In this document: positions 1 to 64,000 of the stretch, one piece after another
How the letters are laid out: every line of letters begins with the position of its first letter
How positions within the stretch are numbered: position 1 is the stretch's first letter
Source: a bacterium
GTDB lineage: Bacteria > Zhuqueibacterota > Zhuqueibacteria > Residuimicrobiales > Residuimicrobiaceae
Reading direction: 5' to 3'
DNA: 64,000 bases
Assembly: GCA_029565685.1 (NCBI GenBank)
Contig: JAKQNR010000011.1
Coordinates: 81,962 to 145,961 of the forward strand
Made by a program: the position numbers and the translations under genes
The notes under the pieces: model-generated
What the model saw: only the letters and a program-made list of their open reading frames with translations
What the model was told of the DNA's origin: nothing
The model's database searches: none

Positions 1-28
1 CGGCGGGTTTTCTCTGGTCGGCCGCAGA

Positions 29-2899
29 ATGACGCTGCGTTTGTATATCGACAACGGCGGCGACGTTTTCGTCAACGGCGCATTGTTGGGCAGCTTTGAA
101 TGGGGGCCGGCCGAGTTTGTCCTCTCGGAACGCCTTCAGGCCGGCGACCGAATTGTGCTGGCCGTGCGCGCTGTCAATCGGCCGGGATGGGGCAAGGTCA
201 GCGAATTCAGCGTGACCTTTAGCGGTATGGCCGAATTCCAGGCCCGTCTGCAGGACAAGGTTTGGGGTCTGCTCATCGCACAACGGGTAGCGCAAAAGTT
301 GTCCGACCGACCGGAGCACTGGCTTGCGGAGATCGAGAAAACCACGGAAAGGCTGATGGCGTGCAAAGAGCTGCAAAACGGCGATGAGCAGGGCTTTCTC
401 GCCGCCTTTGATCGTGAGAGCGCAAACTTGAACGCGCTGCAGCAGGAGGTCAAGAAAAAATACAAGCTGTACTGCGCCGGCTATTCGCACATGGATCTAG
501 CCTGGATGTGGCCCTGGGAGGAATCCGTGGAAATGGTGCGCAATACCACTGAATCGGTTTTCAACATCATGGAGCGGTTTCCTGATTTCAAGTACAGCAT
601 GGGCCAAGCACATGCGTATGAATGGCTCGAATTGTACGATCCCAAGCTTTTTGCGCAAATTCGGGAGAAAATCAAGCAGGGCAAATGGGAGATCGTCGGC
701 GGGCAATGGGTCGAACCGGACGGCAATCTGCCTTCCGGCGAAAGCTTTGTCCGCCAATCGCTGTACGGCAAACGCTATTTCCGTAACAAATTCGGTGTGG
801 ATGTCAAGATCGGTTGGCTGCCCGATTCTTTTGGTTTTAATTGGAACCTGCCGCAGATCCTCAGCCGTTCCGGCTACACCGGATTCGTCGTCACCCGGGT
901 CGATCTCAACGACAGTCGGGATTTCCCCCATCGCCTGTTCTGGTGGCAGGGACCGGACGGCAGCAAACTGGCGACCTATGTGATGCGCGACGGCTATATG
1001 CACGATCTCACCGGCGAGCAGCTGGTCGATTTTATCGCTGAGGAGAAAAAGGAGCTGAACATCGGCAAGGAGCTGGTGCTGTACGGGGTCGGCAATCACG
1101 GCGGCGGTCCCACCATGGCCATGTTGGAACGGGCTCTGCGCGCTCAGGCTGCGCCCGCCTTTCCAGAGATGACCCTCTCCTATGCCGAAGATTTTTTCAA
1201 CGCTCTGTCCACCCAGGACCGGGGGAAATTGCATACCTGGAGCTCTGAGCTTTATCTGGAGAGCATGCGCGGCTGCTACACCTCTCAGGCAAAGACCAAA
1301 AAGCACAATCGGCAGAGCGAGGCGCTGATTCAGACAGCGGAAAAAGCCTCGGCGCTGGCGGGTCTGTATGACTATGACTATCCGCAGGAGAACGTCTTTT
1401 CGGTGTGGCGTACCGTTCTATTCAACCAGTTTCATGATATCCTTCCCGGCACCTCCATCAACAGCGTCTATCAAAATAATGAAAAAGAATACGCGCAGAG
1501 CGAACAATTATCCCGCTTGCTGACGCAGCGGGCGCTGGAATCCCTTGCGCAGCATATCGACACCCGCGGCCCTGGTGAAGCGCTGGTCATTTTCAATCCG
1601 CTCTCCTGGTCGCGCACCAGTCCGGCGGTGGTGGAGCTGAATGACCTGGAAAAAGATAAATCGTGGTCGGTTCTGGATGAAGAGGGCAACCCTGTGGCCA
1701 GCCAGGTGATCGATCAGACTCCCTTGGGCGCCAAACTGCTGTTCATCGCCCGCGAGGTCCCGTCTCTCGGCTATAAAACCTACCGGTTGGCGGCAAAACG
1801 GTCTCAGTCGTCTCCATCGCAGTTGGCGTTCACCCGGACGGACATGGAAAACCGTTTTCTTCGGATCAGACTCGATCCTGAAACCGGGCTGCTCTCCGAG
1901 GTTTTCGACCGCAGCTCGCAGCGAGCGGTGTTGAGCGAGCCGAAGGGAAACATGCTGCAGGTTCTGATCGACGAGGCGCACGATGCTTGGAATTTGAATT
2001 ACAGCCAACCCCCTGTGAATCTTGACCGCCCTCGCGAGATCAGTCTGGTGGAATTCGGGCCGGTGCGGGCCACGCTCAAGGTCGTGCAGGCCTATCAGGG
2101 TAAAAAACGAGAAGAGCCAACGCCGGATTTCCCCACCTCTTTTTTCACCCAATACATCTCACTGTATGATGGACTGCCCTATGTGGAGGTGCGCAATCAG
2201 GCGAGCTGGTGGGAAGAACACAAAGTGCTGAAGGTGGGATTTCCGCTTAATGTGCACGCGGCCCAGGCGCGCTACGAGATCCCTTACGGCAGCATCACCC
2301 GGCCCACCGGTTCAACCACGCGGTTTGAAAAGGCGCGATTTGAAGTGCCGGCGCAGCGATGGGCCGATCTCTCGGCCGACGGCTATGGCGTCAGCCTGAT
2401 CAACGATTGCAAGTACGGCTATGACGTCAAAGGCCATGTGATGCGACTGACTCTGCTGCGATCTTCGACCTATCCGGATCCCTCGGCGGACAAGGGATTT
2501 CATGAGTACAGCTATATTCTCTACCCCCATGCGGGCGATTTTTATCAGGCCGGTGTGGTGCAAAAGAGCAGCGAGTACAACGAACCCCTTCAGGTACTGC
2601 GCGCATCGGCACATAAAGGAGAGCTGAGCCGCAGGCATTCGTTCATCACGGTGGAATCTGATCATGTGATTTTGAATGCGGTGAAAAAAGCGGAAGAGGG
2701 GGAAGGGTGGATTCTACGGTTTTATGAAACAGCGGGAAAAGAGGGAACGGCAGCGGTGCGTTTTGATCGCTCGATCAAACGGGTGGAGGAGGTGAATCTG
2801 ATCGAGGATCCGCTGCAGTCGATCCCCTCAACCCAGAATGGGTTCGTCTATCGGATCAAGCCCAACGAGATCCGCACCTTCCGGGTCGTGTGGCGCTAG
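29..2899 (+). CDS. Glycoside hydrolase family 38 alpha-mannosidase-like protein (956 aa)
   Basis: The N-terminal motif YSHMDLAWMW (H-x-D-x-x-W) and the motif WVEPDGNLPSGESFVRQSLYGKRYF are typical of the GH38 catalytic domain. Length is consistent with GH38 plus C-terminal beta-sandwich domains. Confidence 0.75.
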   Translation: MTLRLYIDNGGDVFVNGALLGSFEWGPAEFVLSERLQAGDRIVLAVRAVNRPGWGKVSEFSVTFSGMAEFQARLQDKVWGLLIAQRVAQKLSDRPEHWLAEIEKTTERLMACKELQNGDEQGFLAAFDRESANLNALQQEVKKKYKLYCAGYSHMDLAWMWPWEESVEMVRNTTESVFNIMERFPDFKYSMGQAHAYEWLELYDPKLFAQIREKIKQGKWEIVGGQWVEPDGNLPSGESFVRQSLYGKRYFRNKFGVDVKIGWLPDSFGFNWNLPQILSRSGYTGFVVTRVDLNDSRDFPHRLFWWQGPDGSKLATYVMRDGYMHDLTGEQLVDFIAEEKKELNIGKELVLYGVGNHGGGPTMAMLERALRAQAAPAFPEMTLSYAEDFFNALSTQDRGKLHTWSSELYLESMRGCYTSQAKTKKHNRQSEALIQTAEKASALAGLYDYDYPQENVFSVWRTVLFNQFHDILPGTSINSVYQNNEKEYAQSEQLSRLLTQRALESLAQHIDTRGPGEALVIFNPLSWSRTSPAVVELNDLEKDKSWSVLDEEGNPVASQVIDQTPLGAKLLFIAREVPSLGYKTYRLAAKRSQSSPSQLAFTRTDMENRFLRIRLDPETGLLSEVFDRSSQRAVLSEPKGNMLQVLIDEAHDAWNLNYSQPPVNLDRPREISLVEFGPVRATLKVVQAYQGKKREEPTPDFPTSFFTQYISLYDGLPYVEVRNQASWWEEHKVLKVGFPLNVHAAQARYEIPYGSITRPTGSTTRFEKARFEVPAQRWADLSADGYGVSLINDCKYGYDVKGHVMRLTLLRSSTYPDPSADKGFHEYSYILYPHAGDFYQAGVVQKSSEYNEPLQVLRASAHKGELSRRHSFITVESDHVILNAVKKAEEGEGWILRFYETAGKEGTAAVRFDRSIKRVEEVNLIEDPLQSIPSTQNGFVYRIKPNEIRTFRVVWR

Positions 2900-2904
2900 C
2901 GTGT

Positions 2905-3723
2905 TCAAAACCGGCTGCAGTGATAGAGAAAAATGCCTGCCGCCACGGCCACGTTCAACGAGTCGGTGTGTTGGGCCATAGGCAGGGTGAGGCGTTCGTC
3001 GCACAGGGAGAGCCACTCGGATCCCAGTCCCTGGCTCTCTGTGCCGAACAATAGAGCGCAGCGCCGGGGCGGCGTGTAGTCCGGCAACGAGGCGGTGGCG
3101 TCGTGCAGCACCGTGGCGACGAGTGAAACACCATGGTCTGCACGCAAGCGCTGTAAATCCTTGGCCAGATCCAGGGACTGGGCCATGGGCAGAGTGAACA
3201 CCGCTCCCATGGATACCCGCAACGTGCGTCGGTAAAAGGGATCGCGGCACCGTTCTCCCAAAATGACGCCGGCGACCTCAAATGCGGCGGCGGTGCGCAG
3301 AATGGCGCCGAGGTTTTCCGCATCATTGATCTCCGGACAGATGACCAGCCGGGCTTTGTCAGCAACAGGCGGCATCCAGTGGTCCGGAGAGGGCAGGGCT
3401 CGGCGTACGCCCAGGGCCAGAGCGCCACGGTTGAAGTCATAGCCGGCGATGAGACGGATCAGTTTTTTATCCACTGTGTAGACCGGGAGATCGCGATCCG
3501 CTGTATCGGCCGCCAGTTTATCCGCGCAGGCCTTTTCTACCAGCAAACTATGGGTTTCGTAACTGCTGTGCAAAAGACGGCGCACCAGATGCTCGCCTTC
3601 GGCGACGAACATGCCGTGCTTGTTCAGCAGTTCGCTCTCCTTGACCTCGCGAAACAGGGCGATACGAGGGTCGTCGATGGAGTGGATGGGGATGGCGTTC
3701 ATGAAAAAAAATAAGGCATTCAA
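2905..3723 (-). CDS. TrmH/SpoU family RNA 2'-O-methyltransferase
   Basis: SpoU methylase motifs LVICPEINDAENLGAILRTAAAFEVAGVIL and LLFGTESQGL...LTLPM are present. Length is about 270 aa. Confidence 0.7.
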   Translation of the reverse strand: MNALFFFMNAIPIHSIDDPRIALFREVKESELLNKHGMFVAEGEHLVRRLLHSSYETHSLLVEKACADKLAADTADRDLPVYTVDKKLIRLIAGYDFNRGALALGVRRALPSPDHWMPPVADKARLVICPEINDAENLGAILRTAAAFEVAGVILGERCRDPFYRRTLRVSMGAVFTLPMAQSLDLAKDLQRLRADHGVSLVATVLHDATASLPDYTPPRRCALLFGTESQGLGSEWLSLCDERLTLPMAQHTDSLNVAVAAGIFLYHCSRF

Positions 3724-3746
3724 CGGAAAAGTACAAGGAAAAATCC

Positions 3747-4337
3747 ATGGACCACGAGCGGCTGCAAAGGCAATTGACCTTTATTTTGGAAGCGGACAAG
3801 CTGAAGGGCGTGATTCGTCGGACCTTCGTGCCGGGTCAGGATCGCTATGAGAATTCGGCGGAACACAGCTGGCAGGTGGCGTTGATGGCCTGCATTCTCG
3901 CTGAACACGCGCAACAGCCGGTGGATGCCTGCAAAGTCATGAAGATGATGCTGGTGCACGACCTGGTGGAGATCGACGCCGGCGACACTTATGTATACGA
4001 CGCATCCGCTAACACGGACAAGGCGGAGCGCGAACAAAAAGCGGCGGACCGGCTCTTCGGCCTGTTGCCCGAGGATCAGGCGCAAGAGCTGCGGGCGTTG
4101 TGGGAAGAGTTCGAAGAGCGCAGCACCATGGAGGCTCGATTCGCCCGCAGTCTCGACCGGCTTATGCCCATGTTGCACAATTATCATACCCAGGGCCGCT
4201 CCTGGCTGGAGCACGGCATCAACCGCGAGCAGGTGGAAAAGACCAATGCGATCATGCAAGAGGGTTCCGCGATTCTCTGGGACTATGCGAAAGCGTTGAT
4301 CGATTCTGCAGTGCGGGAAAATTTTTTGCATCCTTGA
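3747..4337 (+). CDS. HD-domain phosphohydrolase (YfbR-like 5'-deoxynucleotidase family)
   Basis: The H...HD signature is present (AEHSWQVALMACIL ... MMLVHDLVEIDAGD). Size is about 196 aa. Confidence 0.65.
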   Translation: MDHERLQRQLTFILEADKLKGVIRRTFVPGQDRYENSAEHSWQVALMACILAEHAQQPVDACKVMKMMLVHDLVEIDAGDTYVYDASANTDKAEREQKAADRLFGLLPEDQAQELRALWEEFEERSTMEARFARSLDRLMPMLHNYHTQGRSWLEHGINREQVEKTNAIMQEGSAILWDYAKALIDSAVRENFLHP

Positions 4338-4369
4338 TCTCCATTATTCCTGCCATTTCCAGAAACCCC

Positions 4370-4398
4370 TTGACTCTCACCTTATATATTATTATATT
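4370..4398 (+). promoter_or_regulatory. Consensus sigma-70-like promoter upstream of arsR (TTGACT-N17-TATATT)
   Basis: TTGACT lies at 4370-4375, followed by a 17-nt spacer and TATATT at 4393-4398. The spacer is AT-rich with partial dyad symmetry (possible ArsR operator). It sits about 15 nt before the arsR ATG, so the leader is very short. Confidence 0.4.
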
Positions 4399-4413
4399 TC
4401 TAAGAATATCGAA

Positions 4414-4776
4414 ATGAATGAGGAAGCTATGCACGAACCAGTGGACCTGCTGAAAGCGATCTCTGATCACGGGAGGTTGCGCATTCTCAAGTTGCTCGAG
4501 ACTCGGAGTCTCTGTGTATGTGAGATCACCGAAATCATCGGATTGGCCACCTCCACCATCTCATCTCACTTGAACCTCTTGAAAAACAGTAGGTTGATTG
4601 AGGATGAAAAGGACGGAAAATGGATCAATTACCGGTTGGCGTCGCCTGCTGATCCTCTGTTCGCCCAGCTCTGGCCTTTGATCTCTAAAAGGCTGGAGTT
4701 GGATCCGGTGGTCGCAGCGGACAAAAAAAAGGCGGCGCAGGTAGATCGTTACAAGATTTGCGGAAATGGAAAGTGA
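4414..4776 (+). CDS. arsR: ArsR/SmtB family metalloregulatory transcriptional repressor
   Basis: It has a winged HTH of ArsR type (LRILKLLETRSLCVCEITEIIGLATSTISSHLNLLKNSRLI) with a CVC metal-binding motif in helix 3. It is the first gene of an ars cluster. Confidence 0.8.
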   Translation: MNEEAMHEPVDLLKAISDHGRLRILKLLETRSLCVCEITEIIGLATSTISSHLNLLKNSRLIEDEKDGKWINYRLASPADPLFAQLWPLISKRLELDPVVAADKKKAAQVDRYKICGNGK

Positions 4777-4784
4777 GGCGACCC

Positions 4785-7223
4785 ATGCTGAACACGGATG
4801 CCTGCGGGAGATCCTTTTGTCCAACTTGTTCCGGATTGCGGCCTTTGCGAATTTTTGTTTTGCTGACCATGGCCCTATTGCCGCTTTCGCTTTTCGCGCA
4901 GGAGTTACGCGGCGGCATCTGTCCGCCTTTTCATCTGTACGATGAACAGGGCGAGATCATTAATCCGGTCCTATCGCCGAATATCTCCCAGCCCTATTCT
5001 CCGCGGCAGACCTGCGGCAAATGTCATGACTATGAAAAGATCACTCAAGGCTATCACTTTCAGCAGGGCAAAGATGAAGTCGCCCCTGCTTTCATGCAGG
5101 AACGATACCGCTGGGTCACCTCGCCCGGTAATTACGGCGGCAACTGGTGTTCGCCCGCTCCCCTTTATCGCAGCCTGGCGCTCAAGAAGAATGAAAAGGC
5201 GCGTCAGATCGACATGACCTCTTTTGAATTCATCACCGCCACCTGCGGCTATTGTCACCCCGGCGGCGGACCAGCGGAGCTGGATCGGGAGGGCAATCGC
5301 TACGATCAGCATATGGCCGATCCTTCCAGCTCAATGACGCCGGGCGGCGACAACGGACTGGACGGCGATTATTACAAAGCTTTCTGGAGTGAAACCGGCG
5401 TGCTCGAAGCGGATTGCATGCTCTGTCATCTGCCGGAATACAACCAAAAAGAACGTCAACATCAAATAGATTTATGGAATTTCCGTTGGGCTGCCACGGC
5501 AGGAGCTCGCTTGGCCAAGGTCGAAGGAAGCATCAAAGATAAAAAGCCGGTGACTCTTGTTTATGATCTTTCTCTATTCGATGCAGAGGGCAGGCTTTCG
5601 GCACATCTCGTACGTGAACCGCGCAACGAAACCTGCTTGACGTGTCATGCCAAGCCGCAGTGGAAAAAGCGCGGCGCCAATTTCACCAGCCGCAGCGATG
5701 TACATATGAAAGCCGGGTTGAAATGTGTGGATTGTCATGCCGCCGGCAGCGCAGCAGCCGATCCGCTTATCCGTGGAAAGGAAGAGCACCAATTCGGCAA
5801 GGGAGACGATCCTTCCGGCCATGTGCGGGATGATCTGGACAACACCATGCGGGATTGCGCTGATTGTCATTTGGATGGGTATCTGAATGCACCACGACCG
5901 AAACACGCGTGGCTGCCGCCTTTGCATCTGAACAAGATCGCCTGTGAAACCTGCCACATCCCGGAGCGCGGATTCAAATCAGCCATGGTGCAGGTCAGCG
6001 ATGCGTATAATCCGGGCCCGAAAATCTCGCCGCCGGCCAAGCATATCTGGACTTTTTATGACGCCAACTTGCAATACTGGAACCATTATGGCGAGCTGGC
6101 ACAATTTAGCGTTGCCGATAAGCCGGTCGTGCCCTACAGGCCGGTTTTGGCGCGTTACAAGGATAAAATTTACCCGGTTAATCGCGTACACAGCGCCTGG
6201 CCCGGCATCGAGGAAGAGGGCAAGCCCGGCTTGAATCAGCCTTTTATGAGAGATGTGTTTGCTATGTGGCAGCGTCACCTGAAAGATCCGCTGCAATTTC
6301 CGCTGTTGGAAAAAATCCGCGATGATAACGGCGACGGCATGCCGGAAGTCAACCGCGATGAAGAGATCGACGCCATGATTGTTTCGCTTCGCGGCTATTT
6401 GCAGCAAACAGGATTCGATCTTTCCGGCAAACGCGTGGTCTGGGTCAATAATGACCTGGTCTATTATTCGGCCGGCGAACACAGGAAGCTCGCCAAAGAG
6501 ACTTTTGAAGCCTCTCCCTATGCTTCGGTATACAAATACTCCCATGACGTTTATCCGGCTCAGGCGGCACTGGGCGTGAATGGCTGCATGGACTGTCATA
6601 GCACGCGCTCCGGCTTTTTTACCGCTCCAGTGGTGCACTATCCTTTCGCAGACGAGGGCAAACCGGTTTATACAGCGCAGTACCGCCTCATGGGGTTGTC
6701 GCCCTGGGCGGTCTATGCCTCTCTCTGGCGAGAAACCTGGATGAAGCCGATTTTTTATCTGGGGATGATTATCCTCTTTATTCTGTTATTGGCCGGCCTG
6801 GGGGATAAACATATTAGAGCCCTGCTGCCTTCAGCTCGCCTGCGCCGGATTATGCTGCCGGGGATCGCCCTGGTCATTGCTTTGGCCATAGGACTTTTTT
6901 ACAGCGCAGCGCCTGAACTGTCCGCTTACATGCTGCCGTCGCGGCTGCAGCTGGACGCCAATCATTTTTATCTGGCAGTCGGCGCCATCCTGATGTCGAT
7001 GCTGGCTCTCCTGGGTTTTCCGGTCGGTGCCGGCAAATTTTTCCGCTTGGCTGAATTCATGCGCTTTATCGCCTGGACCAGCATGGGTTTGTCGGTCGTC
7101 TGCGGTTTGGCAATGCTTTGCGGCAATGGGCGTTGGTGGTACACTTTTTTTGATCTGGGATTGGTGACGATGGTGCTGGCCGCTGCAAAAGGACTGGTCC
7201 TGAAAACCTGGCAGGAAGAGTGA
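4785..7223 (+). CDS. Octaheme c-type cytochrome with signal peptide and C-terminal multi-helix membrane anchor
   Basis: There are eight CXXCH motifs (CGKCH, CGYCH, CMLCH, CLTCH, CVDCH, CADCH, CETCH, CMDCH). A signal-peptide-like segment IFVLLTMALLPLSLFAQE precedes them. The last ~170 aa are strongly hydrophobic, about 4-5 predicted TM helices. The frame runs from TTG 4758, but ATG 4785 is the preferred start, so the overlap with the arsR stop is short. Confidence 0.7.
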   Translation: MLNTDACGRSFCPTCSGLRPLRIFVLLTMALLPLSLFAQELRGGICPPFHLYDEQGEIINPVLSPNISQPYSPRQTCGKCHDYEKITQGYHFQQGKDEVAPAFMQERYRWVTSPGNYGGNWCSPAPLYRSLALKKNEKARQIDMTSFEFITATCGYCHPGGGPAELDREGNRYDQHMADPSSSMTPGGDNGLDGDYYKAFWSETGVLEADCMLCHLPEYNQKERQHQIDLWNFRWAATAGARLAKVEGSIKDKKPVTLVYDLSLFDAEGRLSAHLVREPRNETCLTCHAKPQWKKRGANFTSRSDVHMKAGLKCVDCHAAGSAAADPLIRGKEEHQFGKGDDPSGHVRDDLDNTMRDCADCHLDGYLNAPRPKHAWLPPLHLNKIACETCHIPERGFKSAMVQVSDAYNPGPKISPPAKHIWTFYDANLQYWNHYGELAQFSVADKPVVPYRPVLARYKDKIYPVNRVHSAWPGIEEEGKPGLNQPFMRDVFAMWQRHLKDPLQFPLLEKIRDDNGDGMPEVNRDEEIDAMIVSLRGYLQQTGFDLSGKRVVWVNNDLVYYSAGEHRKLAKETFEASPYASVYKYSHDVYPAQAALGVNGCMDCHSTRSGFFTAPVVHYPFADEGKPVYTAQYRLMGLSPWAVYASLWRETWMKPIFYLGMIILFILLLAGLGDKHIRALLPSARLRRIMLPGIALVIALAIGLFYSAAPELSAYMLPSRLQLDANHFYLAVGAILMSMLALLGFPVGAGKFFRLAEFMRFIAWTSMGLSVVCGLAMLCGNGRWWYTFFDLGLVTMVLAAAKGLVLKTWQEE

Positions 7224-7305
7224 GGGGCGCATCCCCCTTCAATATCCGAGTAACCGAGAGAGCGACCGGCTGTCAACGAGTTCATTTTGCCAGCCCAAAT
7301 GGATG

Positions 7306-7340
7306 CCGGTCGACAGGGTGACAAGTCCTGTCCGGGTTTT
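7306..7340 (+). terminator. Possible intrinsic terminator after the cytochrome gene
   Basis: A hairpin GACAGG-gtgacaagt-CCTGTC, extendable with CCGG/CGGG, is followed by TTTT. The stem is modest. Confidence 0.3.
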
Positions 7341-7474
7341 GCGTTTAACGACAGGAGCGGCGAGGCCTGTTTTTCGATCGACGAACAATATACAAAATCA
7401 AACCGTTAAGCTTTGCACGACTAAACCTTGAGGCCGTACGAACCGGATCACTATGCAAGGAGAGCGACTAGTAA

Positions 7475-8773
7475 ATGAATTGGAATAAAGAACTCAAACC
7501 GTTGTTTTGGATGGTCGGGGCATTCATCTTGCTTTACTATCTGCCCATCGGCACACAAAGATTTGACAATGCCGTCATGGAGGCCTTCCACCTGGTCAAG
7601 TGGTATGCTCGGGAGCATGTCTTGCTGTGTCTGGTGCCAGCTTTTTTCATCGCCGGCGCCATCGGCGTATTTGTCAGCCAGGATTCGGTAATGAGATACC
7701 TCGGGCCGCGCGCCAATAAAGTGCTGGCATACGGCGTCGCTTCGGTATCCGGCACGATTCTGGCGGTGTGCTCCTGCACGGTGTTGCCGCTGTTTTCCGG
7801 TATCTATACCATGGGCGCAGGTTTGGGACCAGCCACGGCCTTCCTCTATTCCGGCCCTGCCATCAACGTACTGGCCATCATTCTCACTGCTCGGATCCTG
7901 GGGCTGGAACTAGGCGTGGCGCGGGCGGTCGGCGCTATCGTCTTTGCGGTCATCATCGGTTTGCTGATGCACTGGATTTTCCGGCATGAAAAAAAGAAAG
8001 AGCACGACGGCCCCGTACAGTTGGATGAATCCAAAGCCGGCCGGCCCTTATGGCAGACGGTGGTTTATTTTTTCCTCATGATCGCCATCCTGGTTTTCGC
8101 CAACTGGGGAAAACCGGAGGAGACGGAAGGCTTCTGGCGCACAGTCTATTCCCTCAAGTGGATCTTGACGGCCTTCAGCGCCTTGGGTCTGGCTGTCGTT
8201 CTGGGATTGTGGTTCAATATCAGCTGGCTTCGTCTTGGTCTGGCTGCGTTGCCGGTGATTCTGCTCGGACTTTTTACCCCGTCCAGCCCGGTCTTGCTCT
8301 TTGCGATCGGTTCCGTCGGCCTGGCCGTTGTCACGGCTGTGGACAAGGGCGAAGCGGGTGATTGGTTTGCCGCTTCCTGGGATTTTGCCAAAAAGATATT
8401 GCCTTTGCTGTTGATGGGCGTGTTCATCGCCGGCATGCTTTTAGGAAGAGTGGGGCATGAAGGAATCGTTCCCTCCGAATGGGTCAACCGGGCCGTCGGC
8501 GGAAACTCCCTCTTTGCCAATTTCTTCGCCTCCATCGCCGGGGCGTTTATGTATTTTGCCACATTGACCGAGGTGCCGATTCTGCAGGGGCTCATCGGCA
8601 GCGGCATGGGCAAAGGACCGGCATTGGCGCTGCTGTTGGCCGGCCCGGCGCTTTCATTGCCGAGTATGTTGGTGTTGCGTTCCGTGATGGGAACTAAAAA
8701 GACGTTTGTTTTCGTGATGCTCGTGGTGATTATGGCGACAATAACCGGCGTGGTTTTTGGCTATTTCTTCTAG
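7475..8773 (+). CDS. arsP: DUF318/YraQ-type permease, ArsP-like (candidate organoarsenical efflux permease)
   Basis: This is a polytopic membrane protein with the conserved CSC motif in a TM helix ([11 protein letters not shown]), as in ArsP/DUF318 permeases (ICSCxxxPL). It lies immediately upstream of arsM and has an AAGGAG RBS. Confidence 0.6.
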
Positions 8774-8789
8774 CGGAGAAAGAAAAAAG

Positions 8790-9596
8790 ATGAATGAAAT
8801 GACAAATGATCAAATTCGCAAGGCTGTGCGACAGCGGTATAGCCTTGCAGCGCAAAAAAGTGAATTCGGATGTGGTTGCGGACCTTCCTGTTGCGGCGGA
8901 GAGGCGCCTGACGAAGGGCATCGGCAGACATCCGCGCGACTGGGATACACCCAGGAAGAACTGGACCAAGTGCCGGCTGGTTCAAACCTGGGCCTTGGTT
9001 GCGGCAATCCACAGGCCATTGCTGCGCTCAAGCCAGGTGAGGTGGTTCTTGATTTAGGCAGCGGCGCCGGTTTTGATTGCTTTCTGGCCGCGCAGCAAGT
9101 GGGTCCTGAAGGATTCGTCATCGGCGTGGACATGACGCCCGAGATGGTGGCCAATGCCCGGGCCAATGCCCAACAGGATGGTTATAAAAATATCTCCTTT
9201 CGCCTGGGCGAGATCGAAGCGCTGCCTGTGGCGAATGAGGCTGTGGATGTGATCATCTCCAACTGTGTGATCAATTTGTCTCCCGACAAAGAGTCGGTCT
9301 TGCGTGAAGCTTTTCGCGTGCTCAAGCCCAATGGCCGACTCGCCATTTCTGATGTGGTGGCTACGGCTGATCTGCCGCAGGAAATTCGCGGCAATCTCGA
9401 TTTATATGCGGCGTGTGCAGCCGGCGCCCTTACTATTTCAGAGTTGGAGAGGCTTCTCAATCGAACCGGTTTTATCGATATAGCGATCACGCCCAAAGAT
9501 GAGAGCCGCGATTTTATTCGGGAATGGGCGCCGGACCGTAATCTGGAGGATTATATTGTTTCGGCGGCCATAACCGCCAGGAAACCACTGCGCTGA
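8790..9596 (+). CDS. arsM: Arsenite S-adenosylmethionine methyltransferase ArsM
   Basis: The SAM-MTase motif I is [13 protein letters not shown]. ArsM-typical cysteine clusters are present: [11 protein letters not shown] near the N-terminus, ISNCVINLS and AACAAG. The start is chosen at ATG 8790, which has a GGAGAAAG RBS. An upstream TTG at 8757 is an alternative. Confidence 0.85.
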
Positions 9597-9638
9597 ACGA
9601 AATTTTCGCACTGATTCTCATTTCAAATTCGAGGACCT

Positions 9639-10688
9639 ATGGGCACCGCAAAAAAATTATCCTTTCTGGATCGCTACTTGACGATCTGGATTTTTCTAAC
9701 CATGATCGCCGGCGTCTTGGCCGGCTATTTTTCGCCCTCCATCACCGGTTTTTGGGATCAGTTTAAATCCGGCACCACCAACATCCCCATCGCCGTGGGC
9801 TTGATCCTGATGATGTATCCACCGCTGGCCAAAGTGCGCTATGAGGAATTGGGCAAGGTATTCCGCAATTATAAAGTGCTGGCGCTTTCACTGGTGCAGA
9901 ATTGGGTGGTCGGCCCTGTTCTGATGTTCTTGCTGGCGATCGTTTTTCTTCGCAGCTACCCCGAATACATGGTGGGGCTCATTCTGATCGGACTGGCCCG
10001 CTGCATCGCCATGGTCATCGTCTGGAACGAATTGGCTCAGGGCGATACCGAGTATTGTGCCGGTCTGGTGGCGCTCAACTCGATCTTTCAGGTGTTTTTC
10101 TATTCGATCTATGCCTGGATTTTCATCACCGTGTTGCCGACTCTAGTCGGCCTGAAAGGGATGGAGGTTCACATCACCATCGGGCAGATCGCCAAAAGTG
10201 TGTTCATCTATCTGGGCATTCCATTTCTCGCCGGCCTGTTCACTCGCTTTATTCTCATTCGCATGAAAGATAAAAAATGGTATCATGAGCGGTTCATCCC
10301 CAAAATCAGTCCGTTGACGCTGATAGCCCTGTTGTTCACTATTTTCGTCATGTTCTCGCTCAAGGGCGATTACATCGTCCGGCTGCCGTTGGATGTGCTG
10401 CGCATCGCGGTTCCGCTGATGATCTATTTTATCGTGATGTTTCTTATTTCTTTCTATATGAGTCATCGCGCCGGCGCCGGCTATGGTCAATCGACTACGC
10501 TGTCCTTCACCGCCTCCAGCAATAATTTCGAGCTGGCCATCGCCGTCGCCATTGCGGTGTTCGGCATCAACAGCGGTGAAGCGTTTGCAGCAGTCATTGG
10601 TCCGTTGGTGGAAGTGCCGGTGCTGATCGGATTAGTCAATGTCGCACTGCGAATTAAACAAAAATACTATAAAGGAGATGCCCGATGA
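9639..10688 (+). CDS. acr3: ACR3-family arsenite efflux transporter
   Basis: The N-terminus [25 protein letters not shown] is characteristic of ACR3. The protein has about 10 TM helices and is 349 aa. Confidence 0.85.
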
Positions 10689-10921
10689 TCGTGCAGGTAT
10701 TAGGAATGGGTTGCGCAAAATGCAATACCCTGGAAGCCAAAGTAAAAGAAGTGGCTGAAAAAAACAACATCGAGTTCGTTTTCGAAAAAGTGACCGATTT
10801 TAAAAAAATCATGGACTATAAGGTGATGATGACCCCCGCCCTGGTGGTGGATGGGGTCGTCAAATGTTACGGCCGCATTCCCAAAGAGGACGAGTTGCTC
10901 AAATGGCTTAAAGGAGAATAG
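10685..10921 (+). CDS. Small cytoplasmic thioredoxin-fold protein (redox-active disulfide protein 2-like)
   Basis: The 78-aa protein has a CxxC in MGCAKCNT near the N-terminus. Proteins of this type are common in ars operons. Confidence 0.65.
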
Positions 10922-10922
10922 A

Positions 10923-11339
10923 ATGAAACGAAGCGCCCTCATTGTCATCTTGTTATGCATCCACTCAATTTGGGGCTGCGAAAGCGGCGGTTCCAGTGAT
11001 TCGGTCGCTCAAGGCAAGAAAGATTCCAGTCAGGTCAAGGTAACTTTTGTCGAATTGGGCTCGGTTAACTGTATTCCCTGCAAAGCGATGCAGCCGGTGA
11101 TGAAAGCGATCGAGGACAAGTACGGCGACCAAATCAAGATCGTTTTTTACGATGTCTGGAAACCGGATCAGAAAAAATACGCCCAGCAATACAAAATTCG
11201 CCTCATCCCTACTCAGATATTCCTCGATGCAAAAGGCCGGGAGATCTTTCGCCATGAAGGCTTTTTCCCTGAAGCGGAAATTGATAAATTGCTGCAATCC
11301 CATGGCCTGAAACCCGTTAAAAAGGAAAACAAGACGTGA
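10923..11339 (+). CDS. Exported thioredoxin-family protein (TlpA/ResA-like), probable lipoprotein
   Basis: The start is ATG 10923, preceded by an AAAGGAG RBS. A signal peptide with lipobox-like IWGC is followed by a thioredoxin fold with the CIPC active site. Confidence 0.65.
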   Translation: MKRSALIVILLCIHSIWGCESGGSSDSVAQGKKDSSQVKVTFVELGSVNCIPCKAMQPVMKAIEDKYGDQIKIVFYDVWKPDQKKYAQQYKIRLIPTQIFLDAKGREIFRHEGFFPEAEIDKLLQSHGLKPVKKENKT

Positions 11340-12043
11340 TCGACAGTCTGTTCAGTTATCTCAGCGGGCTCATGGCGTCCAGTTTTTCTCTGGCCTTGTT
11401 GGCGGCTCTGGTATGGGGGGTAATGAGTATTTTACTCAGCCCCTGCCATCTCTCCAGCATCCCGCTGATCATCGGCTATATCACCAGCCGTGAGAGCAGG
11501 AGCGCGCGGCACTCTTTTGCTCTGGCTTTGGTTTTCGCTTTGGGCATCCTTCTCACCATCGCGCTGGTGGGCATTGTCACTGCCTCTTTGGGCCGGTTGA
11601 TCGGCGATGTGGGCATCTGGGGCAATATCCTCGTCGCTGCTATTTTCATCGTCATGGGACTCTATCTGCTGGATGTGATTTCCCTGAATTGGAACAGTCT
11701 GCCGGCATCCTCCAGTAAATCCGGGTATTGGGGCGCCTTTGGATTGGGTTTGATCTTTGGTATCGGACTCGGTCCTTGCACCTTTGCCTATTTAGCCCCT
11801 GTGCTGGGCATTGTCTTCAGCCTGGCGCAGAGCGGCTGGCTCAAGCCCGTTCTGCTTATTCTTGCTTTTGCGATCGGTCATTGTGCGGTCATCGCACTGG
11901 CCGGCGGATTGGGCCAATGGGTGCAAGACTATTTGAATTGGAGTTCACAATCGCGAGCCGCCGGGCTTGTCAAAAAGATCGCGGGCGTATTGGTATTGTT
12001 GGGCGGAGTCTATTTCATATTTACTGCATTTGTGCAAAGATAG
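11336..12043 (+). CDS. ccdA: CcdA/DsbD-family transmembrane thiol-disulfide electron transporter
   Basis: There are six hydrophobic helices. Conserved cysteines sit in TM1 (LSPCHLSSIP) and TM4 (GLGPCTFAY). The GTG start overlaps the previous stop. Confidence 0.7.
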   Translation: MIDSLFSYLSGLMASSFSLALLAALVWGVMSILLSPCHLSSIPLIIGYITSRESRSARHSFALALVFALGILLTIALVGIVTASLGRLIGDVGIWGNILVAAIFIVMGLYLLDVISLNWNSLPASSSKSGYWGAFGLGLIFGIGLGPCTFAYLAPVLGIVFSLAQSGWLKPVLLILAFAIGHCAVIALAGGLGQWVQDYLNWSSQSRAAGLVKKIAGVLVLLGGVYFIFTAFVQR

Positions 12044-12075
12044 AACAGAATTAAAATAGACGGAGAAAAAAATAG

Positions 12076-12447
12076 ATGGCTGAGACTATGATCGGCATTG
12101 TCGCCTGCTCCGGCGCCTCCAATACCGGACATTATTCCGACATCGTGGCGCGCAAACTGGTAAAATCAGGCAAGGCCAGGATGCTGTGTCTTGCCCGGTT
12201 CGCTGTTGATGAGGATTTCGCCGAGAAATCAAAATTGGAATTTACTGATCTGGTGGTTCTGGATGGCTGTCCCATCAATTGCGCTGAAAAAATACTTCAG
12301 CAACGCGGGATTGCTCAATTTCAGCATATCAATACCACCGATTTCGGCATCATCAAGGGTCAGACGCCCGTCACGGAGCAAAAAGTCGATGAGATAGTCG
12401 AACACATCCGCTCCTCTGCCGCGATCAAAATGTCGCCGGAACAGTGA
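12076..12447 (+). CDS. DGC-domain putative zinc-binding protein
   Basis: It contains the motif VVLDGCPINCAEK and an N-terminal Cys. Small DGC proteins recur in ars islands. The call is made from motif memory only. Confidence 0.45.
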   Translation: MAETMIGIVACSGASNTGHYSDIVARKLVKSGKARMLCLARFAVDEDFAEKSKLEFTDLVVLDGCPINCAEKILQQRGIAQFQHINTTDFGIIKGQTPVTEQKVDEIVEHIRSSAAIKMSPEQ

Positions 12448-12631
12448 GATCTTAATGAAGATAATTCAGCATACGCCTGCTGCAAAATGGACTGGCCTAT
12501 TGCTTTCCACTGTGAAAATTTAAGTAAAAGGCGTAATGAAAGATATTTTAGAATGCAAGATTGCCAATCAGAAATGGCGTGCAACCATTCAACAGTGCAG
12601 CAAAGTAGATGCCGGAGGATAAGATCCTGCC

Positions 12632-13555
12632 ATGGAATCTAGCGATTTAGCCGCAGCCGATGAACACCAAGACCTCGCAAAAAGCCTCGGGGTTTCCATT
12701 CTTCTTAACGCTTTTATTTTTCTTGTAGAGCTTGTCGGCGGAATACTCACTAACAGTCTTGCTCTCATTTCCGACTCTTTCCATAATCTCAGCGATTTTT
12801 TCGCGTTAATATTGAGCTACCTGGCTTCAAAAGTTGTCCGGTGGAAATCAAATTCGGAAAAATCGTATGGCTATGTGCGAGTTGAAATCTTCGTCGCGTT
12901 CATCAACGCCATGGCGCTGATGCTGATCGGGATGTATGTTATTTATGAAGGAATCCGACGGTTTGCACATCCAGAGCCTATCGCAGGCGGTTGGATGCTT
13001 CTCATTGGCGTCATTGGTCTCGTTGTCAATACGGCGGCCACTCTCTTATTAAAGACACACGCGAGCCATGATCTCAATATGAAAAGCGCCTACCTGCATC
13101 TTCTTACCGATGCTCTCGAATCACTCGCGGTTGTCGTCGTTGCAGGATTTATAGCGTGGAAAGATTGGCGTCTGCTCGATCCGCTTATGTCACTGGCCAT
13201 CGGGTTGTTTATCATTAAAAGCGCGTGGAGCATCGTTGCGGAGACGGTCCACCTTCTGACCGAGGGAACCCCACGAGGGATCAATTTGGAGAAAGTAGCA
13301 GCATTTATCCAATCCTTTCCCGGAGTAGAGAATGTGCATCATCTGCATATTTGGGGATTATCGTCTCGAGTGCGGGCCTTAAGCGCTCACATTGTAGTGC
13401 GGGATCAATTGATCAGCAAAACAAATTTAATCAGCACCCAATTGGGAGAAGCGTTGGAACATCGCTTTGGCATTAATCATCCTACGCTTCAGTTTGAATC
13501 TTCGGTCTGTAAAGATCAGGGAGTGATCGTGGATATAAATCATACCGAGCGATAA
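12632..13555 (+). CDS. Cation diffusion facilitator (CDF/CzcD-like) metal efflux transporter
   Basis: There are six N-terminal TM helices with the HxxxD-type motifs FHNLSD and HLLTDA. A C-terminal cytoplasmic domain is present with HHLHIWG. Confidence 0.8.
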   Translation: MESSDLAAADEHQDLAKSLGVSILLNAFIFLVELVGGILTNSLALISDSFHNLSDFFALILSYLASKVVRWKSNSEKSYGYVRVEIFVAFINAMALMLIGMYVIYEGIRRFAHPEPIAGGWMLLIGVIGLVVNTAATLLLKTHASHDLNMKSAYLHLLTDALESLAVVVVAGFIAWKDWRLLDPLMSLAIGLFIIKSAWSIVAETVHLLTEGTPRGINLEKVAAFIQSFPGVENVHHLHIWGLSSRVRALSAHIVVRDQLISKTNLISTQLGEALEHRFGINHPTLQFESSVCKDQGVIVDINHTER

Positions 13556-13601
13556 AACAAGCTCGCTCAAAAAGTATTTTACTAAGGAAAGGGAAATTGC
13601 C

Positions 13602-14213
13602 ATGTTTACCATTCCAGAATGGACGTTTGAATTTCACGGACACCGTTGTCCTTTCATGCCTATCGGTTACAGGATGGGCGCATTGATGCTGAATACTCTT
13701 GAAGTGCCAAGAGCGCAGGATCATGACTATTTCATGTTTGCGGAGCTCGGCGTCGGCCATCCGCAAACTTGCATGATGGATGGGCTTCAGGCATCAACCG
13801 GATGCACCTATGGCAAGTTGATGATCGAACGGCAGAACTTTGGAAAACTTGCCGCGACACTCTGGGCGCCTGCGAAAGGCGGCGTCCGCATCGCCGTCAA
13901 ACCCGAATTTACAGATGCCCTCGGCGGTTATGAATTCTTCACCTTCAGAAAAAAAGGGGTCGAGCCATCGCAAATTCCGGAACCCGTTCGCCTCGAAGTG
14001 ATTCAAAAAGTACTCAGCGCACCAGACGACGAGATGTTCACGGTAAAGCTAATTCCCGACTTAAAACACAAAAAGATTTCCGGTTCGTTCAATAAAGGCA
14101 AGTGCGAAGTGTGCGGCGAATATGTCTTCGAGCGGTATCTTCGTAAAAAAGATGGAAAGCATGTCTGCATTCCTTGTTCCGGCCATGAACCTTCTGTTTA
14201 CGGACAGAAATAG
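13602..14213 (+). CDS. FmdE-family protein (copy 1)
   Basis: The N-terminal HGHRCPFMPIGYRMG motif and the C-terminal C-x2-C...C-x2-C knuckle CEVCGEY...CIPCSG match the FmdE/FwdE-like family. Confidence 0.65.
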   Translation: MFTIPEWTFEFHGHRCPFMPIGYRMGALMLNTLEVPRAQDHDYFMFAELGVGHPQTCMMDGLQASTGCTYGKLMIERQNFGKLAATLWAPAKGGVRIAVKPEFTDALGGYEFFTFRKKGVEPSQIPEPVRLEVIQKVLSAPDDEMFTVKLIPDLKHKKISGSFNKGKCEVCGEYVFERYLRKKDGKHVCIPCSGHEPSVYGQK

Positions 14214-14227
14214 AGGAGCCGGACAAA

Positions 14228-15007
14228 ATGGATATGAATTCAGCGCTTCTGTTGGCGATCTTTTTTTCGTTTCTGATTGCTTTTATATTCTCGATGTTTG
14301 GCCAGGGCGGAGGATCGGTTTACTCCCCATTGCTGATTCTGCTTGGCTACGCGGTGCTGATTTCTACTTCTACCTCTTTGGTGCTGAATCTCATCACATC
14401 GATATCCGCTGGTTATGTTTTTTACAAGAACAAGATGATTGACTTTAAAGCATCGTTCATGTTTGTACCAGGCATCGTTCTTGGCGCCTTCGTTGGAGGA
14501 GCGATATCAAAATATATTAATACCAATGTTTTATTATGGTTGTTCGTGTTTTTCCTGATTTTTCTGGGAGGGCGGATGATCTATGGCTATTGGGAAAAAG
14601 TGAAGGCGGAGGAGAAGCGTCCTAAAAACCTGTCCATGACCAGCTATGTGATTATTGTAATTTTCAGTCTTGGTGTTGGTATCGTTTCCGGCTTGTTAGG
14701 CGTCGGCGGCGGAATTTTGATCGTACCGTTTATGACCTATCTCCTCAAATATCCAACCAAGTTCGCAGCGGGTTCATCGCATCTGATTATATCCTTTTCA
14801 GCACTTGCAGGAATATTAGGTCATGCGACATCTCACCAGCTCGATTATCCCTTGATTGCTGCGACCGGTGTCGCCGTTCTTATAGGAGGAAATCTTGGCG
14901 CAAGATTCAGCCTGAGAGTAAAGCCCATGATGATAAAGCTAGGACTCGGTCTTTTAATGTGGGCGCTGTCCGCTCAGCTCCTGTTAAAACTATTAGGAAG
15001 ACTGTGA
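14228..15007 (+). CDS. TauE/SafE-family membrane transporter
   Basis: A duplicated 4-TM architecture carries Gly-rich motifs (GQGGGSVYSPLL, GVGGGILIVPF). Confidence 0.7.
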   Translation: MDMNSALLLAIFFSFLIAFIFSMFGQGGGSVYSPLLILLGYAVLISTSTSLVLNLITSISAGYVFYKNKMIDFKASFMFVPGIVLGAFVGGAISKYINTNVLLWLFVFFLIFLGGRMIYGYWEKVKAEEKRPKNLSMTSYVIIVIFSLGVGIVSGLLGVGGGILIVPFMTYLLKYPTKFAAGSSHLIISFSALAGILGHATSHQLDYPLIAATGVAVLIGGNLGARFSLRVKPMMIKLGLGLLMWALSAQLLLKLLGRL

Positions 15008-15122
15008 GTAATTGACGGCTTGGAGCCGGCTTGGGAGAGCAATTGAAGCGGTAAAAGATAAGCAGAGGTATACAGCAAGTTAACAAACAATATTCTAATT
15101 AAATAAGTTATGGAGTGCGTTC

Positions 15123-15725
15123 ATGATTGATCCACAAGAATGGTTGGATTTCGGGCAAAAATTTCATGGCCACAAGTGCCCCGCCATGCCCATGGGGTTG
15201 CGTGCGGCAGCTGCAGCCATGAATGCACTTGGCGTGGAAAGAACTGGCGACAGCGCCCTTTTGGCCTTAGTGGACCTTGGCGATGATCATTGCGCCACCT
15301 GCTATGGCGACGGAATTCAAGTGCTAACCGGATGCACTTTGGGCAAAGGAAATATCAAAAAGACCCATAAAGGCAAATGGGCTCTCACCTTGATCGACAA
15401 AAAGTCCAAGCGTGCCGTGCGCGTGACGCCGAAAGCAGAAGCGATGCTGGCTAACAAAGAATCCGCATTTTTCAAAGATTATCGCGAAAAGGGTGTTCCC
15501 CCCACAAAAGTCCCGGATGAGGTCGTGGAGCCTCTGGTTCAGCGGGTGATGAATGCACCGCAAGAGATGATTCTGATCGTCTCGGAAGTGCAACCCTATG
15601 TTCTGGAAGAACCACCCCATAGCTTTAACAGTTTTGTTTGCGAAAGCTGCGGTGAGATGGTGGTTGAAGAATATGCTCGCGTTCGATCCGGCAAAAAAGT
15701 TTGTATCGACTGCGCGCAGAAATAA
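15123..15725 (+). CDS. FmdE-family protein (copy 2)
   Basis: The motifs HGHKCPAMPMGLRAA and C-terminal CESCGEM...CIDCAQK identify it as a paralog of the 13602 gene. Confidence 0.65.
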   Translation: MIDPQEWLDFGQKFHGHKCPAMPMGLRAAAAAMNALGVERTGDSALLALVDLGDDHCATCYGDGIQVLTGCTLGKGNIKKTHKGKWALTLIDKKSKRAVRVTPKAEAMLANKESAFFKDYREKGVPPTKVPDEVVEPLVQRVMNAPQEMILIVSEVQPYVLEEPPHSFNSFVCESCGEMVVEEYARVRSGKKVCIDCAQK

Positions 15726-15726
15726 A

Positions 15727-15763
15727 GTGAAAAGCCGAGGTGAGTGCCTCGGCTTTTCACTTT
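15727..15763 (+). terminator. Rho-independent terminator
   Basis: A perfect 14-bp inverted repeat GTGAAAAGCCGAGG/CCTCGGCTTTTCAC with loop TGAGTG is followed by TTT. It lies directly after the FmdE stop. Confidence 0.6.
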
Positions 15764-16073
15764 CCCGCGCTCTTTTGAGGAGTCTAGATGTGATTGCGAA
15801 TGACTTTTCGGGCTGAATTTCGATCCCCCTTTTAGGCTTGGCGCAAACCGCTGTTTCTTTTCTAGTCTGTTCGGAAACATTCGTTATCGTATCAAAAAAG
15901 CAAAATGATAACGCTAGGAATTCTAGCGACTGCCGGTCCATCGGCACGCTTGATGACGTCATGCTGCTGCAGAGTTATCTTGGGGCTCACCAACTCAATG
16001 GAAGTCCCTTCAGGCAATTCGTTTTACTTCTGTAACACATTTAATATTAATAAAGCTAAGATAGGTATTCCCT

Positions 16074-17276
16074 ATGAAAATTCTCATTCTTTGTACCGGC
16101 AATTCCTGCCGCAGCCAGATGGCAGAGGGCTTGCTGCGGTCGTTTGATCCGGGGCTGGAGGTTTTTTCCGCTGGGACAGAGCCGGCAGCCGTTGTGCATC
16201 CATTGGCGATACAAGTGATGGCGGAGCTGGGCATTGATATCTCCCAGGCAAAGCCCAAACGAGCCGATCAATTTTTGCACGATGATTTTGATTATGTCAT
16301 AACCGTCTGCGATCACGCCAACGAAACCTGTCCGGTATTTCTGGGCCCGGTGCGGCATCGGCTTCATATCGGCTTTGAGGATCCGGCCAAAGTTACAGGC
16401 AGTAACGAGTTCATATTGGACGAGTTCCGCCGCATACGCGATGAAATCCGTGTCAAGTTTGACGACCTTTATCGCCAGCAGATTCGGAAGGAAATGACAA
16501 CGTGCGATAAATCTTTGGGTTTCATCGGCGCCGGCCGTGTGGCTCGAATCCTGCTGGAGGGGTTCAAGCGGGTGAACGGGCCGATGCAAGATATTTTCGT
16601 CAGCGATATCAATCCTAAAGTCATGACCGATCTGCAAAACAAATACCCCTACATCAAAACGACCGATAATCCGGCGGAGGTCGCCCGGCAGGACTATGTG
16701 TTTTTGGCACTGCATCCTCCAGCCATTCCGGCTGGAATGGAGGCAATCAAAAATGGTCTTAAAAAAGAGGCTGTGGTCATCTCGCTGGCGCCCAAAGTCA
16801 CGACTGAACGGTTGACGGCCGGACTGGACGGCTTTAATCGCATCGCCCGCTGGCTTCCTACTGCCGCAACATTTATTGGCAAAGGCTACAATCCTTGTTT
16901 TTATTCCCCCCATCTCTCATCTGCTGAACAGGCATCTCTAACAGCATTATTTTCCAGCGTAGGTGGATGCATAAGGGTCGCGGAAGATAAGATCGAAGCC
17001 TATGCCATGATTATCACCATGGGTCCGACCTATTTCTGGTTTCAGTGGCAACAATTGTTTGAATTGGGTAAAACCTTCGGTTTGTCCGAAGAAGAATTGA
17101 AATCAGGATTGCCGGCCATGCTGAAAGGAGCGATAGAGATATTCTATCATTCCGGGTTGACTCCTGAGCAAGTGAACGATCTCATTCCGGTCCGACCTCT
17201 GGCTGAAGACGAAGCGGCCTTCAAGGCCGCTTATCAAACCAGACTGACCGCCCTGTTTCATAAATTAAAGAAATAG
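16074..17276 (+). CDS. arsC: Fusion of a thioredoxin-coupled arsenate reductase (LMW-PTP family ArsC) with a pyrroline-5-carboxylate-reductase-like NAD(P)-binding domain
   Basis: The N-terminal ~140 aa carry the CX5R P-loop ILILCTGNSCRSQMAEG plus downstream Cys residues, as in Trx-type ArsC. The C-terminal ~260 aa carry the Rossmann motif LGFIGAGRVARILLEGF and align in order with ProC blocks (VVISLAPKVT; NRIARWLPTAATFIGKG; ITMGPTYFWF...). Confidence 0.6.
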   Translation: MKILILCTGNSCRSQMAEGLLRSFDPGLEVFSAGTEPAAVVHPLAIQVMAELGIDISQAKPKRADQFLHDDFDYVITVCDHANETCPVFLGPVRHRLHIGFEDPAKVTGSNEFILDEFRRIRDEIRVKFDDLYRQQIRKEMTTCDKSLGFIGAGRVARILLEGFKRVNGPMQDIFVSDINPKVMTDLQNKYPYIKTTDNPAEVARQDYVFLALHPPAIPAGMEAIKNGLKKEAVVISLAPKVTTERLTAGLDGFNRIARWLPTAATFIGKGYNPCFYSPHLSSAEQASLTALFSSVGGCIRVAEDKIEAYAMIITMGPTYFWFQWQQLFELGKTFGLSEEELKSGLPAMLKGAIEIFYHSGLTPEQVNDLIPVRPLAEDEAAFKAAYQTRLTALFHKLKK

Positions 17277-17331
17277 CGCAAAGGATATCGACACATTTAT
17301 AAAATGTTCAACAACAAAAGAGGAAAGACAA

Positions 17332-17742
17332 GTGGACGACTCCAGGGAATGGCGCTGGTTGAAAGGGGGGATCCTGACCTCTCTGTTATCGGTGGTCACC
17401 TATTTTATTTTTAGTGCGATCACGGAACGCCACGATGCCTTCGGCATTACAGCTGGATTCGGTTGCATGACCGCGGCATTCGGAAAGTTATTCACAGGAC
17501 TCTGCGACAATTCCGCCATCCTGAGATTTGGAAACCAGTTGAACGCCTTTATAGAGTTCTTTACGTTAATAGGATTGATTGTCGTCGGGTTCACGGCCAC
17601 AAAGCTTTCCAAAATGTTTTCTTTGGAATGGAATTCTGCTGCGTGGCAAAAATACCATGGGAATAGTGCTTTCAAAGCAGATAGGCGATCGGATGGGCAA
17701 TCTGCATCCGATCGTCATCACTTTATCCGGAGGGGGCGTTGA
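17332..17742 (+). CDS. Hypothetical small membrane protein
   Basis: There are two or three hydrophobic segments and no recognisable motif. The coding call rests only on the ORF and on spacing before the next gene. Confidence 0.2.
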   Translation: MDDSREWRWLKGGILTSLLSVVTYFIFSAITERHDAFGITAGFGCMTAAFGKLFTGLCDNSAILRFGNQLNAFIEFFTLIGLIVVGFTATKLSKMFSLEWNSAAWQKYHGNSAFKADRRSDGQSASDRHHFIRRGR

Positions 17743-19094
17743 TGCGATTTGTCCGGGCTGACATCTCGTTGCTTGTGTTATCCTTGCTGAACGCGTCCTT
17801 CGCACAAAACAGATCATCGGACTGGTCGGCCGATGGCAGTCTTCGATACCGTTTGGAAAAATATGAGGGTTATAATGCCAGGAATTACGGCGTTCAGGGT
17901 TCTGATGCATTGGGAGGGTTGGATGATGCCGTTCTTTTGCAGCGCCTGATTTTGGGTTTATCGGGACATGTCGGCCATCGGATGATGCTCGCCGTGCATC
18001 TTCAGGACAGCCGGGCTTTCGGCTGGTCTCTTCGCAACAGCCAAGAACCCGAAGCATTCCGCATGGGGGATAAGAGCGGAAAAAATTTTTACATCATGAA
18101 TCCACAGGAAGAGTTTTTTGAATTTCACGATGCCTATTTACAGATCTTAAATCCTTTTCCCCATGCGGTCCTGACGTTCGGCCGGCAAAAAATCTTTTGC
18201 GCAGATTATCGCATTTTCGGACCTGGAGACTGGGGCAACACCGGGCGCTGGACATGGGATGCGCTCCGAATACATTGGCAGCGGAATAATCTCTCTGCGG
18301 ATGCATGGGCCGGAGGCACTAAAACCCACGATCCGCAAAAAATTTCCTTTCCTTTTTTCCAGACAGAGTTTTTCGGCGGCGGCTTTTACGGCTCTTATAA
18401 GATAAAAGCCACCTCGGTTGATCTGTTCGCGGCTGTCAAGAAGCCTGGCAGCGCGGAGTATATAAAAAACCAAAGCTTTGCTCGCTATTGGTCCGGCCTC
18501 CGCCTTGACCATAGTGCGTCGCAGGGCGCCGTATACGAGGTCAGCTATACAAAAGGTTTTGGCGATCAAGCCCACAAGACGATCAACTCGTATGGTCTCT
18601 TTGCCAAGGCCGGTTGGTCGATTGGATCTTTGGCGTGGAGACCCGTAATAAGCGCGCGATATTCATATGCGAGTGGAGACGATCCCCGGACAAAAGCCCT
18701 CGAGAGTTTTGATCCGGTCTACGGCGCCGGCGACAAATATTATGGCTGGATGAATTTAGTCCAATGGAGCAATCTGGACGATCGGGAGATCATGCTGGAA
18801 CTTTTTCCTAATGCGGATGCCCGCATCGAAATTAAGTTTAATCGTTTTTCCGCGCCTCATTACGCGACCCCGGTCAATGGTACTTTGGTGATTCCTTCAG
18901 GCAAAAGTCGGTTGGGGGATGAAATGGATATTTTTGCTCGATATCCTATCTTTAAATCGCTCTATTGCACTCTGGCTTTCGGTTGGTTCATACCCCACGA
19001 AGCCCGGCTTATAAATGGCGGGATTCCAACGCAGGCGCTTTGGGGCGCTTGGCAAATGGAATATCGTTTTAGTCGACGGCTGAACTGTTTTTAG
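17739..19094 (+). CDS. Outer-membrane beta-barrel, alginate-export (AlgE-like) family candidate
   Basis: A signal peptide ending SFAQ is present. The alternating aromatic-rich pattern, the SLRYRLEKYEG motif and the C-terminal Phe suggest a porin of the alginate-export type. Confidence 0.4.
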   Translation: MMRFVRADISLLVLSLLNASFAQNRSSDWSADGSLRYRLEKYEGYNARNYGVQGSDALGGLDDAVLLQRLILGLSGHVGHRMMLAVHLQDSRAFGWSLRNSQEPEAFRMGDKSGKNFYIMNPQEEFFEFHDAYLQILNPFPHAVLTFGRQKIFCADYRIFGPGDWGNTGRWTWDALRIHWQRNNLSADAWAGGTKTHDPQKISFPFFQTEFFGGGFYGSYKIKATSVDLFAAVKKPGSAEYIKNQSFARYWSGLRLDHSASQGAVYEVSYTKGFGDQAHKTINSYGLFAKAGWSIGSLAWRPVISARYSYASGDDPRTKALESFDPVYGAGDKYYGWMNLVQWSNLDDREIMLELFPNADARIEIKFNRFSAPHYATPVNGTLVIPSGKSRLGDEMDIFARYPIFKSLYCTLAFGWFIPHEARLINGGIPTQALWGAWQMEYRFSRRLNCF

Positions 19095-19353
19095 CGAGTC
19101 TGCGGTTCAGAAATGAAGAATTGCTCATCCTACCAAAGGCGGAAATAATATGAAAATTTTCCTAGTGCACAAACCACCGCCTTTCGCGATGGTGCTTGAC
19201 TTGACGCGCCGGTAATTCCTATCGCCGCCAAACGGCGCAGGAATGGCCGAAATCCTTAGGTCCCCCCGCCTGCAGGCCTTTTCCGCCGGTTTCGGGATTA
19301 AATTCGTAGGCACTTATTCCGTATTTACCAGGAACAGTTTTGAAAGGAAATCG

Positions 19354-19692
19354 ATGATTGCCAAAGTAGAGATTAGTGCGGGTGTTTGCGGTTTTAGCAC
19401 AACCGCCAGGGTTGAGAGCGACGATGACCAGTTGGTCGCTTTTCGCATTAAAAGCGATTGCGAAAAAATCAACGCTCTGGCGGCCAGGATCGCTGATTCC
19501 GGGGCTCTCGACGCCTATGCGGAGATTTCCGCACGGGATCAAAGCCGTTTGCTCGCCCTGGCTCAGGAACAATTGTCCGGCTGTTGCGCCGCCTGCGCCG
19601 TACCCATAGGACTGTTCAAAGCCATGCAGGTGGCAGCCGGTCTGGCCTTGCCCAGAGAGGTGGTCATCCGGCTGGAAAAAGAACAGGCGTGA
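19354..19692 (+). CDS. Hypothetical small Cys-rich protein
   Basis: The ATG at 19354 follows AAAGGAAA. The 112-aa product contains CGFS...C...GCCAACAV. No family was recognised. Confidence 0.3.
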   Translation: MIAKVEISAGVCGFSTTARVESDDDQLVAFRIKSDCEKINALAARIADSGALDAYAEISARDQSRLLALAQEQLSGCCAACAVPIGLFKAMQVAAGLALPREVVIRLEKEQA

Positions 19693-19740
19693 GCCTGCTT
19701 TTGCAATATAAAAATCCCATTGAAAAAAGGAGCACGCGCG

Positions 19741-20073
19741 ATGACTTTACTTTATCTGAATTCCGACCAGATGGGCAGCGGCGATCCCGTGCTGGGTAAA
19801 AAACTGCTGAAAATTTTTTTGGAAAAACTGGCAGCCTCCGACGTTCAGGTGGATCTGGTGGGGTGTGTGAATTCGGGGATTTACCTGACCTCTGAGGGCA
19901 GCGAGGTGTTGGCCAGCCTGAAAAAGCTGGAGGAGAAAGGGGCGCGCATCGCCACCTGCGGCACCTGTCTGGATCATCTTCATCTCAGGGAAAAACTGCA
20001 GATCGGCGAGATCGGCGCCATGGACCAGACGGTGCAGGTCATGGCCATGGCGGACAGGATTATCAGGCCCTGA
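19741..20073 (+). CDS. DsrE/DsrF-like family protein
   Basis: The ATG at 19741 has a perfect AAAGGAG RBS. The 110-aa product has VDLVGCVNSG and ATCGTCLDHL, resembling the DsrE/YchN fold (VCGTSLEARG-type motif). Confidence 0.45.
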   Translation: MTLLYLNSDQMGSGDPVLGKKLLKIFLEKLAASDVQVDLVGCVNSGIYLTSEGSEVLASLKKLEEKGARIATCGTCLDHLHLREKLQIGEIGAMDQTVQVMAMADRIIRP

Positions 20074-20157
20074 TGCGAATCCTCTTGTGTCTGCCGTGAA
20101 TCAGGCTTTGCCGGTTTTGGAGTGAAAATCCCGGCTGTTCAGCAGTGTCCTGATCCA

Positions 20158-23013
20158 TTATAATTCCAGAGCCATGATAAATTCCGGCTGCCATTTTTTT
20201 TCGCCCGGCAGATAGGCAAAACGCACGCCCAGCGGCAGTTCCACTGGAAGAGATAGCAGGTGCATATAGGCTGTCAGCTCGATGCCGGCGGCGCGGTAAC
20301 GTATTTTCTTTTCATCGGTCCGCGCCCGCGCATCGTCGTAGAAAAGAGCGGCGGTCAGCTTTTTGACATAGATCAGGCCCAATCCGTTCCAGTCCGGAAA
20401 AGCGAGCGGCAGGGCGTAATCGGCAGACCAGCGGTAAAAGAAATCGTGATAGCGATCGCTATATCCGCGGCACATACGGGACTGGTTTTCAAACCGGTAA
20501 TTTTCCGCTTTTTGTTTCTCAGCCGCCAGCTGCCAGCGCCAGCCGTGCAGACGGTGAAAGCCGGGAAAATAGAGATTCAGCCGCACGGCCGCCAGCTGGG
20601 CGCGATAATCGCTGTGAAAGGGAACGTGGCGATAGAGCACGCGGACGGACTGGCCGAAGCGGGGATAGACCTCATTGATCCATTGGCAGGTGCGGGAGAG
20701 CTGAGCGGAATAGGTGACCGGCGCAAACGCTCCGTTGTTGTGTTCATAGAGCTCTGTGAACTCTTTGTCGGAAATCTGCGCATACTCAGCCGATGCACTG
20801 AGCAGCAGATGGGTCTGATAAACCGAGCGCGTCAGATTCAGCGGCAGGCGCAGTCCCAGAGATAGGCCCTTTTCTTTCCAAGAGTAGAGCTGTGGCCGGT
20901 CCTGAGCATTCCTATAGCTGGAAGTGCGGCCGCCAAACCGTGCGCCGAGATCCACGATGGGGTACCATCCGGCATAGCTGAGCAGGGCGGCGCCGGCATG
21001 GGTTCCTTCGTTCTGATTGTGGGCATAACCTAGTGTCCAGCCCATGGTTCCCAAAAGATTTCGCGACACAAGCTGCGCTGTGATGGTCTCATATGAGTCT
21101 GCAGCGATGGGCAATATCCAACTGTGCGGGCGGATCGCATCTTTCAGTGATCGATATGCTTCTATTTTAAAAGTCGTGTCGTGCAGGGTCGTGCAAAAGT
21201 CCCCACCCGCTTCCTGCAGGACCAGAGGTTCATGATAGTCGAACCGCTGGGGCAAGATTTCACTCCATGCCTTCCACCGCGTCGAGTCCAGTTCCATCTC
21301 TGCGACCTGATATCCTTTTAGATCATAGTCGTTGAAATAGAGCGTTCGGCCGTCCCGAGAGACAGAGGGATTGAAGGCGCCGAATTTTCTTGAAGTAACC
21401 TGCCAGATCTTTTTGCTCCGGCGATGGATTGCATAGATGTTGTCGATGCCGGAATAGTCCCAGTTGAACAGCACATAGTCCTTGTAAAAAGTCGGCAGAC
21501 CGGTGTTCTCTTCTCCGCTGGCTATAAGCTCCTGCCACTGGCCGGTTTCCAAATCGATGAGATCGAGGCTGCGGCCGGTTTGTGTCAGCACGTTCAGCGC
21601 AATCCACCGATTGTCCGCGGACCAGGCCGGAGTCATAAGAAAGGCGTTCTGTGGATGGGACCATCGCCGAATCTCTGCGCCTGTCTCGGCATCCAGGATC
21701 ACCAAATGACACCGGTTCGCCGCTGTGTATTCCACCGCTGCGATGCGCCGGCCGTCTGTGGACAGCGCCGGCGCCATATATTTGCTCTTGTCCGTCAGCC
21801 GCTTTGTCCGGCCGCTGGCGAGGTCATACACTTTAATGGAGGAATAGTCCAAGTACCCCCAGCGCGGATGGGGCCTTTGTTCGGTCCAGACAATCTTGTC
21901 CGCTGCCACGGAAGGGGGATATAGAAAGGGGCTGGCCGGCAAGTGTAAAATTTTTTCATCCCCGTCGAGCGACAGCTGCGTGAGACTGAAGCGATCCGCC
22001 AGACCGTATTTGAGCACCAGGATAGAGCTGTCGGACAGGGGTTTGGGAAACAGATAGTGAGTGAGAAAGCGATCGGAATGATTGATCTGTTTGGCCGCGG
22101 TCAATTCGACATTGGCCAGCTGTTCCTGCCATAACGTTTTCACCTCTTCCATCGTCGCGTTGTAAAGGCCTGTTGCGGTGAGCCCGGTTTTACGTCGCAG
22201 GGACCAGGGGAAACGGTAGGGCAGGAGGGAGAGCGCCATGGTGCTAGCGATGACGTCCGACCAGATGACGGCGCCTTTTTCCCGGCGCAGGCGAGAGACC
22301 AGCAAATAACCGAATGCATACGGATCCGCGGACCAGTCCGAATATGAACCGAAGGTCATCTTGTAATAGGAATGGCGCTTGCCGGAGAGCAGCATGGCGC
22401 GGATGGGCATGGTGAATTCCGGCATGCGGCCGCGTCCTCCACGAGTCAGGGCGGTTTCCATGACCACTGCGTCGCCCTCGAACAGCCAGGCCGGCAGGTT
22501 CATCATCGCGCCCACGGCGTGGCCGAAATCGCCAAAGGAGAAATAGAGCCATTTAGTCATGCCGCGCAACGCCCGGTCAAACTGCACCACATGGCGGTAT
22601 TCGTGGATCGCCAAAAGATGATACCAGGGAACGCAGCCGATCAAGCCCACCTGCGGAGGCGTGTTGAACCATTCGCTCTGCCGCGGCGCCAAGCCCACGA
22701 ATCCGTTGGCTTCGGTGTTCTGGTTATGCAACACCAGCGAGATTTTGCGCGGCCGTGTTTGCAGCGAACGGCCGTCCGCTTCATACAGATGCTCCAGCAG
22801 GTTGGCGACCTGCTGCGCGTCCCTGCTGATCTCCTCCGGGAACACGATTCTGAAATGGGCTGCGTCGATCTGTTTCCAGGCCAATCCCGGCGGATTTTGC
22901 ATGGATTCCAGGCTGAGGCTGATCTGCCCCGAACAGCTCCAGGCGCTGATCAGCAGCGCGACGAGAATGCGAAGGAGGTGATTCCCCATAGTCCGTCCTA
23001 GTAATAATACCAT
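20158..23013 (-). CDS. Secreted multidomain protein with an HExxH zinc-metallopeptidase-like motif and a TolB-type PD40 beta-propeller region
   Basis: A signal peptide MGNHLLRILVALLISAWSCSGQ is present. The motif AIHEYRHVVQFD occurs near residue 140. PD40-like repeats follow (LSTDGRRIAAVEY, WSADNRWIALNV, PSVSRDGRTLYF). The Tyr/Trp-rich C-terminal third is not assigned to a fold. Confidence 0.4.
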   Translation of the reverse strand: MVLLLGRTMGNHLLRILVALLISAWSCSGQISLSLESMQNPPGLAWKQIDAAHFRIVFPEEISRDAQQVANLLEHLYEADGRSLQTRPRKISLVLHNQNTEANGFVGLAPRQSEWFNTPPQVGLIGCVPWYHLLAIHEYRHVVQFDRALRGMTKWLYFSFGDFGHAVGAMMNLPAWLFEGDAVVMETALTRGGRGRMPEFTMPIRAMLLSGKRHSYYKMTFGSYSDWSADPYAFGYLLVSRLRREKGAVIWSDVIASTMALSLLPYRFPWSLRRKTGLTATGLYNATMEEVKTLWQEQLANVELTAAKQINHSDRFLTHYLFPKPLSDSSILVLKYGLADRFSLTQLSLDGDEKILHLPASPFLYPPSVAADKIVWTEQRPHPRWGYLDYSSIKVYDLASGRTKRLTDKSKYMAPALSTDGRRIAAVEYTAANRCHLVILDAETGAEIRRWSHPQNAFLMTPAWSADNRWIALNVLTQTGRSLDLIDLETGQWQELIASGEENTGLPTFYKDYVLFNWDYSGIDNIYAIHRRSKKIWQVTSRKFGAFNPSVSRDGRTLYFNDYDLKGYQVAEMELDSTRWKAWSEILPQRFDYHEPLVLQEAGGDFCTTLHDTTFKIEAYRSLKDAIRPHSWILPIAADSYETITAQLVSRNLLGTMGWTLGYAHNQNEGTHAGAALLSYAGWYPIVDLGARFGGRTSSYRNAQDRPQLYSWKEKGLSLGLRLPLNLTRSVYQTHLLLSASAEYAQISDKEFTELYEHNNGAFAPVTYSAQLSRTCQWINEVYPRFGQSVRVLYRHVPFHSDYRAQLAAVRLNLYFPGFHRLHGWRWQLAAEKQKAENYRFENQSRMCRGYSDRYHDFFYRWSADYALPLAFPDWNGLGLIYVKKLTAALFYDDARARTDEKKIRYRAAGIELTAYMHLLSLPVELPLGVRFAYLPGEKKWQPEFIMALEL

Positions 23014-24791
23014 ATGGATTGGTAATCCGCTCTTTTTTCCCCCCGTTTTTCCAGCTCTTGCAGATAATTCAGGATGGGCACATCCACATCGATGTAGGTT
23101 TGCACCAGGCTGAGATTTTTTTCCCAGGGATGAAACTCGTACACGCGGCTGCCGTTGGGCAGGACGGTCAACAGGGTGTGGTGTTGGCTGGCGCGCACAT
23201 AGTTTTTCCCCAGGCCGGGCACATTGTAGACCGGCTCATCGGTGCGCACCAGGCCGGGCAGCATGCGCGCTTCTTCTTTGACCTCCTGCTGCAGCCGCGC
23301 CATGGGCACGCGGTAATCGCGCGTCTCCTGTTTGCCTTTGGTGTTGAAGGTGTAATAAGAGTCCACGCCGATCAGGCGCAACAGCCGGCGCAGCGCCGCC
23401 AGCTCGAAGCGGCGGCTGTTCTCGATGGTGAACACCGCCTGATTGTAAACCGATAGGCCGGCGCGACGGAATTTTTGCACCGCTTCCTGTGATTCCGGCG
23501 TGATCTCGTACGAGTGCTCAAAGTGGGTGATCACTGCGATCTCACGGCGGCCGGGCTCATAAAAGGCGGCGATGCCTTTTACCAGTTCATCGGTGATCCG
23601 CTGCGGCAGCGCCACCGGTGTTCGAGAACCGATGCGGATGCGTTCTATATGGCGGATAGCGGCCACCTGTTCCAGTAGATCGAGGAAACGGCGGTCCGGC
23701 AGAACCAGCGGATCGCCGCCGGTGATCAGGACCTCCACGATGCCGGGATTGCGCTTGAGCCAGCGGATCGCCTCTTTGATTTTATCCGTTCCGGCGAGCG
23801 CGTGCGGCATCAGCGCATCCTTAATTTCCCAGTTGCGCTGGCAATACACGCAGATTTGGCTGCAGGTATTGTACGGTTTAAAGATGGCGATATGGGGATA
23901 GCGCCGGGTGATGAGATCGACGGGGGAGGTGTCCCTTTCCAGCATAAAATCCAGGCGGTCGTTCTCATCGGATCTGCGTTTGCTCATCTCTTCGACGTAA
24001 TGGGGCGGAGGAATGACCTGGCTGCGGACCGCGTGGTCCAGCCGCCGATGCGATGCACGATCCATTAGCGAGGCGTAATAGGGCGTGATGGCAAAGGGCA
24101 ATCTGTGCCGCTTGGCCTGATCGATAGCGTGTCGCTCGGATGCACTCAACTGGATAAACCGCGCCAGCGTCTCGCTGTCCCGGATCAGATGACGCAGGTG
24201 CCAGCGATAATCCTGCCAATCCGATTCCTCTGCATTCCAGGCGGCGAGCAGGCGGCGGCGGTTGGCCTTGCGACGGGCGATGATCTCTGGTTCCAGACCG
24301 TGCCGGATTCGCTTCATCTTTTGCAGAGACTTGCGCGCCATATCTTCCAAGTGGATGGACCGCGCCTGGGCCGCTTGGCGGTTTTTCAGGTGCGCGTAAG
24401 CGGGCAGGGTGACATCCTTATAGATGCCGCTTCGGCCGATCATGCCGAGCAAAATATGACGTAGGTCTTCGATAAACGCCTCATTTAAATCCGGCGCCAG
24501 TTGATCATATTTTTTATTGGCCAGCAGCCACAGCTGCCGCAAACAGCTGTACCGGGTCAGCGTTTCGCTGCGCATGGAGATGATTTCGCGAAAGGCGTAC
24601 AGCGATTCGATTTGCAGACTCCACTCCAGGCCGCGACGGCGCTCGCCGGCGTGATGCAGGATTCTGGACAGCTCTTCAATATAGGCTAGTATAAAACTTC
24701 GGGCAACCCGAGGGGATGGCGCTTCGGTCAACAGCTGAAAGATGACAGGATTGGCGTTTTTCAGGTGTGCATGCAAGGTTTGATGATTCAT
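22998..24791 (-). CDS. KamA-family (lysine 2,3-aminomutase-like) radical SAM protein, long form
   Basis: The radical-SAM cluster CSQICVYC (CxxxCxxC) lies in RRYPHIAIFKPYNTC..., matching KamA ([22 protein letters not shown]). Further blocks are collinear with KamA: SDWQDYRWHLRHL, AITPYYASLMD, GSRTPVALPQRIT and a GKNY Lys. The start is set at the ATG preceded by AAGGAGG (24791). This leaves a ~190-aa N-terminal extension not found in canonical KamA. Confidence 0.6.
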   Translation of the reverse strand: MNHQTLHAHLKNANPVIFQLLTEAPSPRVARSFILAYIEELSRILHHAGERRRGLEWSLQIESLYAFREIISMRSETLTRYSCLRQLWLLANKKYDQLAPDLNEAFIEDLRHILLGMIGRSGIYKDVTLPAYAHLKNRQAAQARSIHLEDMARKSLQKMKRIRHGLEPEIIARRKANRRRLLAAWNAEESDWQDYRWHLRHLIRDSETLARFIQLSASERHAIDQAKRHRLPFAITPYYASLMDRASHRRLDHAVRSQVIPPPHYVEEMSKRRSDENDRLDFMLERDTSPVDLITRRYPHIAIFKPYNTCSQICVYCQRNWEIKDALMPHALAGTDKIKEAIRWLKRNPGIVEVLITGGDPLVLPDRRFLDLLEQVAAIRHIERIRIGSRTPVALPQRITDELVKGIAAFYEPGRREIAVITHFEHSYEITPESQEAVQKFRRAGLSVYNQAVFTIENSRRFELAALRRLLRLIGVDSYYTFNTKGKQETRDYRVPMARLQQEVKEEARMLPGLVRTDEPVYNVPGLGKNYVRASQHHTLLTVLPNGSRVYEFHPWEKNLSLVQTYIDVDVPILNYLQELEKRGEKRADYQSIWYYY

Positions 24792-24941
24792 GCTCGCCTC
24801 CTTTCCAGGGTGAAAGGTCAACCGCACATCGGTACGATTCTCCTCTATTAACATGCCGGTTTGTTGGGAATTGAACTACAATAAGTAAAAGACGGCAAAA
24901 ATGCAAGGAATTTGCGGACGATCGAGTTGGGAATAAAAAAG

Positions 24942-25033
24942 CGGGAATGTGTGGGAATCGAACCCACCCGAGACGGAACCGCCTCACAACGGATTTGAAG
25001 TCCGCGGGCGCCACCAGGCTACCGTGCATTCCC
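24942..25033 (-). tRNA. selC: tRNA-Sec (selenocysteine tRNA, anticodon UCA)
   Basis: The minus-strand sequence is GGGAATGCACGGTAGCC...CGCGGACTTCAAATCCGTTG...GGTGGGTTCGATTCCCACACATTCCCG. Its anticodon loop CUUCAAA is identical in context to E. coli selC (GGACTTCAAATCC). The long variable arm, the T-arm GGTTCGATTCC, the ~92-nt length and the G discriminator all fit tRNA-Sec. Confidence 0.75.
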
Positions 25034-25204
25034 GATGGATTAATATACAAAACAAGGGTGCGGATGTCAAGCGGATAGTTACGTTATGAAACCGGCAGTT
25101 CTTCGGTCGAGCGTCTGCGTTTGTCCGTTTGATGAAAGGTCTGTAAAAGCAACCGCGTTGCCGTCCGACACGCCGATTCAATCGATCCGGAAACGCCGAT
25201 CCGT

Positions 25205-25546
25205 CTATTTTTCAGGGGAGCGGTAAATTCTAATCTTGACTTTTTCCACCGTAACCAGCCCTTCCTTAAGAAACCAGCTGATGAATTTCAAAAAATGTTC
25301 GATCTTGTCCATTGTATCGACGATCTCGATGACGATCGGCAGATCCTCGGATAACCGTTCTATTTTAAAAGAATGAATGGTCCGGGTCTTGGGACCAAAT
25401 CCCATGATCCCCCGCATCACCGTAGCGCCCGCCATGTCCAAATCTCGCGCCTGCATCACGATCCATTCGTACAAGGGGCGGTGCTGGTACCTGTCCAATT
25501 CGCCCATGAAAATTCGCAGCAGATATCCATCCGAAGGCGTCAGCAT
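25205..25546 (-). CDS. DUF190 protein (PII-like, CrcB-associated)
   Basis: A 113-aa protein sits immediately downstream of crcB in the same orientation. This pairing is recurrent. Confidence 0.65.
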   Translation of the reverse strand: MLTPSDGYLLRIFMGELDRYQHRPLYEWIVMQARDLDMAGATVMRGIMGFGPKTRTIHSFKIERLSEDLPIVIEIVDTMDKIEHFLKFISWFLKEGLVTVEKVKIRIYRSPEK

Positions 25547-25549
25547 ATA

Positions 25550-25933
25550 TCACCTCCACGATTTATAAGCGATCAGGCGACCCAACCACAGGGCCATCAT
25601 GCCTAGAACAATATGGAGAAGAATGTTGAGAAAGGTCATGAACGCCTCCTTATCCATAGCCAGGTGCATGCTTTCATTCATAAAGGTTGAAAAAGTGGTG
25701 AATCCCCCCAGCATGCCGATAAAAACGAACGGACGCTGGGCTCCGGGTAAAAGTCCGTAATTCTCAGAAAGATAGGACAAGAAACCCACGGCAAAACAGC
25801 CGCTGAGGTTGACGAACAAAGTCCCATAGGGAAAGGAGGCATCTCTCATGCCCTGTTGTATCAATCCGCTCAGGATATAGCGCAGGATCGTGCCGATAAA
25901 ACCACCTATGCCGATCAAAAAAATGTTATACAC
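25550..25933 (-). CDS. crcB: Fluoride ion channel CrcB/Fluc
   Basis: The motifs GTLFVNLSGCFAVGF and GFTTFSTF are hallmarks of Fluc. The protein is 127 aa with four TM helices and a GTG start. Confidence 0.85.
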   Translation of the reverse strand: MYNIFLIGIGGFIGTILRYILSGLIQQGMRDASFPYGTLFVNLSGCFAVGFLSYLSENYGLLPGAQRPFVFIGMLGGFTTFSTFMNESMHLAMDKEAFMTFLNILLHIVLGMMALWLGRLIAYKSWR

Positions 25934-25995
25934 AAGTCACCCATGATTGAAGGAAATGATGAAACGCTGTAAAAGGTTTTCCGTCTGCAGACAGG

Positions 25996-26088
25996 AATAA
26001 AAAAACTCCTGCTCATTCCACAGGGCCATGTGAAAAAGCAGGAGTTATCAGCGTAAACGCGGTTAAGGCGAACTCCATCGCCGCTACA
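25996..26088 (-). promoter_or_regulatory. Fluoride riboswitch (crcB motif RNA) with intrinsic terminator expression platform
   Basis: The minus-strand RNA is GCGGCGAUGGAGUUCGCCUUAACCGCGUUUACGCUGAUAACUCCUGC, matching the fluoride aptamer consensus (GGCGAUGGnGUUCGCC...AAACGC...GCUnAUnACUCCUnC). It is followed by the hairpin AACUCCUGCU...AGCAGGAGUU plus U7. A TATAAT box at 26098-26103 (minus strand) lies about 7 nt upstream of the aptamer. The element is ~70 nt upstream of the crcB start. Confidence 0.75.
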
Positions 26089-26246
26089 AAGTACGTAATT
26101 ATATCAAAAAAAGCAAGCGGTTCACGAGCGAATTTTCAGCTGAGAACCTTGTAACTTCCGCTTCAAGCGATGTTCTCTGCCGGTCCATTTGATGGCGTTG
26201 AGGAGGCGATGCGGGATTTGAAAGGATGGATGGAAACAAAAAAGTC

Positions 26247-26275
26247 TTGACTTTTTTGTTTCCAGTCTCTATATT
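26247..26275 (+). promoter_or_regulatory. Consensus sigma-70-like promoter (TTGACT-N17-TATATT) ahead of the BNR/T9SS gene
   Basis: TTGACT at 26247-52, a 17-nt spacer and TATATT at 26270-75. It would give a ~570-nt leader to the ATG at 26851. Confidence 0.4.
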
Positions 26276-26850
26276 AAAACAAGGGTATTCTGTAGCAGCG
26301 CTTCCGCGCTCGGGTTGACACCAGCCCGCTTCAGAGGATCCTATTTTCCCCCCACGCCGTGCTTGGCAACAGTGAGGTCAGACGCAGCTCCATTTTTCAT
26401 TTTTTATCAAGAGAAACCAGCCGCTTGGTTTTTGAGCGACTAGTGTGCAGTTGCAGTATTTTTGTTTGACAAGAACGCACCGTTTTTTTTCAAACAGTGG
26501 CACAGATCGCCCATGAGGGCATCGTATGTCCATTTTTGAAGGGGGATCAGTGCGTTTTCTTGGAACTGACCGGCGACTCGGCAAAGTCTTTGAACCGGCA
26601 GTTCGGCTAGTTCATGCCTTGTCCATCATGGTCAGTGGCTGTTTTTATTTCAATGGACCGAAACGCCTCATTTTTACGGCGCGGTTCTATTGTTTCCTGG
26701 GGTGACACAATGAGTCCGATAGACCTCCTGTCCCGGTTGACAGCTGGGCGCAGGATCTTCCATGAATTTTGTTCAACCTTTTCCATGTTCTTTTTGCATC
26801 CGGCCGCGGTTGAGCCGGCCACTGTGAGGAATTGCAGGAGAGACATTGCT

Positions 26851-29800
26851 ATGAAAAAGCATTCGGCTCGGATTCTGTTGCTCATCGGCGTTCTGATCTC
26901 AATGCCCGCCTCAGCAGTCACTTTGTTGACTCCGAACGGCGGAGAACAATGGCGCTCAGGGACGAGCAAAAAAATCACCTGGTCCACGCTGCTCACGGAC
27001 AGCGTGAGACTGGAATATCAGGTTAGACCTGCGGACGGCTGGGTGCTGATCGCCACGGACATCCCTGCGCAGGATTTGAGCTATGCCTGGCTGGTACCGG
27101 CGTTGGAAAGCGACTCTTGCCGAGTCAGAGTGAGCGAGGTCGGGAACGAAGCAGTGTTCGATGTGAGCGATACCACTTTTATCATCACTCAGGTTGTACA
27201 GACCACGGAAGTGGAGCCGAACGGAACGGCTTATCTCGGCAACTGGATGGAATACGGCGATTCGCTTCTGGCCGCGATCGACCCTCTTGGCGATGTGGAT
27301 TATTACCGTTTCTGGGGCGCTGCTAATGACACGATCGTGATTTGGGGACACGAACGGAATGACTCTGATTTGGGCGGCCGCATATTCCTCTATCGTGCCG
27401 ACGGCGCCAGCCTGACGACCAACAGCGGATATCTCAATCCTCCTTATGATCAACGCATCGTTTGGATTCTGCCGCAGGACGGCATCTATTATGTCCGCTA
27501 TGCCCAATCCACCGACTGGGGCACTTTTCCCAATCGTGAGCTCGTCGAACGGCTTGAACAGGAGAACTGGGAAAACCTGGGAAAGGATCTGACTACGATT
27601 CAATGGGATTCATCGGGGGATTATACCATCGGCGTGCGCAAGCTTGAACCCGGCGGGCCGGTCATTCTGCTGGTCGAAGGTCTGGACTATTATTGGGACT
27701 CGGCACGGTTCCGCGGCTATGTCGACACCAAGGGGCTGCCGACCACGGTCAGGTTCGAGTATGGTCTGACAGGTGATTTTGATCAATCGGTTGTGCCGGA
27801 GGGTGGACCTTTTAGCAGCGCCGGCCCAATGTGGATTGAGTCTCCCATGGTGGACAGTCTTCAGTCCAACACTTTTTATTATATGCGCATGCAGGCCACG
27901 AACGCGCTGGGCACCTCTATTTCTGCACCTTACCAATTTACTACCCTGCCGCCTTCAGAAGGGTGGGAACGGAAAATTTCCGGGTTCAACAGAGAATTCC
28001 GCGATCTCCATTTTATGGATGAAAACACCGGCGTCATCGTCGGCGACAGCTTGGTTATCCGCACTACGGACGGGGGAGAAACTTGGTCGTCGGTTTATCC
28101 CGGAACCGCCTGGATCAATTTCAGGGGCGTTTATTTCCCCTCAGCCACGGTTGGCTATGCTTTCGGCAGCTATGATCACGTCGCCAAAACCACCAACAGC
28201 GGAGCGACCTGGAGCCTTCTGGGAACCGGCAGCGGTCATTATCTGAATAACGGCTTTTTCGTCACTGATCTGCTCGGTTGGGTGATCACCGATGCAGGCG
28301 GCATCACCAAGACCACGGATGGCGGCGTCACCTGGACCATGCAGAGCAGCGGCACAGGCAGACAGTTGTTCGGCATTCATTTTGTCAATGCCGATACAGG
28401 CATGGTGGTCGGCGATCGCATTATTCTGCGCACGACCAACGGCGGGGCGAACTGGACGACGGTCCACACCGACTCAACCGGCCTGTTTCGCAATGTAACG
28501 TTTGTCACGCCTCAGCTGGGCATCATCGTCGGCGATAAGCCATGGATTCTGCGCACGAACGACGGCGGCCTTACCTGGTCTCCCATCACCCTGAGCGCGT
28601 GGTCCGCTCAGACCATCTGGGATGCCAAGTTTTATTCGGAAGAAACCGTTCTCGCAGTCGGTTGGATGGGAACCATCTATCGCAGCGTGGATGGCGGTTT
28701 GACCTGGGAATATCAGCAGAGCGGCACAATGAACAACCTGTACGCTTTGAGCCATGCCGGAGGCCGGTCCACGATCATCGGACGCAACCAGGCGATTCTG
28801 CGCAGCGTCGACTTTTTATCGTTGCGGGAACCCAATGGCGGAGAGTCCTGGAGCGCCGGCAGCGTACAGGACATCGTCTGGTGGTCTGATCTGTCCGGTG
28901 AATCCACCCTCGAATACCGCATCGGCCGAAACGGCGCCTGGACTCCCATCGCGGCCGTGGTCCCGACGGCGTCGGAAAGTTATTCCTGGACTCTTCCGAC
29001 GATTGAAACCGACAGCTGCAAAGTGCGCATCACCACGCTTCCCAGCGGCGCATTTAGCGACGAGAGCGACGGCTATTTCTCCATCACGGCGGCCGCTCCG
29101 GCGCAGCATACCATTTATCTCAATCCGGGTTGGAATATGATTTCATCGTGGATGGCCCCGACCGAACCCGCGATGGATTCGGTGATGGCCGACATCGTGG
29201 CAAGAGGGCATCTTACGATTCTTAAAAACATCAGCGGGATGGTGTACTGGCCTGAATTAGCCATCAACCTGATCGGGGATTGGAATCCACTCGAGGGATA
29301 TCAGTGCTATGTTTCAGCGACGGATTCGCTTTCAGTCGTTGGTCAACAACAGACACCAGAACTGACGCCAATGGCGCTTGACGCCGGCTGGAGAATGGTT
29401 GCCTATCTGCGCAATAACCCCCTCAATGCCGAGGCAGCCCTTGCCTCGATTGGCGCCAATCTGGTCATCGCCAAGAACGGAACCGGCATGGTCTACTGGC
29501 CTGAACTGTCCATCAACATGATCGGTGATATGCTGCCCGGTCAGGGGTATCAGATCTATCTCAACGCAGCCTCCACTCTGACCTATCCCGCCAACGACAC
29601 GATCCTTCCCAAAAAACGGCTTTTGGCCTTCACGCGGACAAGACCTGTGCTGCATTTTCAACCGCCTCACCGTATGACCGGAAGCAATGCCATCCTTCTG
29701 GTCAAAGCGCCGCACCTCAGGGAGAACGATGAAATCGCGGTGGCGGATTCTGACGGAAAGATCGTCGGCGCCAGTGCGGTGCAGGACGGCCGGGCGGTGA

Positions 29801-30300
29801 TCACGATCTGGGGCGACGACCGCCACACAGAGGCCATAGACGGATGCCGCGAGGGAGAGGCGTTGCGGCTGCTGTTCTGGTCTGCTGACAGCAGTGTCGA
29901 ATCTACTTTGCCGATCGTCTCTGTGCAAAACGCACTGAATGGAACTGATCTGCCTGCTGAATTATTCTACCGGGAGAACGCAGTCTGGGTGGCTCAAGCA
30001 GCGGATCTCGTGCAGGCGCCCAAGAAATTTGCCTTGCGGCAGAATTATCCAAATCCTTTTAATCCGACTACCAGCATTCGTTTCGAGTTGCCCCACGAGT
30101 GCAGTTTGCAGCTGGTGATCTATAACCTCCGCGGTCAGGCGATTCGCACTCTGGCGCAGGGGAAAATGAAAGCGGGTTATCACGATATCATTTGGGAGGG
30201 ACGCGATCAGTCGGGAGAGCAGGTTGCCAGCGGCGTGTATCTGGTGCGCATGCAGGCCGGATCGTTTGTGCAAGTGATCAAAATATCTCTGATCAAATAA
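26851..30300 (+). CDS. Secreted BNR/Ycf48-like beta-propeller protein with duplicated Kre9-like modules, a pair of ~70-aa 'GWN...VYWPE' domains and a T9SS C-terminal sorting domain
   Basis: The start at ATG 26851 (RBS AGGAGA) gives the signal peptide MKKHSARILLLIGVLISMPASA. Six BNR-type repeats are present (TTDGGETWS, TTNSGATWS, TTDGGVTWT, TTNGGANWT, TNDGGLTWS, SVDGGLTWE). The C-terminus NYPNPFNPTTSIRFELP...GVYLVRMQAG...VIKISLIK is a Por secretion tail. Confidence 0.7.
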   Translation: MKKHSARILLLIGVLISMPASAVTLLTPNGGEQWRSGTSKKITWSTLLTDSVRLEYQVRPADGWVLIATDIPAQDLSYAWLVPALESDSCRVRVSEVGNEAVFDVSDTTFIITQVVQTTEVEPNGTAYLGNWMEYGDSLLAAIDPLGDVDYYRFWGAANDTIVIWGHERNDSDLGGRIFLYRADGASLTTNSGYLNPPYDQRIVWILPQDGIYYVRYAQSTDWGTFPNRELVERLEQENWENLGKDLTTIQWDSSGDYTIGVRKLEPGGPVILLVEGLDYYWDSARFRGYVDTKGLPTTVRFEYGLTGDFDQSVVPEGGPFSSAGPMWIESPMVDSLQSNTFYYMRMQATNALGTSISAPYQFTTLPPSEGWERKISGFNREFRDLHFMDENTGVIVGDSLVIRTTDGGETWSSVYPGTAWINFRGVYFPSATVGYAFGSYDHVAKTTNSGATWSLLGTGSGHYLNNGFFVTDLLGWVITDAGGITKTTDGGVTWTMQSSGTGRQLFGIHFVNADTGMVVGDRIILRTTNGGANWTTVHTDSTGLFRNVTFVTPQLGIIVGDKPWILRTNDGGLTWSPITLSAWSAQTIWDAKFYSEETVLAVGWMGTIYRSVDGGLTWEYQQSGTMNNLYALSHAGGRSTIIGRNQAILRSVDFLSLREPNGGESWSAGSVQDIVWWSDLSGESTLEYRIGRNGAWTPIAAVVPTASESYSWTLPTIETDSCKVRITTLPSGAFSDESDGYFSITAAAPAQHTIYLNPGWNMISSWMAPTEPAMDSVMADIVARGHLTILKNISGMVYWPELAINLIGDWNPLEGYQCYVSATDSLSVVGQQQTPELTPMALDAGWRMVAYLRNNPLNAEAALASIGANLVIAKNGTGMVYWPELSINMIGDMLPGQGYQIYLNAASTLTYPANDTILPKKRLLAFTRTRPVLHFQPPHRMTGSNAILLVKAPHLRENDEIAVADSDGKIVGASAVQDGRAVITIWGDDRHTEAIDGCREGEALRLLFWSADSSVESTLPIVSVQNALNGTDLPAELFYRENAVWVAQAADLVQAPKKFALRQNYPNPFNPTTSIRFELPHECSLQLVIYNLRGQAIRTLAQGKMKAGYHDIIWEGRDQSGEQVASGVYLVRMQAGSFVQVIKISLIK

Positions 30301-30359
30301 GTGTCCATTTAATTTTACTCTGCCCTGTAGGGCGGCCCTAATAGCTTGAGCGCGAATCC

Positions 30360-33300
30360 ATGTACAGCAGTAAAATAGCCTTTCTGCCCATCCCTGTTTT
30401 CATCCTCTCCTTGGTTCCGGTTATGCCGGGATGCGGCGAGCAGGCGTTTTCCGCCGAGTCCATTCGATCCGGCCAGATCGTTTTGAAATTCAAAGATGAT
30501 TTAACGCTGTCGCAGTGGGAGCCGGAGCAGATGTTGAATCGTTTGGGTTCACAGGCACAGAGCCACGGCCTGATCCGGCTTGAAAAGCCAAAACAGCAAG
30601 TCGCGCTGTCGGTCCGTTCTTCCCGAGCTGCGGCACGAATGAACCGTGTTTTTTACGGATTTCTTTCCACTCAGTCCAATCCCAAAGCCGTTCTGAACTG
30701 GCTGCGGCGGCATCCTTCGATCGAATACGCCGAACCGCTCTATTACCATGCCCTCGATGTGGCGCCCAAGGATTCGCTCTTTATCCAGCAAACCCATCTT
30801 TCGGTCGTTGGGCTGCCGGATGCATGGGACAGGGTACAGGGAGGCCAAGGCTATGCGGTCATTGCCATTGTGGATGGCGGCACTGAGATCAACCATCAGG
30901 ACCTGCACAACAACCTCTGGGTGAATGAAGAGGAGATCGCCGGCAATAATCGCGACGATGACGGCAACGGCTATATCTATGATGTTCATGGCTGGAATTT
31001 CGCCACGGACAGCGGCGATCCGACGGGCTTGTCCACGCAGCCTGATTTCGCCAATCATGGAACACATACGGCAGGGATCGCCGATGCGGTGACCGACAAC
31101 CAGCACGGCATCGCCGGCGCAGCATGGAACTGCCGGCTCATGGCGATCAACGCAGCCGACCGCTTTGGCGAGGGCATCGCCTACGGCTATGCGGCCATTC
31201 TCTATGCGGCGGAGAACGGCGCGGATGTCATCAACTGCAGCTGGGGACGCGGAGGATCTCCTTCCCAGTATGAACAGGATGTCATCAACTATGTCACGGA
31301 TCTGGGCGCTGTGGTCGTCGCTTCAGCCGGCAATTCAGGTTCCACTACGCTGAACTTTCCCGCCTGCTACTCGAATGTGTTCGCGGTTGCCGCCACCAAC
31401 GATTGGGACGCCAAGACCAGTTTCAGCACTTATGGCGATTGGGTCGATGTGAGCGCGCCGGGGTTGCTTATTTACAGCACCATCAGCAATAACGGCTATG
31501 CCCGTTACAGCGGAACCTCCATGTCCGCGCCGCTGGCCGCCGGTGTGATCGCTCTGATCAAGACCCAACACCCGGAGTGGAGCGGCCGGCAATGCGCTGA
31601 ACAGGTCAGAGCCACCGCCGTGTCTATCGATCATCTCAATCCCTCTTATGCGGGCATGCTGGGCAAAGGCCGGATTCATGCCGGCAGGGCGGTGACGGAA
31701 AATCCGCCCTCCATCCGGCTCAGCGGAGTCGAACTGGTGGGCGATGGCGGCGATGCTCAGTTCCGGCCGGGAGAGACCGCGCGCATCTATTTAACGCTGA
31801 CCAATTATCTGGCGCCTTCGACCACTATCTCTATTTCGCTGAGTGAAAACTCTCCATATCTCTCTTTGGGCAACACGCAGGTAACTATGCCGGGCTTAGC
31901 GACGCTTAGCTCTGCCACTCAAACAACGCCCTTTGAAGTCGTCATTTCCAACGACGCCCCGGCCAACCAGACCGTCCAATGCACCGTGACCATTGCCGCT
32001 GGGGAGTACAGCGATACCGACCATTTCAACTTTACAATTTCGGCGAATTTCGTACCGCTCAGCATCAACCATATTCATACATCCATTGCCGCGTCCGGCA
32101 GAATCGGCTATGCCTCGCCTGCCGCTTCCACAGGGGGCTCGGGTTTTACTTATCGATCCGGCAAGAATTTGCTCTATGAAGGGTCCATCATCGCCGGCGC
32201 CTCTGCTGCGCAAATTTCCAGCTCCAGCCGCGGCATGACCCCTGTGCCTGATCAGGATTTCGTTCAACTCGCAGCGGAGCCCTTGACCCTGCTTCGGCCC
32301 GGTTCTCTCACCGACGAGGAGAGTACGATTTCGTTGAAGGACGACCACGCAGACGCTCCTATGAATATTATGGTCAAGCAGCATACCTTTGCATCAAACG
32401 CAGTTGGCTATGAAGATTTTATCATTCTCCGCTACCAGATCGCCAATCAGGGGGCGCAGACGCTGTCCAACTTTCACTTTGGCCTCTTTTTTGACTGGGA
32501 TGTGGATGAGGATCACTCTGACGTAAACAGGGTGGATTATGATGCCGGCCGCCGTCTCGGTTATGTGTATAACTCTACAGGCGAACCCGGAACCTATGTG
32601 GGCTGCGCCCTGCTTTCAGAGGGGACGGTTTCTTACCGGGCGATTTTGAACGACGAGCTGGCGCCGGGAAATCCCGGCTGGGGCATCTATGATGGATTCA
32701 GCGACGCAGAAAAATGGGAGGCGATCAGCAGCGGCACTGTCATCCATCAGGCCGGCATCGGCGATGTCTCCCAGGTTCTTGCAGCAGGCCCTTATCAAAT
32801 TCACAGCCAGCAGACGATCACTGTGGACTTTGCCCTGCTGGCAGGGGATGATCTGACAGCCCTTCAAATCCATGCGGACAAAGCGAATGAATTTCGCAAT
32901 CACGTATTGCTAACTGCACCTGATTCAGCAGTGCTGCACCTGAAGACCGGCTGGAATCTGGTTTCGAGCTGGATCGCTCCGAAGGACAGCCTGTTGGAAA
33001 ATCTTTTAGCGCCGCTGGCCGGAAAATTGGTTCTATTTAAGGACGGTTATGGCAACAGCTATTGGCCGGATTATCAGATCGATCTGCTCCATTATTGGGA
33101 TTGGCGTAAAGGGTACTGGGTCTATCTCACGACCGCAGGTGATTTGACCTTCAGCGGGCAACTGATGAGCGGAGAAAAAGCCTCCCTCGATCTGCGCCAG
33201 GGCTGGAATCTGGTCTCCTGTTTGCATGAATCCCCTGTGGCGATAGAACAAGCTCTTAGCAGCATCGCACATGCGGTTATACTCGTTAAGGATGGCGCCG

Positions 33301-33419
33301 GCCGGGTTTACTGGCCCGAGCACCATATCAACACCATCGGCGACATGAATCCTGGGTCCGGTTATTTTCTTTACATGGCGGCCGCCGCGACCCTGGAGTG
33401 GCCGCAGGATGGCTCCTGA
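30360..33419 (+). CDS. Subtilisin-family (S8) serine peptidase, large secreted form, with a C-terminal pair of ~70-aa 'GWN...VYWPE' domains
   Basis: The catalytic triad context is AIVDGGTEINHQDL (Asp), HGTHTAGIA (His) and GTSMSAPLAAG (Ser). An N-terminal signal/propeptide is present. No T9SS tail was recognised. Confidence 0.8.
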   Translation: MYSSKIAFLPIPVFILSLVPVMPGCGEQAFSAESIRSGQIVLKFKDDLTLSQWEPEQMLNRLGSQAQSHGLIRLEKPKQQVALSVRSSRAAARMNRVFYGFLSTQSNPKAVLNWLRRHPSIEYAEPLYYHALDVAPKDSLFIQQTHLSVVGLPDAWDRVQGGQGYAVIAIVDGGTEINHQDLHNNLWVNEEEIAGNNRDDDGNGYIYDVHGWNFATDSGDPTGLSTQPDFANHGTHTAGIADAVTDNQHGIAGAAWNCRLMAINAADRFGEGIAYGYAAILYAAENGADVINCSWGRGGSPSQYEQDVINYVTDLGAVVVASAGNSGSTTLNFPACYSNVFAVAATNDWDAKTSFSTYGDWVDVSAPGLLIYSTISNNGYARYSGTSMSAPLAAGVIALIKTQHPEWSGRQCAEQVRATAVSIDHLNPSYAGMLGKGRIHAGRAVTENPPSIRLSGVELVGDGGDAQFRPGETARIYLTLTNYLAPSTTISISLSENSPYLSLGNTQVTMPGLATLSSATQTTPFEVVISNDAPANQTVQCTVTIAAGEYSDTDHFNFTISANFVPLSINHIHTSIAASGRIGYASPAASTGGSGFTYRSGKNLLYEGSIIAGASAAQISSSSRGMTPVPDQDFVQLAAEPLTLLRPGSLTDEESTISLKDDHADAPMNIMVKQHTFASNAVGYEDFIILRYQIANQGAQTLSNFHFGLFFDWDVDEDHSDVNRVDYDAGRRLGYVYNSTGEPGTYVGCALLSEGTVSYRAILNDELAPGNPGWGIYDGFSDAEKWEAISSGTVIHQAGIGDVSQVLAAGPYQIHSQQTITVDFALLAGDDLTALQIHADKANEFRNHVLLTAPDSAVLHLKTGWNLVSSWIAPKDSLLENLLAPLAGKLVLFKDGYGNSYWPDYQIDLLHYWDWRKGYWVYLTTAGDLTFSGQLMSGEKASLDLRQGWNLVSCLHESPVAIEQALSSIAHAVILVKDGAGRVYWPEHHINTIGDMNPGSGYFLYMAAAATLEWPQDGS

Positions 33420-33538
33420 GGCAGGAAAAGGATAGATGGAGCTCTTATTGAATGGCCGTTATGCTGTTGCCGGATGTTGAGTTTGTTTTAATTTGCACTC
33501 AAGCGACCATTGCTCTTTTTATTAAAAAGGAGAGAACC

Positions 33539-36500
33539 ATGAAACTCTACAGATTGAAAGCGCTGGCGCTGTTTGTGCTGGCCTTTCAGGCTATGGCGTT
33601 CGCAGGCACTACCGGGCACTTTACCTGGTACGACACGGACAACAATATGACGATCGCCATGACCACCAGCACGAACAAAACGCTGGGCGGCGCCCCTCTG
33701 CAGAACGGCGATGAGGTCGGCTTTTTCAATGGCAGCGGCGTATGCGTCGGCGGACTGGTTTGGAACGGCTCCAATACAGCCGGACCTGCCATGGGAGTTG
33801 ATGATTTTGGCAATCCCGGTTTGACCGCCGGTGAAGTCGTTCAGTACCGGCTGTATCGTCCCAGTCTGAATAGAGAGTTTACATCGGTAAGCGTCTCTTA
33901 TTTAAGCGGCACCGGAGCGTATGTACCCGGCGCGACGCGTATTTTGAGCGTGTTCAACGCCTCTGCCTACACTCTGACCATGGCCGTCAGCCCCAGCGGC
34001 AGCGGAACCACTACACCAGCGGTCGGGTCTTACCTATATAATCCCAACCAAGTCGTTAACGTTACAGCTACGGCGAGCGGCGGCAACTCTTTTCTTAATT
34101 GGACCGGCGATGTGGCTGACGTGAATGATCCCACTACAACGGTCACGATGAACAGCGACAAAACAGTAACCGCCAATTTTGGCACTCCGCAATATACACT
34201 GACCATGGCGGTGAGTCCGGGCGGCAGCGGAACGACGACGCCGGCAGTGGGTGGACACAGTTATGCATCCGGCGAATCAGTGCCGATCACCGCCACTGCA
34301 GCCACGGGATATCATTTTGTCAATTGGACGGTGAGCGGCGGCGCAGCGGTGGCCAATCCGACCAGCGCCTCGACCACGGTGAGCGTGGATCAGAACAAGA
34401 CGGTGACCGCGAATTTTGAACAGAACACCTATAGCCTGACGATCAATACCGTGGGATCCGGAAGCGTGACCAAAGATCCGGACCAAACCAGCTATGCCCA
34501 CGGCGCCGTGGTGACGTTGACGGCAAATCCGGCAGCGGGCTGGACTTTTAGCGGCTGGAGCGGCGCGTTGACCGGTTCTACGAATCCCACCACCATCACC
34601 ATGGATGCGGCCAAAAGCGTGACCGCGACGTTTACCCAGATCACGTACACCCTGACAATGGCAGTGAGTCCGGCAGGAGGGGGTACAACGACACCTTCCA
34701 TCGGCGCGCACACTTATAATTCAGGTACGGTTGTCACCGTCACTGCCTCACCGGCCTCAGGATATCAGTTTGTGAATTGGACCGGAAACGTTGCCAATCC
34801 AAACAGCGCAACGACAACGGTTACGATGAACAGCAGCAAGACCGTGACAGCCAATTTCAGCCAAACTACCTACACGTTGACCGCCGGCAACGACGGCCAT
34901 GGAACTGTTACCTTGACTCCTCCTGGCGGCACCTACGCGGCCGGGACCACGGTGACCTTGACCCCTGTACCGAACAGCGGATATCTGTTCAGCTCCTGGA
35001 CCGGGACCAATGACGGGGATGTGATCAACACGGGCGGTGTATATACCATAGTGATGAATGGCAACAAATCCGTCACTGCTCTTTTCACGCAGATCACTTA
35101 TACTTTAACCGCGGGCAATGACGGCCATGGCACAGTATCGTTGAGTCCGTCCGGTGGTGTCTATGCGGCCGGGACCACGGTGACGTTGACGCCTGTGCCT
35201 GCTTCAGGTTATACCTTTAGTTCCTGGACCGGGACAAATGTCGGAGATATCATCAACACCGGCGGAGTGTACACGATCGTTATGAATGGAAACAAGACAG
35301 TGCAGGCGAATTTTATTCTAACGACCTACACATTGACCGCGGGCAATGACGGCCATGGCACAGTATCGTTGAGTCCGTCCGGTGGTGTCTATGCGGCCGG
35401 GACCACGGTAACGCTGACGCCGAATCCGAGTTCAGGATACTCATTCAGCACCTGGTCCGGACCCAACGCCGGGGATATCACCTACAGCGGCGGTGTTTTT
35501 CGCATTGTCATGAACAGCGATAAAGCGGTGACCGCCAATTTCACCCAGATCACCTACACTCTGACCGCGGGCAACGATGGCCATGGCACGGTGACGCTCA
35601 GTCCATCAGGCGGCGTCTATGCAGCCGGGACTACAGTGACGCTGACGCCGAATCCGAATTCCGGATATACGTTCAGCTCCTGGTCCGGAACCAACGCCGG
35701 GGATGTCACCTACAGTGGTGGCGTCTATCGCATTGTCATGAACGGCAATAAATCGGTGACTGCCAATTTCACCCAGATCACCTACACATTGACCGCGGGC
35801 AACGACGGCCATGGCACGGTGACGCTCAGTCCATCAGGCGGCGTCTATGCGGCCGGGACCACAGTGATGTTGACGCCGAATCCGGGTCCTGGATACGCCT
35901 TCAGTTCCTGGACCGGCGCCAATGCGGCTGACGTGGTGAACACCGGTGGAGTGTACACCATCGTCATGAACGGCAACAAAGCAGTAATTGCCAATTTTAC
36001 CCAGATCACCTATACTCTGACTGCCGGCAACGACGGTCATGGCACGGTGACGTTGAGTCCGTCCGGCGGTGTCTATGCGGCCGGGGCCACGGTGACGTTG
36101 ACGCCGAATCCGGCTTCCGGTTATACCTTCAGTCACTGGACCGGCGCCAATGCATCAGACGTGGTGAATAACGGCGGCGTGTTCACACTTTTCATGAACA
36201 GCAACAAAGCGGTGACCGCCAATTTCATCCAGATCACCTACGCTCTGACCGCCGGCAACGACGGTCATGGCACGGTGACTTTGAATCCGGCCGGTGGGAT
36301 CTATCCGATAGGTACAACGGTTACTTTAACGCCGTCGCCAAGTTCAGGGTATACCTTCACTTCTTGGAGCGGCGCGGATTCCGCTTTTGTGATCAACACC
36401 AACGGCGTGTACACCATCGTGATGAACGCCAACAAAACCGTACAGGCCAATTTTAGTCAGATTCAATATTTGTTGACGATGGCGGTGAGTCCGGAGGGAT

Positions 36501-38194
36501 GTGGAACGACCACGCCGGCCGTCGGCGTCCATCATTTTGCCGCCAACAGCGTGATTCCCATTATCGCGGTTCCAGCGGCCGGATACCGCTTCGTCAACTG
36601 GTCCCGAGCGGCGGCCCAGGCGGACAGCGCTTCGACCACGGTCACTTTGGACGGCAACCGGACTGTGACCGCCTATTTCGAAGAGATCGAGGAGGTCGTC
36701 AGCGTGCCATGCATTCCGACCGGTCCTTCGTTCGCTTTCAGAGGGCAACTGTTGACATTTTCCGTCGACAGCGCGGCCAGCAACCTCGGCCATGAAATCG
36801 AATACGAGTTCGATTGGGGCGATGCCAATTTTTCTGAATGGGGAACCTGCACGGATCAACAGACGGGTAATATCACCAAAATCACCTCGCCCAACGGCCA
36901 ATCCGGATTGCCCGGTTGGGGCCGTCTGATGGATTACCAATCCGGCGATCTGACGGACATCACGCTCCAGGTGACCGGCGGCTATTTCAAGGATACCGCC
37001 GGGTTGGGAGCGGAGCCGAAAGCCGGTACCGATGCGCACAAGTTTTTCAACGGCATCGTCAGCTGCCTTGGGACCATCTCCTATGAAAATGCGCCGGACA
37101 GCCCGCTGATCATCTCTTTGCGCGGCTTGGATAAGAACAAAAAATATCATCTGGTGTTCTTTTCCAACATAGGCGCCGGCGGATGGGATCATGCGTCATC
37201 GGTGTCGCTGTTCGGCGCTGCGGGATTCGCCAACGAGAGTTCGAACGGGACGGACGAAGCCGGCCAGCCGCTCTTTTCCGGCGCCAATGATGCTTCAACC
37301 CGGCTTCCGGCAGATAACACCAACACCGGCTATATCGCCCGTTTCACCAACCTGCTTTCGGGCGAGGATGGCGAGGTTGAATTGCGGATTGACTTTGCCG
37401 GTAAACCCGGACAGGAGTACAAGGGCAAAGCCGCCAGCGCTTTGATGCTGCAAGAGTTGGATGCCGGCTCCAGCGACACCCTGATGACCGCGTATAATGA
37501 TTTCGCCTGGGGGGACGGCAAACGGTCGCATATTTACAAAGCCTCAGCCATTTATTCGGATGGCATCATCGTTCGCGCTCGAGCTCGGTGTCGAACCCAT
37601 CCGGAAATCGTTTCGAACTGGAGCGACGGCCATACGGTAGTCGTCAAAGGGATCACGCTTGCCGTTTCTGCGGATCCGGCCGGCGGCGGACAAGTCAACC
37701 AGAGTCCGCAACAGACTGATTATGATTTCGGATCTCAGCTCACTTTGAGCGCCGTGGCAGGCACGAACTATCAATTCCGCAGCTGGAATGGCGATGAGAA
37801 AGATACGACGTCGGTAAAAAGCATCACCCTGTTTGCCGATACCAGCATGGTCGCTCATTTTATCCTGACTACTGACGTGGCGCATGCCGGTGATCCCGAA
37901 CTCATGAGCTTTCACCTGCAGCAGAATTATCCCAATCCTTTTAATCCTGAGACCTGCATCTCGTATCAGATACCTGAGCCCGCCACTGTGGTTCTCAGGG
38001 TCTTTAACACCCTTGGACAAGAGATCGCGACGCTGGTCAACGGAACGCAGAACACGGGAAATTACCAGATCAGGTGGGATGCACGGGATTACGCCGGCCG
38101 TAAAGTCACCTCAGGCGTTTATCTCTGCCGGCTGGAGGTTGTCAGCAGCGAGCGGAGGTACATCAAGGATATGAAAATGCTTCTGCTGCAATAG
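33539..38194 (+). CDS. Giant (1551 aa) secreted protein made of ~15 InlB-B-repeat-type domains plus a ~400-aa unique insert and a T9SS C-terminal sorting domain
   Basis: The ATG at 33539 with RBS AAAAAGGAGAG gives a signal peptide ending AMAFAG. Repeats of type YTLTAGNDGHGTVTLSPSGGVYAAGTTVTLTPNPxSGYTFSSWTG....VMNGNKxVTANFTQIT recur. The C-terminus NYPNPFNPETCISYQIPEP...GVYLCRLEV is a Por secretion tail. Confidence 0.7.
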   Translation: MKLYRLKALALFVLAFQAMAFAGTTGHFTWYDTDNNMTIAMTTSTNKTLGGAPLQNGDEVGFFNGSGVCVGGLVWNGSNTAGPAMGVDDFGNPGLTAGEVVQYRLYRPSLNREFTSVSVSYLSGTGAYVPGATRILSVFNASAYTLTMAVSPSGSGTTTPAVGSYLYNPNQVVNVTATASGGNSFLNWTGDVADVNDPTTTVTMNSDKTVTANFGTPQYTLTMAVSPGGSGTTTPAVGGHSYASGESVPITATAATGYHFVNWTVSGGAAVANPTSASTTVSVDQNKTVTANFEQNTYSLTINTVGSGSVTKDPDQTSYAHGAVVTLTANPAAGWTFSGWSGALTGSTNPTTITMDAAKSVTATFTQITYTLTMAVSPAGGGTTTPSIGAHTYNSGTVVTVTASPASGYQFVNWTGNVANPNSATTTVTMNSSKTVTANFSQTTYTLTAGNDGHGTVTLTPPGGTYAAGTTVTLTPVPNSGYLFSSWTGTNDGDVINTGGVYTIVMNGNKSVTALFTQITYTLTAGNDGHGTVSLSPSGGVYAAGTTVTLTPVPASGYTFSSWTGTNVGDIINTGGVYTIVMNGNKTVQANFILTTYTLTAGNDGHGTVSLSPSGGVYAAGTTVTLTPNPSSGYSFSTWSGPNAGDITYSGGVFRIVMNSDKAVTANFTQITYTLTAGNDGHGTVTLSPSGGVYAAGTTVTLTPNPNSGYTFSSWSGTNAGDVTYSGGVYRIVMNGNKSVTANFTQITYTLTAGNDGHGTVTLSPSGGVYAAGTTVMLTPNPGPGYAFSSWTGANAADVVNTGGVYTIVMNGNKAVIANFTQITYTLTAGNDGHGTVTLSPSGGVYAAGATVTLTPNPASGYTFSHWTGANASDVVNNGGVFTLFMNSNKAVTANFIQITYALTAGNDGHGTVTLNPAGGIYPIGTTVTLTPSPSSGYTFTSWSGADSAFVINTNGVYTIVMNANKTVQANFSQIQYLLTMAVSPEGCGTTTPAVGVHHFAANSVIPIIAVPAAGYRFVNWSRAAAQADSASTTVTLDGNRTVTAYFEEIEEVVSVPCIPTGPSFAFRGQLLTFSVDSAASNLGHEIEYEFDWGDANFSEWGTCTDQQTGNITKITSPNGQSGLPGWGRLMDYQSGDLTDITLQVTGGYFKDTAGLGAEPKAGTDAHKFFNGIVSCLGTISYENAPDSPLIISLRGLDKNKKYHLVFFSNIGAGGWDHASSVSLFGAAGFANESSNGTDEAGQPLFSGANDASTRLPADNTNTGYIARFTNLLSGEDGEVELRIDFAGKPGQEYKGKAASALMLQELDAGSSDTLMTAYNDFAWGDGKRSHIYKASAIYSDGIIVRARARCRTHPEIVSNWSDGHTVVVKGITLAVSADPAGGGQVNQSPQQTDYDFGSQLTLSAVAGTNYQFRSWNGDEKDTTSVKSITLFADTSMVAHFILTTDVAHAGDPELMSFHLQQNYPNPFNPETCISYQIPEPATVVLRVFNTLGQEIATLVNGTQNTGNYQIRWDARDYAGRKVTSGVYLCRLEVVSSERRYIKDMKMLLLQ
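34862..36478. repeat. Tandem array of ~7 near-identical 231-bp coding repeats (one InlB-B-like domain each)
   Basis: Units start near 34862, 35093, 35324, 35555, 35786, 36017 and 36248. Adjacent units share long identical DNA stretches, for example ...accgcgggcaatgacggccatggcacagtatcgttgagtccgtccggtggtgtctatgcggccgggaccacggt... Flanking repeats are diverged. Confidence 0.8.
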
Positions 38195-38221
38195 AAAGTA
38201 ATTTAGTAGGCAAAAAATGAA

Positions 38222-38253
38222 CCCGGCCGGCTGCTGACCGGCTGGCCGGGTTT
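38222..38253 (+). terminator. Probable intrinsic terminator after the giant T9SS gene
   Basis: A 12-bp stem CCCGGCCGGCUG/CGGCUGGCCGGG (two G-U pairs) with loop CUGAC is followed by UUUG. Confidence 0.45.
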
Positions 38254-38422
38254 GAATCGTTTGAAACGAAAAGGATTTTCACTGAATCGTTTCGTGGATA
38301 TTTAAAAAGTATGTCTAAAAAAGTGTTTTTTATTTATCCCGCTCAAGTGCGAGAAGAGGGAGGCGGCAAAGAATGTCTTTTAAGTAATTAATTATTAAAA
38401 TTTTAAAATAATAAAAAATCGC

Positions 38423-38451
38423 TTGACTTGTTCGATAATTTTGCTTATAGT
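38423..38451 (+). promoter_or_regulatory. Consensus sigma-70-like promoter (TTGACT-N17-TATAGT) ahead of the flp/tad locus
   Basis: TTGACT at 38423-28, a 17-nt spacer and TATAGT at 38446-51. It sits in an AT-rich island and would give a ~430-nt leader before the first flp. Confidence 0.4.
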
Positions 38452-38891
38452 AAAACGATGCGTTGTTAACATGATATGCTTAAACGAAAAACGCGTCATC
38501 CAGGCGCAGGAGGAACGTCGAAAGCGCAGCTTTAGCTGTATCGTAACTATGCGAAGGTATTTTGCACAGACCGTGTGAGTTAAACCTTTCTTTACCAGGA
38601 TCTTGTTAAACCAGGAGATTGCCCATCTGTCAACAAGGCTTGATGGCGTGATTGATAACGCGGCCGGTGCGATGCAAGTCAAGCAACGACGACGGGCAAC
38701 GTCCATTCGACGGATTTGCTGGATCTCATCCCGGGGTTAGATTGTCTGCTTTTTCACAGCTTCCACTAATTTTACGCTTTGCTTAATCTAATCGGCAGCA
38801 AAGCCTGATTGCTGTATTTATAAAAATGGAATGGAACGAATCCGCAGGGAGGCGTTTGGTGCTCTTTCTGTCATCTTTGATGGATCGTTTG

Positions 38892-39065
38892 ATGCGAAGG
38901 CTCGGCCGTTTTTTCTCTATCCGGTTGCGAGAGGAGGATGGGCAGACGCTGATGGAGTATGCCGTCATCCTGCTGTTGATCGCCCTGGCGGTTATTGCGG
39001 CTTTGACCTTATTCGGCGGCCAGATTCTCGCGCTGTACAATCGGGTGGTCGGCAGCTGGCCGTAG
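38892..39065 (+). CDS. flp: Flp-family type IVb prepilin (copy 1)
   Basis: The processing and core motif REEDG/QTLMEYAVILLLIALAVIAALTLFGG carries the G/xxxxEY prepilin-peptidase site. The open frame extends up to 38826, and alternative starts are at 38880 and 38826. Confidence 0.6.
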   Translation: MRRLGRFFSIRLREEDGQTLMEYAVILLLIALAVIAALTLFGGQILALYNRVVGSWP

Positions 39066-39226
39066 CAACAGTTACTGTGACTGTAAGTGAATTCATTATA
39101 TTGTGGCTCGTACGGGTGGTGGATCGGAGGTCGTACTGATATTCTCGAAAGGGGGGATGCAAAAGCGTTCTATCTTCACCAGCGGTACCATTTAATTCAC
39201 TGTCAACCAAAACAAAGGAGTAGAAC

Positions 39227-39397
39227 ATGCAAGCAGTCATCAATTTCTTCCGTGGTCTCTTTTCAAAAGAAGAGGGACAGACACTGGCTGAGTACGCGTT
39301 GATTCTGGTGTTGATCGCAGTAGTCGTTATTGCTGCTGTTACGCTTCTTGGTAATCAGATCGACGCTGTATTGAGAAACATTGCAGGAGCTTTATAG
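39227..39397 (+). CDS. flp: Flp-family type IVb prepilin (copy 2; 56 aa, below the ORF-track size cutoff)
   Basis: The ATG at 39227 follows an AAAGGAG RBS. The product is MQAVINFFRGLFSKEEG/QTLAEYALILVLIAVVVIAAVTLLG... Confidence 0.7.
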   Translation: MQAVINFFRGLFSKEEGQTLAEYALILVLIAVVVIAAVTLLGNQIDAVLRNIAGAL

Positions 39398-39607
39398 CAA
39401 TTTGTTCGGGAAGTATTTAGCACTTTTACTGGGAACCCGGAAAAGAGGCTTTGCTATAGTAATTTATATGGCTTTGTGATGAGATAATTGGGATAGACGC
39501 AATTGACACTGAGCGTCGCCCATGAAGCGGGGAAATTACCAGCGCGTCTTCTAGATCAATCCATGTGGTTCCCTGCGATTTTAGCAGATGACCTGAGGCG
39601 ATTTCTG

Positions 39608-40069
39608 ATGAGGCTGAAGATTGCGCTGCTACTGGTTATTGCTCTTGCAGCTGCCTGGTGGGATCTGCGCCAACGGCGCATACCCAACTGGCTGACTCTG
39701 CCGGCGTTCATCGCCGGCATCGGTCTGCATGTAACTGCTGAGGGAACTGCAGGCTTGTCCGCCTCTGTGCTCGGCGCAGCGGTGGGAGCGATCCCTTTCG
39801 CTGTGGTCTACTGGTTAGGCGGCATGGGCGCCGGCGACGTCAAACTGATGGCCGGCGTCGGCGCCCTGTTCGCCTTTCCTGCCGCCGTTCAGGCGCTGTT
39901 TTGCATTGCTCTTGCCGGAGGAGTGCTGGCGCTGGTGAGAATCAGCATGCACCTTTACCAGCAACGAGCCGGAACAAAAACCGCCGGCTCTGTTCGGCGG
40001 TTGGAGTTGCCTTATGGGATCGCCATCGCTCTGGGAACCTGTTTTACCATTTTTTTAGGAATGGTGTGA
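39608..40069 (+). CDS. cpaA: Prepilin peptidase CpaA/TadV (A24 family)
   Basis: The sequence [22 protein letters not shown] (conserved Asp) and a second Asp in [14 protein letters not shown] are present. There are five TM helices. The start is chosen at ATG 39608. Confidence 0.65.
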
Positions 40070-40455
40070 TGAAAAAATTTTGCAAATCGCAAAAAGGCCA
40101 GTCTCTGGTTGAATTCGCCCTGGTGATTCCCATCTTTATTCTGCTTCTCTTCGGCATCATCGAATTCGGTCGGCTGTGGGAGACCATGAACGTTCTCACC
40201 AGCGCCGCCCGGGAAGGCGCCCGCGTTGCAGCAGTCACCTCGCCGGACGGAGCGCGCGTCAGAAGCACAGCGTTGAATTTGCTGGCAGGCAGCGGCCTGA
40301 CCGGCGTCTCTATCACCATCTCCGGCCCCGGCGGAAGCCATGCTGTAACCGTAACGGTGAGCGGAACCTATGTTCCTTTGACCAATGCGGTTATACCAGG
40401 CCTGGTCGGCCCTTTTAACCTTACGCGCAGTACGACGATGCACTGGGAAGGCTAA
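40069..40455 (+). CDS. tadE: TadE-like pseudopilin
   Basis: The ATG at 40069 overlaps the cpaA stop (TGATG). The N-terminal motif [25 protein letters not shown] is of TadE type. Confidence 0.65.
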
Positions 40456-40470
40456 CACGGAGTCCATACG

Positions 40471-41370
40471 ATGTTTCTGCTCAAGCTCAAATACCTGATC
40501 CCTCTCGCTGTTTTGGCCGCCCTGCTGGCTACGTTGGGCACCTATTCCTATCTGCAGAATCAGAAAACCTCTTTGCAGAAAAAAGAGGAGATGGTGCGTA
40601 CGGTGCTGATCGCCAAAGTCAATCTTCCGGTTGGCACGCGATTGGATGAGACTATGCTGCAGGTAAAAGAATATCCCCCTGAATTGACGCCTGCCGGCAG
40701 TTTTTCACAAATCACTGACCTCGTGGGCCGGGTGACAAAAACCGAAATTTACGCCGGCGAAGTGGTGCTGGAATCACGTTTGGCTGCGCAGGGATCCAGC
40801 AGCGGCTTTGCCGCCGCCATACCAGCCGGCATGCGCGCCATGACCGTGGCGGTCAACGTCGTCAGCGGCGTCAGCGGATTCATTCTGCCTCACGCCAGGG
40901 TCGATGTGCTGGCTACGGTTTCCGCGACCGGCGACAAGGAGGAATCCACCACCACCACGATTTTGGAAAACATCGAGGTCCTGGCAGTAGACCAAACCGT
41001 GGACACCAAGGACAACGAACCGATCACCGTCAAATCGGTCACTCTGTTGGTGACCCCGGAGCAGGCGGAAAAGCTGGCACTGGGAAGTTACGAGGGCAAA
41101 CTGCAGTTGGTGTTGCGCAATACTGCTGATCAGGCTGAAGCCACCCCTTCAGGCGTTCGACTGAAAGAGCTGATCAATAAAAATAAGCCTGTGCAGCCGC
41201 CGCCGCAGCCGCGCGTTCCGCGCACCGAAGCCGCACCAGCGCCGGCTGTTCAACCGCAACCGGTTCAGGAGCCGCCCAAACAGGTGATCGAAGTCTATCG
41301 GTCCAACGTGCGGTCCGAAGTGATTCTGGATGAGGGAACCGCAAAAGAGAGCAAGCCGCAAAAGCCGTGA
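40471..41370 (+). CDS. cpaB: Flp pilus assembly protein CpaB/RcpC
   Basis: An N-terminal TM anchor is followed by SAF-like and RcpC beta-domains (VLIAKVNLPVGTRLDETML). The C-terminus is Pro-rich. Confidence 0.7.
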   Translation: MFLLKLKYLIPLAVLAALLATLGTYSYLQNQKTSLQKKEEMVRTVLIAKVNLPVGTRLDETMLQVKEYPPELTPAGSFSQITDLVGRVTKTEIYAGEVVLESRLAAQGSSSGFAAAIPAGMRAMTVAVNVVSGVSGFILPHARVDVLATVSATGDKEESTTTTILENIEVLAVDQTVDTKDNEPITVKSVTLLVTPEQAEKLALGSYEGKLQLVLRNTADQAEATPSGVRLKELINKNKPVQPPPQPRVPRTEAAPAPAVQPQPVQEPPKQVIEVYRSNVRSEVILDEGTAKESKPQKP

Positions 41371-41398
41371 AGGGTGTTTGGAAAAGGAGATCAGCAGA

Positions 41399-42475
41399 AT
41401 GAGGTTGATTGCATGTTTACCGTTTTTTCGCCGGCTGCGATGGCAGTTAATGACTTGCATCCTGATGCTGGATTGGGTTGCTTTTGCCGGCACGGAACAG
41501 ATCGAGCTCACCACGATTGAACCAGGGCATTCGCAAGTGTTGGTTTACAGCCAGGCCATCAGCAAGGTTTCCATCGCCGATCCCGAGATCGCGGACGCCA
41601 GCGTCATCTCCGCCTCGCAACTGGTGCTGATCGGCAAGGCAGAGGGCTCCACCACTCTGATCGTGTGGGACGAGCAGGGCAATTACCGTCAGCAGCGCAT
41701 TCTTGTGCGCCGGTCTGTGGCCATGCATCAGGTGATGCTGCAGGTGCGCTTTGTCGAAATCAACCGCATCGCCATTCGCGAGCTTGGGCTGGATTTTCTC
41801 GTCAAGGACCGCAAGATCGGCAACGAGCGGGTGGACGTCGGCAGCTTCGCCGGCGATGTAGTCAGCCACACCGATCCGTTAGGATTGAGCGAAATTGTGG
41901 ATTTTTTTATCGCTGTGCCGACGCAGAACCTGACCGCCATGATCAAGGCGCTGGAGGAAAAAAATCTGCTCACCACGCTGGCCAAACCCAATCTCAGCGC
42001 CCGTGAAGGCGCGGAGGCCAGTTTTCTCGCAGGCGGGGAATTTCCCATCCCGATTGTTTCCGGCGCAGCCGGCATGCAGACTGTGACTATCCAGTTCAAA
42101 GAGTTTGGCATCAAACTCAAATTCACCCCCATGGTCCTCGATTCCAACCTGGTCAATCTTAAAGTGGCCACTGAGGTGAGCAGCCTTGATTTTGAAAACG
42201 GCATCACTCTCTCCGGCTTTCGCATTCCTGCCCTGTCCACGCGTAAAACCGACACCAATGTAGACCTGGAAGAGGATCATTATCTCATTCTCGGCGGACT
42301 TTATTCCCAGGAACAGGTTAAAGCGGTATCCAAAATCCCCCTGCTCGGCAGCCTGCCGGTGCTCGGGCGTTTGTTCAGCAGCACCAGCTTCAGCAACAAA
42401 GAAAGCGAATTAATGATCATGATTTCTCCGCAAATCATCAAGGGCGCGCAGCTCTTGCCATCCGGGGAGTGGTAA
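41399..42475 (+). CDS. cpaC: Secretin CpaC/RcpA
   Basis: The ATG at 41399 follows an AAAAGGAGA RBS. The secretin C-domain motifs GGEFPIPI and IPLLGSLPVLGRLF are present. Confidence 0.8.
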   Translation: MRLIACLPFFRRLRWQLMTCILMLDWVAFAGTEQIELTTIEPGHSQVLVYSQAISKVSIADPEIADASVISASQLVLIGKAEGSTTLIVWDEQGNYRQQRILVRRSVAMHQVMLQVRFVEINRIAIRELGLDFLVKDRKIGNERVDVGSFAGDVVSHTDPLGLSEIVDFFIAVPTQNLTAMIKALEEKNLLTTLAKPNLSAREGAEASFLAGGEFPIPIVSGAAGMQTVTIQFKEFGIKLKFTPMVLDSNLVNLKVATEVSSLDFENGITLSGFRIPALSTRKTDTNVDLEEDHYLILGGLYSQEQVKAVSKIPLLGSLPVLGRLFSSTSFSNKESELMIMISPQIIKGAQLLPSGEW

Positions 42476-42477
42476 TT

Positions 42478-43458
42478 ATGAAAAACAATCGATTCGGCCT
42501 TCGCCTGTTGCGAAACGAGCAGGGCAACATCTTTGTGTTGGCAGCCGTCTCTATGATGGCGGTGATGGGCCTGGCGGCCCTGGCCATCGATGTCAGCTAT
42601 ATACTTGCCGCGCGCAACCAGCTGCAGGCCGGCGTGGATGCTTCTGCTTTGGCCGGCGCAGCCGGCCTGATGACCAGCCGGAGTGAAGCCATCCAGCGCG
42701 CAATAGACTATGCCGGTCGCAATCAGTGCATCCGTCAACCAGTGGCGGTCAGCGCCGGCGATGTCACCTTTCCCAGTTCCAGCCGAGTTCGCGTGCAGTC
42801 CTCCCGGCAGCTGCCGCTGTTTTTTGCCCCTGTATTGGGCATGGCCAATCTGAACATCATAGCCGACGCCACGGCGGAGCTCGGGTCCATTACCGGCGCC
42901 AATCACCTCAAACCCTTCGCAGTGCCTGACTTCGGTTTTGATCTGGGGGAGCGCGTGCTGATCAAATCAGGCTCCGTCGGCGCTCCGGGCACCAATCCCA
43001 GTTTTTTCTATCCCACCGATTATCCGCCGGTAAACCGGGGCAATCCGATCCCGGGCGCTGCAGAGTATGAAAGGAACATTGTCAACGGATGCTCCGGCAT
43101 AGTCAAGATCGGCGATGTGCTTCAGATCGAGCCGGGAAATATGGTGGGACCCACAAAACAAGGGGTTGACCAATTGATGGGAATGGATCCCCACGCTCAT
43201 TGGGACAACAACAGCGGATCCGTGGTGGGCAGCAGCTATGCCGGATATTCCAGTCCGCGCATCTGCATCGTTCCCCTTTACGATCCTGACCTTCCGCCTG
43301 ACTCGGGCCGCAACACGATCACCGTCACCGGATTGGCGGTCTTTTTCATCGAGGGCATGCAAGGCAAGGATCTATACGGCCGGTTTATGGAGATGCTGAC
43401 GCACGGCGATTGGGGCAGCGGCAACACCTATCTGTACGGCATCCATCTGGTTGAATGA
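42478..43458 (+). CDS. tadG: TadG-like pilus assembly protein (Tad N-terminal domain)
   Basis: The N-terminus NRFGLRLLRNEQGNIFVLAAVSMMAVMGLAALAIDVSYI matches the Tad N-terminal (TadE/G) signature. The rest has a vWA-like size. Confidence 0.55.
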   Translation: MKNNRFGLRLLRNEQGNIFVLAAVSMMAVMGLAALAIDVSYILAARNQLQAGVDASALAGAAGLMTSRSEAIQRAIDYAGRNQCIRQPVAVSAGDVTFPSSSRVRVQSSRQLPLFFAPVLGMANLNIIADATAELGSITGANHLKPFAVPDFGFDLGERVLIKSGSVGAPGTNPSFFYPTDYPPVNRGNPIPGAAEYERNIVNGCSGIVKIGDVLQIEPGNMVGPTKQGVDQLMGMDPHAHWDNNSGSVVGSSYAGYSSPRICIVPLYDPDLPPDSGRNTITVTGLAVFFIEGMQGKDLYGRFMEMLTHGDWGSGNTYLYGIHLVE

Positions 43459-44661
43459 TTGACGGAACAGGCTTGTATGGAAAAAGCATTATCCTGGATC
43501 TTTATCAGCGACAGCGGGGACAAACGCGGGGACGTATTCCATCACCTCGAACGATCAGAAAAATTACATTTGGCCGGTCACAGTGAGGATTGGCCGTCAG
43601 CGCAGACGCTTCTGAACAAGCTGCAGCCGGATCTGGCACTGCTGGATCTTTCTCATGGGGGGGAGGGACTGAAATGGCTTGAGAGATGGCGCATCCTTTT
43701 CCCGCACACGCTGTTTTTCTGCACCGCTGAGGGCGCCGCTCCGGAGCTTATCGTCCAAGCCATGCGCAAAGGGGCGTGTGAGTTTCTTCTTCCCAAGATG
43801 CCTGGTGAGGAGATCGAACGAGTAGTGCTGTCCGCACAAAAGCGGTCGCTGGAGCGGGGGATTCATGCTCCGGCCAGAGTGATCTGCTGTTATGGCGTCA
43901 AAGGCGGGGTCGGCGCCACCACCCTGGCCACCAATCTTTCCGTGTTTGCCGCCAAGGGACTGGGCAAGCGCGTGCTATTGCTCGATCTTAAAATGCAGCT
44001 GGGCAACGCCGCTCTTTTTCTCGACCTCAAGCCGCGCGTTTCTCTTTTAGAGCTTGTCGAAAATCTGTCCGGCCTGGAGGTCTCCAAGCTGCACGCTACG
44101 CTGGCCCGCCATCACAGCGGCTTGACCTTTATCGCCGGACCGGACAATATGGAGCAGGCGGACAATATTCCGCCGGCCGCAGTGGCTCAGATCATCGATC
44201 TGCTGCGCCCAGAGTTTGATTTTATTTTTATCGACTGCGACAGCTATTTCAGCGAAATAACCCTTCGCGCCCTGGATGAAGCCGATACCATTCTCACCAT
44301 CGCCCAGCTCGATGTGGCCGCGATTTACAATCTCAAGCGCACCCTGGCCCTGTTCCAGCGCCTGGGCTATCATCAGGAAAAAGTGGCGGTGATCCTCAAT
44401 CGCTATCCGCAACGCATGAGCGATGACCTGGAGCTGATTGAAAAATCCATCTCCTCGCCGGTTTTCATCCGGCTGCCGCTGCAGGAGAACGGCGCCCTGA
44501 TCGAAAGCGTCAACACCGGCGAACCGGTGATCATGACCAAACCGCAAAACCGTTTCAGCCTGCAGGTGGCGCAACTGCTGCAGCTGTTGCAGGGTGGATC
44601 AGCGGAGCCGGCGACCAAGCAGAGCAAGGGAGGATTGTTCAAACGATGGGCCAGAGAATAG
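43459..44661 (+). CDS. cpaE: CpaE/TadZ (receiver-like N-domain plus MinD/ParA-type ATPase)
   Basis: The deviant Walker A is [18 protein letters not shown]. The N-terminal ~130 aa are receiver-like. Confidence 0.8.
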
Positions 44662-44671
44662 GAGACCGGCG

Positions 44672-46083
<1,412 letters not shown>

Positions 46084-46087
<4 letters not shown>

Positions 46088-47052
46088 TCCTCCCGCTCGT
46101 AGCTTTTTTCCTCTTTTTTCTCCTGATCATTCTGAGCGTGCTGCTGCTGATCTATGAGCGGGGCCGCGGCAGCCGGCGCAAGATCAACCGCCGTTTGGCC
46201 GCCTATTCCGTCGAGATGGGCCTGAATCCGGAGCAACTCCCCCTGGTGCTGCGCGATGAACGGTTGAGCGATATCTCCCTGTTGAACCGTGTCCTCAGCC
46301 GATTGGATTTTACCCGCAAACTCAAGCAGTGGCTGGAGCAGAGCGACAGCAAGATCACGGTCGGCACTCTGCTGCTGGGCATTGCATTGCTGATCATGCT
46401 GGGCCTGCTGTTCACCCGGCATTCGGCAAATTTTCTCTTGCGCTTTCTCATCGTCTTCGGCCTGGGTCTGCTGCCCATCCTGATCATCCTCTATCGTCGC
46501 AATCTCCGTTTGCGCGCGTTCGTGCGCGCTTTTCCCGATGCCCTGGACATGATGACCAGCTCGCTGCGCGCGGGTCACGCGTTGAACAAAGCCATTCAAA
46601 TGGTAGGCCTGGAAGCACCGGATCCCATCGGCGTGGAATTCCGCAAAACGTTCGAGGAGACCAACCTGGGATTGCCCATGCGCGAGGCGCTGGTCAACCT
46701 CACGCAGCGGGTCAACAGCATCGATCTCAAGCTTTTCGTCACCGCGGTGCTGTTACAGCGCGAGACCGGTGGAAATCTGGCCGAGATTCTGGAAAAGATC
46801 AGCTACACCATCCGCGAACGGTTTAAATTAATGGGACAGATCCGCACCTATACAGCCCAGGGCCGAATGACCATGTGGGTGTTAGGAAGCATGCCGGTGG
46901 TTTTTATGATCATCATCAACGCCGTCAATCCGGATTATTTCGCCCCCTTGTTGGAAAGCCCCACCGGCCGCAAGCTGCTGCTGACGGGCGCTGTCATGCA
47001 GATCCTCGGCTTTCTCGTGATTCGCAAAATCATTCGTATCAAATTTCAGTAG
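46084..47052 (+). CDS. tadB: TadB (T2SS GspF-like inner-membrane platform protein)
   Basis: It has GspF-family topology and motifs ([14 protein letters not shown]). Confidence 0.75.
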
Positions 47053-47060
47053 GAAACGTC

Positions 47061-48014
47061 ATGCCGCTCTATCTGGCTTTGATCGCGATCTTTCTGTCGG
47101 TATTTCTTTTAATCGTTATTCTGCTGCGACTGCTGCATCAACGTTACGCCCCTACCGCCCGGCGGCTGCGCGACATGGAGCAGGTGACTGCGGACGCAGC
47201 TCAGGACTTGATCGCCCAGGCGGCGACAAAAAAGTCGAAATTGCCGCCTGGACTGGAAAAGGCGCTGGTGAACCTGGGGCGGATGGGCGGCGCCGAGTCG
47301 CCTAAAAATCAGAGCAAGACCACGGCTATGCTGCTCGAAGCCGGCATTCACCACGAGTACGGCCCGGCGCTGTTTGCCGGCATCCGTCTGAGTTTTGCCT
47401 TTTTGCTGGTCACCTTATACTATGTGTTCGTGGCCAGGCTGGTCTATCCTCCCTCCATGTCCGCGCTGTTGGCCTTGATCTTGGCGCTGGTCGGACTCAG
47501 CCTGCCTAACATGGTGCTGCGCTATATCACCGCGCAAAGACGGCAGGAGATCGGCGAAAGCCTGTCCGACGCGTTGGATCTGCTGGTCATTTGCATGGAA
47601 GCGGGACTGGGCCTCAACGCCGCGCTTTTGCGGGTCGCTCAGGAGCTGGGCATGCGCTCGCCGGTGCTGAGCAGGGAACTGCTGCTGGTCACCCAGGAGA
47701 TGCGCACCGGCCTCTCCCGGGAGGTGGCCTTGCGCAACCTGTGCGTGCGCAATAAAGTCGAGAACCTGCGCATTTTGGTCGGCGCATTGGTCCTGGCGGA
47801 TAAATTGGGCACCAGTCTGGCGGACACGCTGCGCGCACAGGCGGATTCGCTGCGCACCCGGCTGCGGCAATCGGCAGAGGAGCAGGCGGCTAAGGCGGGG
47901 ATCAAAATGCTGATCCCCCTGGTGCTGTTCATTTTTCCGGCACTGTTCATCGTCGTCCTCGGACCGGGTTTTATCAGTATCTTGAAAAATTTTTCCGGCC
48001 TTACCGGACAATGA
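47061..48014 (+). CDS. tadC: TadC (T2SS GspF-like inner-membrane platform protein)
   Basis: A start at ATG 47061 removes the out-of-frame overlap with tadB. The GspF-family motif LDLLVICMEAGLGLNAAL is present. Confidence 0.75.
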   Translation: MPLYLALIAIFLSVFLLIVILLRLLHQRYAPTARRLRDMEQVTADAAQDLIAQAATKKSKLPPGLEKALVNLGRMGGAESPKNQSKTTAMLLEAGIHHEYGPALFAGIRLSFAFLLVTLYYVFVARLVYPPSMSALLALILALVGLSLPNMVLRYITAQRRQEIGESLSDALDLLVICMEAGLGLNAALLRVAQELGMRSPVLSRELLLVTQEMRTGLSREVALRNLCVRNKVENLRILVGALVLADKLGTSLADTLRAQADSLRTRLRQSAEEQAAKAGIKMLIPLVLFIFPALFIVVLGPGFISILKNFSGLTGQ

Positions 48015-48036
48015 GATCCCCAAAGGAGAATTTCTG

Positions 48037-48426
48037 ATGACAAAACGGCGTCTTTTGATCTATGCGCTCTCCTGTGCGGCCTGGGTGTTGGCCTGTGCAC
48101 CGGCGTTGCATCGCTATCACATGCCAAGCACCGTGCCGCAGCTGGTCCTGATCGAGGACCAGGTTTATGACCTGCAAGAGATGCCGGACGAGACCAGCGG
48201 CCTGATCGAGCTGCATCTGCGCAACGGCAAAAAGGTCAGCGGCAGATTCATCTCCTGCGACCGGGAGCGCATTTCTCTAAGCCCTGGATTCACCTATGCA
48301 GCCCCTGCAGGCGCTCGCGCACAGATGAACGTGAATACGACCTCGCCGGACGCCGGCAAAGTGATGACCATCGATCGCCGGCAGAGTGTGGACAAGGACG
48401 ATGTCCTGTTGGTTAAAATGTGGTGA
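48037..48426 (+). CDS. Hypothetical lipoprotein (tad-locus accessory?)
   Basis: A signal peptide with lipobox LAC is present. No other motif was found. Confidence 0.35.
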   Translation: MTKRRLLIYALSCAAWVLACAPALHRYHMPSTVPQLVLIEDQVYDLQEMPDETSGLIELHLRNGKKVSGRFISCDRERISLSPGFTYAAPAGARAQMNVNTTSPDAGKVMTIDRRQSVDKDDVLLVKMW

Positions 48427-48429
48427 TCC

Positions 48430-49407
48430 ATGCCGGTCGTTAACCGTTCCACCGGCGCTCGTCTGCCGCATACTGTTTATTGCGCCGAAAACTGGTCTCA
48501 GCGTATTCTCGGCCTGCTTTCGCTCCAACGGATTTTTTCACCCAAGGCGATCCTGATTCAGCGCTGCAACGGCATTCATACGTTCACCATGGATCAGCCC
48601 ATCGGCGCAGCCTTTCTTCGTCAGGATGGTCGCGTGCTGCGATTAGAGCCTTCGATACCCCCACGCCGGATGATCCCTTATGTCGCAGGTTGCCGTTCTG
48701 TTCTGGAATGGCCTGCGGACAGCGCTGTGAATGGATTGCTTCGAGTCGGCGACCAATTGGAAGTGAAAGCCGACGCTCCGTTTCCGCAAACGGTCTCCGC
48801 CTGGCCGCGATTCTTTCACAGCATCACCAATTTCTGCCTGGCCTTTCTGTGGCTGGGATTTGTCATAACCACGTTCAGCAAATGGCTGGACCAGCAGTCG
48901 TTCAAGGCCTTGGGTCTTTTTCTCTACAATACGCTCCTGGTTTATCTTTTTTTAGCCAGGCGTCCCTCGACCGTCATCTCGCACCGCTGGTATGATTGGC
49001 TGGCAGCCGCAGGCACAGTCCTGATTTCTATTGCACTGCGGCCGAGTCCTCTTATGAATCCGCTGCTGCAGACCGTCTCTCTGATCGGCCAGACTGCAGG
49101 AATCGCAGCCATCCTCATCGCCCTTGCCAGCCTGGGCAAAAGCTTTGGCATTGTGCCGGCTAACCGGCAGATCAAGAGCAACGGCGTTTATCGCTGGGTG
49201 CGCCATCCCCTCTATGCGGCCGAGCTGCTGTTTCTCGCCGCCTTTCTCCTCGGCAATCCCTCTTTGAGCAATTTGATCAAGGGAGCGTTGATCACCTTTG
49301 GGCAGGTCGTACGCGCTCTGGCGGAAGAAAATTTGCTGAAGCAGGATCCAGCCTATCGCTCCTACCTGGAAAAGGTGCGTTATCGTTTTATCCCTCATGT
49401 TCTCTGA
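48430..49407 (+). CDS. Fusion of a DUF192 domain with an isoprenylcysteine-carboxyl/phospholipid methyltransferase-like membrane domain
   Basis: The N-terminal ~115 aa are DUF192-like (GLLS...IHTFTMDQPIGAAFL...LE). The C-terminus has 4-5 TM helices with the ICMT/PEMT signature NGVYRWVRHPLYAAELLF. Confidence 0.55.
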   Translation: MPVVNRSTGARLPHTVYCAENWSQRILGLLSLQRIFSPKAILIQRCNGIHTFTMDQPIGAAFLRQDGRVLRLEPSIPPRRMIPYVAGCRSVLEWPADSAVNGLLRVGDQLEVKADAPFPQTVSAWPRFFHSITNFCLAFLWLGFVITTFSKWLDQQSFKALGLFLYNTLLVYLFLARRPSTVISHRWYDWLAAAGTVLISIALRPSPLMNPLLQTVSLIGQTAGIAAILIALASLGKSFGIVPANRQIKSNGVYRWVRHPLYAAELLFLAAFLLGNPSLSNLIKGALITFGQVVRALAEENLLKQDPAYRSYLEKVRYRFIPHVL

Positions 49408-49909
49408 CCGTATGATCCCATCTTCCCGTTCCATCCTTCGAGGCTTGCCGAGTATCGCTTACAGCCCGTGCCGCTCAGTATTCCACCCTGTCCGCCTGTT
49501 TTCAGTGCGCATGGAATCGGTCGCCGGTTTGATGATTGCGGTAAAAAATGGCTGCAAGCATAGGGGGCTTTCCGCCCGGTTGCTGAAACCTGATTCAGTG
49601 CAATGAATCGGCAATGCGTCGTCCCCGGTTTGCGCTGTCGGCCGACGGTGCAGGCGTTGGTGAATTTCATGCCGTGGCGGCACAGGCGGTCGATGTGCGG
49701 GGTTTCGTAGAAAGCGCTGCCATAACAGCCCGGATCGGTTCAGCCGAAGTCGTCCACCAAAATAAGGACCAGGCGGCCGGTCTGCGGGCCTTCGCGCTCC
49801 ACAGCGGAACTCCACTGCAAGCGGCCAGACCGGCGGCAGCGGCTGCAAGGAATGATCGGCGATTCATAGTCCTTCTGAGGGCTTGGCGTGGCGTCGAGGA
49901 GTCTTAGTT

Positions 49910-51469
49910 TCAGGTTTTGAACCGTTTGACGTCAATGTCATATTTTTCGATTTTATAGCCGATGATGCGTTCGGTGGTGTTCAGCAGGCGGGCGGCGCGG
50001 GCGCGGTTGCCGCGGCTGGATTTGAGCGCATCCTGGATCAACTCTTTCTCATAAGAGGCCACCAGCTCTTCCAGCGACATGCGCGCGTGCGTGCCGCTGC
50101 TGTCCGCGGTCTGCAGCGTGGGAGGGAGATGGTAGCTGTGTAAAACCTGGTCCTCGCAGACCAGCACGCTGCTCTCGATGCAGTTCTCCAGTTCGCGGAC
50201 GTTGCCGGGCCAGTGGTACTGCTCCAGCATATCGATGGCAGGCGTGGAGATGCGTTTGATGTTTTTCTGATGCTTTCTGCCGTATTTCACCATAAAGTGG
50301 TCGGCCAGCAGCAGAATGTCCGACTTGCGCTCCCGTAACGGCGGCAAAAAAATGGAAAAAACATTGAGGCGATAGTACAGATCTTCGCGAAACTGACCGA
50401 TCTCCATTCGCTTTTCCAGGTCGGCGTTGGTGGCGGCGATGATGCGCACATCCACGTGGATGGTCTGCACGCCGCCGACGCGTTCAAATTCCTGTTCCTG
50501 CAGCACGCGCAACAGCTTGACCTGGGTCATCAGGCTCAGATCGCCGATCTCGTCCAGAAAGATAGTGCCGCCGTCCGCTAGTTCAAAGCGGCCTTTTTTC
50601 GCCGCCACGGCGCCGGTGAAAGCTCCTTTTTCATAGCCGAAAAATTCCGATTCGATGAGGTTCTCGGGAATCGCCGCGCAATTGACGCGGATGAACGGCT
50701 TGTCGCTGCGCAGCGAGTTGTAATGGATCGCCTGGGCGATGAGCTCTTTGCCGGTGCCGCTCTCGCCGCGGATCAGCACCGTGGTGTTGGCGCGGGCCAC
50801 CTGAGTGACCTTTTCATACACCTCGCGCATCTCGTTGCTGTTGCCGATGATGTTGTGAAAGCTGTGCTCCTGCTGCAGTTTGGTTTTCAGCATCACGTTC
50901 TCATCGATCAGCGACTGACGTTCGCGCTCGATGGCCTGGCGCAGCCGGATCGGCTGCAACAGCGCCGAGGCCACCAGGGTGAGGAATTTCAGGCTGCTGT
51001 CGTAATCGCGGCGCGGCTGATAGGGCAGGTTGACGCTGAGAACGCCTAGGGTGGTGTAATCGAGAACGATCGGCACGCCGATGAAAGATTGCTCTTTTTC
51101 CACATCGCCGTCCCAGGATCTCATGCGGTTGAGGAACAGGGGTTCTTTGCTGACTTGGGAGACGATGATAGGTTTGCCGGTGACGGCGATGCGGCCGGTC
51201 AATCCTTCACCCATTTTATACTTGGTGCGGTTGGGGAGATCGCCATAGCCGATGCTGGCGGCGGTTTCCAGCGTCTGGCGGTCCTCGTCGATGAGAAAAA
51301 CGGCGCCGGAGAGAATGTGATGAGACTTTTCGAGAATTTGCAGCGTAACGCGCAACGCCTCGGTCAACTCGGCGCTGCGGCTCACCGCCTGATTGATCTC
51401 GATAAGGATGCTCAGCTGCCGGTCCGGGCTGGAGCCGGCAGGACTCTTTTTTCCCGCACTAGTGTTCAT
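49910..51469 (-). CDS. Sigma-54-dependent transcriptional activator with N-terminal GAF domain (NifA/Fis family)
   Basis: The AAA+ sigma-54 interaction domain has [19 protein letters not shown] and [15 protein letters not shown] (GAFTGA). The C-terminal Fis-type HTH is [22 protein letters not shown]. The N-terminal ~170 aa are GAF-like. Confidence 0.9.
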
Positions 51470-51560
51470 TAGTTTGCCTGGAGTCAGGTTACAAAAAGGG
51501 ATTTTTGTTTTTATTAATATACAAAAATGTGGTTATTTTCAAACCGCTTTTTTTTGACTC

Positions 51561-51810
51561 TCAGCGTCGGCCTGCGCTACGCGTTTTTATAAACGCAGCC
51601 GACTCCTGCATGGCTGCGGTCGCTTTGGGAAAGAGCGGCGCGCAGACCGGGCAACAGTGAAACATCCCTTCACCGATGCGCCATCCAACCGACACTCCCA
51701 CTGCTTGCGCCTTGTGTGCAAAACGGACCGAATCATCGCGCAACAGCTCGTCGCCGCCGGCAAAAATCAGCAAGGGCGGCAGCCCCTTGAGGTCGCCATA
51801 AAGCGGCGAT
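51561..51810 (-). pseudogene. Remnant (C-terminal ~83 codons) of an HSL/Aes-family alpha/beta-hydrolase esterase
   Basis: The minus-strand frame reads ...SPLYGDLKGLPP(L)LIFAGGDELLRDDSVRFAHKAQAVGVSV...GEGMFHCC. This is the classic C-terminal region of Aes-type esterases. In-frame stop codons lie immediately upstream of SPLY. No esterase-like upstream sequence is evident in other frames. Confidence 0.45.
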
Positions 51811-52198
51811 TATTATTTTGCACGTCGCTGGATGCTTCCCTTCTGTTATTCCCGCAACCCCGCATGCCAACCATCCCGCTGCCGTTGCAGAGGGCGAGGA
51901 ATCTATCGTCGCACAGAACCAGAGTTTTTCGCATGTTCCGTTCTTCGCTAGATCCCTCGGCGCTTGGCTGATTCTGTAAACAGGTTCAGCCATGCACTGG
52001 TTTCGCGCCACGGGATGACGACATTATATTTTGTCATTGCGAAGACAGCAATCTCCTACGTCGTCAGTCGGGTCAAGGAAGGGTCGTTACCAGAGGAGAG
52101 CAGCGGCAACCATCAGGACCGGGAGGGGTGCACGGCATTCAGCCTATACCGTCATTATTCTTGATCAATTCAATTGCTTGGTGTTCACGCCTGTGTGG

Positions 52199-53209
52199 TC
52201 ACCGGGCTATGGGGGTTAGGTACTCTTTATGGCGTCGGCGGTAGAATTGCACGGTCTGTTCCACTCCGTCGGCCAGATCAACCTGCGGCTGCCAGCCGGT
52301 ATCTTTTATCATACGCCGGCAGGTGACAACGAATTTGCGGATGTCAATGCTCTCCCGTTCCGGCGGAAATGGGACGTGAATATAGCTGCCCTGTCCCACG
52401 GCCTTGAGGACCTGTTCCACCATGTCCAGGAATTTCGTTTCCACGCCGGTGCCGATCATATAGATATTTCCATTGGCCGCAGGGTTCACCGCTGCGGCTA
52501 AAAACGCCCGCACCACATCGTCGACATGAATGTAATCCCGCGTCTGCAGGCCGTCGCCGTACACCGTGATCGGTTTGTTCTCCATGGCGTTGCGGATGAA
52601 CCAGTTGAGAATGCCGTAAAAGCAGTGCCGCATCTGACAGCGCGGTCCATAAACATTGTTGAGCCGCAGAGAGACGGCGTCAAAGCCGTATACTTTGCCG
52701 TAGAGCAGCAGATATTTCTCCGCCGCCAGCTTGTTGATGCCATAGATGTCCGTGGGCAGAGTGGGATGGTCCTCATCCACCGGCAGATAGATCGGTTCGC
52801 CGATCTGACCGCGGCTGCCGGCATAGATCACTTTGACGTCGCGATTGTTTTTTTCAATAGCCCGGCACAGATTCAGCGTGCCGGTGCAGTTGATGTCTGT
52901 GTCCAGCTGCGGATCGCTCATGGAAATTTCCCGGCCCACCTGCGCCGCCATATGAAAAATGATCTCCTGCTGTTTGACCAGGGGCGCCAGTTTTTCGTAA
53001 TCGCGGACATCCCCGCGAATGACCTCCACCTCCCCGGCGATCTCGGCGATATTGGCGTCGTTCCATCCATAGGGATCCAGACAGGCGTCATAGATCGTCA
53101 CCCTTGCGCCCAAGGCGACCAATTGCTGAGCGATGTTGCTGCCGATAAAACCCAGCCCGCCGGTGATCAGGGCTTTCTTACCTTTAAGCTCTGTGAGAGG
53201 CACTTTCAT
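52199..53209 (-). CDS. NAD-dependent sugar-nucleotide epimerase/dehydratase (extended SDR)
   Basis: The Rossmann motif is ITGGLGFIGSN. The catalytic YxxxK is YGINKLAAEKY. Confidence 0.8.
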   Translation of the reverse strand: MKVPLTELKGKKALITGGLGFIGSNIAQQLVALGARVTIYDACLDPYGWNDANIAEIAGEVEVIRGDVRDYEKLAPLVKQQEIIFHMAAQVGREISMSDPQLDTDINCTGTLNLCRAIEKNNRDVKVIYAGSRGQIGEPIYLPVDEDHPTLPTDIYGINKLAAEKYLLLYGKVYGFDAVSLRLNNVYGPRCQMRHCFYGILNWFIRNAMENKPITVYGDGLQTRDYIHVDDVVRAFLAAAVNPAANGNIYMIGTGVETKFLDMVEQVLKAVGQGSYIHVPFPPERESIDIRKFVVTCRRMIKDTGWQPQVDLADGVEQTVQFYRRRHKEYLTPIAR

Positions 53210-54264
53210 TTTTTAACTATTCCTTCCATAATCCGCACGAGTTGGAGGCCCAGCTGTTCGATGGTGCAGTTTTGTTGAAAAGTTGAATAAGCGTTCCGGC
53301 CGATTTTGGTCGCCAGCTCCGAATCCGCCGCCAGTCTGAGGATCGCGTCGGCGAGGGCTTTGGGATTGGCCCGTTCGATAAGCAGAGCGCTGTGCTCATG
53401 CCGGAGCAGCTCCTGGACCGGTTCGTTGCGCGCCGTGATCAGCGGTTTGGCCATGGCCATGGCTTCCACCACTTTGTTGGTGGTGACCCGAAGAACCCGG
53501 TCGTTATCGCCGAATATGCCCAGGCACACATCGGCCTCAGCCATGAGATCGGCTAGTTTTTCATAGGCCACTGGATCGTAAAAGGTCACGTTGGTCAATC
53601 CCAATTCCCGAGCCAGTTTCTGATCCGCATCGTAAGTGATGCCGCGGCCGATGATCTGAAAGCGAATCGGCTCGTTTTCCAACAGTTTGGCCGCCTTTAA
53701 TATATACGGGATGCCGTGAAACGGTGCGTACTCGCCATGGAAATGGACGAGAAATTCATCCGTGCGCTTGCACTGGGGTCTGGGGTGGATCACCTCATCG
53801 TCCACCGCCAAAAAGATCCGCGACAGTTTCTGGCCGTCGACCCTGAACACGTTGCAAAAAAAGTCGATATGGCTCTGCGTCTCCAGCACCGAATGGTCGG
53901 CCGCCAAGTAGGACAACCAGTCGCTCAGACCATACAGTCGCGCTTTCCAGGAACCGGGCTGAGCTTTGGCCCGGTCAAAGACCATGGTGTCGTAGGTGGT
54001 GATGTACATGTCGAAGAGGATGGGCTTGCGGGTGAGCAAGCGGATGATGGGCAGCAACAGTTGTCCGTAAAAACCCACCAGCACCAGATCACAGGAGGGC
54101 GCGGCTTTCAGCGTCCGCCACAGCAACTTGGGATAGTGTTTGAACGAGCGATCCGGCGGAAAGCACCCGGTCACCTGCACGCCCTGGCGCTGCAACGCCT
54201 TGAGTACAATCCGGGTTCGCGAATAGCCGGCTTCACGACCGGCGACATATAAAATTTTCAACAT
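53206..54264 (-). CDS. Glycosyltransferase family 4 (GT-B, RfaG-like)
   Basis: The C-terminal GT1/GT4 domain has an EX7E-like region (VVEAMAMAKPLITARNEP...). Confidence 0.7.
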   Translation of the reverse strand: MLKILYVAGREAGYSRTRIVLKALQRQGVQVTGCFPPDRSFKHYPKLLWRTLKAAPSCDLVLVGFYGQLLLPIIRLLTRKPILFDMYITTYDTMVFDRAKAQPGSWKARLYGLSDWLSYLAADHSVLETQSHIDFFCNVFRVDGQKLSRIFLAVDDEVIHPRPQCKRTDEFLVHFHGEYAPFHGIPYILKAAKLLENEPIRFQIIGRGITYDADQKLARELGLTNVTFYDPVAYEKLADLMAEADVCLGIFGDNDRVLRVTTNKVVEAMAMAKPLITARNEPVQELLRHEHSALLIERANPKALADAILRLAADSELATKIGRNAYSTFQQNCTIEQLGLQLVRIMEGIVKK

Positions 54265-54409
54265 AATGTCGATTCCATCGATTCCACTGCCTGGCGACGG
54301 CCGTATGGAGCGGCGTCTGCGTCGGCGTTATCGAGGGTTCTCTTGACCATCCTCGAAGAAATTATGACTCTAAAATACGAAAAATCATTTACGAAGGCAA
54401 GGGCAACGT

Positions 54410-55423
54410 TCAGGTGGCGTGCGCCGCTTCCGCCATGGCGGCGATATTTTGCGGCGGCACGTTGGGCAACACGGCTTCGTGGCTGGGGCTGACGATCCAG
54501 GAAGGACCAAGGATATCCCGCAAGCGGAACACCTCATCGCGGATTTGCTGCGGCGCGGCATGGATCAACAGATCCTGGGTGTCGATGCCGCCGATGAAAG
54601 CGATTTTTCCCTTGAAATGCGCGGCCAGGTTTTCCGCCTCCATGTGCTTGGCTTTGGCTTGCAGGGGATGCAGCGCTTCGGCGCCCAGTTCGATGATGCG
54701 GGGAATGACGCTAAAGACGGACCCGCACGAATGCAACATGACCTGATATCCATGGGCATGGGCCTGATCCGCGAGTTCTTTAAAATAGGGAAAGACGAAT
54801 GCATCAAACTGCTGCGGACTGATCAGCAATCCCAACTGGCTGCCGAAATCGTTGCCGAAGAAAAAGGCGTCTACCAGGTCGCCCGCCTGGGCATAGAAGC
54901 GACGGTTGCCTTGCAGATAGAAATCCACCACCTTGCGGGTGACGGCGTGTACCACCTGCGGATGGGTGTGCATTTTGATGAAATAATTTTCCATGCCGAA
55001 AAAGTCCGCCACGTCATGAAAAAAAGGGCACCAAAAGCCGCTGGCTCGATAGACGTCGCCGCGGTTGCGCAACAGCTCCAGAGTCTCGGAAAAGTCCAGA
55101 TAACAGGGATCAGGCCAGTCGAAATCCTCCACCTCCTGGACGTCCTCGCAATCGGCAAAAGCGCCGGCAGCGGCCAGCGCGTTGCTGCGACGCTTTTTGT
55201 CGAAGATGGGCTTGCCCTCCGGATGCTTGTAGGAATTATGACTGGGGTGAATCCAGGCTAGATCGTCTCCCAGTTTTTGCTGCAGGGCCGGGAGGGACTG
55301 GACGCCGAAATAGGCGTAATAGATGGGCAGGGTATCCGGGTGCGGATTGCCGAGCCAGAACCCGCAGCGGGGTACGGGCTTTTGCGCGATCAGGTCTTGG
55401 ATCAGGGCGCGGGAGGTCATCAC
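54410..55423 (-). CDS. Uroporphyrinogen-decarboxylase (URO-D) family protein
   Basis: The blocks FFFGNDFGSQLGLLISPQQF and HSCGSVFSVIPRIIELGAEALHPLQ match URO-D/MtaA-like TIM-barrel proteins. Confidence 0.55.
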   Translation of the reverse strand: MMTSRALIQDLIAQKPVPRCGFWLGNPHPDTLPIYYAYFGVQSLPALQQKLGDDLAWIHPSHNSYKHPEGKPIFDKKRRSNALAAAGAFADCEDVQEVEDFDWPDPCYLDFSETLELLRNRGDVYRASGFWCPFFHDVADFFGMENYFIKMHTHPQVVHAVTRKVVDFYLQGNRRFYAQAGDLVDAFFFGNDFGSQLGLLISPQQFDAFVFPYFKELADQAHAHGYQVMLHSCGSVFSVIPRIIELGAEALHPLQAKAKHMEAENLAAHFKGKIAFIGGIDTQDLLIHAAPQQIRDEVFRLRDILGPSWIVSPSHEAVLPNVPPQNIAAMAEAAHAT

Positions 55424-55639
55424 AAAAACTCCATTGTTTTTCTTGCAATATACGGTCTTTACAGTAAAAGTTCAACTTTCTTTTCCGCCCCGGCGCCGGT
55501 CGTCTTGCAAGCCTGCAGCGGAGCGTCGCGAAGAAAAATGACGATTCATTCACCTGCGGGGTGCGAAAAATTCTTTTGTCTTTTACCATAAATCGTTTAT
55601 ATTAAGCATTCAAGCCGATCGATCCGTGGAGGAATGTGT

Positions 55640-58468
55640 ATGTTGTCCCAAGGCTACGATGCGCTGCATAAAGCCCTTTCCCTTCAAATCCCCGCCTCAC
55701 GCCTGTTGCACGATGATCTCAGCGCTCTGGCCTTTGGCACCGACGCAGGTTTTTATCGCTTATTGCCCAAACTGGTGGTAAAAGCGGAAACGGAGAGCGA
55801 GATCCAGTTGATTCTGCGCGAGTGTTGCCGACGCGATCTGCCGCTCACCTTTCGCGCCGCCGGAACCAGTCTGTCCGGCCAGGCGATTTCCGATTCGGTT
55901 CTGGTGATGCTGGATCAGGGATGGAAGAACATCGCGGTCCTCGATCACGGCGACAGGATCCGGATGCAGCCCGGGGTGCTGGGCAGCGCGGCCAATGCCG
56001 CTTTGTCGTCCATGGCGCGAAAGATCGGCCCGGATCCTGCATCCATCAACTCGGCCATGATCGGCGGCATCGTGGCCAATAACGCCGGCGGCATGTGCTG
56101 CGGCACGGAACAAAACAGCTATCAGACCCTGGCCTCTCTGCGCTTGATCCTGAGCGACGGAACTCTGCTCGACACCGGCGACGAGAATTCGATCGCTGCA
56201 TTTCAAGCGAGCCACGCTGATCTGCTGCATCGCCTTTCCGCCCTGGCCCAGCGGGTGCGCAGCGATGCCGAGCTGAGCGCGCGCATTCGCAGCAAATACA
56301 AAATGAAAAATACGGTGGGATACAGCCTCAATGCGTTGCTGGATTTTCAGGATCCTGTAAAAATCATCGAACATCTAATGGTCGGCTCCGAAGGCACGCT
56401 TGGATTCATCAGCGAGATCACTCTGCTGACGGTTCCGGATTGCGCGGAAAAAGCATCGGCGTTGATGATTTTTCCCGACATCGAACAGGCGTGCCGGGCG
56501 GTGACCGCCATGAAAAATTGTCCGGTGAATGCCGTGGAGCTGATGGACCGGGCGGCCTTGCGCTCAGTAGAAAACAAAACCGGCATGCCGTCTTATCTGA
56601 AAACCCTGGGCAAAGACGCCGCTGCTTTGCTGGTGGAAACGCGCGCCCCTTTTGAAGATCGCCTGCTGAAAAATCTCAAGGAGATCGAGTCCGCTCTGGT
56701 CGGCTTTCAGACCGTGATTCCAACCGCCTTCACCCGGCAGCTGGACGAGTACACCCAGCTCTGGGACATTCGTAAAGGATTGTTTCCATCTGTTGGGGCC
56801 ATGCGCGAAACCGGAACAACGGTCATCATCGAGGATGTCGCTTTTCCGGTTCCCCGTTTGGCTGAAGCGGTGTTGGATCTTCAGAATCTATTCACCATCC
56901 ACGGCTACCATGACACCATCATTTTCGGCCACGCCCTGGAAGGAAGTCTGCATTTCGTTTTTAAACAGGATTTCAACCGACCGGCGGAGGTGGAACGGTA
57001 CAGCCGGTTTATGGACGAGGTGGCATCCCTGGTGGTGGAAAAATACGACGGTTCCCTCAAAGGGGAACACGGCACCGGCCGCAACATGGCGCCTTTTGTC
57101 GAATTTGAATGGGGTAAAAAAGCGTATGAGGTCATGCGGGAGATCAAACAACTGCTGGATCCCAAGAATCTGCTCAACCCCGGCGTGATTCTGAACGACG
57201 ATCCCAAGGCTCATCTCGCCCATCTCAAGCCGTTGCCGCCTGCACATCCGCTCATCGATAAATGCATCGAGTGCGGTTTTTGCGAGGTGCATTGCGTCTC
57301 CAACCATCTTACGCTTTCCGCCCGCCAGCGCATTGTGGTCTATCGCGAGATCGCACGGTTGCGCGCCAGCGGCGAAGAGCAGCACCGGTTGGCCCAGCTG
57401 GCGGATGGATATGCCTATCGGGGCCAGGAAACCTGTGCAACCGACGGCCTTTGCGCCCGTGGCTGTCCGGTTGAAATCAACACCGGCGAGTTGATCAAAA
57501 TTTTGCGACACGATCAGGCAACCGAGCGCGCGAAATGCATCGCCGGCTGGATCGGCGGCCACATGCGCCAGGTGACCGCCGGCGCGCGCCTGGGCTTGAG
57601 CCTGGTGCAGGGATTTCAACGGATCCTCGGCAACCGCCTCATGGGTGGAATAGCCGGAACGCTGCGCCTCGTGTCCGGCAAACGCATTCCGCTGTGGAAC
57701 CCCCATATGCCCGGCGGTGCGCCCAGGCTCAGCACCGCATCCTCAGGCCGAACAAACGGCCGTAAAGTGGTCTATTTCCCCTCTTGCATCACCCGCTCCA
57801 TGGGCACAGCAGCCGGGGACGGCGAAACCATGGCGGTGACGGAAAAGACCGCCGCCCTGTTGCGTAAAGCCGGTTATGAGATCATTTATCCAAAAGCCTT
57901 GGATGACTTGTGCTGCGGCATGGCGTTTTCCAGCAAAGGGTTCACTGAGGAGGGAAACCGCAAGGCCAATGAGCTGCAGCAGGCTCTGCTTCAAGCCAGC
58001 GAAGACGGCAACCTGCCCATCCTCTGCGACATGAGTCCCTGTCTCTACCGCATGAAAGAGACGCTGGATAAAAAATTGAAACTATATGAGCCCATCGAGT
58101 TTACTTTAAAGTTTTTAACGCCCTATTTGACCTTCAAACGTTTGCCGGAAACCATTGCCATTCATCCGGTGTGCAGCGCCAAAAAGATGGGATTGGAAGC
58201 CGGCATGGTTCAATTGGCCTCTCTGTGCGCTGAAAAAGTGGTGGTGCCGGAGAACAACTGCTGCGGGTTCGCCGGAGACCGCGGATTCACTCATCCCGAA
58301 TTGAACCGGCATGGGTTGCGACGACTAAAAGAACAGCTGCCCGCAGACTGCAGCGGCGGTTACTCTACCAGCCGCACTTGCGAAATCGGTCTGTCTCTGC
58401 ACAGCGGTCTGACCTATAAATCCATTCTCTATCTTGTGGACCGATGTACAGAGCCCAAAGCGGGCTGA
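55640..58468 (+). CDS. FAD-linked oxidase fused to Fe-S/CCG-domain module (YdiJ/D-2-hydroxyacid dehydrogenase-like)
   Basis: The FAD-binding PCMH domain has FRAAGTSLSGQA. A 4Fe-4S motif CIECGFCEVHC is present. Two CCG motifs (LCCGMAFSSKGF, NCCGFAGDRGF) are like GlpC/HdrD. The start is chosen at ATG 55640, 8 nt after GGAGGA. Confidence 0.8.
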   Translation: MLSQGYDALHKALSLQIPASRLLHDDLSALAFGTDAGFYRLLPKLVVKAETESEIQLILRECCRRDLPLTFRAAGTSLSGQAISDSVLVMLDQGWKNIAVLDHGDRIRMQPGVLGSAANAALSSMARKIGPDPASINSAMIGGIVANNAGGMCCGTEQNSYQTLASLRLILSDGTLLDTGDENSIAAFQASHADLLHRLSALAQRVRSDAELSARIRSKYKMKNTVGYSLNALLDFQDPVKIIEHLMVGSEGTLGFISEITLLTVPDCAEKASALMIFPDIEQACRAVTAMKNCPVNAVELMDRAALRSVENKTGMPSYLKTLGKDAAALLVETRAPFEDRLLKNLKEIESALVGFQTVIPTAFTRQLDEYTQLWDIRKGLFPSVGAMRETGTTVIIEDVAFPVPRLAEAVLDLQNLFTIHGYHDTIIFGHALEGSLHFVFKQDFNRPAEVERYSRFMDEVASLVVEKYDGSLKGEHGTGRNMAPFVEFEWGKKAYEVMREIKQLLDPKNLLNPGVILNDDPKAHLAHLKPLPPAHPLIDKCIECGFCEVHCVSNHLTLSARQRIVVYREIARLRASGEEQHRLAQLADGYAYRGQETCATDGLCARGCPVEINTGELIKILRHDQATERAKCIAGWIGGHMRQVTAGARLGLSLVQGFQRILGNRLMGGIAGTLRLVSGKRIPLWNPHMPGGAPRLSTASSGRTNGRKVVYFPSCITRSMGTAAGDGETMAVTEKTAALLRKAGYEIIYPKALDDLCCGMAFSSKGFTEEGNRKANELQQALLQASEDGNLPILCDMSPCLYRMKETLDKKLKLYEPIEFTLKFLTPYLTFKRLPETIAIHPVCSAKKMGLEAGMVQLASLCAEKVVVPENNCCGFAGDRGFTHPELNRHGLRRLKEQLPADCSGGYSTSRTCEIGLSLHSGLTYKSILYLVDRCTEPKAG

Positions 58469-58509
58469 TGGCAATATTCGAATAGCATCACATCATAGGG
58501 AGAAGCCTC

Positions 58510-60714
58510 TTGCGTAAAGCCCATCTCTTTATTCCGCTCTTGTTATTTGGGTTCTCATGTTCTTTTAATAACTCGGTTGTCTTTTATGTTTCCCCGCAAG
58601 GGGATGACGCCTGGTCAGGACGGAAAATGTCCCAACAGGCGACCGAACAAGACGGCCCTTTTGCCACGCTGGAACGGGCGCGTCAGGCGCTGCGCCAGGC
58701 AAGCGGCCAACCGCGGACCGTGGTGATCGAACCCGGGGTTTACAGCTTGACTAAAGGCCTGGTGCTGGACTCTTTGGATTCCGGCACTCGCCGGCATCCG
58801 GTGGTCTGGCGGGCAGCCGGCAAAGTGCAGCTGGTGGGCGCGCGGGTGGTGCAAGAGTGGCAACCGCTGCAAGAGCCTGCGCTGCTGAACCGGTTGCAGC
58901 CCGGCGCCCGAAGCGAGGTGCTGGTCATCGATCTGGATAAAGAGGGGATCGGCGAGATTGCAGAGATGAGTCAGCGCGGCAGCCCGCCCCTGGAATTGTT
59001 TTGTCACAATCAACGGATGACCATGGCGCGTTTTCCCAACGACGGCTGGCTGTTGATCGCCGATGTTCCGCAGACAGGCGCGCAAAGATTCAATCAGGGC
59101 CTGGAGCGGGAAAAACGGTTCAACGGCGTTCCAGTGGGCCGCCATTACGGCCGTATCGCCTATCAAGAGCTTCAACCGGATCAATGGGCGGAGGAGAATG
59201 AGATTTATCTTCATGGATTCTGGACCTGGGATTGGAGCGACTCCTACCAAAAAGCGGCGGCCATCGATGCCAGGAACAAAGAGATCACCATCGCCGAGCC
59301 GCATCATCACTACGGTTATACCAAAAATCAACGCTACTATTTTCTCAACGTGCTCGAAGAGCTGGACAAGCCGGGTGAATGGGTGCTGGACCGGAAGCGC
59401 CGGCGCATCTATTTCTGGCCGCCGCAGCCGCTGCTGCCCGCAGATGTAAAAATCAGCGTGTTGACCGAACCGCTGCTGACCTTACAGGCTGCTCATCATG
59501 TCGAATGGCGTGGGATGGACTTTTGTCAGACACTGGGCCAGGGCGTGCTGATCCGCGGCGGTCACGACAACCGCCTGACCGACTGCCGGCTCTACCAGAC
59601 CGGCGGGGATGCGATCACCCTGGATGGCGGCCTTCGCCACCATGTGCACGAGTGCGATGTGTTCGACGTCAGCTTGGCCGGCCTGGTCCTTCGCGGCGGC
59701 GACCGTAGAACCCTGCAGCCCTCGGGGCACGAGGCGGTGAACAATCACATCCATCACTACAGTCAGTGGCTGCGCACCGGACAGTATGCCTTTTTTCTCG
59801 ATGGCGTAGGCCATCGGCTGGCCCACAATCTGGTTCACGACGCACCGCATGAGGCGGTGTATCTGCGCGGCAACGATCATGTGGTGGAGTATAACGAATT
59901 TCATGACATCTGTCAGCAGACCGGCGATGCCGGCGCCCTGCATACCGGCCGCAATTGGACCTGGCGCGGCAACGTAATCCGCTTCAACTATTGGCATGAT
60001 CTGAAAGGGCCGGGGCTGCACGGCGTAGCCGCGGTGTATCTCGATGACTGGGGCAGCGGCTTTCATGTGCACGGCAATCTGTTTTACCGGGCCGGCCGCG
60101 CCACCTTGATCGGCGGCGGCCGCGACAACCTCGTCGAGAACAACATCTACATAGAGTGCCAGCCCTCGTTGCATCTGGATGCACGCGGGCTCGGCTGGGC
60201 CTGCTATTATTTCAACGGCACCTATCCCACGCTGTTCGAAACCTACCGGGAGATGAACGCAGACCAACCGCCCTACAGCGTCCGCTATCCGCCATTGAAA
60301 AATCTGCTGAACGACGAACCGGCTGCGCCGAAGAACAACCGCCTGATCAACAACGTGAGCCTGGGCGGTCGTTGGCTGGATATCTATGATTACAACGTGT
60401 GGCAAGACGAGTGGGCGACGCTGCGGGGCAATGTCTCGGCCGACACGATCATCTGCCGGCGCCGTTTGCCCCATCTGTCCGGTTGGGATCCCTATTATCT
60501 CAACATCGACTGGATCGACGGCTTTGAACACTTGCGCGCCGATGACCCGCGGCTGGCGGGTGAGTTCAGCGGCAACACCTTCCACTCTGCACCTTTTATA
60601 ACGTTCGATCCGTCGGCGAAAAAACTCACCATCGCCGATCCCACGCTTCTGCCGCCCGGATTCCAACTGCCGCCGTTGGAGAGAATGGGACTGCAAAGAA
60701 AAACAGACAAGTAA
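58510..60714 (+). CDS. Secreted right-handed parallel beta-helix (pectin-lyase-fold) protein
   Basis: A signal peptide is present. Repeated beta-helix-like N/H/G-rich turns occur (NNHIHHY, GNDHVVEYNEFHD, NVIRFNYWHD, NNIYIE). Confidence 0.45.
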   Translation: MRKAHLFIPLLLFGFSCSFNNSVVFYVSPQGDDAWSGRKMSQQATEQDGPFATLERARQALRQASGQPRTVVIEPGVYSLTKGLVLDSLDSGTRRHPVVWRAAGKVQLVGARVVQEWQPLQEPALLNRLQPGARSEVLVIDLDKEGIGEIAEMSQRGSPPLELFCHNQRMTMARFPNDGWLLIADVPQTGAQRFNQGLEREKRFNGVPVGRHYGRIAYQELQPDQWAEENEIYLHGFWTWDWSDSYQKAAAIDARNKEITIAEPHHHYGYTKNQRYYFLNVLEELDKPGEWVLDRKRRRIYFWPPQPLLPADVKISVLTEPLLTLQAAHHVEWRGMDFCQTLGQGVLIRGGHDNRLTDCRLYQTGGDAITLDGGLRHHVHECDVFDVSLAGLVLRGGDRRTLQPSGHEAVNNHIHHYSQWLRTGQYAFFLDGVGHRLAHNLVHDAPHEAVYLRGNDHVVEYNEFHDICQQTGDAGALHTGRNWTWRGNVIRFNYWHDLKGPGLHGVAAVYLDDWGSGFHVHGNLFYRAGRATLIGGGRDNLVENNIYIECQPSLHLDARGLGWACYYFNGTYPTLFETYREMNADQPPYSVRYPPLKNLLNDEPAAPKNNRLINNVSLGGRWLDIYDYNVWQDEWATLRGNVSADTIICRRRLPHLSGWDPYYLNIDWIDGFEHLRADDPRLAGEFSGNTFHSAPFITFDPSAKKLTIADPTLLPPGFQLPPLERMGLQRKTDK

Positions 60715-60738
60715 AAAAGATTGAAAAGGAGACCTGTC

Positions 60739-62184
60739 ATGTTTAAAAAAGCAGCGATCTGTTTTTTGATTTTGTGCCTCGGCGTCGCCTGGGCGCAGAC
60801 CTGGCAGCCCAGTTGGGAGTCGTTGGACAAGCGGCCCACGCCGCAGTGGTGGCTCGACGCCAAGTTCGGCATCTTTATTCACTGGGGCGTCTATTCGGTG
60901 CCCGCGTTTTCCAAAGTCGGACAGTATTCGGAATGGTATTGGCACAGCCTTGTGCAAGGGCAGAAAGAGTACGTCGATTTCCATCGCAACAACTATGGTC
61001 CGGGATTTCAATACGCCGATTTTGTGCCGATGTTCAAAGCCGAGCTGTTCAATCCGGATCAATGGGCGGATCTGTTTGAACGCTCCGGCGCCAAGTATGT
61101 CGTGCTGACCTCCAAACACCACGAAGGCTACACTCTGTGGCAGAATGAACAGGCCAATCGCTCCTGGGGCCGGCCCTGGAATGCGGTGGAGACCGGCCCG
61201 TGCCGGGATCTGCTGGGCGATCTCACCACCGCGGTGCGCAAGACCAGCGTCAAAATGGGCATCTATTACTCGCTCTATGAATGGTACAACCCGATCTATC
61301 ACAGCGATGTAAACGCTTTTGTCGAGCAGCACCTCTTTCCTCAGTTCAAGGACGTGGTGAACAAGTACGCCCCTGCGGTGATCTTTTCCGACGGCGAATG
61401 GGACCACCCCAGTTCAACCTGGCGCAGCGAAGAACTGCTGAGCTGGCTGTTCAATGAATCTCCCTGCAAGGATGAAGTGGTCATCGACGACCGCTGGGGC
61501 AAGGATACAAGGCATAAACACGGCGGCTATTACACCACGGAATACGGTTCCGGTTTGGCGGACGCCAGCCATCCCTGGGAAGAGTGCCGCGGCATCGCCC
61601 ATTCATTCGGCTACAGCCGGATGGAGACGCCGGACGATTATCAGAGCGACCAGTCCCTGTTGCTGATGTTGATCGACATCGTCAGCCGCGGCGGCAATTT
61701 CCTTCTCGACATCGGCCCTACCGCCGACGGCCGCATTCCGGATATCATGCAGGAGCGGCTGCTGCGCATGGGAAGCTGGCTCAAGGTCAACGGCGAAGCC
61801 ATCTATGGCGCCGCCACCTGGAAAAAATCCTGTCAATGGAGCAAGGGCAAGGTGCAGGAGGCGGAGCGGGGTGAGTACAAGAAAAAATACGACATCATCG
61901 AATTGACTGTGGCGCCCAAGCCGGGAATGGCTCACAAAGAGCTTTTTTTCACCCGCAAGGGCGATACCGTCTATGCCATCGCCCCCGACTATCCCGACGA
62001 TCAGCTGGTCATCCGCGACGTCAAACCCTCCTCCAGCACTAAAATCCGGCTTTTGGGACACGACAAGGATCTGAAATGGCGGCTGAAAAAGGGTGAGATC
62101 GTCGTCAGCCTGCCCAATCTGATGTCCACGCCGCTGCGCCATCAGCATGCATTCGCGTTTCGCATCACTCAGGTGGCGGAGTAA
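60739..62184 (+). CDS. GH29 alpha-L-fucosidase
   Basis: The ATG at 60739 follows an AAAGGAG RBS, and a signal peptide is present. The GH29 N-terminal block WLDAKFGIFIHWGVYSVPAF is present, and the sequence LTSKHHEGYTLW contains the HEG motif. Confidence 0.85.
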   Translation: MFKKAAICFLILCLGVAWAQTWQPSWESLDKRPTPQWWLDAKFGIFIHWGVYSVPAFSKVGQYSEWYWHSLVQGQKEYVDFHRNNYGPGFQYADFVPMFKAELFNPDQWADLFERSGAKYVVLTSKHHEGYTLWQNEQANRSWGRPWNAVETGPCRDLLGDLTTAVRKTSVKMGIYYSLYEWYNPIYHSDVNAFVEQHLFPQFKDVVNKYAPAVIFSDGEWDHPSSTWRSEELLSWLFNESPCKDEVVIDDRWGKDTRHKHGGYYTTEYGSGLADASHPWEECRGIAHSFGYSRMETPDDYQSDQSLLLMLIDIVSRGGNFLLDIGPTADGRIPDIMQERLLRMGSWLKVNGEAIYGAATWKKSCQWSKGKVQEAERGEYKKKYDIIELTVAPKPGMAHKELFFTRKGDTVYAIAPDYPDDQLVIRDVKPSSSTKIRLLGHDKDLKWRLKKGEIVVSLPNLMSTPLRHQHAFAFRITQVAE

Positions 62185-62191
62185 GGCGGAC

Positions 62192-63349
62192 ATGACGAAT
62201 TGCAGGATGAGCCGGCGTGAGCGGCTGACTGCGACGTTCCAGGGCCGGCCCGTGGATCGGCCGGCGGTATGCTTTTATGAGATCAATGGACTTGACGAAA
62301 ATCCGTTGGATGATTCACCGTTCAATATCTATTCCGATCCTTCCTGGTCGCCGCTTCTGGAGCTGGCACGGGAAAAATCCGACCGCATCGTTCTGCGCGG
62401 CGTGGCCTTTAAGGAGAACCTGCCGGATCCGGTGGAACCGTTTGCCGTGGTCGCAACCGAACAGACGGGTCGCTCTCTTTTTACCACCAAAACGATCACC
62501 GTGGCGGGCCGGACCCTTGTCAGCCGCACCCGCCGCGATAGGGACATCAACACCATTTGGACGTTGGAGCATTTTATCAAATCCGTCGAGGATTTGCAGA
62601 CGCTGCTGCAGTTGCCCATGGAAACCCTCAAGGGAACGGCGGATCCTCAGCCCATTCTTTCGGCTGAGCAAGCCCTCGGCGAAACCGGCGTGGCGATGAT
62701 CGATACGCCGGATCCCATTTGTCTGGCCGCCGGATTGTTCAGCATGGAGCTTTTCACCGTCATCGCCCTGACGGAGCAAACGCTGCTGCATCGTCTTTTG
62801 GAAAAACTGGCGGCGTTTTTATATCCCCTGACCGACGCCATTGCCGCACAGCTGCCGGGCCGCCCCTGGCGCATTTACGGGCCCGAGTATGCAGCGCCTC
62901 CGTTTCTGCCGCCGCAATTGTTTCGCGATTATGTGGTGCGCTATGATCAGCCTCTGATCGATGCCATCCACGCCGGCAACGGCTTTGCGCGGCTGCACGC
63001 TCACGGCCGTCTGCGCGAAATCCTTGCCGATATTTTATCCACCGGCTGCGACGGTTTGGATCCCATCGAGCCGCCGCCGCAGGGAGATATGGCCCTGTAT
63101 GAAGTCAAACGCATCGCCGGCCGGCAGCTGGTGCTGTTTGGAAATCTGGAGGTTTCGGATATCGAAAACCTTCCCACCGTCCTGTTCAGAAAAAAGGTGG
63201 ATACCGCGCTGGCAGAAGGCGCCGGCGGCGAGGGGCGCGGGTTCGTGCTGATGCCTTCCGCTTGTCCCATCGGTCGTATATTAAAGACTCGCAGTCTGGA
63301 AAATTACCGCTGCATGGTGGAAAGGGCGGAGGCGTTCGCAAGCCGCTGA
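62192..63349 (+). CDS. URO-D family protein (second copy)
   Basis: The N-terminal RLTATFQGRPVDRPAV matches the URO-D/MtaA N-terminus (R..A.L.GE.VDR.PV). The C-terminus LHAHGRLREILADILSTGCDGLDPIEPP matches the HxCG...D...EP block. Confidence 0.5.
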   Translation: MTNCRMSRRERLTATFQGRPVDRPAVCFYEINGLDENPLDDSPFNIYSDPSWSPLLELAREKSDRIVLRGVAFKENLPDPVEPFAVVATEQTGRSLFTTKTITVAGRTLVSRTRRDRDINTIWTLEHFIKSVEDLQTLLQLPMETLKGTADPQPILSAEQALGETGVAMIDTPDPICLAAGLFSMELFTVIALTEQTLLHRLLEKLAAFLYPLTDAIAAQLPGRPWRIYGPEYAAPPFLPPQLFRDYVVRYDQPLIDAIHAGNGFARLHAHGRLREILADILSTGCDGLDPIEPPPQGDMALYEVKRIAGRQLVLFGNLEVSDIENLPTVLFRKKVDTALAEGAGGEGRGFVLMPSACPIGRILKTRSLENYRCMVERAEAFASR

Positions 63350-63495
63350 GCCGGCCGCTTATACGACCGCGGCAAACGGCAGTCGCCGCGGCAACGACCA
63401 GAGTCGACAACGGCCGACGGCTGCAGGCGAAAAATCATCTTGCTTTTGATCTGCGCCCGTTCTATTTTCTCTACTAACCATAAAGGAATGACGCG

Positions 63496-64000
63496 TGTCT
63501 ATCAAGAGGAAAATATCCCGGCGCCGGTTTTTTCAGTCCATGGCGGCGCTTTCCGCCCCGGCGCTGGTTCCAGGATCCGCTTGGAGCCGGGGCAACAGCG
63601 TCTTGCCCAACGATCGCATCACCCTTGGATTCATCGGCGTCGGCAAGCAGGGCTATTATCTTTTGCGCAACTTTTTGCAGCATAGCCAGAGCCGCATCGT
63701 TGCGGTGTGCGATGTCGACGCTTTGAAGCTCAGCCGAGCTAAACGCACGGTCGACGAGTTTTATGCTGCAGCCGGCAGCGCCAACGGCTGTTCGGCCTAC
63801 AGCGATTATCGGGAACTGCTGCAGCGCAGCGACATCGACGCGGTGGTTATCGCCACGCCGGATCACTGGCATGCGCTTCAGGCCATTCAGGCCATGCGGC
63901 TGGGCAAAGACGTCTATGGCGAAAAGCCGCTGTCGCTCACCATCGGCCAGGCGCGGCAGATGGCGGATGAGGCGCGTCGCTGGGGCCGGGTGTTTCAAAC
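63496..64000 (+). CDS. Gfo/Idh/MocA-family oxidoreductase with twin-arginine signal peptide (3'-truncated by window end; absent from the ORF track)
   Basis: The GTG at 63496 follows an in-frame TGA. The twin-arginine signal peptide is SRRRFFQSMAALSAPALVPGSAWS. Then come ITLGFIGVGKQGYY (Rossmann), AVCDVD and AVVIATPDHWHA, all typical of Gfo/Idh/MocA. Confidence 0.55.

Follow-up and report, generated by a model that had tools for sequence, protein, structure and literature searches.

An ArsR-fronted arsenic-resistance island with a membrane-anchored octaheme cytochrome and an ArsC fusion protein in a member of the Zhuqueibacterota

Introduction

Canonical ars operons, of the arsRBC or arsR-acr3-arsC-arsM type, contain 3-6 genes. 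Arr, Arx and Aio, the molybdenum enzymes of arsenic metabolism, are periplasmic and quinone-linked, and their genes are often located beside ars operons. The ars operons of actinobacteria may also carry arsT and arsX, which encode thioredoxin reductase and thioredoxin. CcdA, thioredoxin, Trx3 and ArsP have already been described in ars operons by Castillo and Saier (2010, PMC2963123), who make no mention of a cytochrome, a P5CR-like protein, a porin or FmdE/TauE. Full-text searches of literature mainly outside subscription journals gave no paper that connects FmdE/TauE, a porin, a P5CR-like protein or an octaheme cytochrome with ars operons.

The locus described here was found in a window (the whole stretch of DNA that was analysed) of 64,000 nucleotides from contig JAKQNR010000011.1 of a bacterium of the Residuimicrobiaceae (Zhuqueibacterota), in which the region 4370-20073 is a genuine ArsR-fronted arsenic-resistance island. 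The island shares with canonical ars operons an ArsR of the Cys-Val-Cys (CVC) type, Acr3, a thioredoxin-type ArsC, ArsM and ArsP, whereas it differs from them in having 18 same-strand genes, in interleaving at least 11 extra families and in having its ArsC moved to a putative second transcription unit and fused to a P5CR-like domain. A preliminary description of the locus had called this layout non-canonical, which holds for the cytochrome, the P5CR-like fusion and FmdE, but not for CcdA, thioredoxin, Trx3 and ArsP, which are known ars-operon content (PMC2963123).

Results

The identities of the genes listed below were supported by Pfam and NCBIfam models, several of the scores being above the curated cutoffs.

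4370..4398, plus strand: sigma-70-like promoter TTGACT-N17-TATATT, upstream of arsR
4432..4776, plus strand: arsR, ArsR/SmtB repressor (HTH_5, PF01022, 1.7e-14)
4785..7223, plus strand: cyt8, octaheme c-type cytochrome of an uncharacterised family (eight CXXCH motifs and a 5-helix C-terminal membrane domain)
7475..8773, plus strand: arsP, ArsP_1-family permease (PF03773, 1.9e-77)
8790..9596, plus strand: arsM, arsenite S-adenosylmethionine methyltransferase (NF008823, 363.6 bits, cutoff 263)
9639..10688, plus strand: acr3, arsenite efflux transporter (TIGR00832, 458.8 bits, equivalog cutoff 282.8)
10685..10921, plus strand: trx3, MTH895/ArsE-family thioredoxin-like protein (TIGR00412, 100.9 bits, cutoff 62)
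10923..11339, plus strand: trxL, exported (possibly lipoprotein) thioredoxin (Thioredoxin_2 and Thioredoxin Pfam matches)
11336..12043, plus strand: ccdA, CcdA/DsbD-type transmembrane thiol-disulfide electron carrier (PF02683, 3.5e-10)
12076..12447, plus strand: DGC-domain protein (PF08859, 6.7e-25)
12632..13555, plus strand: CDF-family divalent-cation efflux transporter, ZitB-like (TIGR01297, 255.7 bits, cutoff 82)
13602..14213, plus strand: FmdE copy 1 with C-terminal zinc ribbon (PF02663, 1.2e-25, and zf-dskA_traR)
14228..15007, plus strand: TauE/SafE (TSUP) anion transporter (PF01925, 2.1e-45)
15123..15725, plus strand: FmdE copy 2 with C-terminal zinc ribbon (PF02663, 6.4e-30)
15724..15763, plus strand: 18-bp hairpin, probable intrinsic terminator or processing site closing the first unit
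16074..17276, plus strand: thioredoxin-type (LMWP) ArsC fused to a P5CR-like NAD(P)-binding reductase, P5CRL (LMWPc and F420_oxidored)
17332..17742, plus strand: sTM, hydrophobic ORF of 136 amino acids, uncertain gene (ORF only)
17739..19094, plus strand: AlgE-like (Alginate_exp) outer-membrane beta-barrel porin (PF13372, 5.6e-30)
19354..19692, plus strand: DUF6951 Cys-rich protein (PF22263, 2.8e-25)
19741..20073, plus strand: DsrE-like protein, C-terminal half of YedF only (TIGR03527, 115.4 bits, cutoff 110)

All genes named in the preliminary description, which had placed a same-strand array at 4370-17276, were found on the plus strand at the positions it had assigned to them. The array is real, but its end had been set too early: it runs on to 20073, and beyond 17276 the AlgE-like porin, DUF6951 and the YedF-like protein join the island. 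The intergenic gaps from arsR to the ArsC-P5CRL gene were 8, 251, 16, 42, -4, 1, -4, 32, 184, 46, 14, 115 and 348 bp. Most genes are thus closely packed, as had been described, and two of these junctions are 4-bp overlaps, but three gaps of 184-348 bp do not fit a uniformly tight spacing; a third 4-bp overlap, at the sTM/algE junction, lies past 17276. The hairpin after the second fmdE, previously called a clean terminator, is strong (dG -29.5 kcal/mol, z -8.0, 0 of 200 shuffled sequences equally stable), but its U-tract is weak (UUUCCC). Because of this hairpin and the 348-bp gap, the island probably consists of at least two transcription units, one from arsR to fmdE2 and one from arsC-P5CRL onward. 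No second ArsR operator emerged when the arsR promoter region was aligned locally with all of the other intergenic gaps, the scores staying at background level. The GC content falls to 47-50 % across 10-18 kb, so parts of the island may have separate histories. An Rfam scan of 4000-20500 gave no RNA elements, even at E ≤ 1. A tRNA-Sec gene is found near the island. Selenoprotein read-through of the DGC gene was considered but is not favoured: the frame is open for 61 Cys-rich codons after its stop, but these matched no family and the DGC protein is already full length.

The promoter reported upstream of arsR matched the consensus at 10 of 12 positions and was the best in 3500-20500 (17 kb), promoter-like sites not being enriched overall (15 found, 16 expected). 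Its spacer, however, did not prove to be dyad-rich, containing no inverted repeat of 8 nt or longer and only short AT-rich pseudo-palindromes. Between the island and its closest relative (81 % identity) the region 4366-4431 differs at only 2 positions, while the sequence upstream has diverged; this region is a probable candidate for the ArsR operator region. The same relative has a 1-nt indel that fixes the second ATG as the arsR start. The ArsR protein (NF033788, 81.9 bits, cutoff 55) carries the motif SLCVCEI in its DNA-binding helix, an As(III) site of the Cys-X-Cys kind (ELCVCDL type) that lacks the third Cys of the R773 type, and a C-V/L-C motif was present in 25 of 33 ArsR homologues near cyt8. 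The ArsP_1-family permease scored 260.8 bits against 32.3 for PF03773 and has a vicinal Cys-Ser-Cys motif (AVCSCT), the family being one of methylarsenite permeases. In the translated ArsM an N-terminal Cys cluster was seen together with NCVINLS and YAACAAG.

Trx3 has its CxxC motif, CAKC, at the N-terminus (GCAKC), and that of TrxL is CIPC, preceded by a signal-peptide-like N-terminus ending in IWGC. The CcdA-like protein carries two Pro-Cys motifs. It scored 55.4 bits with the ArsG aromatic-arsenical efflux permease model (NF040495), below the cutoff of 200, and is therefore not an ArsG equivalog, the CcdA/DsbD_TM description fitting better. The NCBIfam names ArsE (TIGR00412) and ArsG (NF040495) come from the ArsEFG system of Shewanella. 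The contiguous and overlapping trx3-trxL-ccdA genes at 10685-12043 belong to the same three families as in the 2010 set of ars operons (PMC2963123).

All eight CXXCH heme motifs of cyt8 were invariant among 78 homologues, and the protein is conserved across phyla with 57 % mean column identity and approximately 120 invariant positions. Its best structural match was the octaheme tetrathionate reductase OTR (PDB 1sp3), with MccA also among the matches, and a PDB sequence search with the cyt8 profile gave no real match. The eight covalent heme sites of the octaheme tetrathionate reductase family (TIGR04315) are present, but cyt8 scored only 37 bits with the family model, whose cutoff is 375. Cyt8 has 20 % identity to OTR and differs from it and from other octaheme enzymes (MccA, NrfA/HAO superfamily) in an additional beta-rich domain (residues 400-630, approximately), a 5-helix membrane anchor of its own, eight heme motifs that are without exception plain CXXCH, two invariant non-heme cysteines (C46 and C122) and a genomic context of arsenic genes instead of genes for sulfur or nitrogen respiration.

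The invariant polar residues of the membrane domain are all on the periplasmic side, with none on the cytoplasmic loops, and cyt8 would for this reason most likely exchange electrons with the (mena)quinol pool. NrfH/CymA, ImcH and CbcL similarly combine a periplasmic multiheme domain with a membrane segment having conserved polar residues at the periplasmic face, and this arrangement, as read from the sequence, indicates that electrons are exchanged with the quinone pool. Cyt8 showed no relation to these proteins by sequence or Pfam domain. The cyt8 anchor differs from theirs in being C-terminal, with five helices and a single invariant His, and is consequently not a di-heme b domain; its gene is linked to ars genes and not to those of metal or nitrogen respiration. 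A STEAP-like conduit, from a cytoplasmic P5CRL through the membrane domain to the hemes, was rejected, as the invariant polar residues are periplasmic and P5CRL is also ars-linked where cyt8 is absent.

The neighbourhood of cyt8 was surveyed in 80 cyt8-bearing genome loci from at least 14 phylum-level lineages, including Bacteroidota, Ignavibacteriota, Acidobacteriota, Planctomycetota, Nitrospirota, Desulfobacterota and Myxococcota, with neighbours counted within 10 kb; loci L087 and L088 were gene-called as examples. The homologues had 52-60 % identity. The commonest neighbour was trx3 (40 of the 80 loci), followed by arsP (39), acr3 (32, with 65-77 % identity to that of the island), P5CRL (27, 18 of them adjacent), ccdA (27), trxL (26), arsR (24), AlgE (24, 10-11 adjacent), ArsC (24), arsM (16), DGC (16, 4 adjacent), CDF (14), FmdE (13) and TauE (9). 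Four control genes from the window that are unrelated to the island were near cyt8 in two loci (SpoU) or in none (HD, PD40 and rSAM), and more than 85 % of the cyt8 neighbours were on the cyt8 strand. Among the 33 loci with long flanks, 27 had ars genes and 32 had at least one accessory family of the island within 10 kb; the remaining 6 had no ars gene within this distance, so cyt8 is not obligatorily ars-linked.

The closest relative keeps arsR-cyt8-arsP-trx3-arsM between the same flanking genes, and a Rikenellaceae locus (L019) and an Ignavibacteriales locus (L088) have 13-14 of the island's families in a different order. Scattering in related genomes, set beforehand as the observation that would speak against linkage, was not seen; in many phyla the families recurred as same-strand neighbours only a few kb apart. 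A rhodanese-like protein, in which the catalytic Cys is mostly lost, was the tightest cyt8 partner in 21 loci. CMD/AhpD-like proteins were also observed in the neighbourhood.

The ArsC domain of the fusion protein (PF01451, 3.4e-18) has, within residues 7-86, a CX5R phosphatase loop (CTGNSCRS) and, downstream of it, a Cys-X6-Cys pair (CDHANETC). It scored 116.9 bits with the TIGR02691 equivalog model, below the cutoff of 174.3, and judged by these motifs and scores is a divergent or fused form of the pI258-type ArsC. P5CRL shares with true ProC (P5C reductase) the fold and the GxGxxG NAD(P) site, but scored 99.3 bits with the ProC model TIGR00112 (cutoff 196.75) and was matched by solved P5CRs at E values of only approximately 1e-15. 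The substrate-loop motif of ProC is SPGGTT, and this loop is replaced in P5CRL by an invariant DLIPVKPL. The fusion form of 400 amino acids was found on at least 6 contigs from 4 sources. Approximately 17 protein clusters were ArsC-P5CRL fusions, and stand-alone P5CRL numbered in the thousands. When P5CRL was sampled independently of cyt8, ars genes were present in 35 of 41 metagenome loci (at least 5 kb), most of them having Trx3 directly upstream and the usual order being Trx3-P5CRL-ArsC, and all five genome look-ups, two of which were fusion homologues, placed it inside arsR-led arrays. This order mimics the line from NADPH through a redoxin to ArsC that is known from arsT/arsX, although P5CRL is not a flavoprotein.

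The CDF transporter scored 199 bits with the ZitB model, below the cutoff of 408. FmdE copy 2 has counterparts of 60-68 % identity in 10 cyt8 loci, and its nearest solved structure is 2gvi, to which no function is assigned; FmdE-TauE pairs recur close to cyt8 and close to P5CRL. No Pfam or NCBIfam match was found for the sTM ORF, nor a homologue in the 80 cyt8 loci. In L088 a Porin_O_P porin (phosphate-selective type) takes the place of the AlgE-like porin and adjoins cyt8. DUF6951 recurs at the ends of ars arrays (L089, L144 and L057). The YedF-like protein covers only positions 85-194 of TIGR03527, the model for the selenium-metabolism protein YedF, the TusA-like N-terminal domain being absent.

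Discussion

The accessory families of the island are physically tied to ars genes in many unrelated genomes, and with a probability of roughly 0.75 the island represents an extended type of ars cluster that recurs across phyla, mainly in anaerobic or facultative lineages. Cyt8 and the P5CR-like enzyme above all probably take part in bacterial arsenic handling in ways not yet described, since these families recur beside arsenic genes in more than 12 phyla. The integrated detoxification/redox module that had been suggested for the locus is supported by the synteny across the 80 cyt8 loci.

In the mechanism that we propose, binding of As(III) to the Cys-Val-Cys site of ArsR would derepress the promoter at 4370-4398. 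In the cytoplasm the ArsC domain would reduce As(V) and be re-reduced by Trx3 as a dedicated small redoxin, with the P5CR-like domain providing NAD(P)H-derived reducing power; this last role is suggested by the conserved Trx3-P5CRL-ArsC order and by the fusion itself. We know of no flavin-free disulfide reduction by P5CR-fold enzymes, and the proposed role would therefore be chemically unprecedented. Acr3 would export As(III), ArsM methylate it and ArsP export trivalent organoarsenicals. In the envelope, CcdA would hand reducing equivalents to the exported thioredoxin, while cyt8, exchanging electrons with the quinol pool, would carry out redox chemistry in the periplasm on an arsenic or arsenic-sulfur anion that passes the outer membrane via the AlgE-like porin. 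CDF, FmdE, TauE, DGC, DUF6951 and the YedF-like protein may be accessory parts for handling metals or sulfur anions.

That cyt8 is a heme-only, quinol-linked periplasmic arsenic oxidoreductase, and that P5CRL and Trx3 recharge ArsC with NAD(P)H without a flavin, P5CRL thereby being a new 'ars' gene, is a tentative proposal with a chance well short of even. For cyt8 the most plausible form would be a reductase of arsenate or thioarsenate that works independently of Arr and receives its substrate through a dedicated anion porin. Cyt8 could thus fill the same functional niche as Arr, Arx and Aio, whereas the island has no molybdopterin subunit and cyt8, for which the arsenic role is proposed, contains only heme. 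The arr-less arsenate respirers Anaeromyxobacter PSR-1 and Melioribacter roseus were considered and set aside, as the literature credits Ttr/Psr-like molybdoenzymes, not a cyt8-type cytochrome, in these.

The structural similarity to OTR and MccA and the weak match to TIGR04315 suggest, on the other hand, that cyt8 may be a reductase of sulfur compounds (tetrathionate, polysulfide, sulfite or thioarsenate) working with TauE, the porin and the rhodanese-like and DsrE-like proteins, the benefit in arsenic stress being indirect, e.g. through sulfide or thiol-stress handling that sequesters periplasmic As(III). The rhodanese-like protein as tightest partner and the nearby TauE, YedF/DsrE-like and CMD/AhpD-like proteins fit such a role, and the sulfur character of these partners and of the nearest structural relative counts against arsenic chemistry. 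We nevertheless consider a sulfur reductase unlikely: cyt8 resembles OTR only distantly, the catalytic Cys is missing from most of the rhodanese-like partner proteins, the prevailing neighbours (acr3, arsM, ArsC and CVC-type ArsR) are arsenic-specific, and the phosphate-selective-type porin adjoining cyt8 in L088 fits an arsenate-like oxyanion.

CcdA and an exported thioredoxin are the classical apocytochrome-reducing pair, and As(III) targets vicinal thiols, including those of CXXCH. Together with cyt8, with which they are contiguous in many Ignavibacteriota loci, they might accordingly form a protection or back-up module for periplasmic thiols and for cytochrome maturation and respiration under As(III), none of them being an arsenic enzyme. 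This is rather improbable: CcdA, TrxL and Trx3 are also found in ars operons without cyt8 (including those in PMC2963123) and so are not merely cyt8 maturation factors, and the conservation of cyt8 and its quinol-type anchor suggest an enzyme and not a spare carrier. A chance same-strand juxtaposition of an ars operon, a respiratory cytochrome, a Zn/sulfite transport module and a proline-pathway gene with no shared function would agree with the three long gaps, the strong internal hairpin, the heterogeneous GC content and the single ArsR operator candidate, but is very improbable and already contradicted by the synteny data, as the families, and not the control genes, co-recur in varying order across the phylum-level lineages sampled and ArsC and P5CRL are fused repeatedly. 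It is unlikely that a single, recently transferred element was counted repeatedly, given the varied gene order and identities of 40-75 %.

At present Arr, Arx, Aio and ArsC are credited with the redox cycling of arsenic in anoxic soils, aquifers and sediments, and surveys count only these marker genes. Should cyt8 act on arsenic, such surveys overlook a widespread activity, and cyt8, as an oxidoreductase, would join the molybdenum enzymes and the thiol-based ArsC as a third class of arsenic redox enzyme. As a Rosetta-stone link, the ArsC-P5CRL fusion makes the supply of reductant to thioredoxin-type ArsC directly testable in these lineages. Ignavibacterium album and Draconibacterium orientale are cultivable carriers of cyt8 or P5CRL. 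Even if cyt8 is inactive on arsenic, the data yield concrete candidate ars genes, present in organisms that can be cultivated and open to clear assays: cyt8, the P5CR-like protein that accompanies Trx3 and ArsC, the AlgE-like porin, the FmdE-TauE pair and the rhodanese-like CxC protein.

Gene content and layout of the island

The preliminary description of the island had placed arsR, an octaheme cytochrome c, an arsP-like permease, arsM, acr3, two thioredoxin-fold proteins, ccdA, a DGC protein, a CDF transporter, FmdE-TauE-FmdE and an ArsC-P5CR fusion on the plus strand. Each of these genes was found on that strand and at the position claimed, by ORF listing and profile searches. Profile scores were 459 bits for Acr3 (TIGR00832, cutoff 283), 364 bits for ArsM (NF008823, cutoff 263), 82 bits for ArsR/SmtB (NF033788, cutoff 55), 256 bits for the CDF superfamily (cutoff 82) and 101 bits for the small thioredoxin-like protein Trx3 (TIGR00412, cutoff 62). 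The CcdA-like protein, with 55 bits, was far under the ArsG-model cutoff of 200. NCBIfam names TIGR00412 the 'MTH895/ArsE family' and covers DsbD_TM-like permeases with its ArsG model; the triad of trx3, the exported thioredoxin gene trxL and ccdA, together with arsP, is already known ars accessory content. The island itself is an extended ars cluster, a known type of system. The same searches showed that the array runs on beyond 17276, on the same strand, to 20073.

Features of the island (window coordinates)
4785-7223, +, octaheme c-type cytochrome with a C-terminal membrane domain (Cyt8)
16074-17276, +, ArsC fused to a P5CR-like NAD(P)-binding reductase (P5CRL)
beyond 17276 up to 20073, +, small hydrophobic ORF, AlgE-like porin, DUF6951 and YedF-C-terminal-like DsrE protein

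From arsR to the fusion gene, the intergenic spacings are 8, 251, 16, 42, -4, 1, -4, 32, 184, 46, 14, 115 and 348 bp. The promoter TTGACT-N17-TATATT (4370-4398) was the top sigma-70-like match within 17 kb, matches of this class as a whole showing no enrichment (15 seen, 16 expected), and a search of its spacer did not bear out the dyad reported there. Compared with the closest relative sharing the front part of the island (81 % identity), positions 4366-4431 are almost invariant, and the sequence just upstream has diverged. The first arsR ATG is out of frame in this relative as a result of a 1-nt indel, so the arsR start was placed at 4432. The terminator described after the second fmdE has a strong hairpin (18 bp, -29.5 kcal/mol, z -8) but a poor U-tract, and no convincing terminator was seen 3' of the array end at 20073.

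The cyt8-arsP spacer of 251 bp is only 82 bp in the 81 % identity relative, which lacks approximately 165 bases (7224-7388, +); a hairpin, GGGGCGCATCCCC, lies within these bases, immediately 3' of the cyt8 stop codon. After the DGC gene ends at a TGA, its reading frame continues uninterrupted for another 61 codons (12445-12633, +), a Cys-rich stretch with 8 Cys; an ATG-initiated ORF inside it (12487-12633, 49 amino acids) had no family match, and the frame may represent a small Cys-rich peptide or chance. The GC content is 47-50 % at 10000-18000, lower than in the first third of the island (54 %) and in its flanks (56-59 %), and the rear half may come from another source.

Neighbourhoods of cyt8 in other genomes

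More than 1100 homologues of Cyt8 were found (800-850 residues, 52-60 % identity), none of them with an informative name. One genome per species was scanned and the best 80 of 238 loci were used. According to their record titles these belong to Bacteroidota, Ignavibacteriota, Acidobacteriota, Planctomycetota, Nitrospirota, Latescibacterota, Desulfobacterota, Myxococcota, Verrucomicrobiota, Hydrogenedentota, Armatimonadota, Sumerlaeota, Chloroflexota and Leptospiraceae. Neighbours within 10 kb of cyt8 were counted by tblastn of all window proteins.

Island families near cyt8 in the best 80 of 238 loci (loci within 10 kb; directly adjacent)
trx3: 40; 6
arsP: 39; 8
acr3 (65-77 % identity): 32; 4
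P5CR-like: 27; 18
ccdA: 27; 7
trxL: 26; 6
arsR: 24; 4
AlgE-like porin: 24; 10
ArsC: 24; 1
arsM: 16; 2
DGC: 16; 4
CDF: 14; 3
FmdE: 13; 4
TauE: 9; 0

Window genes from outside the island, used as negative controls, were found in two (SpoU) or none (HD, PD40, radical-SAM) of the 80 loci. The neighbours were overwhelmingly on the strand of cyt8. Many contigs were short. Flanks of 5 kb or more on each side of cyt8 were available for 33 loci; of these, 20 had acr3, arsM or arsC, 27 had one of these or arsR or arsP, and 32 had one or more accessory families. The C-V/L-C motif of repressors that sense As(III) was present in 25 of 33 ArsR homologues at cyt8 loci.

Gene calling on an Ignavibacteriales contig gave a single array of 13 genes, ArsR-ArsC-Trx3-Acr3-ArsP-TauE-porin-FmdE-cyt8-CDF-Trx3-Trx-CcdA, and on a Myxococcales contig ArsR-Acr3-ArsM-ArsC-ArsD ... 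ArsP-DGC-AlgE-cyt8, alongside TauE-FmdE and a second set, ArsR-ArsP-Trx3-DGC-CcdA. Since gene order varies by lineage and identities are 40-75 %, repeated counting of a single recent element does not account for these clusters. The proposed integration of non-canonical genes with the ars core withstood the comparison suggested for it: scattering in related genomes was looked for, and linkage was found instead.

In 21 of the 80 loci (12333-12767 in L017, 14422-14847 in the Rikenellaceae locus L019, and 19 others), a rhodanese-like protein of 141 amino acids, absent from the window, is encoded at a median distance of 26 bp from cyt8. In most copies Asp stands in for the catalytic Cys, and a C-terminal SGSCMCQ (CxC) tail is conserved; the protein is a putative partner that would bind As(III). 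Clustering of cyt8 neighbours also revealed a porin of the Porin_O_P (phosphate-selective) family in four loci; in the Ignavibacteriales ars array L088 it (8285-9268) takes the place of the AlgE-like porin beside cyt8.

The ArsC-P5CRL fusion and stand-alone P5CRL

The fusion gene is a continuous ORF of 400 codons. Its ArsC part is of the low-molecular-weight-phosphatase type, with a CX5R loop and a Cys-X6-Cys pair. The NCBI annotation covers only the last 260 residues, as 'NAD(P)-binding domain-containing protein' (HPN35553.1). Six or more contigs, drawn from four data sources, carry the 400-residue form, which is therefore not an assembly artefact. The fusion is rare (approximately 17 protein clusters), whereas stand-alone P5CRL (approximately 259 residues) occurs in thousands. 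Identity with ProC was ruled out: P5CRL scored 99 bits against a cutoff of 197, matched solved P5CRs only at about 1e-15 and has its own invariant motifs.

P5CRL was also sampled without reference to cyt8. Each of the five genomic copies looked up lay inside an arsR-led array, such as ArsR-ArsC-P5CRL-Acr3-Trx3-Trx-CcdA-ArsP in KSB1 and ArsR-[ArsC-P5CRL]-Acr3-Trx3-Trx-CcdA-ArsP-CDF-DUF6951 for fusion homologues. In a metagenome scan, ars genes were present in 35 of 41 P5CRL loci of at least 5 kb and cyt8 in only eight; Trx3 was directly 5' of P5CRL in most of the 41, and ArsC often directly 3'. The conserved order Trx3-P5CRL-ArsC, together with the fusion, argues that P5CRL would serve ArsC. 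The simplest conjecture is that P5CRL would pass NAD(P)H-derived electrons via Trx3, an electron feed like that of arsT/arsX in actinobacterial operons. To our knowledge, a flavin-free enzyme feeding NAD(P)H electrons through a redoxin in this way is without chemical precedent.

In a KSB1 MAG (L086, 4469-8774), proB and proA lie directly 5' of arsR-arsC-P5CRL-acr3, either a coincidence or a possible sign that P5CRL is connected with the proline pathway.

The octaheme cytochrome and its possible substrate

The cyt8 ORF encodes eight CXXCH motifs and a hydrophobic domain at its end. No curated Pfam or NCBIfam family claimed the protein in profile searches, and no solved structure matched it by sequence. 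The eight heme motifs were all invariant among homologues, as were seven other histidines, two cysteines outside the heme motifs (C46, C122) and, in a WKKRG loop that follows heme 4, residues W293, K294, K295 and G297; R296 was invariant only in a smaller alignment of 20 sequences. The C-terminal domain has five helices, with topology placed from hydrophobic segments and the positive-inside rule. On its predicted periplasmic face R649, E650, K654, D724 and H727 are invariant and R720, Y786 and D790 nearly so, and the predicted cytoplasmic side has no conserved residues; electron input from a cytoplasmic partner is thus disfavoured. The periplasmic pattern would look like a periplasm-side quinol site or a docking surface for the heme domain.

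The carriers of cyt8 are mostly menaquinone-using anaerobes. On thermodynamic grounds Cyt8 would more plausibly act as a reductase, passing electrons from quinol to a periplasmic oxyanion, than as an arsenite oxidase. The recurrence of an anion porin beside cyt8 (AlgE-like in 24 loci, phosphate-selective in L088) points to an anionic substrate, e.g. arsenate or thioarsenate. A sulfur compound is equally in play as substrate, given the fold, which is like that of octaheme tetrathionate reductase (OTR), and the sulfur-flavoured partners: TauE, DsrE-like and CMD proteins and the closely spaced rhodanese-like protein. In the literature, arsenate respiration in isolates lacking arr has been ascribed to Ttr/Psr-like molybdoenzymes.

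Other features of the window

A selenocysteine tRNA gene (24943-25033, -; Rfam RF01852, 71.5 bits) is found 5 kb past the downstream end of the island; the organism therefore decodes UGA as Sec. Positions 25205-26091 (-) hold a standard fluoride-resistance unit, in which a fluoride riboswitch (26032-26091; RF01734, 55.6 bits) precedes crcB (25550-25933) and a DUF190 gene (25205-25546). The region 26614-49407 encodes three secreted proteins of very large size (1228, 1019 and 1580 amino acids; BNR, subtilase and InlB-B-repeat types), of which two end in a FlgD_ig domain, and then a Flp/Tad pilus gene set.

Significance of the island

Full-text searches, in a body of literature with few subscription journals, turned up no report that connects ars operons with FmdE/TauE, an octaheme cytochrome, an AlgE-like porin or a P5CR-like protein. 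The island is real, and the genes that recur across phyla are candidate ars genes, their function and regulation being predicted from sequence. What the island exposes is a set of candidate ars genes that recurs across phyla. At its head stand the octaheme cytochrome, which is highly conserved, OTR-like and equipped with a membrane anchor of its own, and the P5CR-like protein, a putative partner of Trx3 and ArsC.

Follow-up and report, generated by a model that had tools for sequence, protein, structure and literature searches.

The window analysed here is a stretch of 64,000 nucleotides of bacterial DNA (contig JAKQNR010000011.1), and it contains an ars island whose genes follow one another on the same strand from position 4414 to about 20073 (Table 1). 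Near the head of the island, between arsR and arsP, lies a long gene encoding a c-type cytochrome with eight heme attachment motifs. A sequence-only reading of this DNA had placed the cytochrome directly behind arsR and ahead of arsP, arsM and acr3, and profile searches confirm all four of these genes. The ArsR protein carries an LCVCE motif of the arsenite-binding type, and the promoter-like site falls in an AT-rich stretch just upstream of its gene. Only 8 nt separate the arsR stop codon from the cytochrome start, with no terminator between them, and this arrangement suggests that the two genes may be co-regulated. The same reading reported no molybdoenzyme partner, which agrees with our scan: the ORFs of the ars island and its flanks, together with ten of the larger ORFs in 26–62 kb, encode no molybdopterin oxidoreductase.

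Table 1. Features of the ars island and of the cytochrome gene within it (positions in the window).
Feature	Position	Strand	Basis or remark
Sigma-70-like promoter, TTGACT-17-TATATT	4370..4398	+	10/12 matches, best site in 4200-12600; consensus match only
arsR, ArsR/SmtB metalloregulator	4414..4776	+	PF01022; NF033788 81.9 bits (cut-off 55)
Octaheme c-type cytochrome with C-terminal membrane domain	4785..7223	+	812 aa, or 792 aa from the alternative TTG at 4845
N-terminal signal peptide region	4785..4901	+	Hydropathy and direct reading; ..RIFVLLTMALLPLSLFAQ
Cys26 (792-aa numbering; Cys46 in the 812-aa ORF), VCPPF motif	4920..4922	+	Conservation
Span of all eight CXXCH motifs, periplasmic multiheme domain	5013..6599	+
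Cys102 (Cys122 in the 812-aa ORF), GNYGGNWCSPAP loop	5148..5150	+	Conservation, AlphaFold2
Heme 2 attachment motif CGYCH	5244..5258	+	Alignment of ars and sister clades
Five-helix membrane domain, degenerate FdnI/HydC-type cytochrome b	6702..7220	+	AlphaFold2, hhalign, conservation
ArsP-family permease	7475..8773	+	PF03773 260.8 bits
arsM, arsenite methyltransferase	8757..9596	+	NF008823 363.6 bits (cut-off 263)
acr3, arsenite efflux transporter	9639..10688	+	TIGR00832 458.8 bits (cut-off 282.8)
Exported thioredoxin (Trx), lipoprotein-type signal, CIPC motif	10923..11339	+	PF13098/PF00085
CcdA/DsbD_TM-type membrane thiol-electron transporter	11336..12043	+	PF02683 40 bits
DGC-domain protein, CDF transporter, FmdE, TauE/SafE, second FmdE	12076..15725	+	Recur in ars islands
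LMW-PTP-type ArsC fused to ProC-like NAD(P)-binding domain	16074..17276	+
Outer-membrane beta-barrel, Alginate_exp family	17739..19094	+	104.9 bits
DUF6951 and DsrE-like genes, last of the same-strand island	19243..20073	+

The cytochrome frame is open throughout its length. Its ATG at 4785 is preceded by GTGAGG, a Shine-Dalgarno-like sequence, and the closest relative (P0002) is also 812 aa long and begins 8 nt past its own arsR; the identical protein P0001 was called by NCBI as 792 aa from the TTG at 4845. The mature cytochrome is unchanged by this choice. The product contains exactly eight CXXCH motifs, compared with 0.02 expected from its own Cys and His composition, and these start at nt 5013 (CGKCH), 5244 (CGYCH), 5415 (CMLCH), 5634 (CLTCH), 5724 (CVDCH), 5856 (CADCH), 5943 (CETCH) and 6585 (CMDCH); no CXXCK, CX3-4CH or CX15CH motif occurs in the sequence. 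All eight are kept in 73 of 73 orthologues, and the multiheme profile PF14522 matches with 41.7 bits (cut-off 24.8). Together with the N-terminal hydrophobic signal, which reads ..IFVLLTMALLPLSLFAQ|E, the eight motifs mark an exported multiheme c-type cytochrome. Five hydrophobic segments lie at the C-terminal end and are modelled as five helices by AlphaFold2. The product is a Sec-exported octaheme c-type cytochrome held at the inner membrane by these five helices, in line with the eight motifs, signal peptide and four to five C-terminal helices noticed beforehand.

The protein belongs to a tight, unnamed clade of more than 1100 sequence clusters sharing approximately 50–60% identity over the full length and distributed over at least seven phyla (Ignavibacteriota, Bacteroidota, Latescibacterota, Omnitrophota, Planctomycetota, Acidobacteriota, Myxococcota, and others). 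Many of the carriers are MAGs from anoxic digesters and sediments. Literature searches on multiheme or octaheme cytochromes and arsenic, ArsEFG, OTR, Melioribacter arsenate, and methylarsenate reductase returned no description of the family. Alignment with a sister clade revealed 85 invariant positions that are specific to the ars-linked clade. The charged residues among them are more often acidic than basic (18 vs. 10) and thus form no clear anion pocket; an attempt to read the direction of the reaction from these charges was accordingly given up. Of the eight hemes, heme 2 alone is confined to the ars-linked clade; at this place the sister clade reads F..HL. The mature cytochrome has only two free cysteines: C26 is invariant in the ars clade (73/73) and replaced in the sister clade by V followed by an invariant His, and C102 is likewise invariant and replaced by Ile or Val. 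The loop around C102 is invariant, yet it is modelled with low pLDDT. Conserved His candidates for bis-His ligation are present for most hemes, Met157 is clade-specific and invariant, and Met124 is invariant in the ars clade.

The five-helix domain has a recognizable ancestry. Using hhalign, it matches the fused cytochrome b domains present in relatives with 94.9% probability (E 4e-8), and those fused domains in turn match the separate cytochrome b subunit of a 7-heme clade at 96%. Relatives with a real four-His cytochrome b domain are found (P0047, L036, L039). The window protein keeps one of the four heme-b ligands, His707 (nt 6963–6965), YTLHD has become YTLFD, and the window protein has no match to PF01292, the four-His type. 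By descent the membrane domain is a di-heme cytochrome b of the FdnI/HydC type, but three of its four heme-b ligands are gone, and for this same loss a functional CbcL-type di-heme cytochrome b fusion was ruled out. Its periplasmic face holds all of the conserved residues R629, E630, K634, R700, D704, H707, Y766, and D770. Judged from conservation, this face may bind quinol, or the domain may be a mere anchor.

A first AlphaFold2 model (33-sequence alignment, pLDDT 68) gave only noise in a Foldseek search of the PDB, and the model was rebuilt from 135 sequences of both clades (pLDDT 84.7). The best structural match of the cytochrome is a tetrathionate reductase, and its nearest structural relatives are reductases. 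At the sequence level, the A1 profile had no match in the PDB and the A3 profile only weak matches to NrfA (E 4.5e-4, spanning two heme motifs). The heme domain appears to be a distant member of the catalytic NrfA/OTR-type multiheme superfamily. Such membership is no proof of catalysis, because the sister clade looks like an electron collector: its genes adjoin those of periplasmic Gfo/Idh/MocA dehydrogenases and a cytochrome b, neighbours which suggest electron collection rather than catalysis.

Comparison with known systems sets the cytochrome apart from each of them. It is not a member of the OTR family (octaheme tetrathionate reductase, TIGR04315; Shewanella oneidensis SO_4144, PDB 1sp3), scoring 37.3 bits over residues 272–395 only against a cut-off of 375. 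OTR is soluble, has about 440 aa and is not ars-linked, whereas the present protein reaches 812 aa, with five membrane helices and a periplasmic part that is larger by about 200 residues. No NrfA-family HMM occurs among its NCBIfam and Pfam matches, and the NrfB and NrfH models score 28–30 bits, far under their cut-offs. The proposed logic, in which a membrane quinol dehydrogenase feeds a periplasmic catalytic multiheme domain, would resemble NrfH-NrfA. However, those are two polypeptides and the cytochrome is one, it is devoid of the catalytic CXXCK motif of NrfA, and its cytochrome b-derived anchor of five helices is C-terminal, unlike the N-terminal single-helix NapC/NirT-type anchor of NrfH. 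This position and helix number also separate it from the NapC/NirT/NrfH/CymA type as a whole, and PF03264 is not among the Pfam matches of the window protein. PF03264 does appear as a precomputed match in homologues, weak in the sole case where a grade is shown. A quinol dehydrogenase of the ImcH or NapC type was ruled out on architecture. The CbcL-type and FdnI/HydC-type fusions likewise place the membrane domain behind a periplasmic multiheme domain, but the cytochrome differs from them by its single surviving b-heme His and its lack of a PF01292 match.

Two further systems may resemble it in function or in active-site layout. MccA is an octaheme sulfite reductase (heme c-copper) whose active site consists of heme 2 and two cysteines holding Cu(I). 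Heme 2 and two invariant cysteines are also the clade-specific features of the cytochrome, which may offer a lead by analogy, although no sequence or fold match to MccA was obtained and the CX15CH motif is absent. The suggested periplasmic arsenic redox chemistry on the quinone pool would be comparable to that of ArrAB (with CymA or ArrC) and AioAB/ArxAB, and in Shewanella ANA-3 Arr lies within an ars island under ArsR control. Those enzymes are molybdopterin enzymes, in contrast to the heme-only chemistry proposed here, where the scanned ORFs encode no Mo subunit.

By its own test, the sequence-only reading would have failed had the protein clustered with respiratory cytochromes never linked to ars genes elsewhere. 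The outcome favours the reading: 27 of 34 species-level cytochrome loci carry genes for ArsR, ArsP, Acr3, ArsM, ArsC, or ArsE/F/CcdA in shuffled order (Acr3, ArsM or ArsC in 15 of the 34), and six further contexts, from five proteins, are all of the ars type. The sister clade has no ars island in any of 12 loci, its sole marker being an ArsM-like match about 9 kb away in L041. The neighbourhood is therefore conserved across distant genomes and specific to one clade, and the link of this clade to arsenic is real. For selenium or tellurium, which the sequence-only reading had named besides arsenic, no indication emerged. ArsP is the commonest neighbour (23 of 35 loci, counting the window), and Acr3 is found in 15 of these 35. 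The search for ArsR next to the cytochrome in other genomes, proposed as a check, was positive: the two genes adjoin directly in the P0002 locus, L014, and L052, with one small ORF between them in L051. Seven of the 34 loci had no ars gene within 10 kb by gene clustering; in four of the seven the flanks extend over the full 10 kb, and a fifth locus (L029) is long. In one of the seven, L020, tblastn finds ArsR, Trx, and CcdA. A differential association with ArsC, ArsM or ArsP was tested and dropped, their frequencies being equal in islands with and without the cytochrome.

Other companions recur as well. Ten of the 34 loci have a stand-alone ProC-like gene, which in seven of them directly borders the cytochrome gene. 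Genes for outer-membrane beta-barrels were found in 10 of 34 cytochrome loci as well as in the window, L047, and L048, compared with none of 80 ars loci without the cytochrome, an enrichment to be read with the differing taxonomy of the two sets in mind; Alginate_exp relatives adjoin the cytochrome in other genomes and Porin_O_P was also found in one context. Annotated related loci contain no molybdopterin catalytic subunit. In many phyla, then, ars islands of the anaerobe type include this clade as an accessory component.

Our preferred reading, which we hold tentatively and at somewhat less than even chance, is that the gene is under ArsR control and that its product is a periplasmic octaheme oxidoreductase for an arsenical, probably a reductase driven by quinol. 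Arsenite would release ArsR, upon which arsR and the cytochrome gene would be transcribed together, and the cytochrome would perform a periplasmic redox step on an arsenic species. In its most likely version it would be a self-contained reductase resembling NrfH plus NrfA. Menaquinol would give up its electrons in the polar pocket that conserved residues of the membrane domain form towards the periplasm (K634, R700, D704, H707, Y766, D770), and the electrons would pass through the c-hemes to a candidate clade-specific site formed by heme 2 and the free cysteines C26 and C102. The candidate substrate to be reduced there is an arsenical in oxidised, anionic form (arsenate, methylarsenate or a thio-arsenical); it could enter through the co-located outer-membrane channel, and the trivalent product would then be handled by Acr3, ArsP, and ArsM. 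The As(V)/As(III) couple lies at about +60 to +135 mV and menaquinone at about −74 mV, thus reduction of As(V) is energetically favourable for anaerobes that use menaquinone. Each of OTR, NrfA, and MccA, moreover, is a reductase. Several observations speak against this reading: the membrane domain has lost the b-hemes that its relatives have, paired thiols suit trivalent arsenicals, the clade-specific charged residues lean to the acidic side, seven loci show no ars gene nearby, the frequencies of ArsC, ArsM and ArsP do not differ with the presence of the cytochrome, and the sister clade looks like an electron collector. The narrower claim, that the clade is a Mo-independent heme-and-thiol respiratory reductase for pentavalent arsenicals fed with menaquinol through its cytochrome-b-derived anchor, appears to us rather doubtful as it stands.

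To our knowledge, the catalogued arsenic redox enzymes are either molybdoenzymes (Arr, Aio, Arx) or cytoplasmic thiol or flavin enzymes (ArsC, ArsH), and no methylarsenate reductase has been identified so far. A curated arsenic gene catalogue of 2022 mentions no cytochrome anywhere in its main text. The ars-island octaheme family suggests an undescribed heme-based redox step in the arsenic handling of anaerobes, and its conservation in the ars islands of several phyla would point to a missing periplasmic step. Among the carriers, Ignavibacteriota, Bacteroidota, Planctomycetota, Latescibacterota, and other phyla are widespread in sediments, aquifers, soils of the paddy type, and digesters. The cytochrome is a candidate for arsenate reduction or respiration in organisms negative for arrA, cases of which are Anaeromyxobacter PSR-1 (PMC4432346), Fusibacter (PMC9751042), and Melioribacter (PMC5492636). 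It is a candidate also for methylarsenate reduction and for anaerobic detoxification of methylarsenite, and its gene could serve as a new marker in metagenomic arsenic surveys. If the Mo-independent reductase of pentavalent arsenicals were true, it would explain arsenate reduction without arrA and add a new class of enzyme to the arsenic cycle.

The reaction could also run in the opposite direction, which we regard as unlikely. The cytochrome would then be a periplasmic oxidase, a heme-based counterpart of ArsH or Aio. The C26/C102 thiols would bind As(III) brought out by Acr3 or methylarsenite brought out by ArsP, the adjacent clade-specific heme would oxidise it, and the far less toxic pentavalent anion would exit through the outer-membrane channel. 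Electrons would go to periplasmic acceptors, for instance a cytochrome c leading to a cbb3 oxidase, nitrite reductase or N2O reductase, or to a high-potential quinone. The commonest partners, ArsP and Acr3, are indeed efflux pumps for trivalent species, and paired thiols form the MAs(III) binding site of ArsP, ArsI, and certain ArsR proteins, a role which the clade-specific invariant cysteine pair would suit. Met157 or Met124 could provide a high-potential His/Met heme, induction of ArsR by As(III) fits a detoxifying oxidase, and the loss of b-hemes fits a plain anchor. On the other hand, oxidation coupled to menaquinone would be uphill by more than 100 mV, and the anoxic origin of many carriers speaks against such an oxidase, as do the probable bis-His ligation of most hemes, typically of low potential, and the reductases that are its nearest structural relatives. 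Nor do the loci share a recurrent gene for a partner cytochrome c or an oxidase.

The protein might instead be no arsenic enzyme, but an electron conduit or thiol-redox support protein that connects thiol proteins of the periplasm with the membrane or quinol pool under arsenic stress, with Trx, ArsF-like, AhpC/TlpA-like proteins or rhodanese as candidate partners; alternatively, it might act on tetrathionate or polysulfide and change arsenic-sulfur chemistry only indirectly. We consider this improbable, but several observations fit it. The neighbours are rich in thiol and sulfur proteins (Trx, ArsE, ArsF, CcdA, C_GCAxxG_C_C, DsrE-like, TauE, OsmC, GcvH-like), AhpC/Redoxin adjoins the cytochrome in L001 and L003, and rhodanese is found around it more often than in comparison (7/34 vs. 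1/35). The match to tetrathionate reductase and the likeness of the sister clade to an electron collector for periplasmic dehydrogenases point the same way. However, no thiol partner is constant across loci, the Trx/CcdA relay occurs without the cytochrome and hence does not depend on it, and the 85 clade-specific invariants, the extra heme and the cysteine pair favour a specific catalytic site.

That the protein is a respiratory cytochrome unrelated to arsenic, hitch-hiking in mobile ars islands, is very improbable: the islands are mosaics with many unrelated passengers (CDF, RND genes) and seven loci lack a nearby ars gene, but the linkage survives extensive shuffling of gene order across seven or more phyla, the sister clade lacks it, and it includes the recurrent direct adjacency to ArsR.

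The CcdA and exported thioredoxin genes downstream (10923–12043) are present as the sequence-only reading described them, but its proposal that they form a maturation relay dedicated to the cytochrome is hardly tenable. System II maturation uses CcdA and a thioredoxin-like protein, the pair lies in the same strand cluster as the cytochrome, and 20 of 35 loci have a CcdA-like gene near the cytochrome. Nevertheless, none of 80 metagenome loci with close CcdA relatives (44–84% identity) contains the cytochrome, and the 35 of at least 8 kb all keep Trx together with ars genes (ArsP in 26, Acr3 in 25, ArsR in 24). In the nearest of them, L054 and L056–L058, where CcdA is 75–84% and ArsP 75–81% identical, the ars genes of the window are found with arsP directly after arsR and no cytochrome. 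On the Sulfuricella plasmid pSCD the Trx-CcdA-TauE-FmdE-CDF module of the window recurs along with ArsM and ArsC, again without the cytochrome. The Trx-CcdA pair is thus a generic module of ars islands. The window CcdA-like gene falls short of ArsG (NF040495, 55.4 bits against a cut-off of 200); with Trx, it belongs to the families of ArsEFG and CcdA-ResA-type relays, which occur independently of the cytochrome. Many loci have a relay of the named ArsE/ArsF family instead, and in the loci of relatives ArsF scores 111.5 (cut-off 60) and ArsE 81 (cut-off 62).

The cytochrome gene lies in a single same-strand cluster that begins with arsR, the cytochrome gene itself, a permease labelled ArsP from its Pfam family and context (its best NCBIfam matches, Cu/Zn efflux and SaoE, are both below cut-off), ArsM (363.6 bits) and Acr3 (458.8 bits). 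It continues with an exported thioredoxin, a CcdA/DsbD_TM protein, a DGC protein, a CDF transporter, FmdE, TauE, a second FmdE and an ArsC-ProC-like fusion, and ends, after an unnamed 136-aa ORF, with an Alginate_exp-type outer-membrane protein, DUF6951 and a DsrE-like protein. Through this fusion the island has an ArsC, encoded about 9 kb downstream of the cytochrome. The sequence-only reading saw no molybdoenzyme partner, and indeed a scan of the ars island, its flanks and ten of the larger ORFs between 26 and 62 kb detected no molybdopterin oxidoreductase.

The cytochrome ORF is uninterrupted (812 aa) and carries exactly eight CXXCH motifs, where its own composition predicts 0.02, and a motif scan of the whole ORF found neither CXXCK nor longer-spaced heme motifs. 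With a hydrophobic signal peptide at the N-terminus and five hydrophobic C-terminal segments, modelled by AlphaFold2 as helices 620–652, 664–688, 707–723, 733–758 and 763–790 (residues are numbered on the 792-aa form beginning at nt 4845 and are 20 higher in the 812-aa ORF beginning at 4785), the protein is an exported, membrane-anchored octaheme cytochrome, as initially proposed. The loops TM1–TM2 and TM3–TM4 are rich in Arg/Lys and thus fit a periplasmic heme domain and a cytoplasmic C-terminus.

We infer that ArsR controls expression of the cytochrome. The start of its gene lies 8 nt past arsR, behind a GTGAGG ribosome-binding-like site, and the closest relative (P0002; 81% identity, 812 aa) likewise follows its own arsR by 8 nt. 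No terminator-like site was found in the scanned arsR-cytochrome junction, and the best promoter-like site of the region is located directly upstream of arsR. The window ArsR has the LCVCE motif typical for arsenite-sensing ArsR proteins. The CVC motif occurs in about 10 of 25 ArsR copies neighboring the cytochrome (loci L001–L046), and the copies without it, mostly from Bacteroidales, differ in their effector-binding site and may sense arsenite via other cysteines or respond to a different effector. A 250-nt non-coding stretch without a terminator-like site separates the cytochrome gene from arsP and may hold an internal promoter or regulatory element; the gap in the closest relative is only 81 nt.

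Genomic loci anchored on the cytochrome were collected from one genome per GTDB species, almost all of them MAGs, giving 34 loci with close orthologues, many on short contigs; neighbors were scored by a simple ORF caller, clustering and tblastn, and the window was counted as the 35th locus. Near the cytochrome we found an ArsP-family permease (23/35), ArsR and a CcdA-like protein (20/35 each), an ArsF-family thioredoxin lipoprotein and Acr3 (15/35 each), LMW-PTP ArsC (11/35), Trx and a ProC-like protein (10/35 each), and ArsE-type small thioredoxin, ArsM and rhodanese (7/35 each). At least one such marker gene is present in 27 of the 34 loci, and Acr3, ArsM or ArsC in 15 of the 34; gene order is heavily shuffled while the gene pool is constant. 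Six further contexts retrieved by exact protein (five proteins) are all ars-type: ArsD/ArsA/Acr3/Porin_O_P/ArsR-Trx/DGC/DsbD/CYT/ArsM; ArsR/Trx/Alginate_exp/CYT/FmdE; ArsR/ArsP/DUF169/CMD/Trx/DGC/DsbD/CYT; ArsR/CYT/GcvH/DGC/DGC/OsmC/ArsR/Acr3/ArsC-ArsM; ArsR/CYT/ArsP; and ArsR/small ORF/CYT on L051, the second contig with protein P0107 (CYT, the cytochrome). Among 12 loci of the related seven-heme sister clade, no ars-type genes were found except one ArsM-like match about 9 kb from the cytochrome gene (L041). The suggested arsenic link, which could have failed had the orthologues never been ars-linked elsewhere, is therefore upheld: the linkage is conserved, and several lineages have arsR directly or closely upstream of the cytochrome gene. 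Related islands also contain gene fusions (see the table), DGC-domain genes in runs of two or three, and a GcvH-like gene adjoining the cytochrome.

A second comparison contradicts the idea that the downstream CcdA and exported thioredoxin form a dedicated maturation relay for the cytochrome. Using the window CcdA-like protein as a second anchor in metagenome contigs, we obtained 80 loci (relatives 44–84% identical), and none contains the cytochrome. In the 35 of at least 8 kb, the Trx partner is present in 35, ArsE-like in 30, ArsP in 26, Acr3 in 25, ArsR in 24, ArsC in 14 and the cytochrome in none. The nearest of these (L054, L056–L058; CcdA 75–84% and ArsP 75–81% identical to the window's) have the order arsR-arsP-arsM-(acr3)-trx-ccdA, which matches the ars core of the window except that the cytochrome is missing and arsP follows arsR directly. 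The cytochrome is likewise missing from the Sulfuricella denitrificans plasmid pSCD, which bears ArsM, ArsC, Trx-CcdA (50% identical), OsmC, TauE, FmdE and CDF. Hence Trx/CcdA is a module of ars islands in general, and the cytochrome is an accessory insertion. A trio very common in ars islands consists of cytoplasmic ArsE (small, thioredoxin-like), a CcdA-like protein in the membrane and a thioredoxin-like lipoprotein that is exported; its layout is exactly that of a DsbD-like relay moving reducing power to the periplasm, despite the NCBIfam names "nitroreductase subunit ArsF" and "efflux permease ArsG" for its members.

Pfam and NCBIfam gave only generic multiheme matches, all far under the family cut-offs, and by sequence the cytochrome appears to stand outside every named family. 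A protein database search returned 1132 clusters, of which the best 120 are full-length, mostly 52–62% identical, derive from Ignavibacteriales, Bacteroidales, Prolixibacteraceae, Latescibacterota, Hydrogenedentota, Acidobacteria, Myxococcales and others, and are named, if at all, only "multiheme c-type cytochrome", "cytochrome c3 family protein" or "hypothetical protein". A 50%-identity representative library gave 1013 matches at E ≤0.001 and 210 at E ≤1e-30, and since the full-length ars-type form collapses there to a handful of clusters, it is tightly conserved. The sister family (seven hemes, approximately 625 aa, one TM helix, 25–30% identity) exceeds 1300 clusters. Joint alignment of the two clades (73 + 62 sequences) shows that seven heme motifs, together with H71, H287, H315, H354, H361 and H567, are invariant in both. 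Invariant in the ars-type clade only are the heme 2 motif (C134-x-x-C137-H138), Cys26 (VCPPF; PVH in the sister clade), Cys102 (GNYGGNWCSPAP), H414, M157 and the periplasmic-face membrane-domain residues R629, E630, R700, D704, H707, G754, Y766 and D770. Apart from C26 and C102, the mature periplasmic domain has no cysteines outside its heme motifs, and the alignment indicates that the extra heme and the Cys pair are clade-specific features. In Planctomycetota, Bacteroidota and KSB1, sister-clade genes are surrounded by several Gfo/Idh/MocA oxidoreductases and by large proteins read as putative DUF1080-type, an arrangement that looks like an uncharacterized way of connecting periplasmic dehydrogenases with the quinone pool.

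The heme domain appears to be a distant relative of the catalytic multiheme proteins NrfA and octaheme tetrathionate reductase (OTR), since the ars-family profile weakly matches NrfA (6v0a, E 4.5e-4) and the window cytochrome has partial NCBIfam matches to the OTR family, a Methanosarcina 7-heme cytochrome and NrfB/NrfH; it is thus, as judged by homology, of catalytic-superfamily type. Where the ars clade has its five-helix domain, the homologous protein P0047 and loci L036 and L039 possess a genuine four-His FdnI/HydC-type cytochrome b domain, whereas the 7-heme clade has a separate adjoining gene for a homologous cytochrome b. In hhalign, the ars-clade membrane domain matches the fused form with 94.9% probability (E 4e-8), and the fused and separate forms match each other with 96%, pointing to descent of the anchor from a quinone-module cytochrome b. 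Only one of four ligand His is left (H707) and the TM motif YTLHD has become YTLFD, so the domain is a degenerate cytochrome b that probably does not bind the b-heme pair. We class the cytochrome as a fusion of an OTR/NrfA-superfamily multiheme protein with a degenerate cytochrome b anchor, recruited into ars islands.

What travels with the cytochrome may bear on its substrate. Three families of outer-membrane beta-barrel genes are represented in 10 of the 34 cytochrome loci, and also in the window, L047 and L048, vs. 0 of 80 cytochrome-less loci; ProC-like genes occur in 10/34 vs. 0/35 long cytochrome-less ars loci, and rhodanese in 7/34 vs. 1/35, the compared sets differing in taxonomy. As the barrels include a phosphate-selective-type porin, they suggest passage of a charged species across the outer membrane. 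Stand-alone ProC-like genes directly adjoin the cytochrome in seven of ten loci, and the ProC-like protein may be an NAD(P)H-linked partner recycling ArsC.

We infer that the ArsR-controlled cytochrome would carry out a periplasmic redox reaction on an arsenical, and favor quinol-driven reduction of an oxidized, anionic one. Arsenical reduction by menaquinol is thermodynamically downhill, whereas oxidation with menaquinone as the acceptor is uphill; OTR and NrfA, its structural relatives, are reductases; Arr, the respiratory arsenate reductase, sets a precedent as an enzyme of this kind that can be ArsR-controlled and lie in an ars island; and the co-travelling outer-membrane channels, including the phosphate-type porin of L047, would suit a charged substrate. 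The chief alternative, which is also possible, is oxidation of exported As(III) or methylarsenite, MAs(III), at the two-thiol site, supported by thiol-binding chemistry and by the pairing of the cytochrome with ArsP and Acr3. A non-catalytic or sulfur-directed role is also possible. Neither the ars-type family nor any cytochrome as an ars-island component is described in the open-access full-text literature searched (subscription journals could differ), and the word "cytochrome" is absent from the main text of the AsgeneDB paper. If a heme-based arsenical oxidoreductase is the correct reading, it would define a new class of arsenic-cycle enzymes.

Coordinates of the cytochrome gene, its island and further features in the window and in the numbered loci compared
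Locus	Position (strand)	Feature
Window	4414 to ~20073	Same-strand ars cluster
Window	4785-7223 (+)	Cytochrome ORF
Window	7224-7474	Cytochrome-arsP gap
L133	10440-10520	Cytochrome-arsP gap, closest relative
Window	16074-17276 (+)	LMW-PTP-type ArsC fused to ProC-like (pyrroline-5-carboxylate reductase-like) NAD(P)-binding domain
Window	17332-17742	Unnamed ORF, between ArsC-ProC-like fusion and Alginate_exp-type gene
Window	17739-19094 (+)	Beta-barrel gene, Alginate_exp-type
L004, L026, L031, L048		Beta-barrel genes, Alginate_exp-type and others
L047	4522-5601	Porin_O_P, phosphate-selective-type porin
L005	12467-13237	Stand-alone ProC-like gene (also nine other loci)
L047; L052	5761-6345, 10489-11583; 14407-15558	Fusions ArsR-Thioredoxin_3, ArsM-Thioredoxin_3 and LMW-PTP ArsC-ArsM
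L001	7288-9188	ArsE, CcdA-like, lipoprotein trio
L053-L132		Same trio
L040 (of L037-L044)	9977-11863	Sister clade: 7-heme single-TM cytochrome, then separate cytochrome-b-like gene (~4 TM helices)
L050; L051	6973-14869; 4016-11912	P0107 lineage: ars-cytochrome cluster, then contractile-injection-system/phage-tail-like genes
Window	26614-38194, 40471-48014	Three very large secreted-type proteins, then Flp/Tad-type pilus cluster

The phage-tail-like set that directly adjoins the cluster in the P0107 lineage (source label Dermatophilaceae) comprises CIS_tube, Phage_GPD and baseplate proteins. Among the large window proteins are a BNR/YCF48-like protein, an S8 subtilase and a 1580-aa protein carrying 13 InlB B-repeat-like domains and, at its C-terminus, FlgD_ig, and they are followed by a Flp/Tad-type pilus cluster (RcpC, secretin, T2SSE ATPase).

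Follow-up and report, generated by a model that had tools for sequence, protein, structure and literature searches.

The window, a 64,000-nucleotide stretch of bacterial DNA, contains an ars/thiol island whose GC content is 0.51, against 0.56-0.57 in its flanks. Within this island, three intact open reading frames on one strand encode two FmdE-family proteins bracketing a TauE/SafE-family carrier, downstream of a CDF cation exporter (Table 1), the arrangement reported by an earlier, sequence-only reading of this DNA. Both FmdE matches lie well above the Pfam cut-off of 22.9 bits, and TauE covers its model full-length (cut-off 32.6 bits). The CDF gene ends 46 nt before the start of FmdE1, and TauE begins 14 nt past the FmdE1 stop with its own GAGGAG ribosome-binding site. 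The CDF protein features HxxxD pairs in TM2 (H51-D55) and TM5 (H156-D160), which we take to be of the Zn/Cd/Co type. The ars context described earlier is also present: Pfam annotations identify ArsR, ArsP_1, ArsM, ACR3 and an ArsC fusion, and the ArsR bears an LCVCE (Cys-Val-Cys) motif, presumably of the As(III)-sensing type known from R773 ArsR.

Table 1. Coordinates and database matches of the triad and associated features of its island.
Feature	Position in window	Strand	Description
ArsR-family repressor	4414-4776	+	Pfam HTH_5 1.7e-14; head of same-strand island
CDF cation exporter	12632-13555	+	PF01545 5.6e-46, ZT_dimer, TIGR01297 5e-76 (255.7 bits), ZitB-like 199 bits
FmdE1	13602-14213	+	203 aa; PF02663 E=1.2e-25 (90.5 bits) plus zf-dskA_traR
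TauE	14228-15007	+	259 aa; PF01925 E=2.1e-45 (155.7 bits)
FmdE2	15123-15725	+	200 aa; PF02663 E=6.4e-30 (104.4 bits) plus zf-dskA_traR
Hairpin, terminator-like	15724-15763	+	perfect 18-bp stem directly 3' of FmdE2 stop, then U-containing tail
YeeE/YedE-family (PF04143) half-size gene remnant	17332-17742	+	truncated or frameshifted; 64% identity to a gene of locus L100
Alginate_exp-type outer-membrane beta-barrel	17739-19094	+	PF13372 5.6e-30

The cassette is located behind the ArsR of As(III) type and ends at a strong hairpin, which was spotted by eye and then confirmed by RNA folding (-33.4 kcal/mol, z=-5.8, with 0 of 200 shuffles equally stable). Given the terminator-like form of this hairpin, transcription of the unit probably stops here. 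Beyond it, the YeeE/YedE remnant aligns over residues 1-115 with L100:13844-14398, itself a PF04143 match at 5e-19, and intact pairs of split YeeE/YedE halves are found 3' of FmdE2 in those loci that most resemble the window. The neighboring beta-barrel is a candidate outer-membrane partner, since porins of this type directly follow TauE in four other loci (L153, L155, L157 and L121). A promoter scan, which failed to pick up this hairpin, returned 15 sites where shuffled sequences predict 14.6 and so carries no information. The only Rfam matches, a fluoride riboswitch and a tRNA-Sec, lie elsewhere in the window, leaving no riboswitch by the CDF or FmdE genes that might hint at a ligand. We also considered that the DUF6951 and YedF-like ORFs are read through as a selenoprotein, but rejected this for want of support, since the downstream ORF starts at an ATG preceded by a ribosome-binding site of its own.

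Each FmdE protein features the HGH-x-CP motif and the C-terminal double CxxC ascribed to it earlier. The motif reads HGHRCP at residue 12 of FmdE1 and HGHKCP at residue 15 of FmdE2, and the CxxC pairs, at 168/189 and 173/194 respectively, comprise C4 zinc ribbons (C168/C171/C189/C192 and C173/C176/C194/C197). The window proteins share this treble clef and the HxHxC...C ligands with the structurally characterized family members (2GVI, which is Thermoplasma Ta1109, 2GLZ and 3D00), and both possess the two-domain family fold of an alpha+beta core followed by a C4 treble-clef domain; FmdE1, which lacks a signal peptide and is cytoplasmic, matches 2gvi at E=2.4e-45. In PF02663 structures, Zn or Ni is bound at the conserved HxHxC...C site, which in 2GVI comprises His16/His18/Cys20/Cys61, and a covalent adduct occupies the equivalent Cys within a 30 A cleft (PMC2954224). 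Alignment to 2GVI assigns the fourth ligand to Cys57 in FmdE1 and Cys60 in FmdE2, giving site residues H12, H14, C16, H53 and C57 in the former, and H15, H17, C19, H56, C57 and C60 in the latter. H12/H14/C16/C57 are invariant in 92 FmdE1 orthologs, and H15/H17/C19/C60 in 98 FmdE2 orthologs. Four residues ahead of the Cys ligand, where 2GVI has Asp, all TauE-linked clades possess an additional His that is invariant (H53 in FmdE1, H56 in FmdE2), and the FmdE2 clade also features an invariant Cys57. The Cys of a 'TGC' motif was considered as a third As(III) ligand and rejected, as it is not conserved.

The two proteins had been described as a duplicated pair. They are indeed paralogs, yet at 40% identity, and falling into two distinct lineages that are each well conserved with their own orthologs, they represent an old divergence rather than a recent duplication. 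FmdE2 orthologs retain 70-84% identity across phyla. The statement that bacterial FmdE proteins lack an assigned function agrees with our literature search, which found no functional study of them; the literature on FmdE otherwise comprises the 2010 structure paper (PMC2954224) and one transcriptome mention in Acidiplasma (PMC12524180). Formylmethanofuran dehydrogenase subunits are linked to 13 of 208 PF02663 genes (PMC2954224), but no such genes lie near the window FmdEs, and the window ORFs scanned include no Fmd/Fwd or molybdopterin genes.

An alignment of 88 cassette TauEs reveals conserved GxGGG..P repeats (G25-G27..P34 and G158-G162..P167) and conserved N54, K178, R230 and K237, and no Asp, Glu, His or Cys is conserved in the membrane; the window TauE has no Cys at all. 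Its best NCBIfam match to any named TauE is weak (28 bits), and we found no homolog of solved structure. These features are of the anion-carrier type, with metal-ligand residues absent, and would fit a putative sulfite or organosulfonate anion transport activity. The porin family that often accompanies TauE is rich in conserved Arg/Lys, scores 1e-13 to 1e-14 against Porin_O_P, and at the level of sequence resembles phosphate-type anion porins.

To place the triad among related loci, genes up to 10 kb to either side were assigned by tblastn and by clustering of ORFs. In these locus sets, which are drawn from related lineages and so are not independent samples, TauE lies on the same strand and <=3 kb upstream of FmdE2 in 45 of 51 species loci (88%), and <=3 kb downstream of FmdE1 in 31 of 38 metagenome loci. 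The sequence-only reading had suggested checking how often FmdE co-occurs with TauE and CDF; linkage to CDF is weaker than that to TauE, with a CDF <=2 kb away in 13 of 52 loci (25%) and as an immediate neighbor in the window, in Halorubrum, in L170 and L173, and on the C. amalonaticus plasmid. The pair is also linked in all four proteobacterial loci, on three bacterial plasmid types and on one Halorubrum plasmid. The porin family is encoded between TauE and FmdE2 in 35/51 loci and a TetR upstream in 26/44, such that the usual diderm layout is TetR-[FmdE1]-TauE-porin-FmdE2; elsewhere the accompanying regulator can be an ArsR, an ECF sigma factor or a LysR. The window cassette has neither the TetR nor a porin between TauE and FmdE2, and tblastn found no remnant of either that would indicate deletion. 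Further arrangements include FmdE1-TauE-FmdE2-CDF (L125/L127 and L149), TauE-FmdE with a 12-nt gap (Sulfuricella pSCD), FmdE-TauE-CDF-ZIP with a 3-nt gap (Halorubrum p163) and FmdE-CDF-TauE-FmdE1-type (one of the four proteobacterial contigs), and the pair is also found on Citrobacter IncHI2 plasmids and on the C. amalonaticus Y19 plasmid. The DNA of the Citrobacter pair has no match in E. coli genomes.

As found in the window, the triad is a rearranged local version of a cassette that is mobile and has a core of one FmdE and one TauE; most diderm versions add the TetR and outer-membrane porin. A CDF and a further paralog, of FmdE1 type, are often present too. The recurrence of this linkage in independent lineages places the arrangement far beyond chance. 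Nonetheless, the low GC of the island, and the fact that the gene sets are mosaics reshuffled between loci, could be read as FmdE and TauE having become neighbors by hitch-hiking in mobile islands, with no functional link between them. We consider this scarcely credible: the pair is kept while its surroundings change, its genes are often 3-14 nt apart or overlapping, and it spans Bacteroidota, Ignavibacteriota, Calditrichota, Proteobacteria, enterobacterial and clinical plasmids, and a haloarchaeon. The partnership does not look like one of tightly co-evolving subunits, as FmdE and adjacent TauE divergences correlate weakly in mirror-tree comparisons (Spearman 0.16 for FmdE2, 0.12 for FmdE1) and FmdE is by far the more conserved (mean identity 74%, against 51% for TauE and 39% for the porin). 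No FmdE-TauE fusion occurs among the homologs listed.

The genomic context of the cassette varies with its form. Ars markers (ACR3, ArsM, ArsC, ArsR, ArsP) lie <=10 kb from 16 of 29 fully flanked FmdE2 loci (about 55%), and the two-paralog form is found in an ars, thiol or CDF context in 18 of 19 loci. Conversely, 8 of the 29 loci are bare TetR-TauE-porin-FmdE cassettes in unrelated flanks that are free of ars, thiol and CDF genes for 10 kb. The sequence-only reading had tied the triad to metal-resistance surroundings, which holds almost throughout for the two-paralog form but not for these bare cassettes, whose make-up would make little sense if they had no role linked to transport.

From the gene identities, linkage, site residues, fold and anion-type features of TauE, we infer that FmdE may act as the cytoplasmic His/Cys-site partner of a TauE anion efflux route under thiophilic stress; we favor this reading while holding it at slightly less than even confidence. 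TauE would export a small inorganic anion from the cytoplasm, a direction that we assume, and in diderms the linked porin would pass this anion across the outer membrane. Import has been proposed for some TSUP members. FmdE dimers would be the cytoplasmic partners of TauE, where the solvent-exposed His/Cys metal site and nearby reactive Cys could capture, sense or chemically prepare a species for removal and hand it over to the carrier. FmdE would then serve TauE as YeeD serves YeeE, or as ArsD serves ArsA. The putative cargo is a thiophilic species that builds up under sulfide or metal(loid) stress, and may roughly be ranked as a sulfite/thiosulfate-type anion first, an As/Sb oxy- or thio-anion second, and selenite, tellurite or another oxyanion last. 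Such a cargo would account for the repeated recruitment of the cassette beside CDF Zn/Cd pumps, ars, rhodanese and Trx/DsbD genes. A more ambitious joint version, in which FmdE and TauE (with the porin in diderms) comprise a new, previously unrecognized and widely mobile detoxification system, where FmdE captures or converts thiophilic species and feeds an anion exporter, is possible but doubtful; candidates for what is captured include sulfur species of the persulfide/sulfite type or a thio- or oxy-anion of arsenic or antimony.

The sequence-only reading instead proposed a metal- or metalloid-handling role, as chaperone or sensor. Spelled out, the FmdE paralogs would be chaperones, buffers or sensors of soft metals or metalloids for CDF/ACR3, with Zn/Cd or else As(III)/Sb(III) bound by their His/Cys site and TauE in a supporting role such as counter-ion carrier. 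A tie to metal(loid) islands, and to metal-resistance plasmids, was indeed found, but direct chaperoning or sensing is only one possible explanation of it, and one we consider unlikely, if less so than the remaining alternatives below. Homolog structures hold Zn (and Ni) though no Zn was added, and metal-ion transporters neighbor most PF02663 genes (PMC2954224). The invariant His56-Cys57 of the FmdE2 clade extends its site to 3 Cys and 3 His, ars genes are near roughly half of the loci, and the adjacency of CDF genes in several loci is joined by a ZIP neighbor in Halorubrum. The CDF/ZIP neighbors and the crystal-structure Zn would fit a cation role just as well as the anion route. However, TauE is a far more constant neighbor than CDF or ars genes, the bare cassettes lack a metal pump <=10 kb away, and FmdE is not homologous to ArsD or any other known chaperone. 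Zn sites with four His2Cys2 ligands are also more typical of cofactors or structural elements than of places where exchangeable cargo is bound. Anion handling fits the anatomy of the cassette at least as well, given the prevalence of TauE as a partner, the features of TauE and the porin, and the bare cassettes. An FmdE that partners the anion route is preferred on account of the anion-carrier features of TauE and its lack of metal-ligand residues, and there is less support for FmdE as simply a metallochaperone.

His/Cys ligand sets can also hold Fe-S clusters, which are replaced by Zn in aerobic preparations, and this is compatible with FmdE acting in the maturation or repair of a metallocenter or cofactor (Fe-S, Zn, or tetrapyrrole/Mo-type), its adjacency to TauE reflecting co-regulation. 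Such a role fits the position of FmdE in the methanogen fmd operon, and a location in stress islands, as thiophilic metals damage such centers. SufC/SufD-like pairs adjoin FmdE in Sulfuricella pSCD and L172, CbiX and a sulfite reductase adjoin the FmdE1-type gene of L170, and Deinococcus encodes a CobA-FmdE fusion within a nitrate/nitrite assimilation cluster; the high conservation of FmdE, whichever TauE subtype accompanies it, points the same way. We nevertheless find this role improbable: no client enzyme is conserved beside the cassette, the window is without Fmd/Fwd or Moco genes, and bare cassettes comprise a regulator, transporter, porin and FmdE only. More improbable again is that FmdE is a zinc-finger regulator, DksA/TraR-like or otherwise DNA/RNA-binding, that controls TauE and its neighbors according to metal or redox state. 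Its C-terminal domains do fit the DksA/TraR C4 model (1.9e-6 for FmdE1 and 4.9e-9 for FmdE2), and the authors of the structures raise regulation and metal sensing as possibilities (PMC2954224). Yet conservation peaks at the N-terminal site and not at the finger, the FmdE1-type gene of L170 lacks the finger altogether, and the cassette already has a regulator of its own.

The reading of FmdE as partner of an anion route invites comparison with several known systems. In the sulfide and persulfide operons of S. aureus cst, BigR and FisR, a carrier of the same Pfam family as the window TauE, a putative sulfite/thiosulfate effluxer, likewise co-occurs with split YeeE/YedE, rhodanese and ArsR-family or thiol-switch regulators (PMC7315123, PMC5823870). 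Those operons as described do not include FmdE, which is the constant partner in the cassettes, and the FmdE-TauE hosts are mostly anaerobes. Neither persulfide dioxygenase nor sulfide:quinone oxidoreductase was detected among the island ORFs or the recurrent neighbor families of the cassettes, and a CoA-disulfide-reductase-rhodanese fusion is found near the Citrobacter copies only. YeeE-YeeD (TsuA-TsuB) offers a second likeness, in which the gene for an anion carrier adjoins that for a small, soluble Cys protein to which the transported sulfur anion passes or by which it is processed (PMC11073785). FmdE-TauE loci share this adjacency of carrier and small cytoplasmic Cys protein, but TauE is not homologous to YeeE, and in place of the TusA-like fold of YeeD, FmdE possesses a permuted thioredoxin-like domain and zinc ribbon with a Zn site. 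ArsD, which functions with ArsA/ArsB, is a further parallel: it too is small, cytoplasmic and rich in Cys, its gene lies in an ars island next to those of an efflux system, and we take both it and FmdE to adopt thioredoxin-related folds. Neither window FmdE matches ArsD (PF06953), however, and no ArsA was found among the window ORFs scanned; ArsD has a three-Cys As(III) site where FmdE has a His/Cys site with bound Zn, and the partner of FmdE is an anion carrier rather than ArsA. In L171 and L169, ArsD and ArsA are encoded beside FmdE-TauE as separate genes. Finally, the many loci with a TetR upstream of a CDF-containing cassette resemble SczA-CzcD, where a TetR-family Zn sensor controls a CDF, though the window lacks a TetR. 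The two Cys conserved in the cassette TetRs could sense sulfur species or electrophiles as readily as metal.

Structures of FmdE proteins date from 2006-2010, and the FmdE-TauE cassette provides a testable lead to their role. Should the cassette turn out to be no more than an accessory for Zn buffering, the finding would be an ordinary one. If the cassette is a determinant of resistance or sulfur stress, it would lengthen the parts list of metal(loid) islands and explain the recurrence of TauE within them. Should the detoxification system prove real, it would give the FmdE family, including FmdE of methanogen fmd operons, its first biochemical function, and ars/metal islands and IncHI2-type plasmids would gain a further determinant, new to their inventory. 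The TauE-locked subfamily of FmdE, marked by its extra invariant His, extends across Bacteria and Archaea, and its cultured carriers include Prolixibacter bellariivorans, P. denitrificans, Saccharicrinis, Melioribacter and Sulfuricella, alongside plasmids of Citrobacter and Klebsiella.

The triad that the sequence-only reading placed at 13602-15725 is present as three plus-strand ORFs, and the CDF exporter claimed to precede it ends 46 nt upstream of FmdE1. Both FmdE proteins, which represent two old paralog lineages of the family, carry the proposed HGH-x-CP motif (HGHRCP in FmdE1, HGHKCP in FmdE2) and two CxxC pairs each. These are bona fide FmdE, TauE and CDF family members, departing from the family criteria solely in their lack of an 'fmd operon' context; no formylmethanofuran dehydrogenase or Moco genes were found in the rest of the window. 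Gaps of 14 nt (FmdE1-TauE) and 115 nt (TauE-FmdE2) separate the triad genes, and a perfect 18-bp hairpin (-33.4 kcal/mol, z=-5.8) 3' of the FmdE2 stop codon suggests that FmdE2 is probably the last gene of the transcription unit. An Rfam scan detected no riboswitch near the triad or CDF genes.

Features of the island and its surroundings (window positions)
Feature	Position	Strand	Description
Multihaem cytochrome	4758-7223	+	821 aa; MtrC/OmcA-like domains; inside ars operon, start overlaps ArsR end
CDF exporter	12632-13555		HxxxD motifs in both TM2 and TM5
FmdE1	13602-14213	+	203 aa; PF02663 (FmdE), E=1.2e-25; C-terminal DksA/TraR-type C4 zinc finger
TauE	14228-15007	+	259 aa; PF01925 (TauE/SafE), E=2.1e-45
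FmdE2	15123-15725	+	200 aa; PF02663, E=6.4e-30; C-terminal DksA/TraR-type C4 zinc finger
ArsC-P5CR-like fusion	16074-17276	+	ArsC-type low-molecular-weight phosphatase domain and P5CR-like NADP oxidoreductase domain (F420_oxidored)
YeeE/YedE-like small membrane ORF	17332-17742	+	Residues 1-115 64% identical to half-size YeeE/YedE (PF04143) protein
Alginate_exp-type porin	17739-19094	+	Relatives directly after TauE in L153, L155, L157
DUF6951 ORF	19243-19692	+	TGA end in frame with next ORF; A-C-F-C beyond TGA
YedF-C/DsrE-like ORF	19720-20073	+	TIGR03527, 115 bits, C-terminal half of model only
tRNA-Sec gene and fluoride riboswitch (listed together)	24941-25033 / 26032-26091	-	Riboswitch upstream of DUF190/CrcB genes

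FmdE2 orthologs are 70-84% identical across Calditrichota, Bacteroidota, Ignavibacteriota, Chlorobiota, Gemmatimonadota and others. Six of them (P0016, P0026, P0052, P0055, P0063, P0111) are named 'tRNA CCA-pyrophosphorylase' by NCBI, yet their domains are FmdE plus zinc finger only; the name appears to be a propagated misannotation. Neighbors were called within 10 kb on either side by tblastn with the window proteins and simple ORF clustering, in 80 FmdE2-anchored loci from different GTDB species and 80 FmdE1-anchored metagenome loci. Around FmdE2, a same-strand TauE lies within 3 kb upstream in 45/51 loci, with a conserved outer-membrane protein of ~334 aa between the two in 35/51, TetR upstream in 26/44, an FmdE1-type paralog upstream in 9/48 and CDF within 2 kb in 13/52, although these loci come from related lineages and the counts are not statistically independent. 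Independent ORF clustering also returned the order TetR / [FmdE1] / TauE / porin / FmdE2. FmdE1 is followed by TauE within 3 kb in 31/38 loci and by FmdE2 within 6 kb in 14/27, under the same limit on independence. The window holds no trace of the usual cassette porin, nor a TetR; its porin-less order recurs as FmdE1-TauE-FmdE2-CDF in the comparison loci L125/L127 and L149. A DUF169 (COG2043) gene, absent from the window, separates FmdE1 and TauE in 20/80 FmdE1-anchored loci (e.g. L100:10510-11355, L103:10515-11387).

The FmdE-TauE pairing spans more than one phylum. It occurs on Halorubrum plasmid p163 (FmdE-TauE-CDF-ZIP), Sulfuricella plasmid pSCD (Trx-CcdA-OsmC-TauE-FmdE, with CDF and RND pumps near), Citrobacter/Klebsiella IncHI2-type plasmids (FmdE-TauE) and the C. 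amalonaticus Y19 plasmid, where arsD-arsA-ACR3-trxB-sigma-TauE-CDF and a permease-Trx3-rhodanese set accompany FmdE. TauE also adjoins or lies near FmdE in 4/4 proteobacterial contigs, laid out as FmdE-CDF-TauE-FmdE1-type, ars-sigma-TauE-FmdE, TauE-Usp-TauE-FmdE-SufCD-like-ACR3 and OsmC-rhodanese-TauE-Trx3-FmdE-x-CDF; the first shows a two-paralog bracket beyond the FCB group, whether it originated there or was retained. TauE is absent beside two distant FmdE homologs (28-31% identity), from Acetoanaerobium and a Deinococcus CobA-FmdE fusion. The FmdE-TauE bond is the strongest and most general fact of this analysis, and chance adjacency of the two genes is effectively excluded.

In the window, the triad sits in a same-strand island (~4414-20073; GC 51% versus 56-57% in the flanks) that opens with ArsR, the multihaem cytochrome, an ArsP_1 permease, ArsM and ACR3, continues through Trx3, thioredoxin, DsbD_TM, a DGC-domain protein, CDF and the triad, and closes with the ArsC(LMWP)-P5CR-like fusion, the small membrane gene, the Alginate_exp-type porin, DUF6951 and the YedF-C/DsrE-like gene. 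The leading ArsR contains a Cys-Val-Cys motif, which we take to be of the As(III)-sensing type. Of the FmdE2 loci, 29 have 8 kb or more of sequence on each side; among these, 16 feature an ars marker (ArsR-family matches need not be arsenic sensors) and 15 ACR3 or ArsM, 18 feature Trx3, Trx, DsbD or DGC genes, and 8 consist of a bare TetR-TauE-porin-FmdE cassette with unrelated flanks, bare describing the 10 kb around it and not the whole genome. Of the FmdE1-anchored loci, 18/19 contain ars, thiol or CDF genes. The earlier proposal of a metal-handling triad was to fall if the triad were conserved without metal context; the two-paralog form withstands this. The core with a single FmdE evidently stands on its own. 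Rhodanese, OsmC, split ArsP_1 permeases, P5CR-like reductases and SufC/SufD-like pairs also recur as neighbors, as do DUF169 and split YeeE/YedE genes in the lineage nearest the window.

Alignment to 2GVI, the solved Thermoplasma Ta1109 structure, assigns the Zn ligands as H12/H14/C16/C57 in FmdE1 and H15/H17/C19/C60 in FmdE2, invariant in 92 and 98 orthologs, respectively. In FmdE-family crystal structures this HxHxC...C site binds Zn (or Zn/Ni) and lies open to solvent within a 30 A cleft; the Cys equivalent to the distal ligand carried an unexplained covalent adduct (PMC2954224). All TauE-linked clades possess, four residues before the distal ligand Cys, an extra invariant His that is replaced by Asp in 2GVI. 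An invariant Cys57 is added in the FmdE2 clade. The 'TGC' Cys varies among FmdE orthologs. The family comprises 1392, 421 and 35 clusters (50% identity) at E<=1e-3, <=1e-10 and <=1e-30. Mean identity is 74% for FmdE versus 51% for TauE and 39% for the porin, and FmdE divergence tracks that of TauE and porin only weakly (Spearman 0.12-0.26). Cassette TauEs (n=88) retain two GxGGG..P repeats, N54, K178, R230 and K237 and conserve no acidic residue, His or Cys in the membrane; the window TauE has no Cys at all. This pattern is more suggestive of an anion carrier than of a soft-metal pump. The cassette porins feature a signal peptide, a Porin_O_P match (1e-13 to 1e-14) and many conserved Arg/Lys, and the TetRs two conserved ligand-domain Cys (C91 and C184 in the L066:7529-8122 protein) that may form a thiol switch.

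Since TauE looks like an anion carrier and the porin of diderm cassettes resembles anion porins, we read the unit as a putative route for anion efflux in which FmdE would be the partner on the cytoplasmic side, contributing its His/Cys site; transport direction, cargo and FmdE-TauE contact are all inferred. The first candidate cargo would be a sulfite/thiosulfate-type anion, by family precedent: TauE is a putative sulfite/thiosulfate effluxer in sulfide-detoxification operons that also carry split YeeE/YedE genes (PMC7315123, PMC5823870). YeeE requires a small Cys partner, YeeD (PMC11073785), comparable to TauE with FmdE. Second in line would be a metalloid oxy- or thio-anion, a choice suggested by the ars surroundings and by the As(III)-type ArsR at the start of the window's island. 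The sequence-only reading of FmdE as a metallochaperone or sensor is a viable alternative, consistent with Zn in the homolog structures and with CDF and ZIP neighbors, but it accounts less well for the invariant TauE and porin. Roles for FmdE as a cofactor-maturation factor or a regulator are less likely than the efflux partnership.

That most PF02663 genes neighbor metal-ion transporters was already remarked in the 2010 structure paper (PMC2954224). What appears to be new is the FmdE-TauE cassette shared across domains, its diderm version carrying TetR and a porin, and the two FmdE paralog lineages with their diagnostic extra His; our literature search returned neither a description of these features nor a functional test. 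In our view the cassette belongs among the accessory modules of metal(loid) or sulfur-stress islands; it offers a tractable route to FmdE family function, a decades-old question.

Several observations concern neighboring genes. The Deinococcus wulumuqiensis pDrdI gene (L167 4933-6414), part of a cluster for nitrate/nitrite assimilation, is annotated cobA (uroporphyrinogen-III methyltransferase) and is ~30% identical to FmdE in its C-terminal part; as a possible natural fusion it would tie FmdE to the metal chemistry of tetrapyrroles. In two proteobacterial loci, Sulfuricella pSCD (L165 11407-13055) and L172 (8757-10404), the neighbors of FmdE include a SufC-like ABC ATPase and a SufD/SufB-like protein, a hint of an Fe-S cluster link. 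Homologs of the multihaem cytochrome adjoin Alginate_exp-type porins and FmdE1 (L045, L096-L098, L100, L103, L125, L127), suggesting that a porin-cytochrome pair is associated with these islands. The ArsC-P5CR-like fusion may combine all that an NADPH-linked arsenate reductase needs; it or P5CR-like relatives were noted also in L012, L024, L047 and L053, and in several Prolixibacteraceae loci the gene immediately upstream of TauE-FmdE2 is a stand-alone P5CR-like one. The small membrane ORF looks like a frameshifted YeeE/YedE remnant: it diverges beyond residue 115, is cut off by the porin gene and has an other-frame fragment at 17579-17761, while intact half pairs follow FmdE2 in L089, L090, L093, L094, L096, L100 and L117. 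Selenoprotein read-through from DUF6951 into the YedF-C/DsrE-like ORF is unsupported, as the latter is equipped with an AAGGAG ribosome-binding site and an ATG (19741) of its own. Islands are known to integrate at tRNA-Sec genes, and the tRNA-Sec gene in the window lies ~5 kb from the island end.
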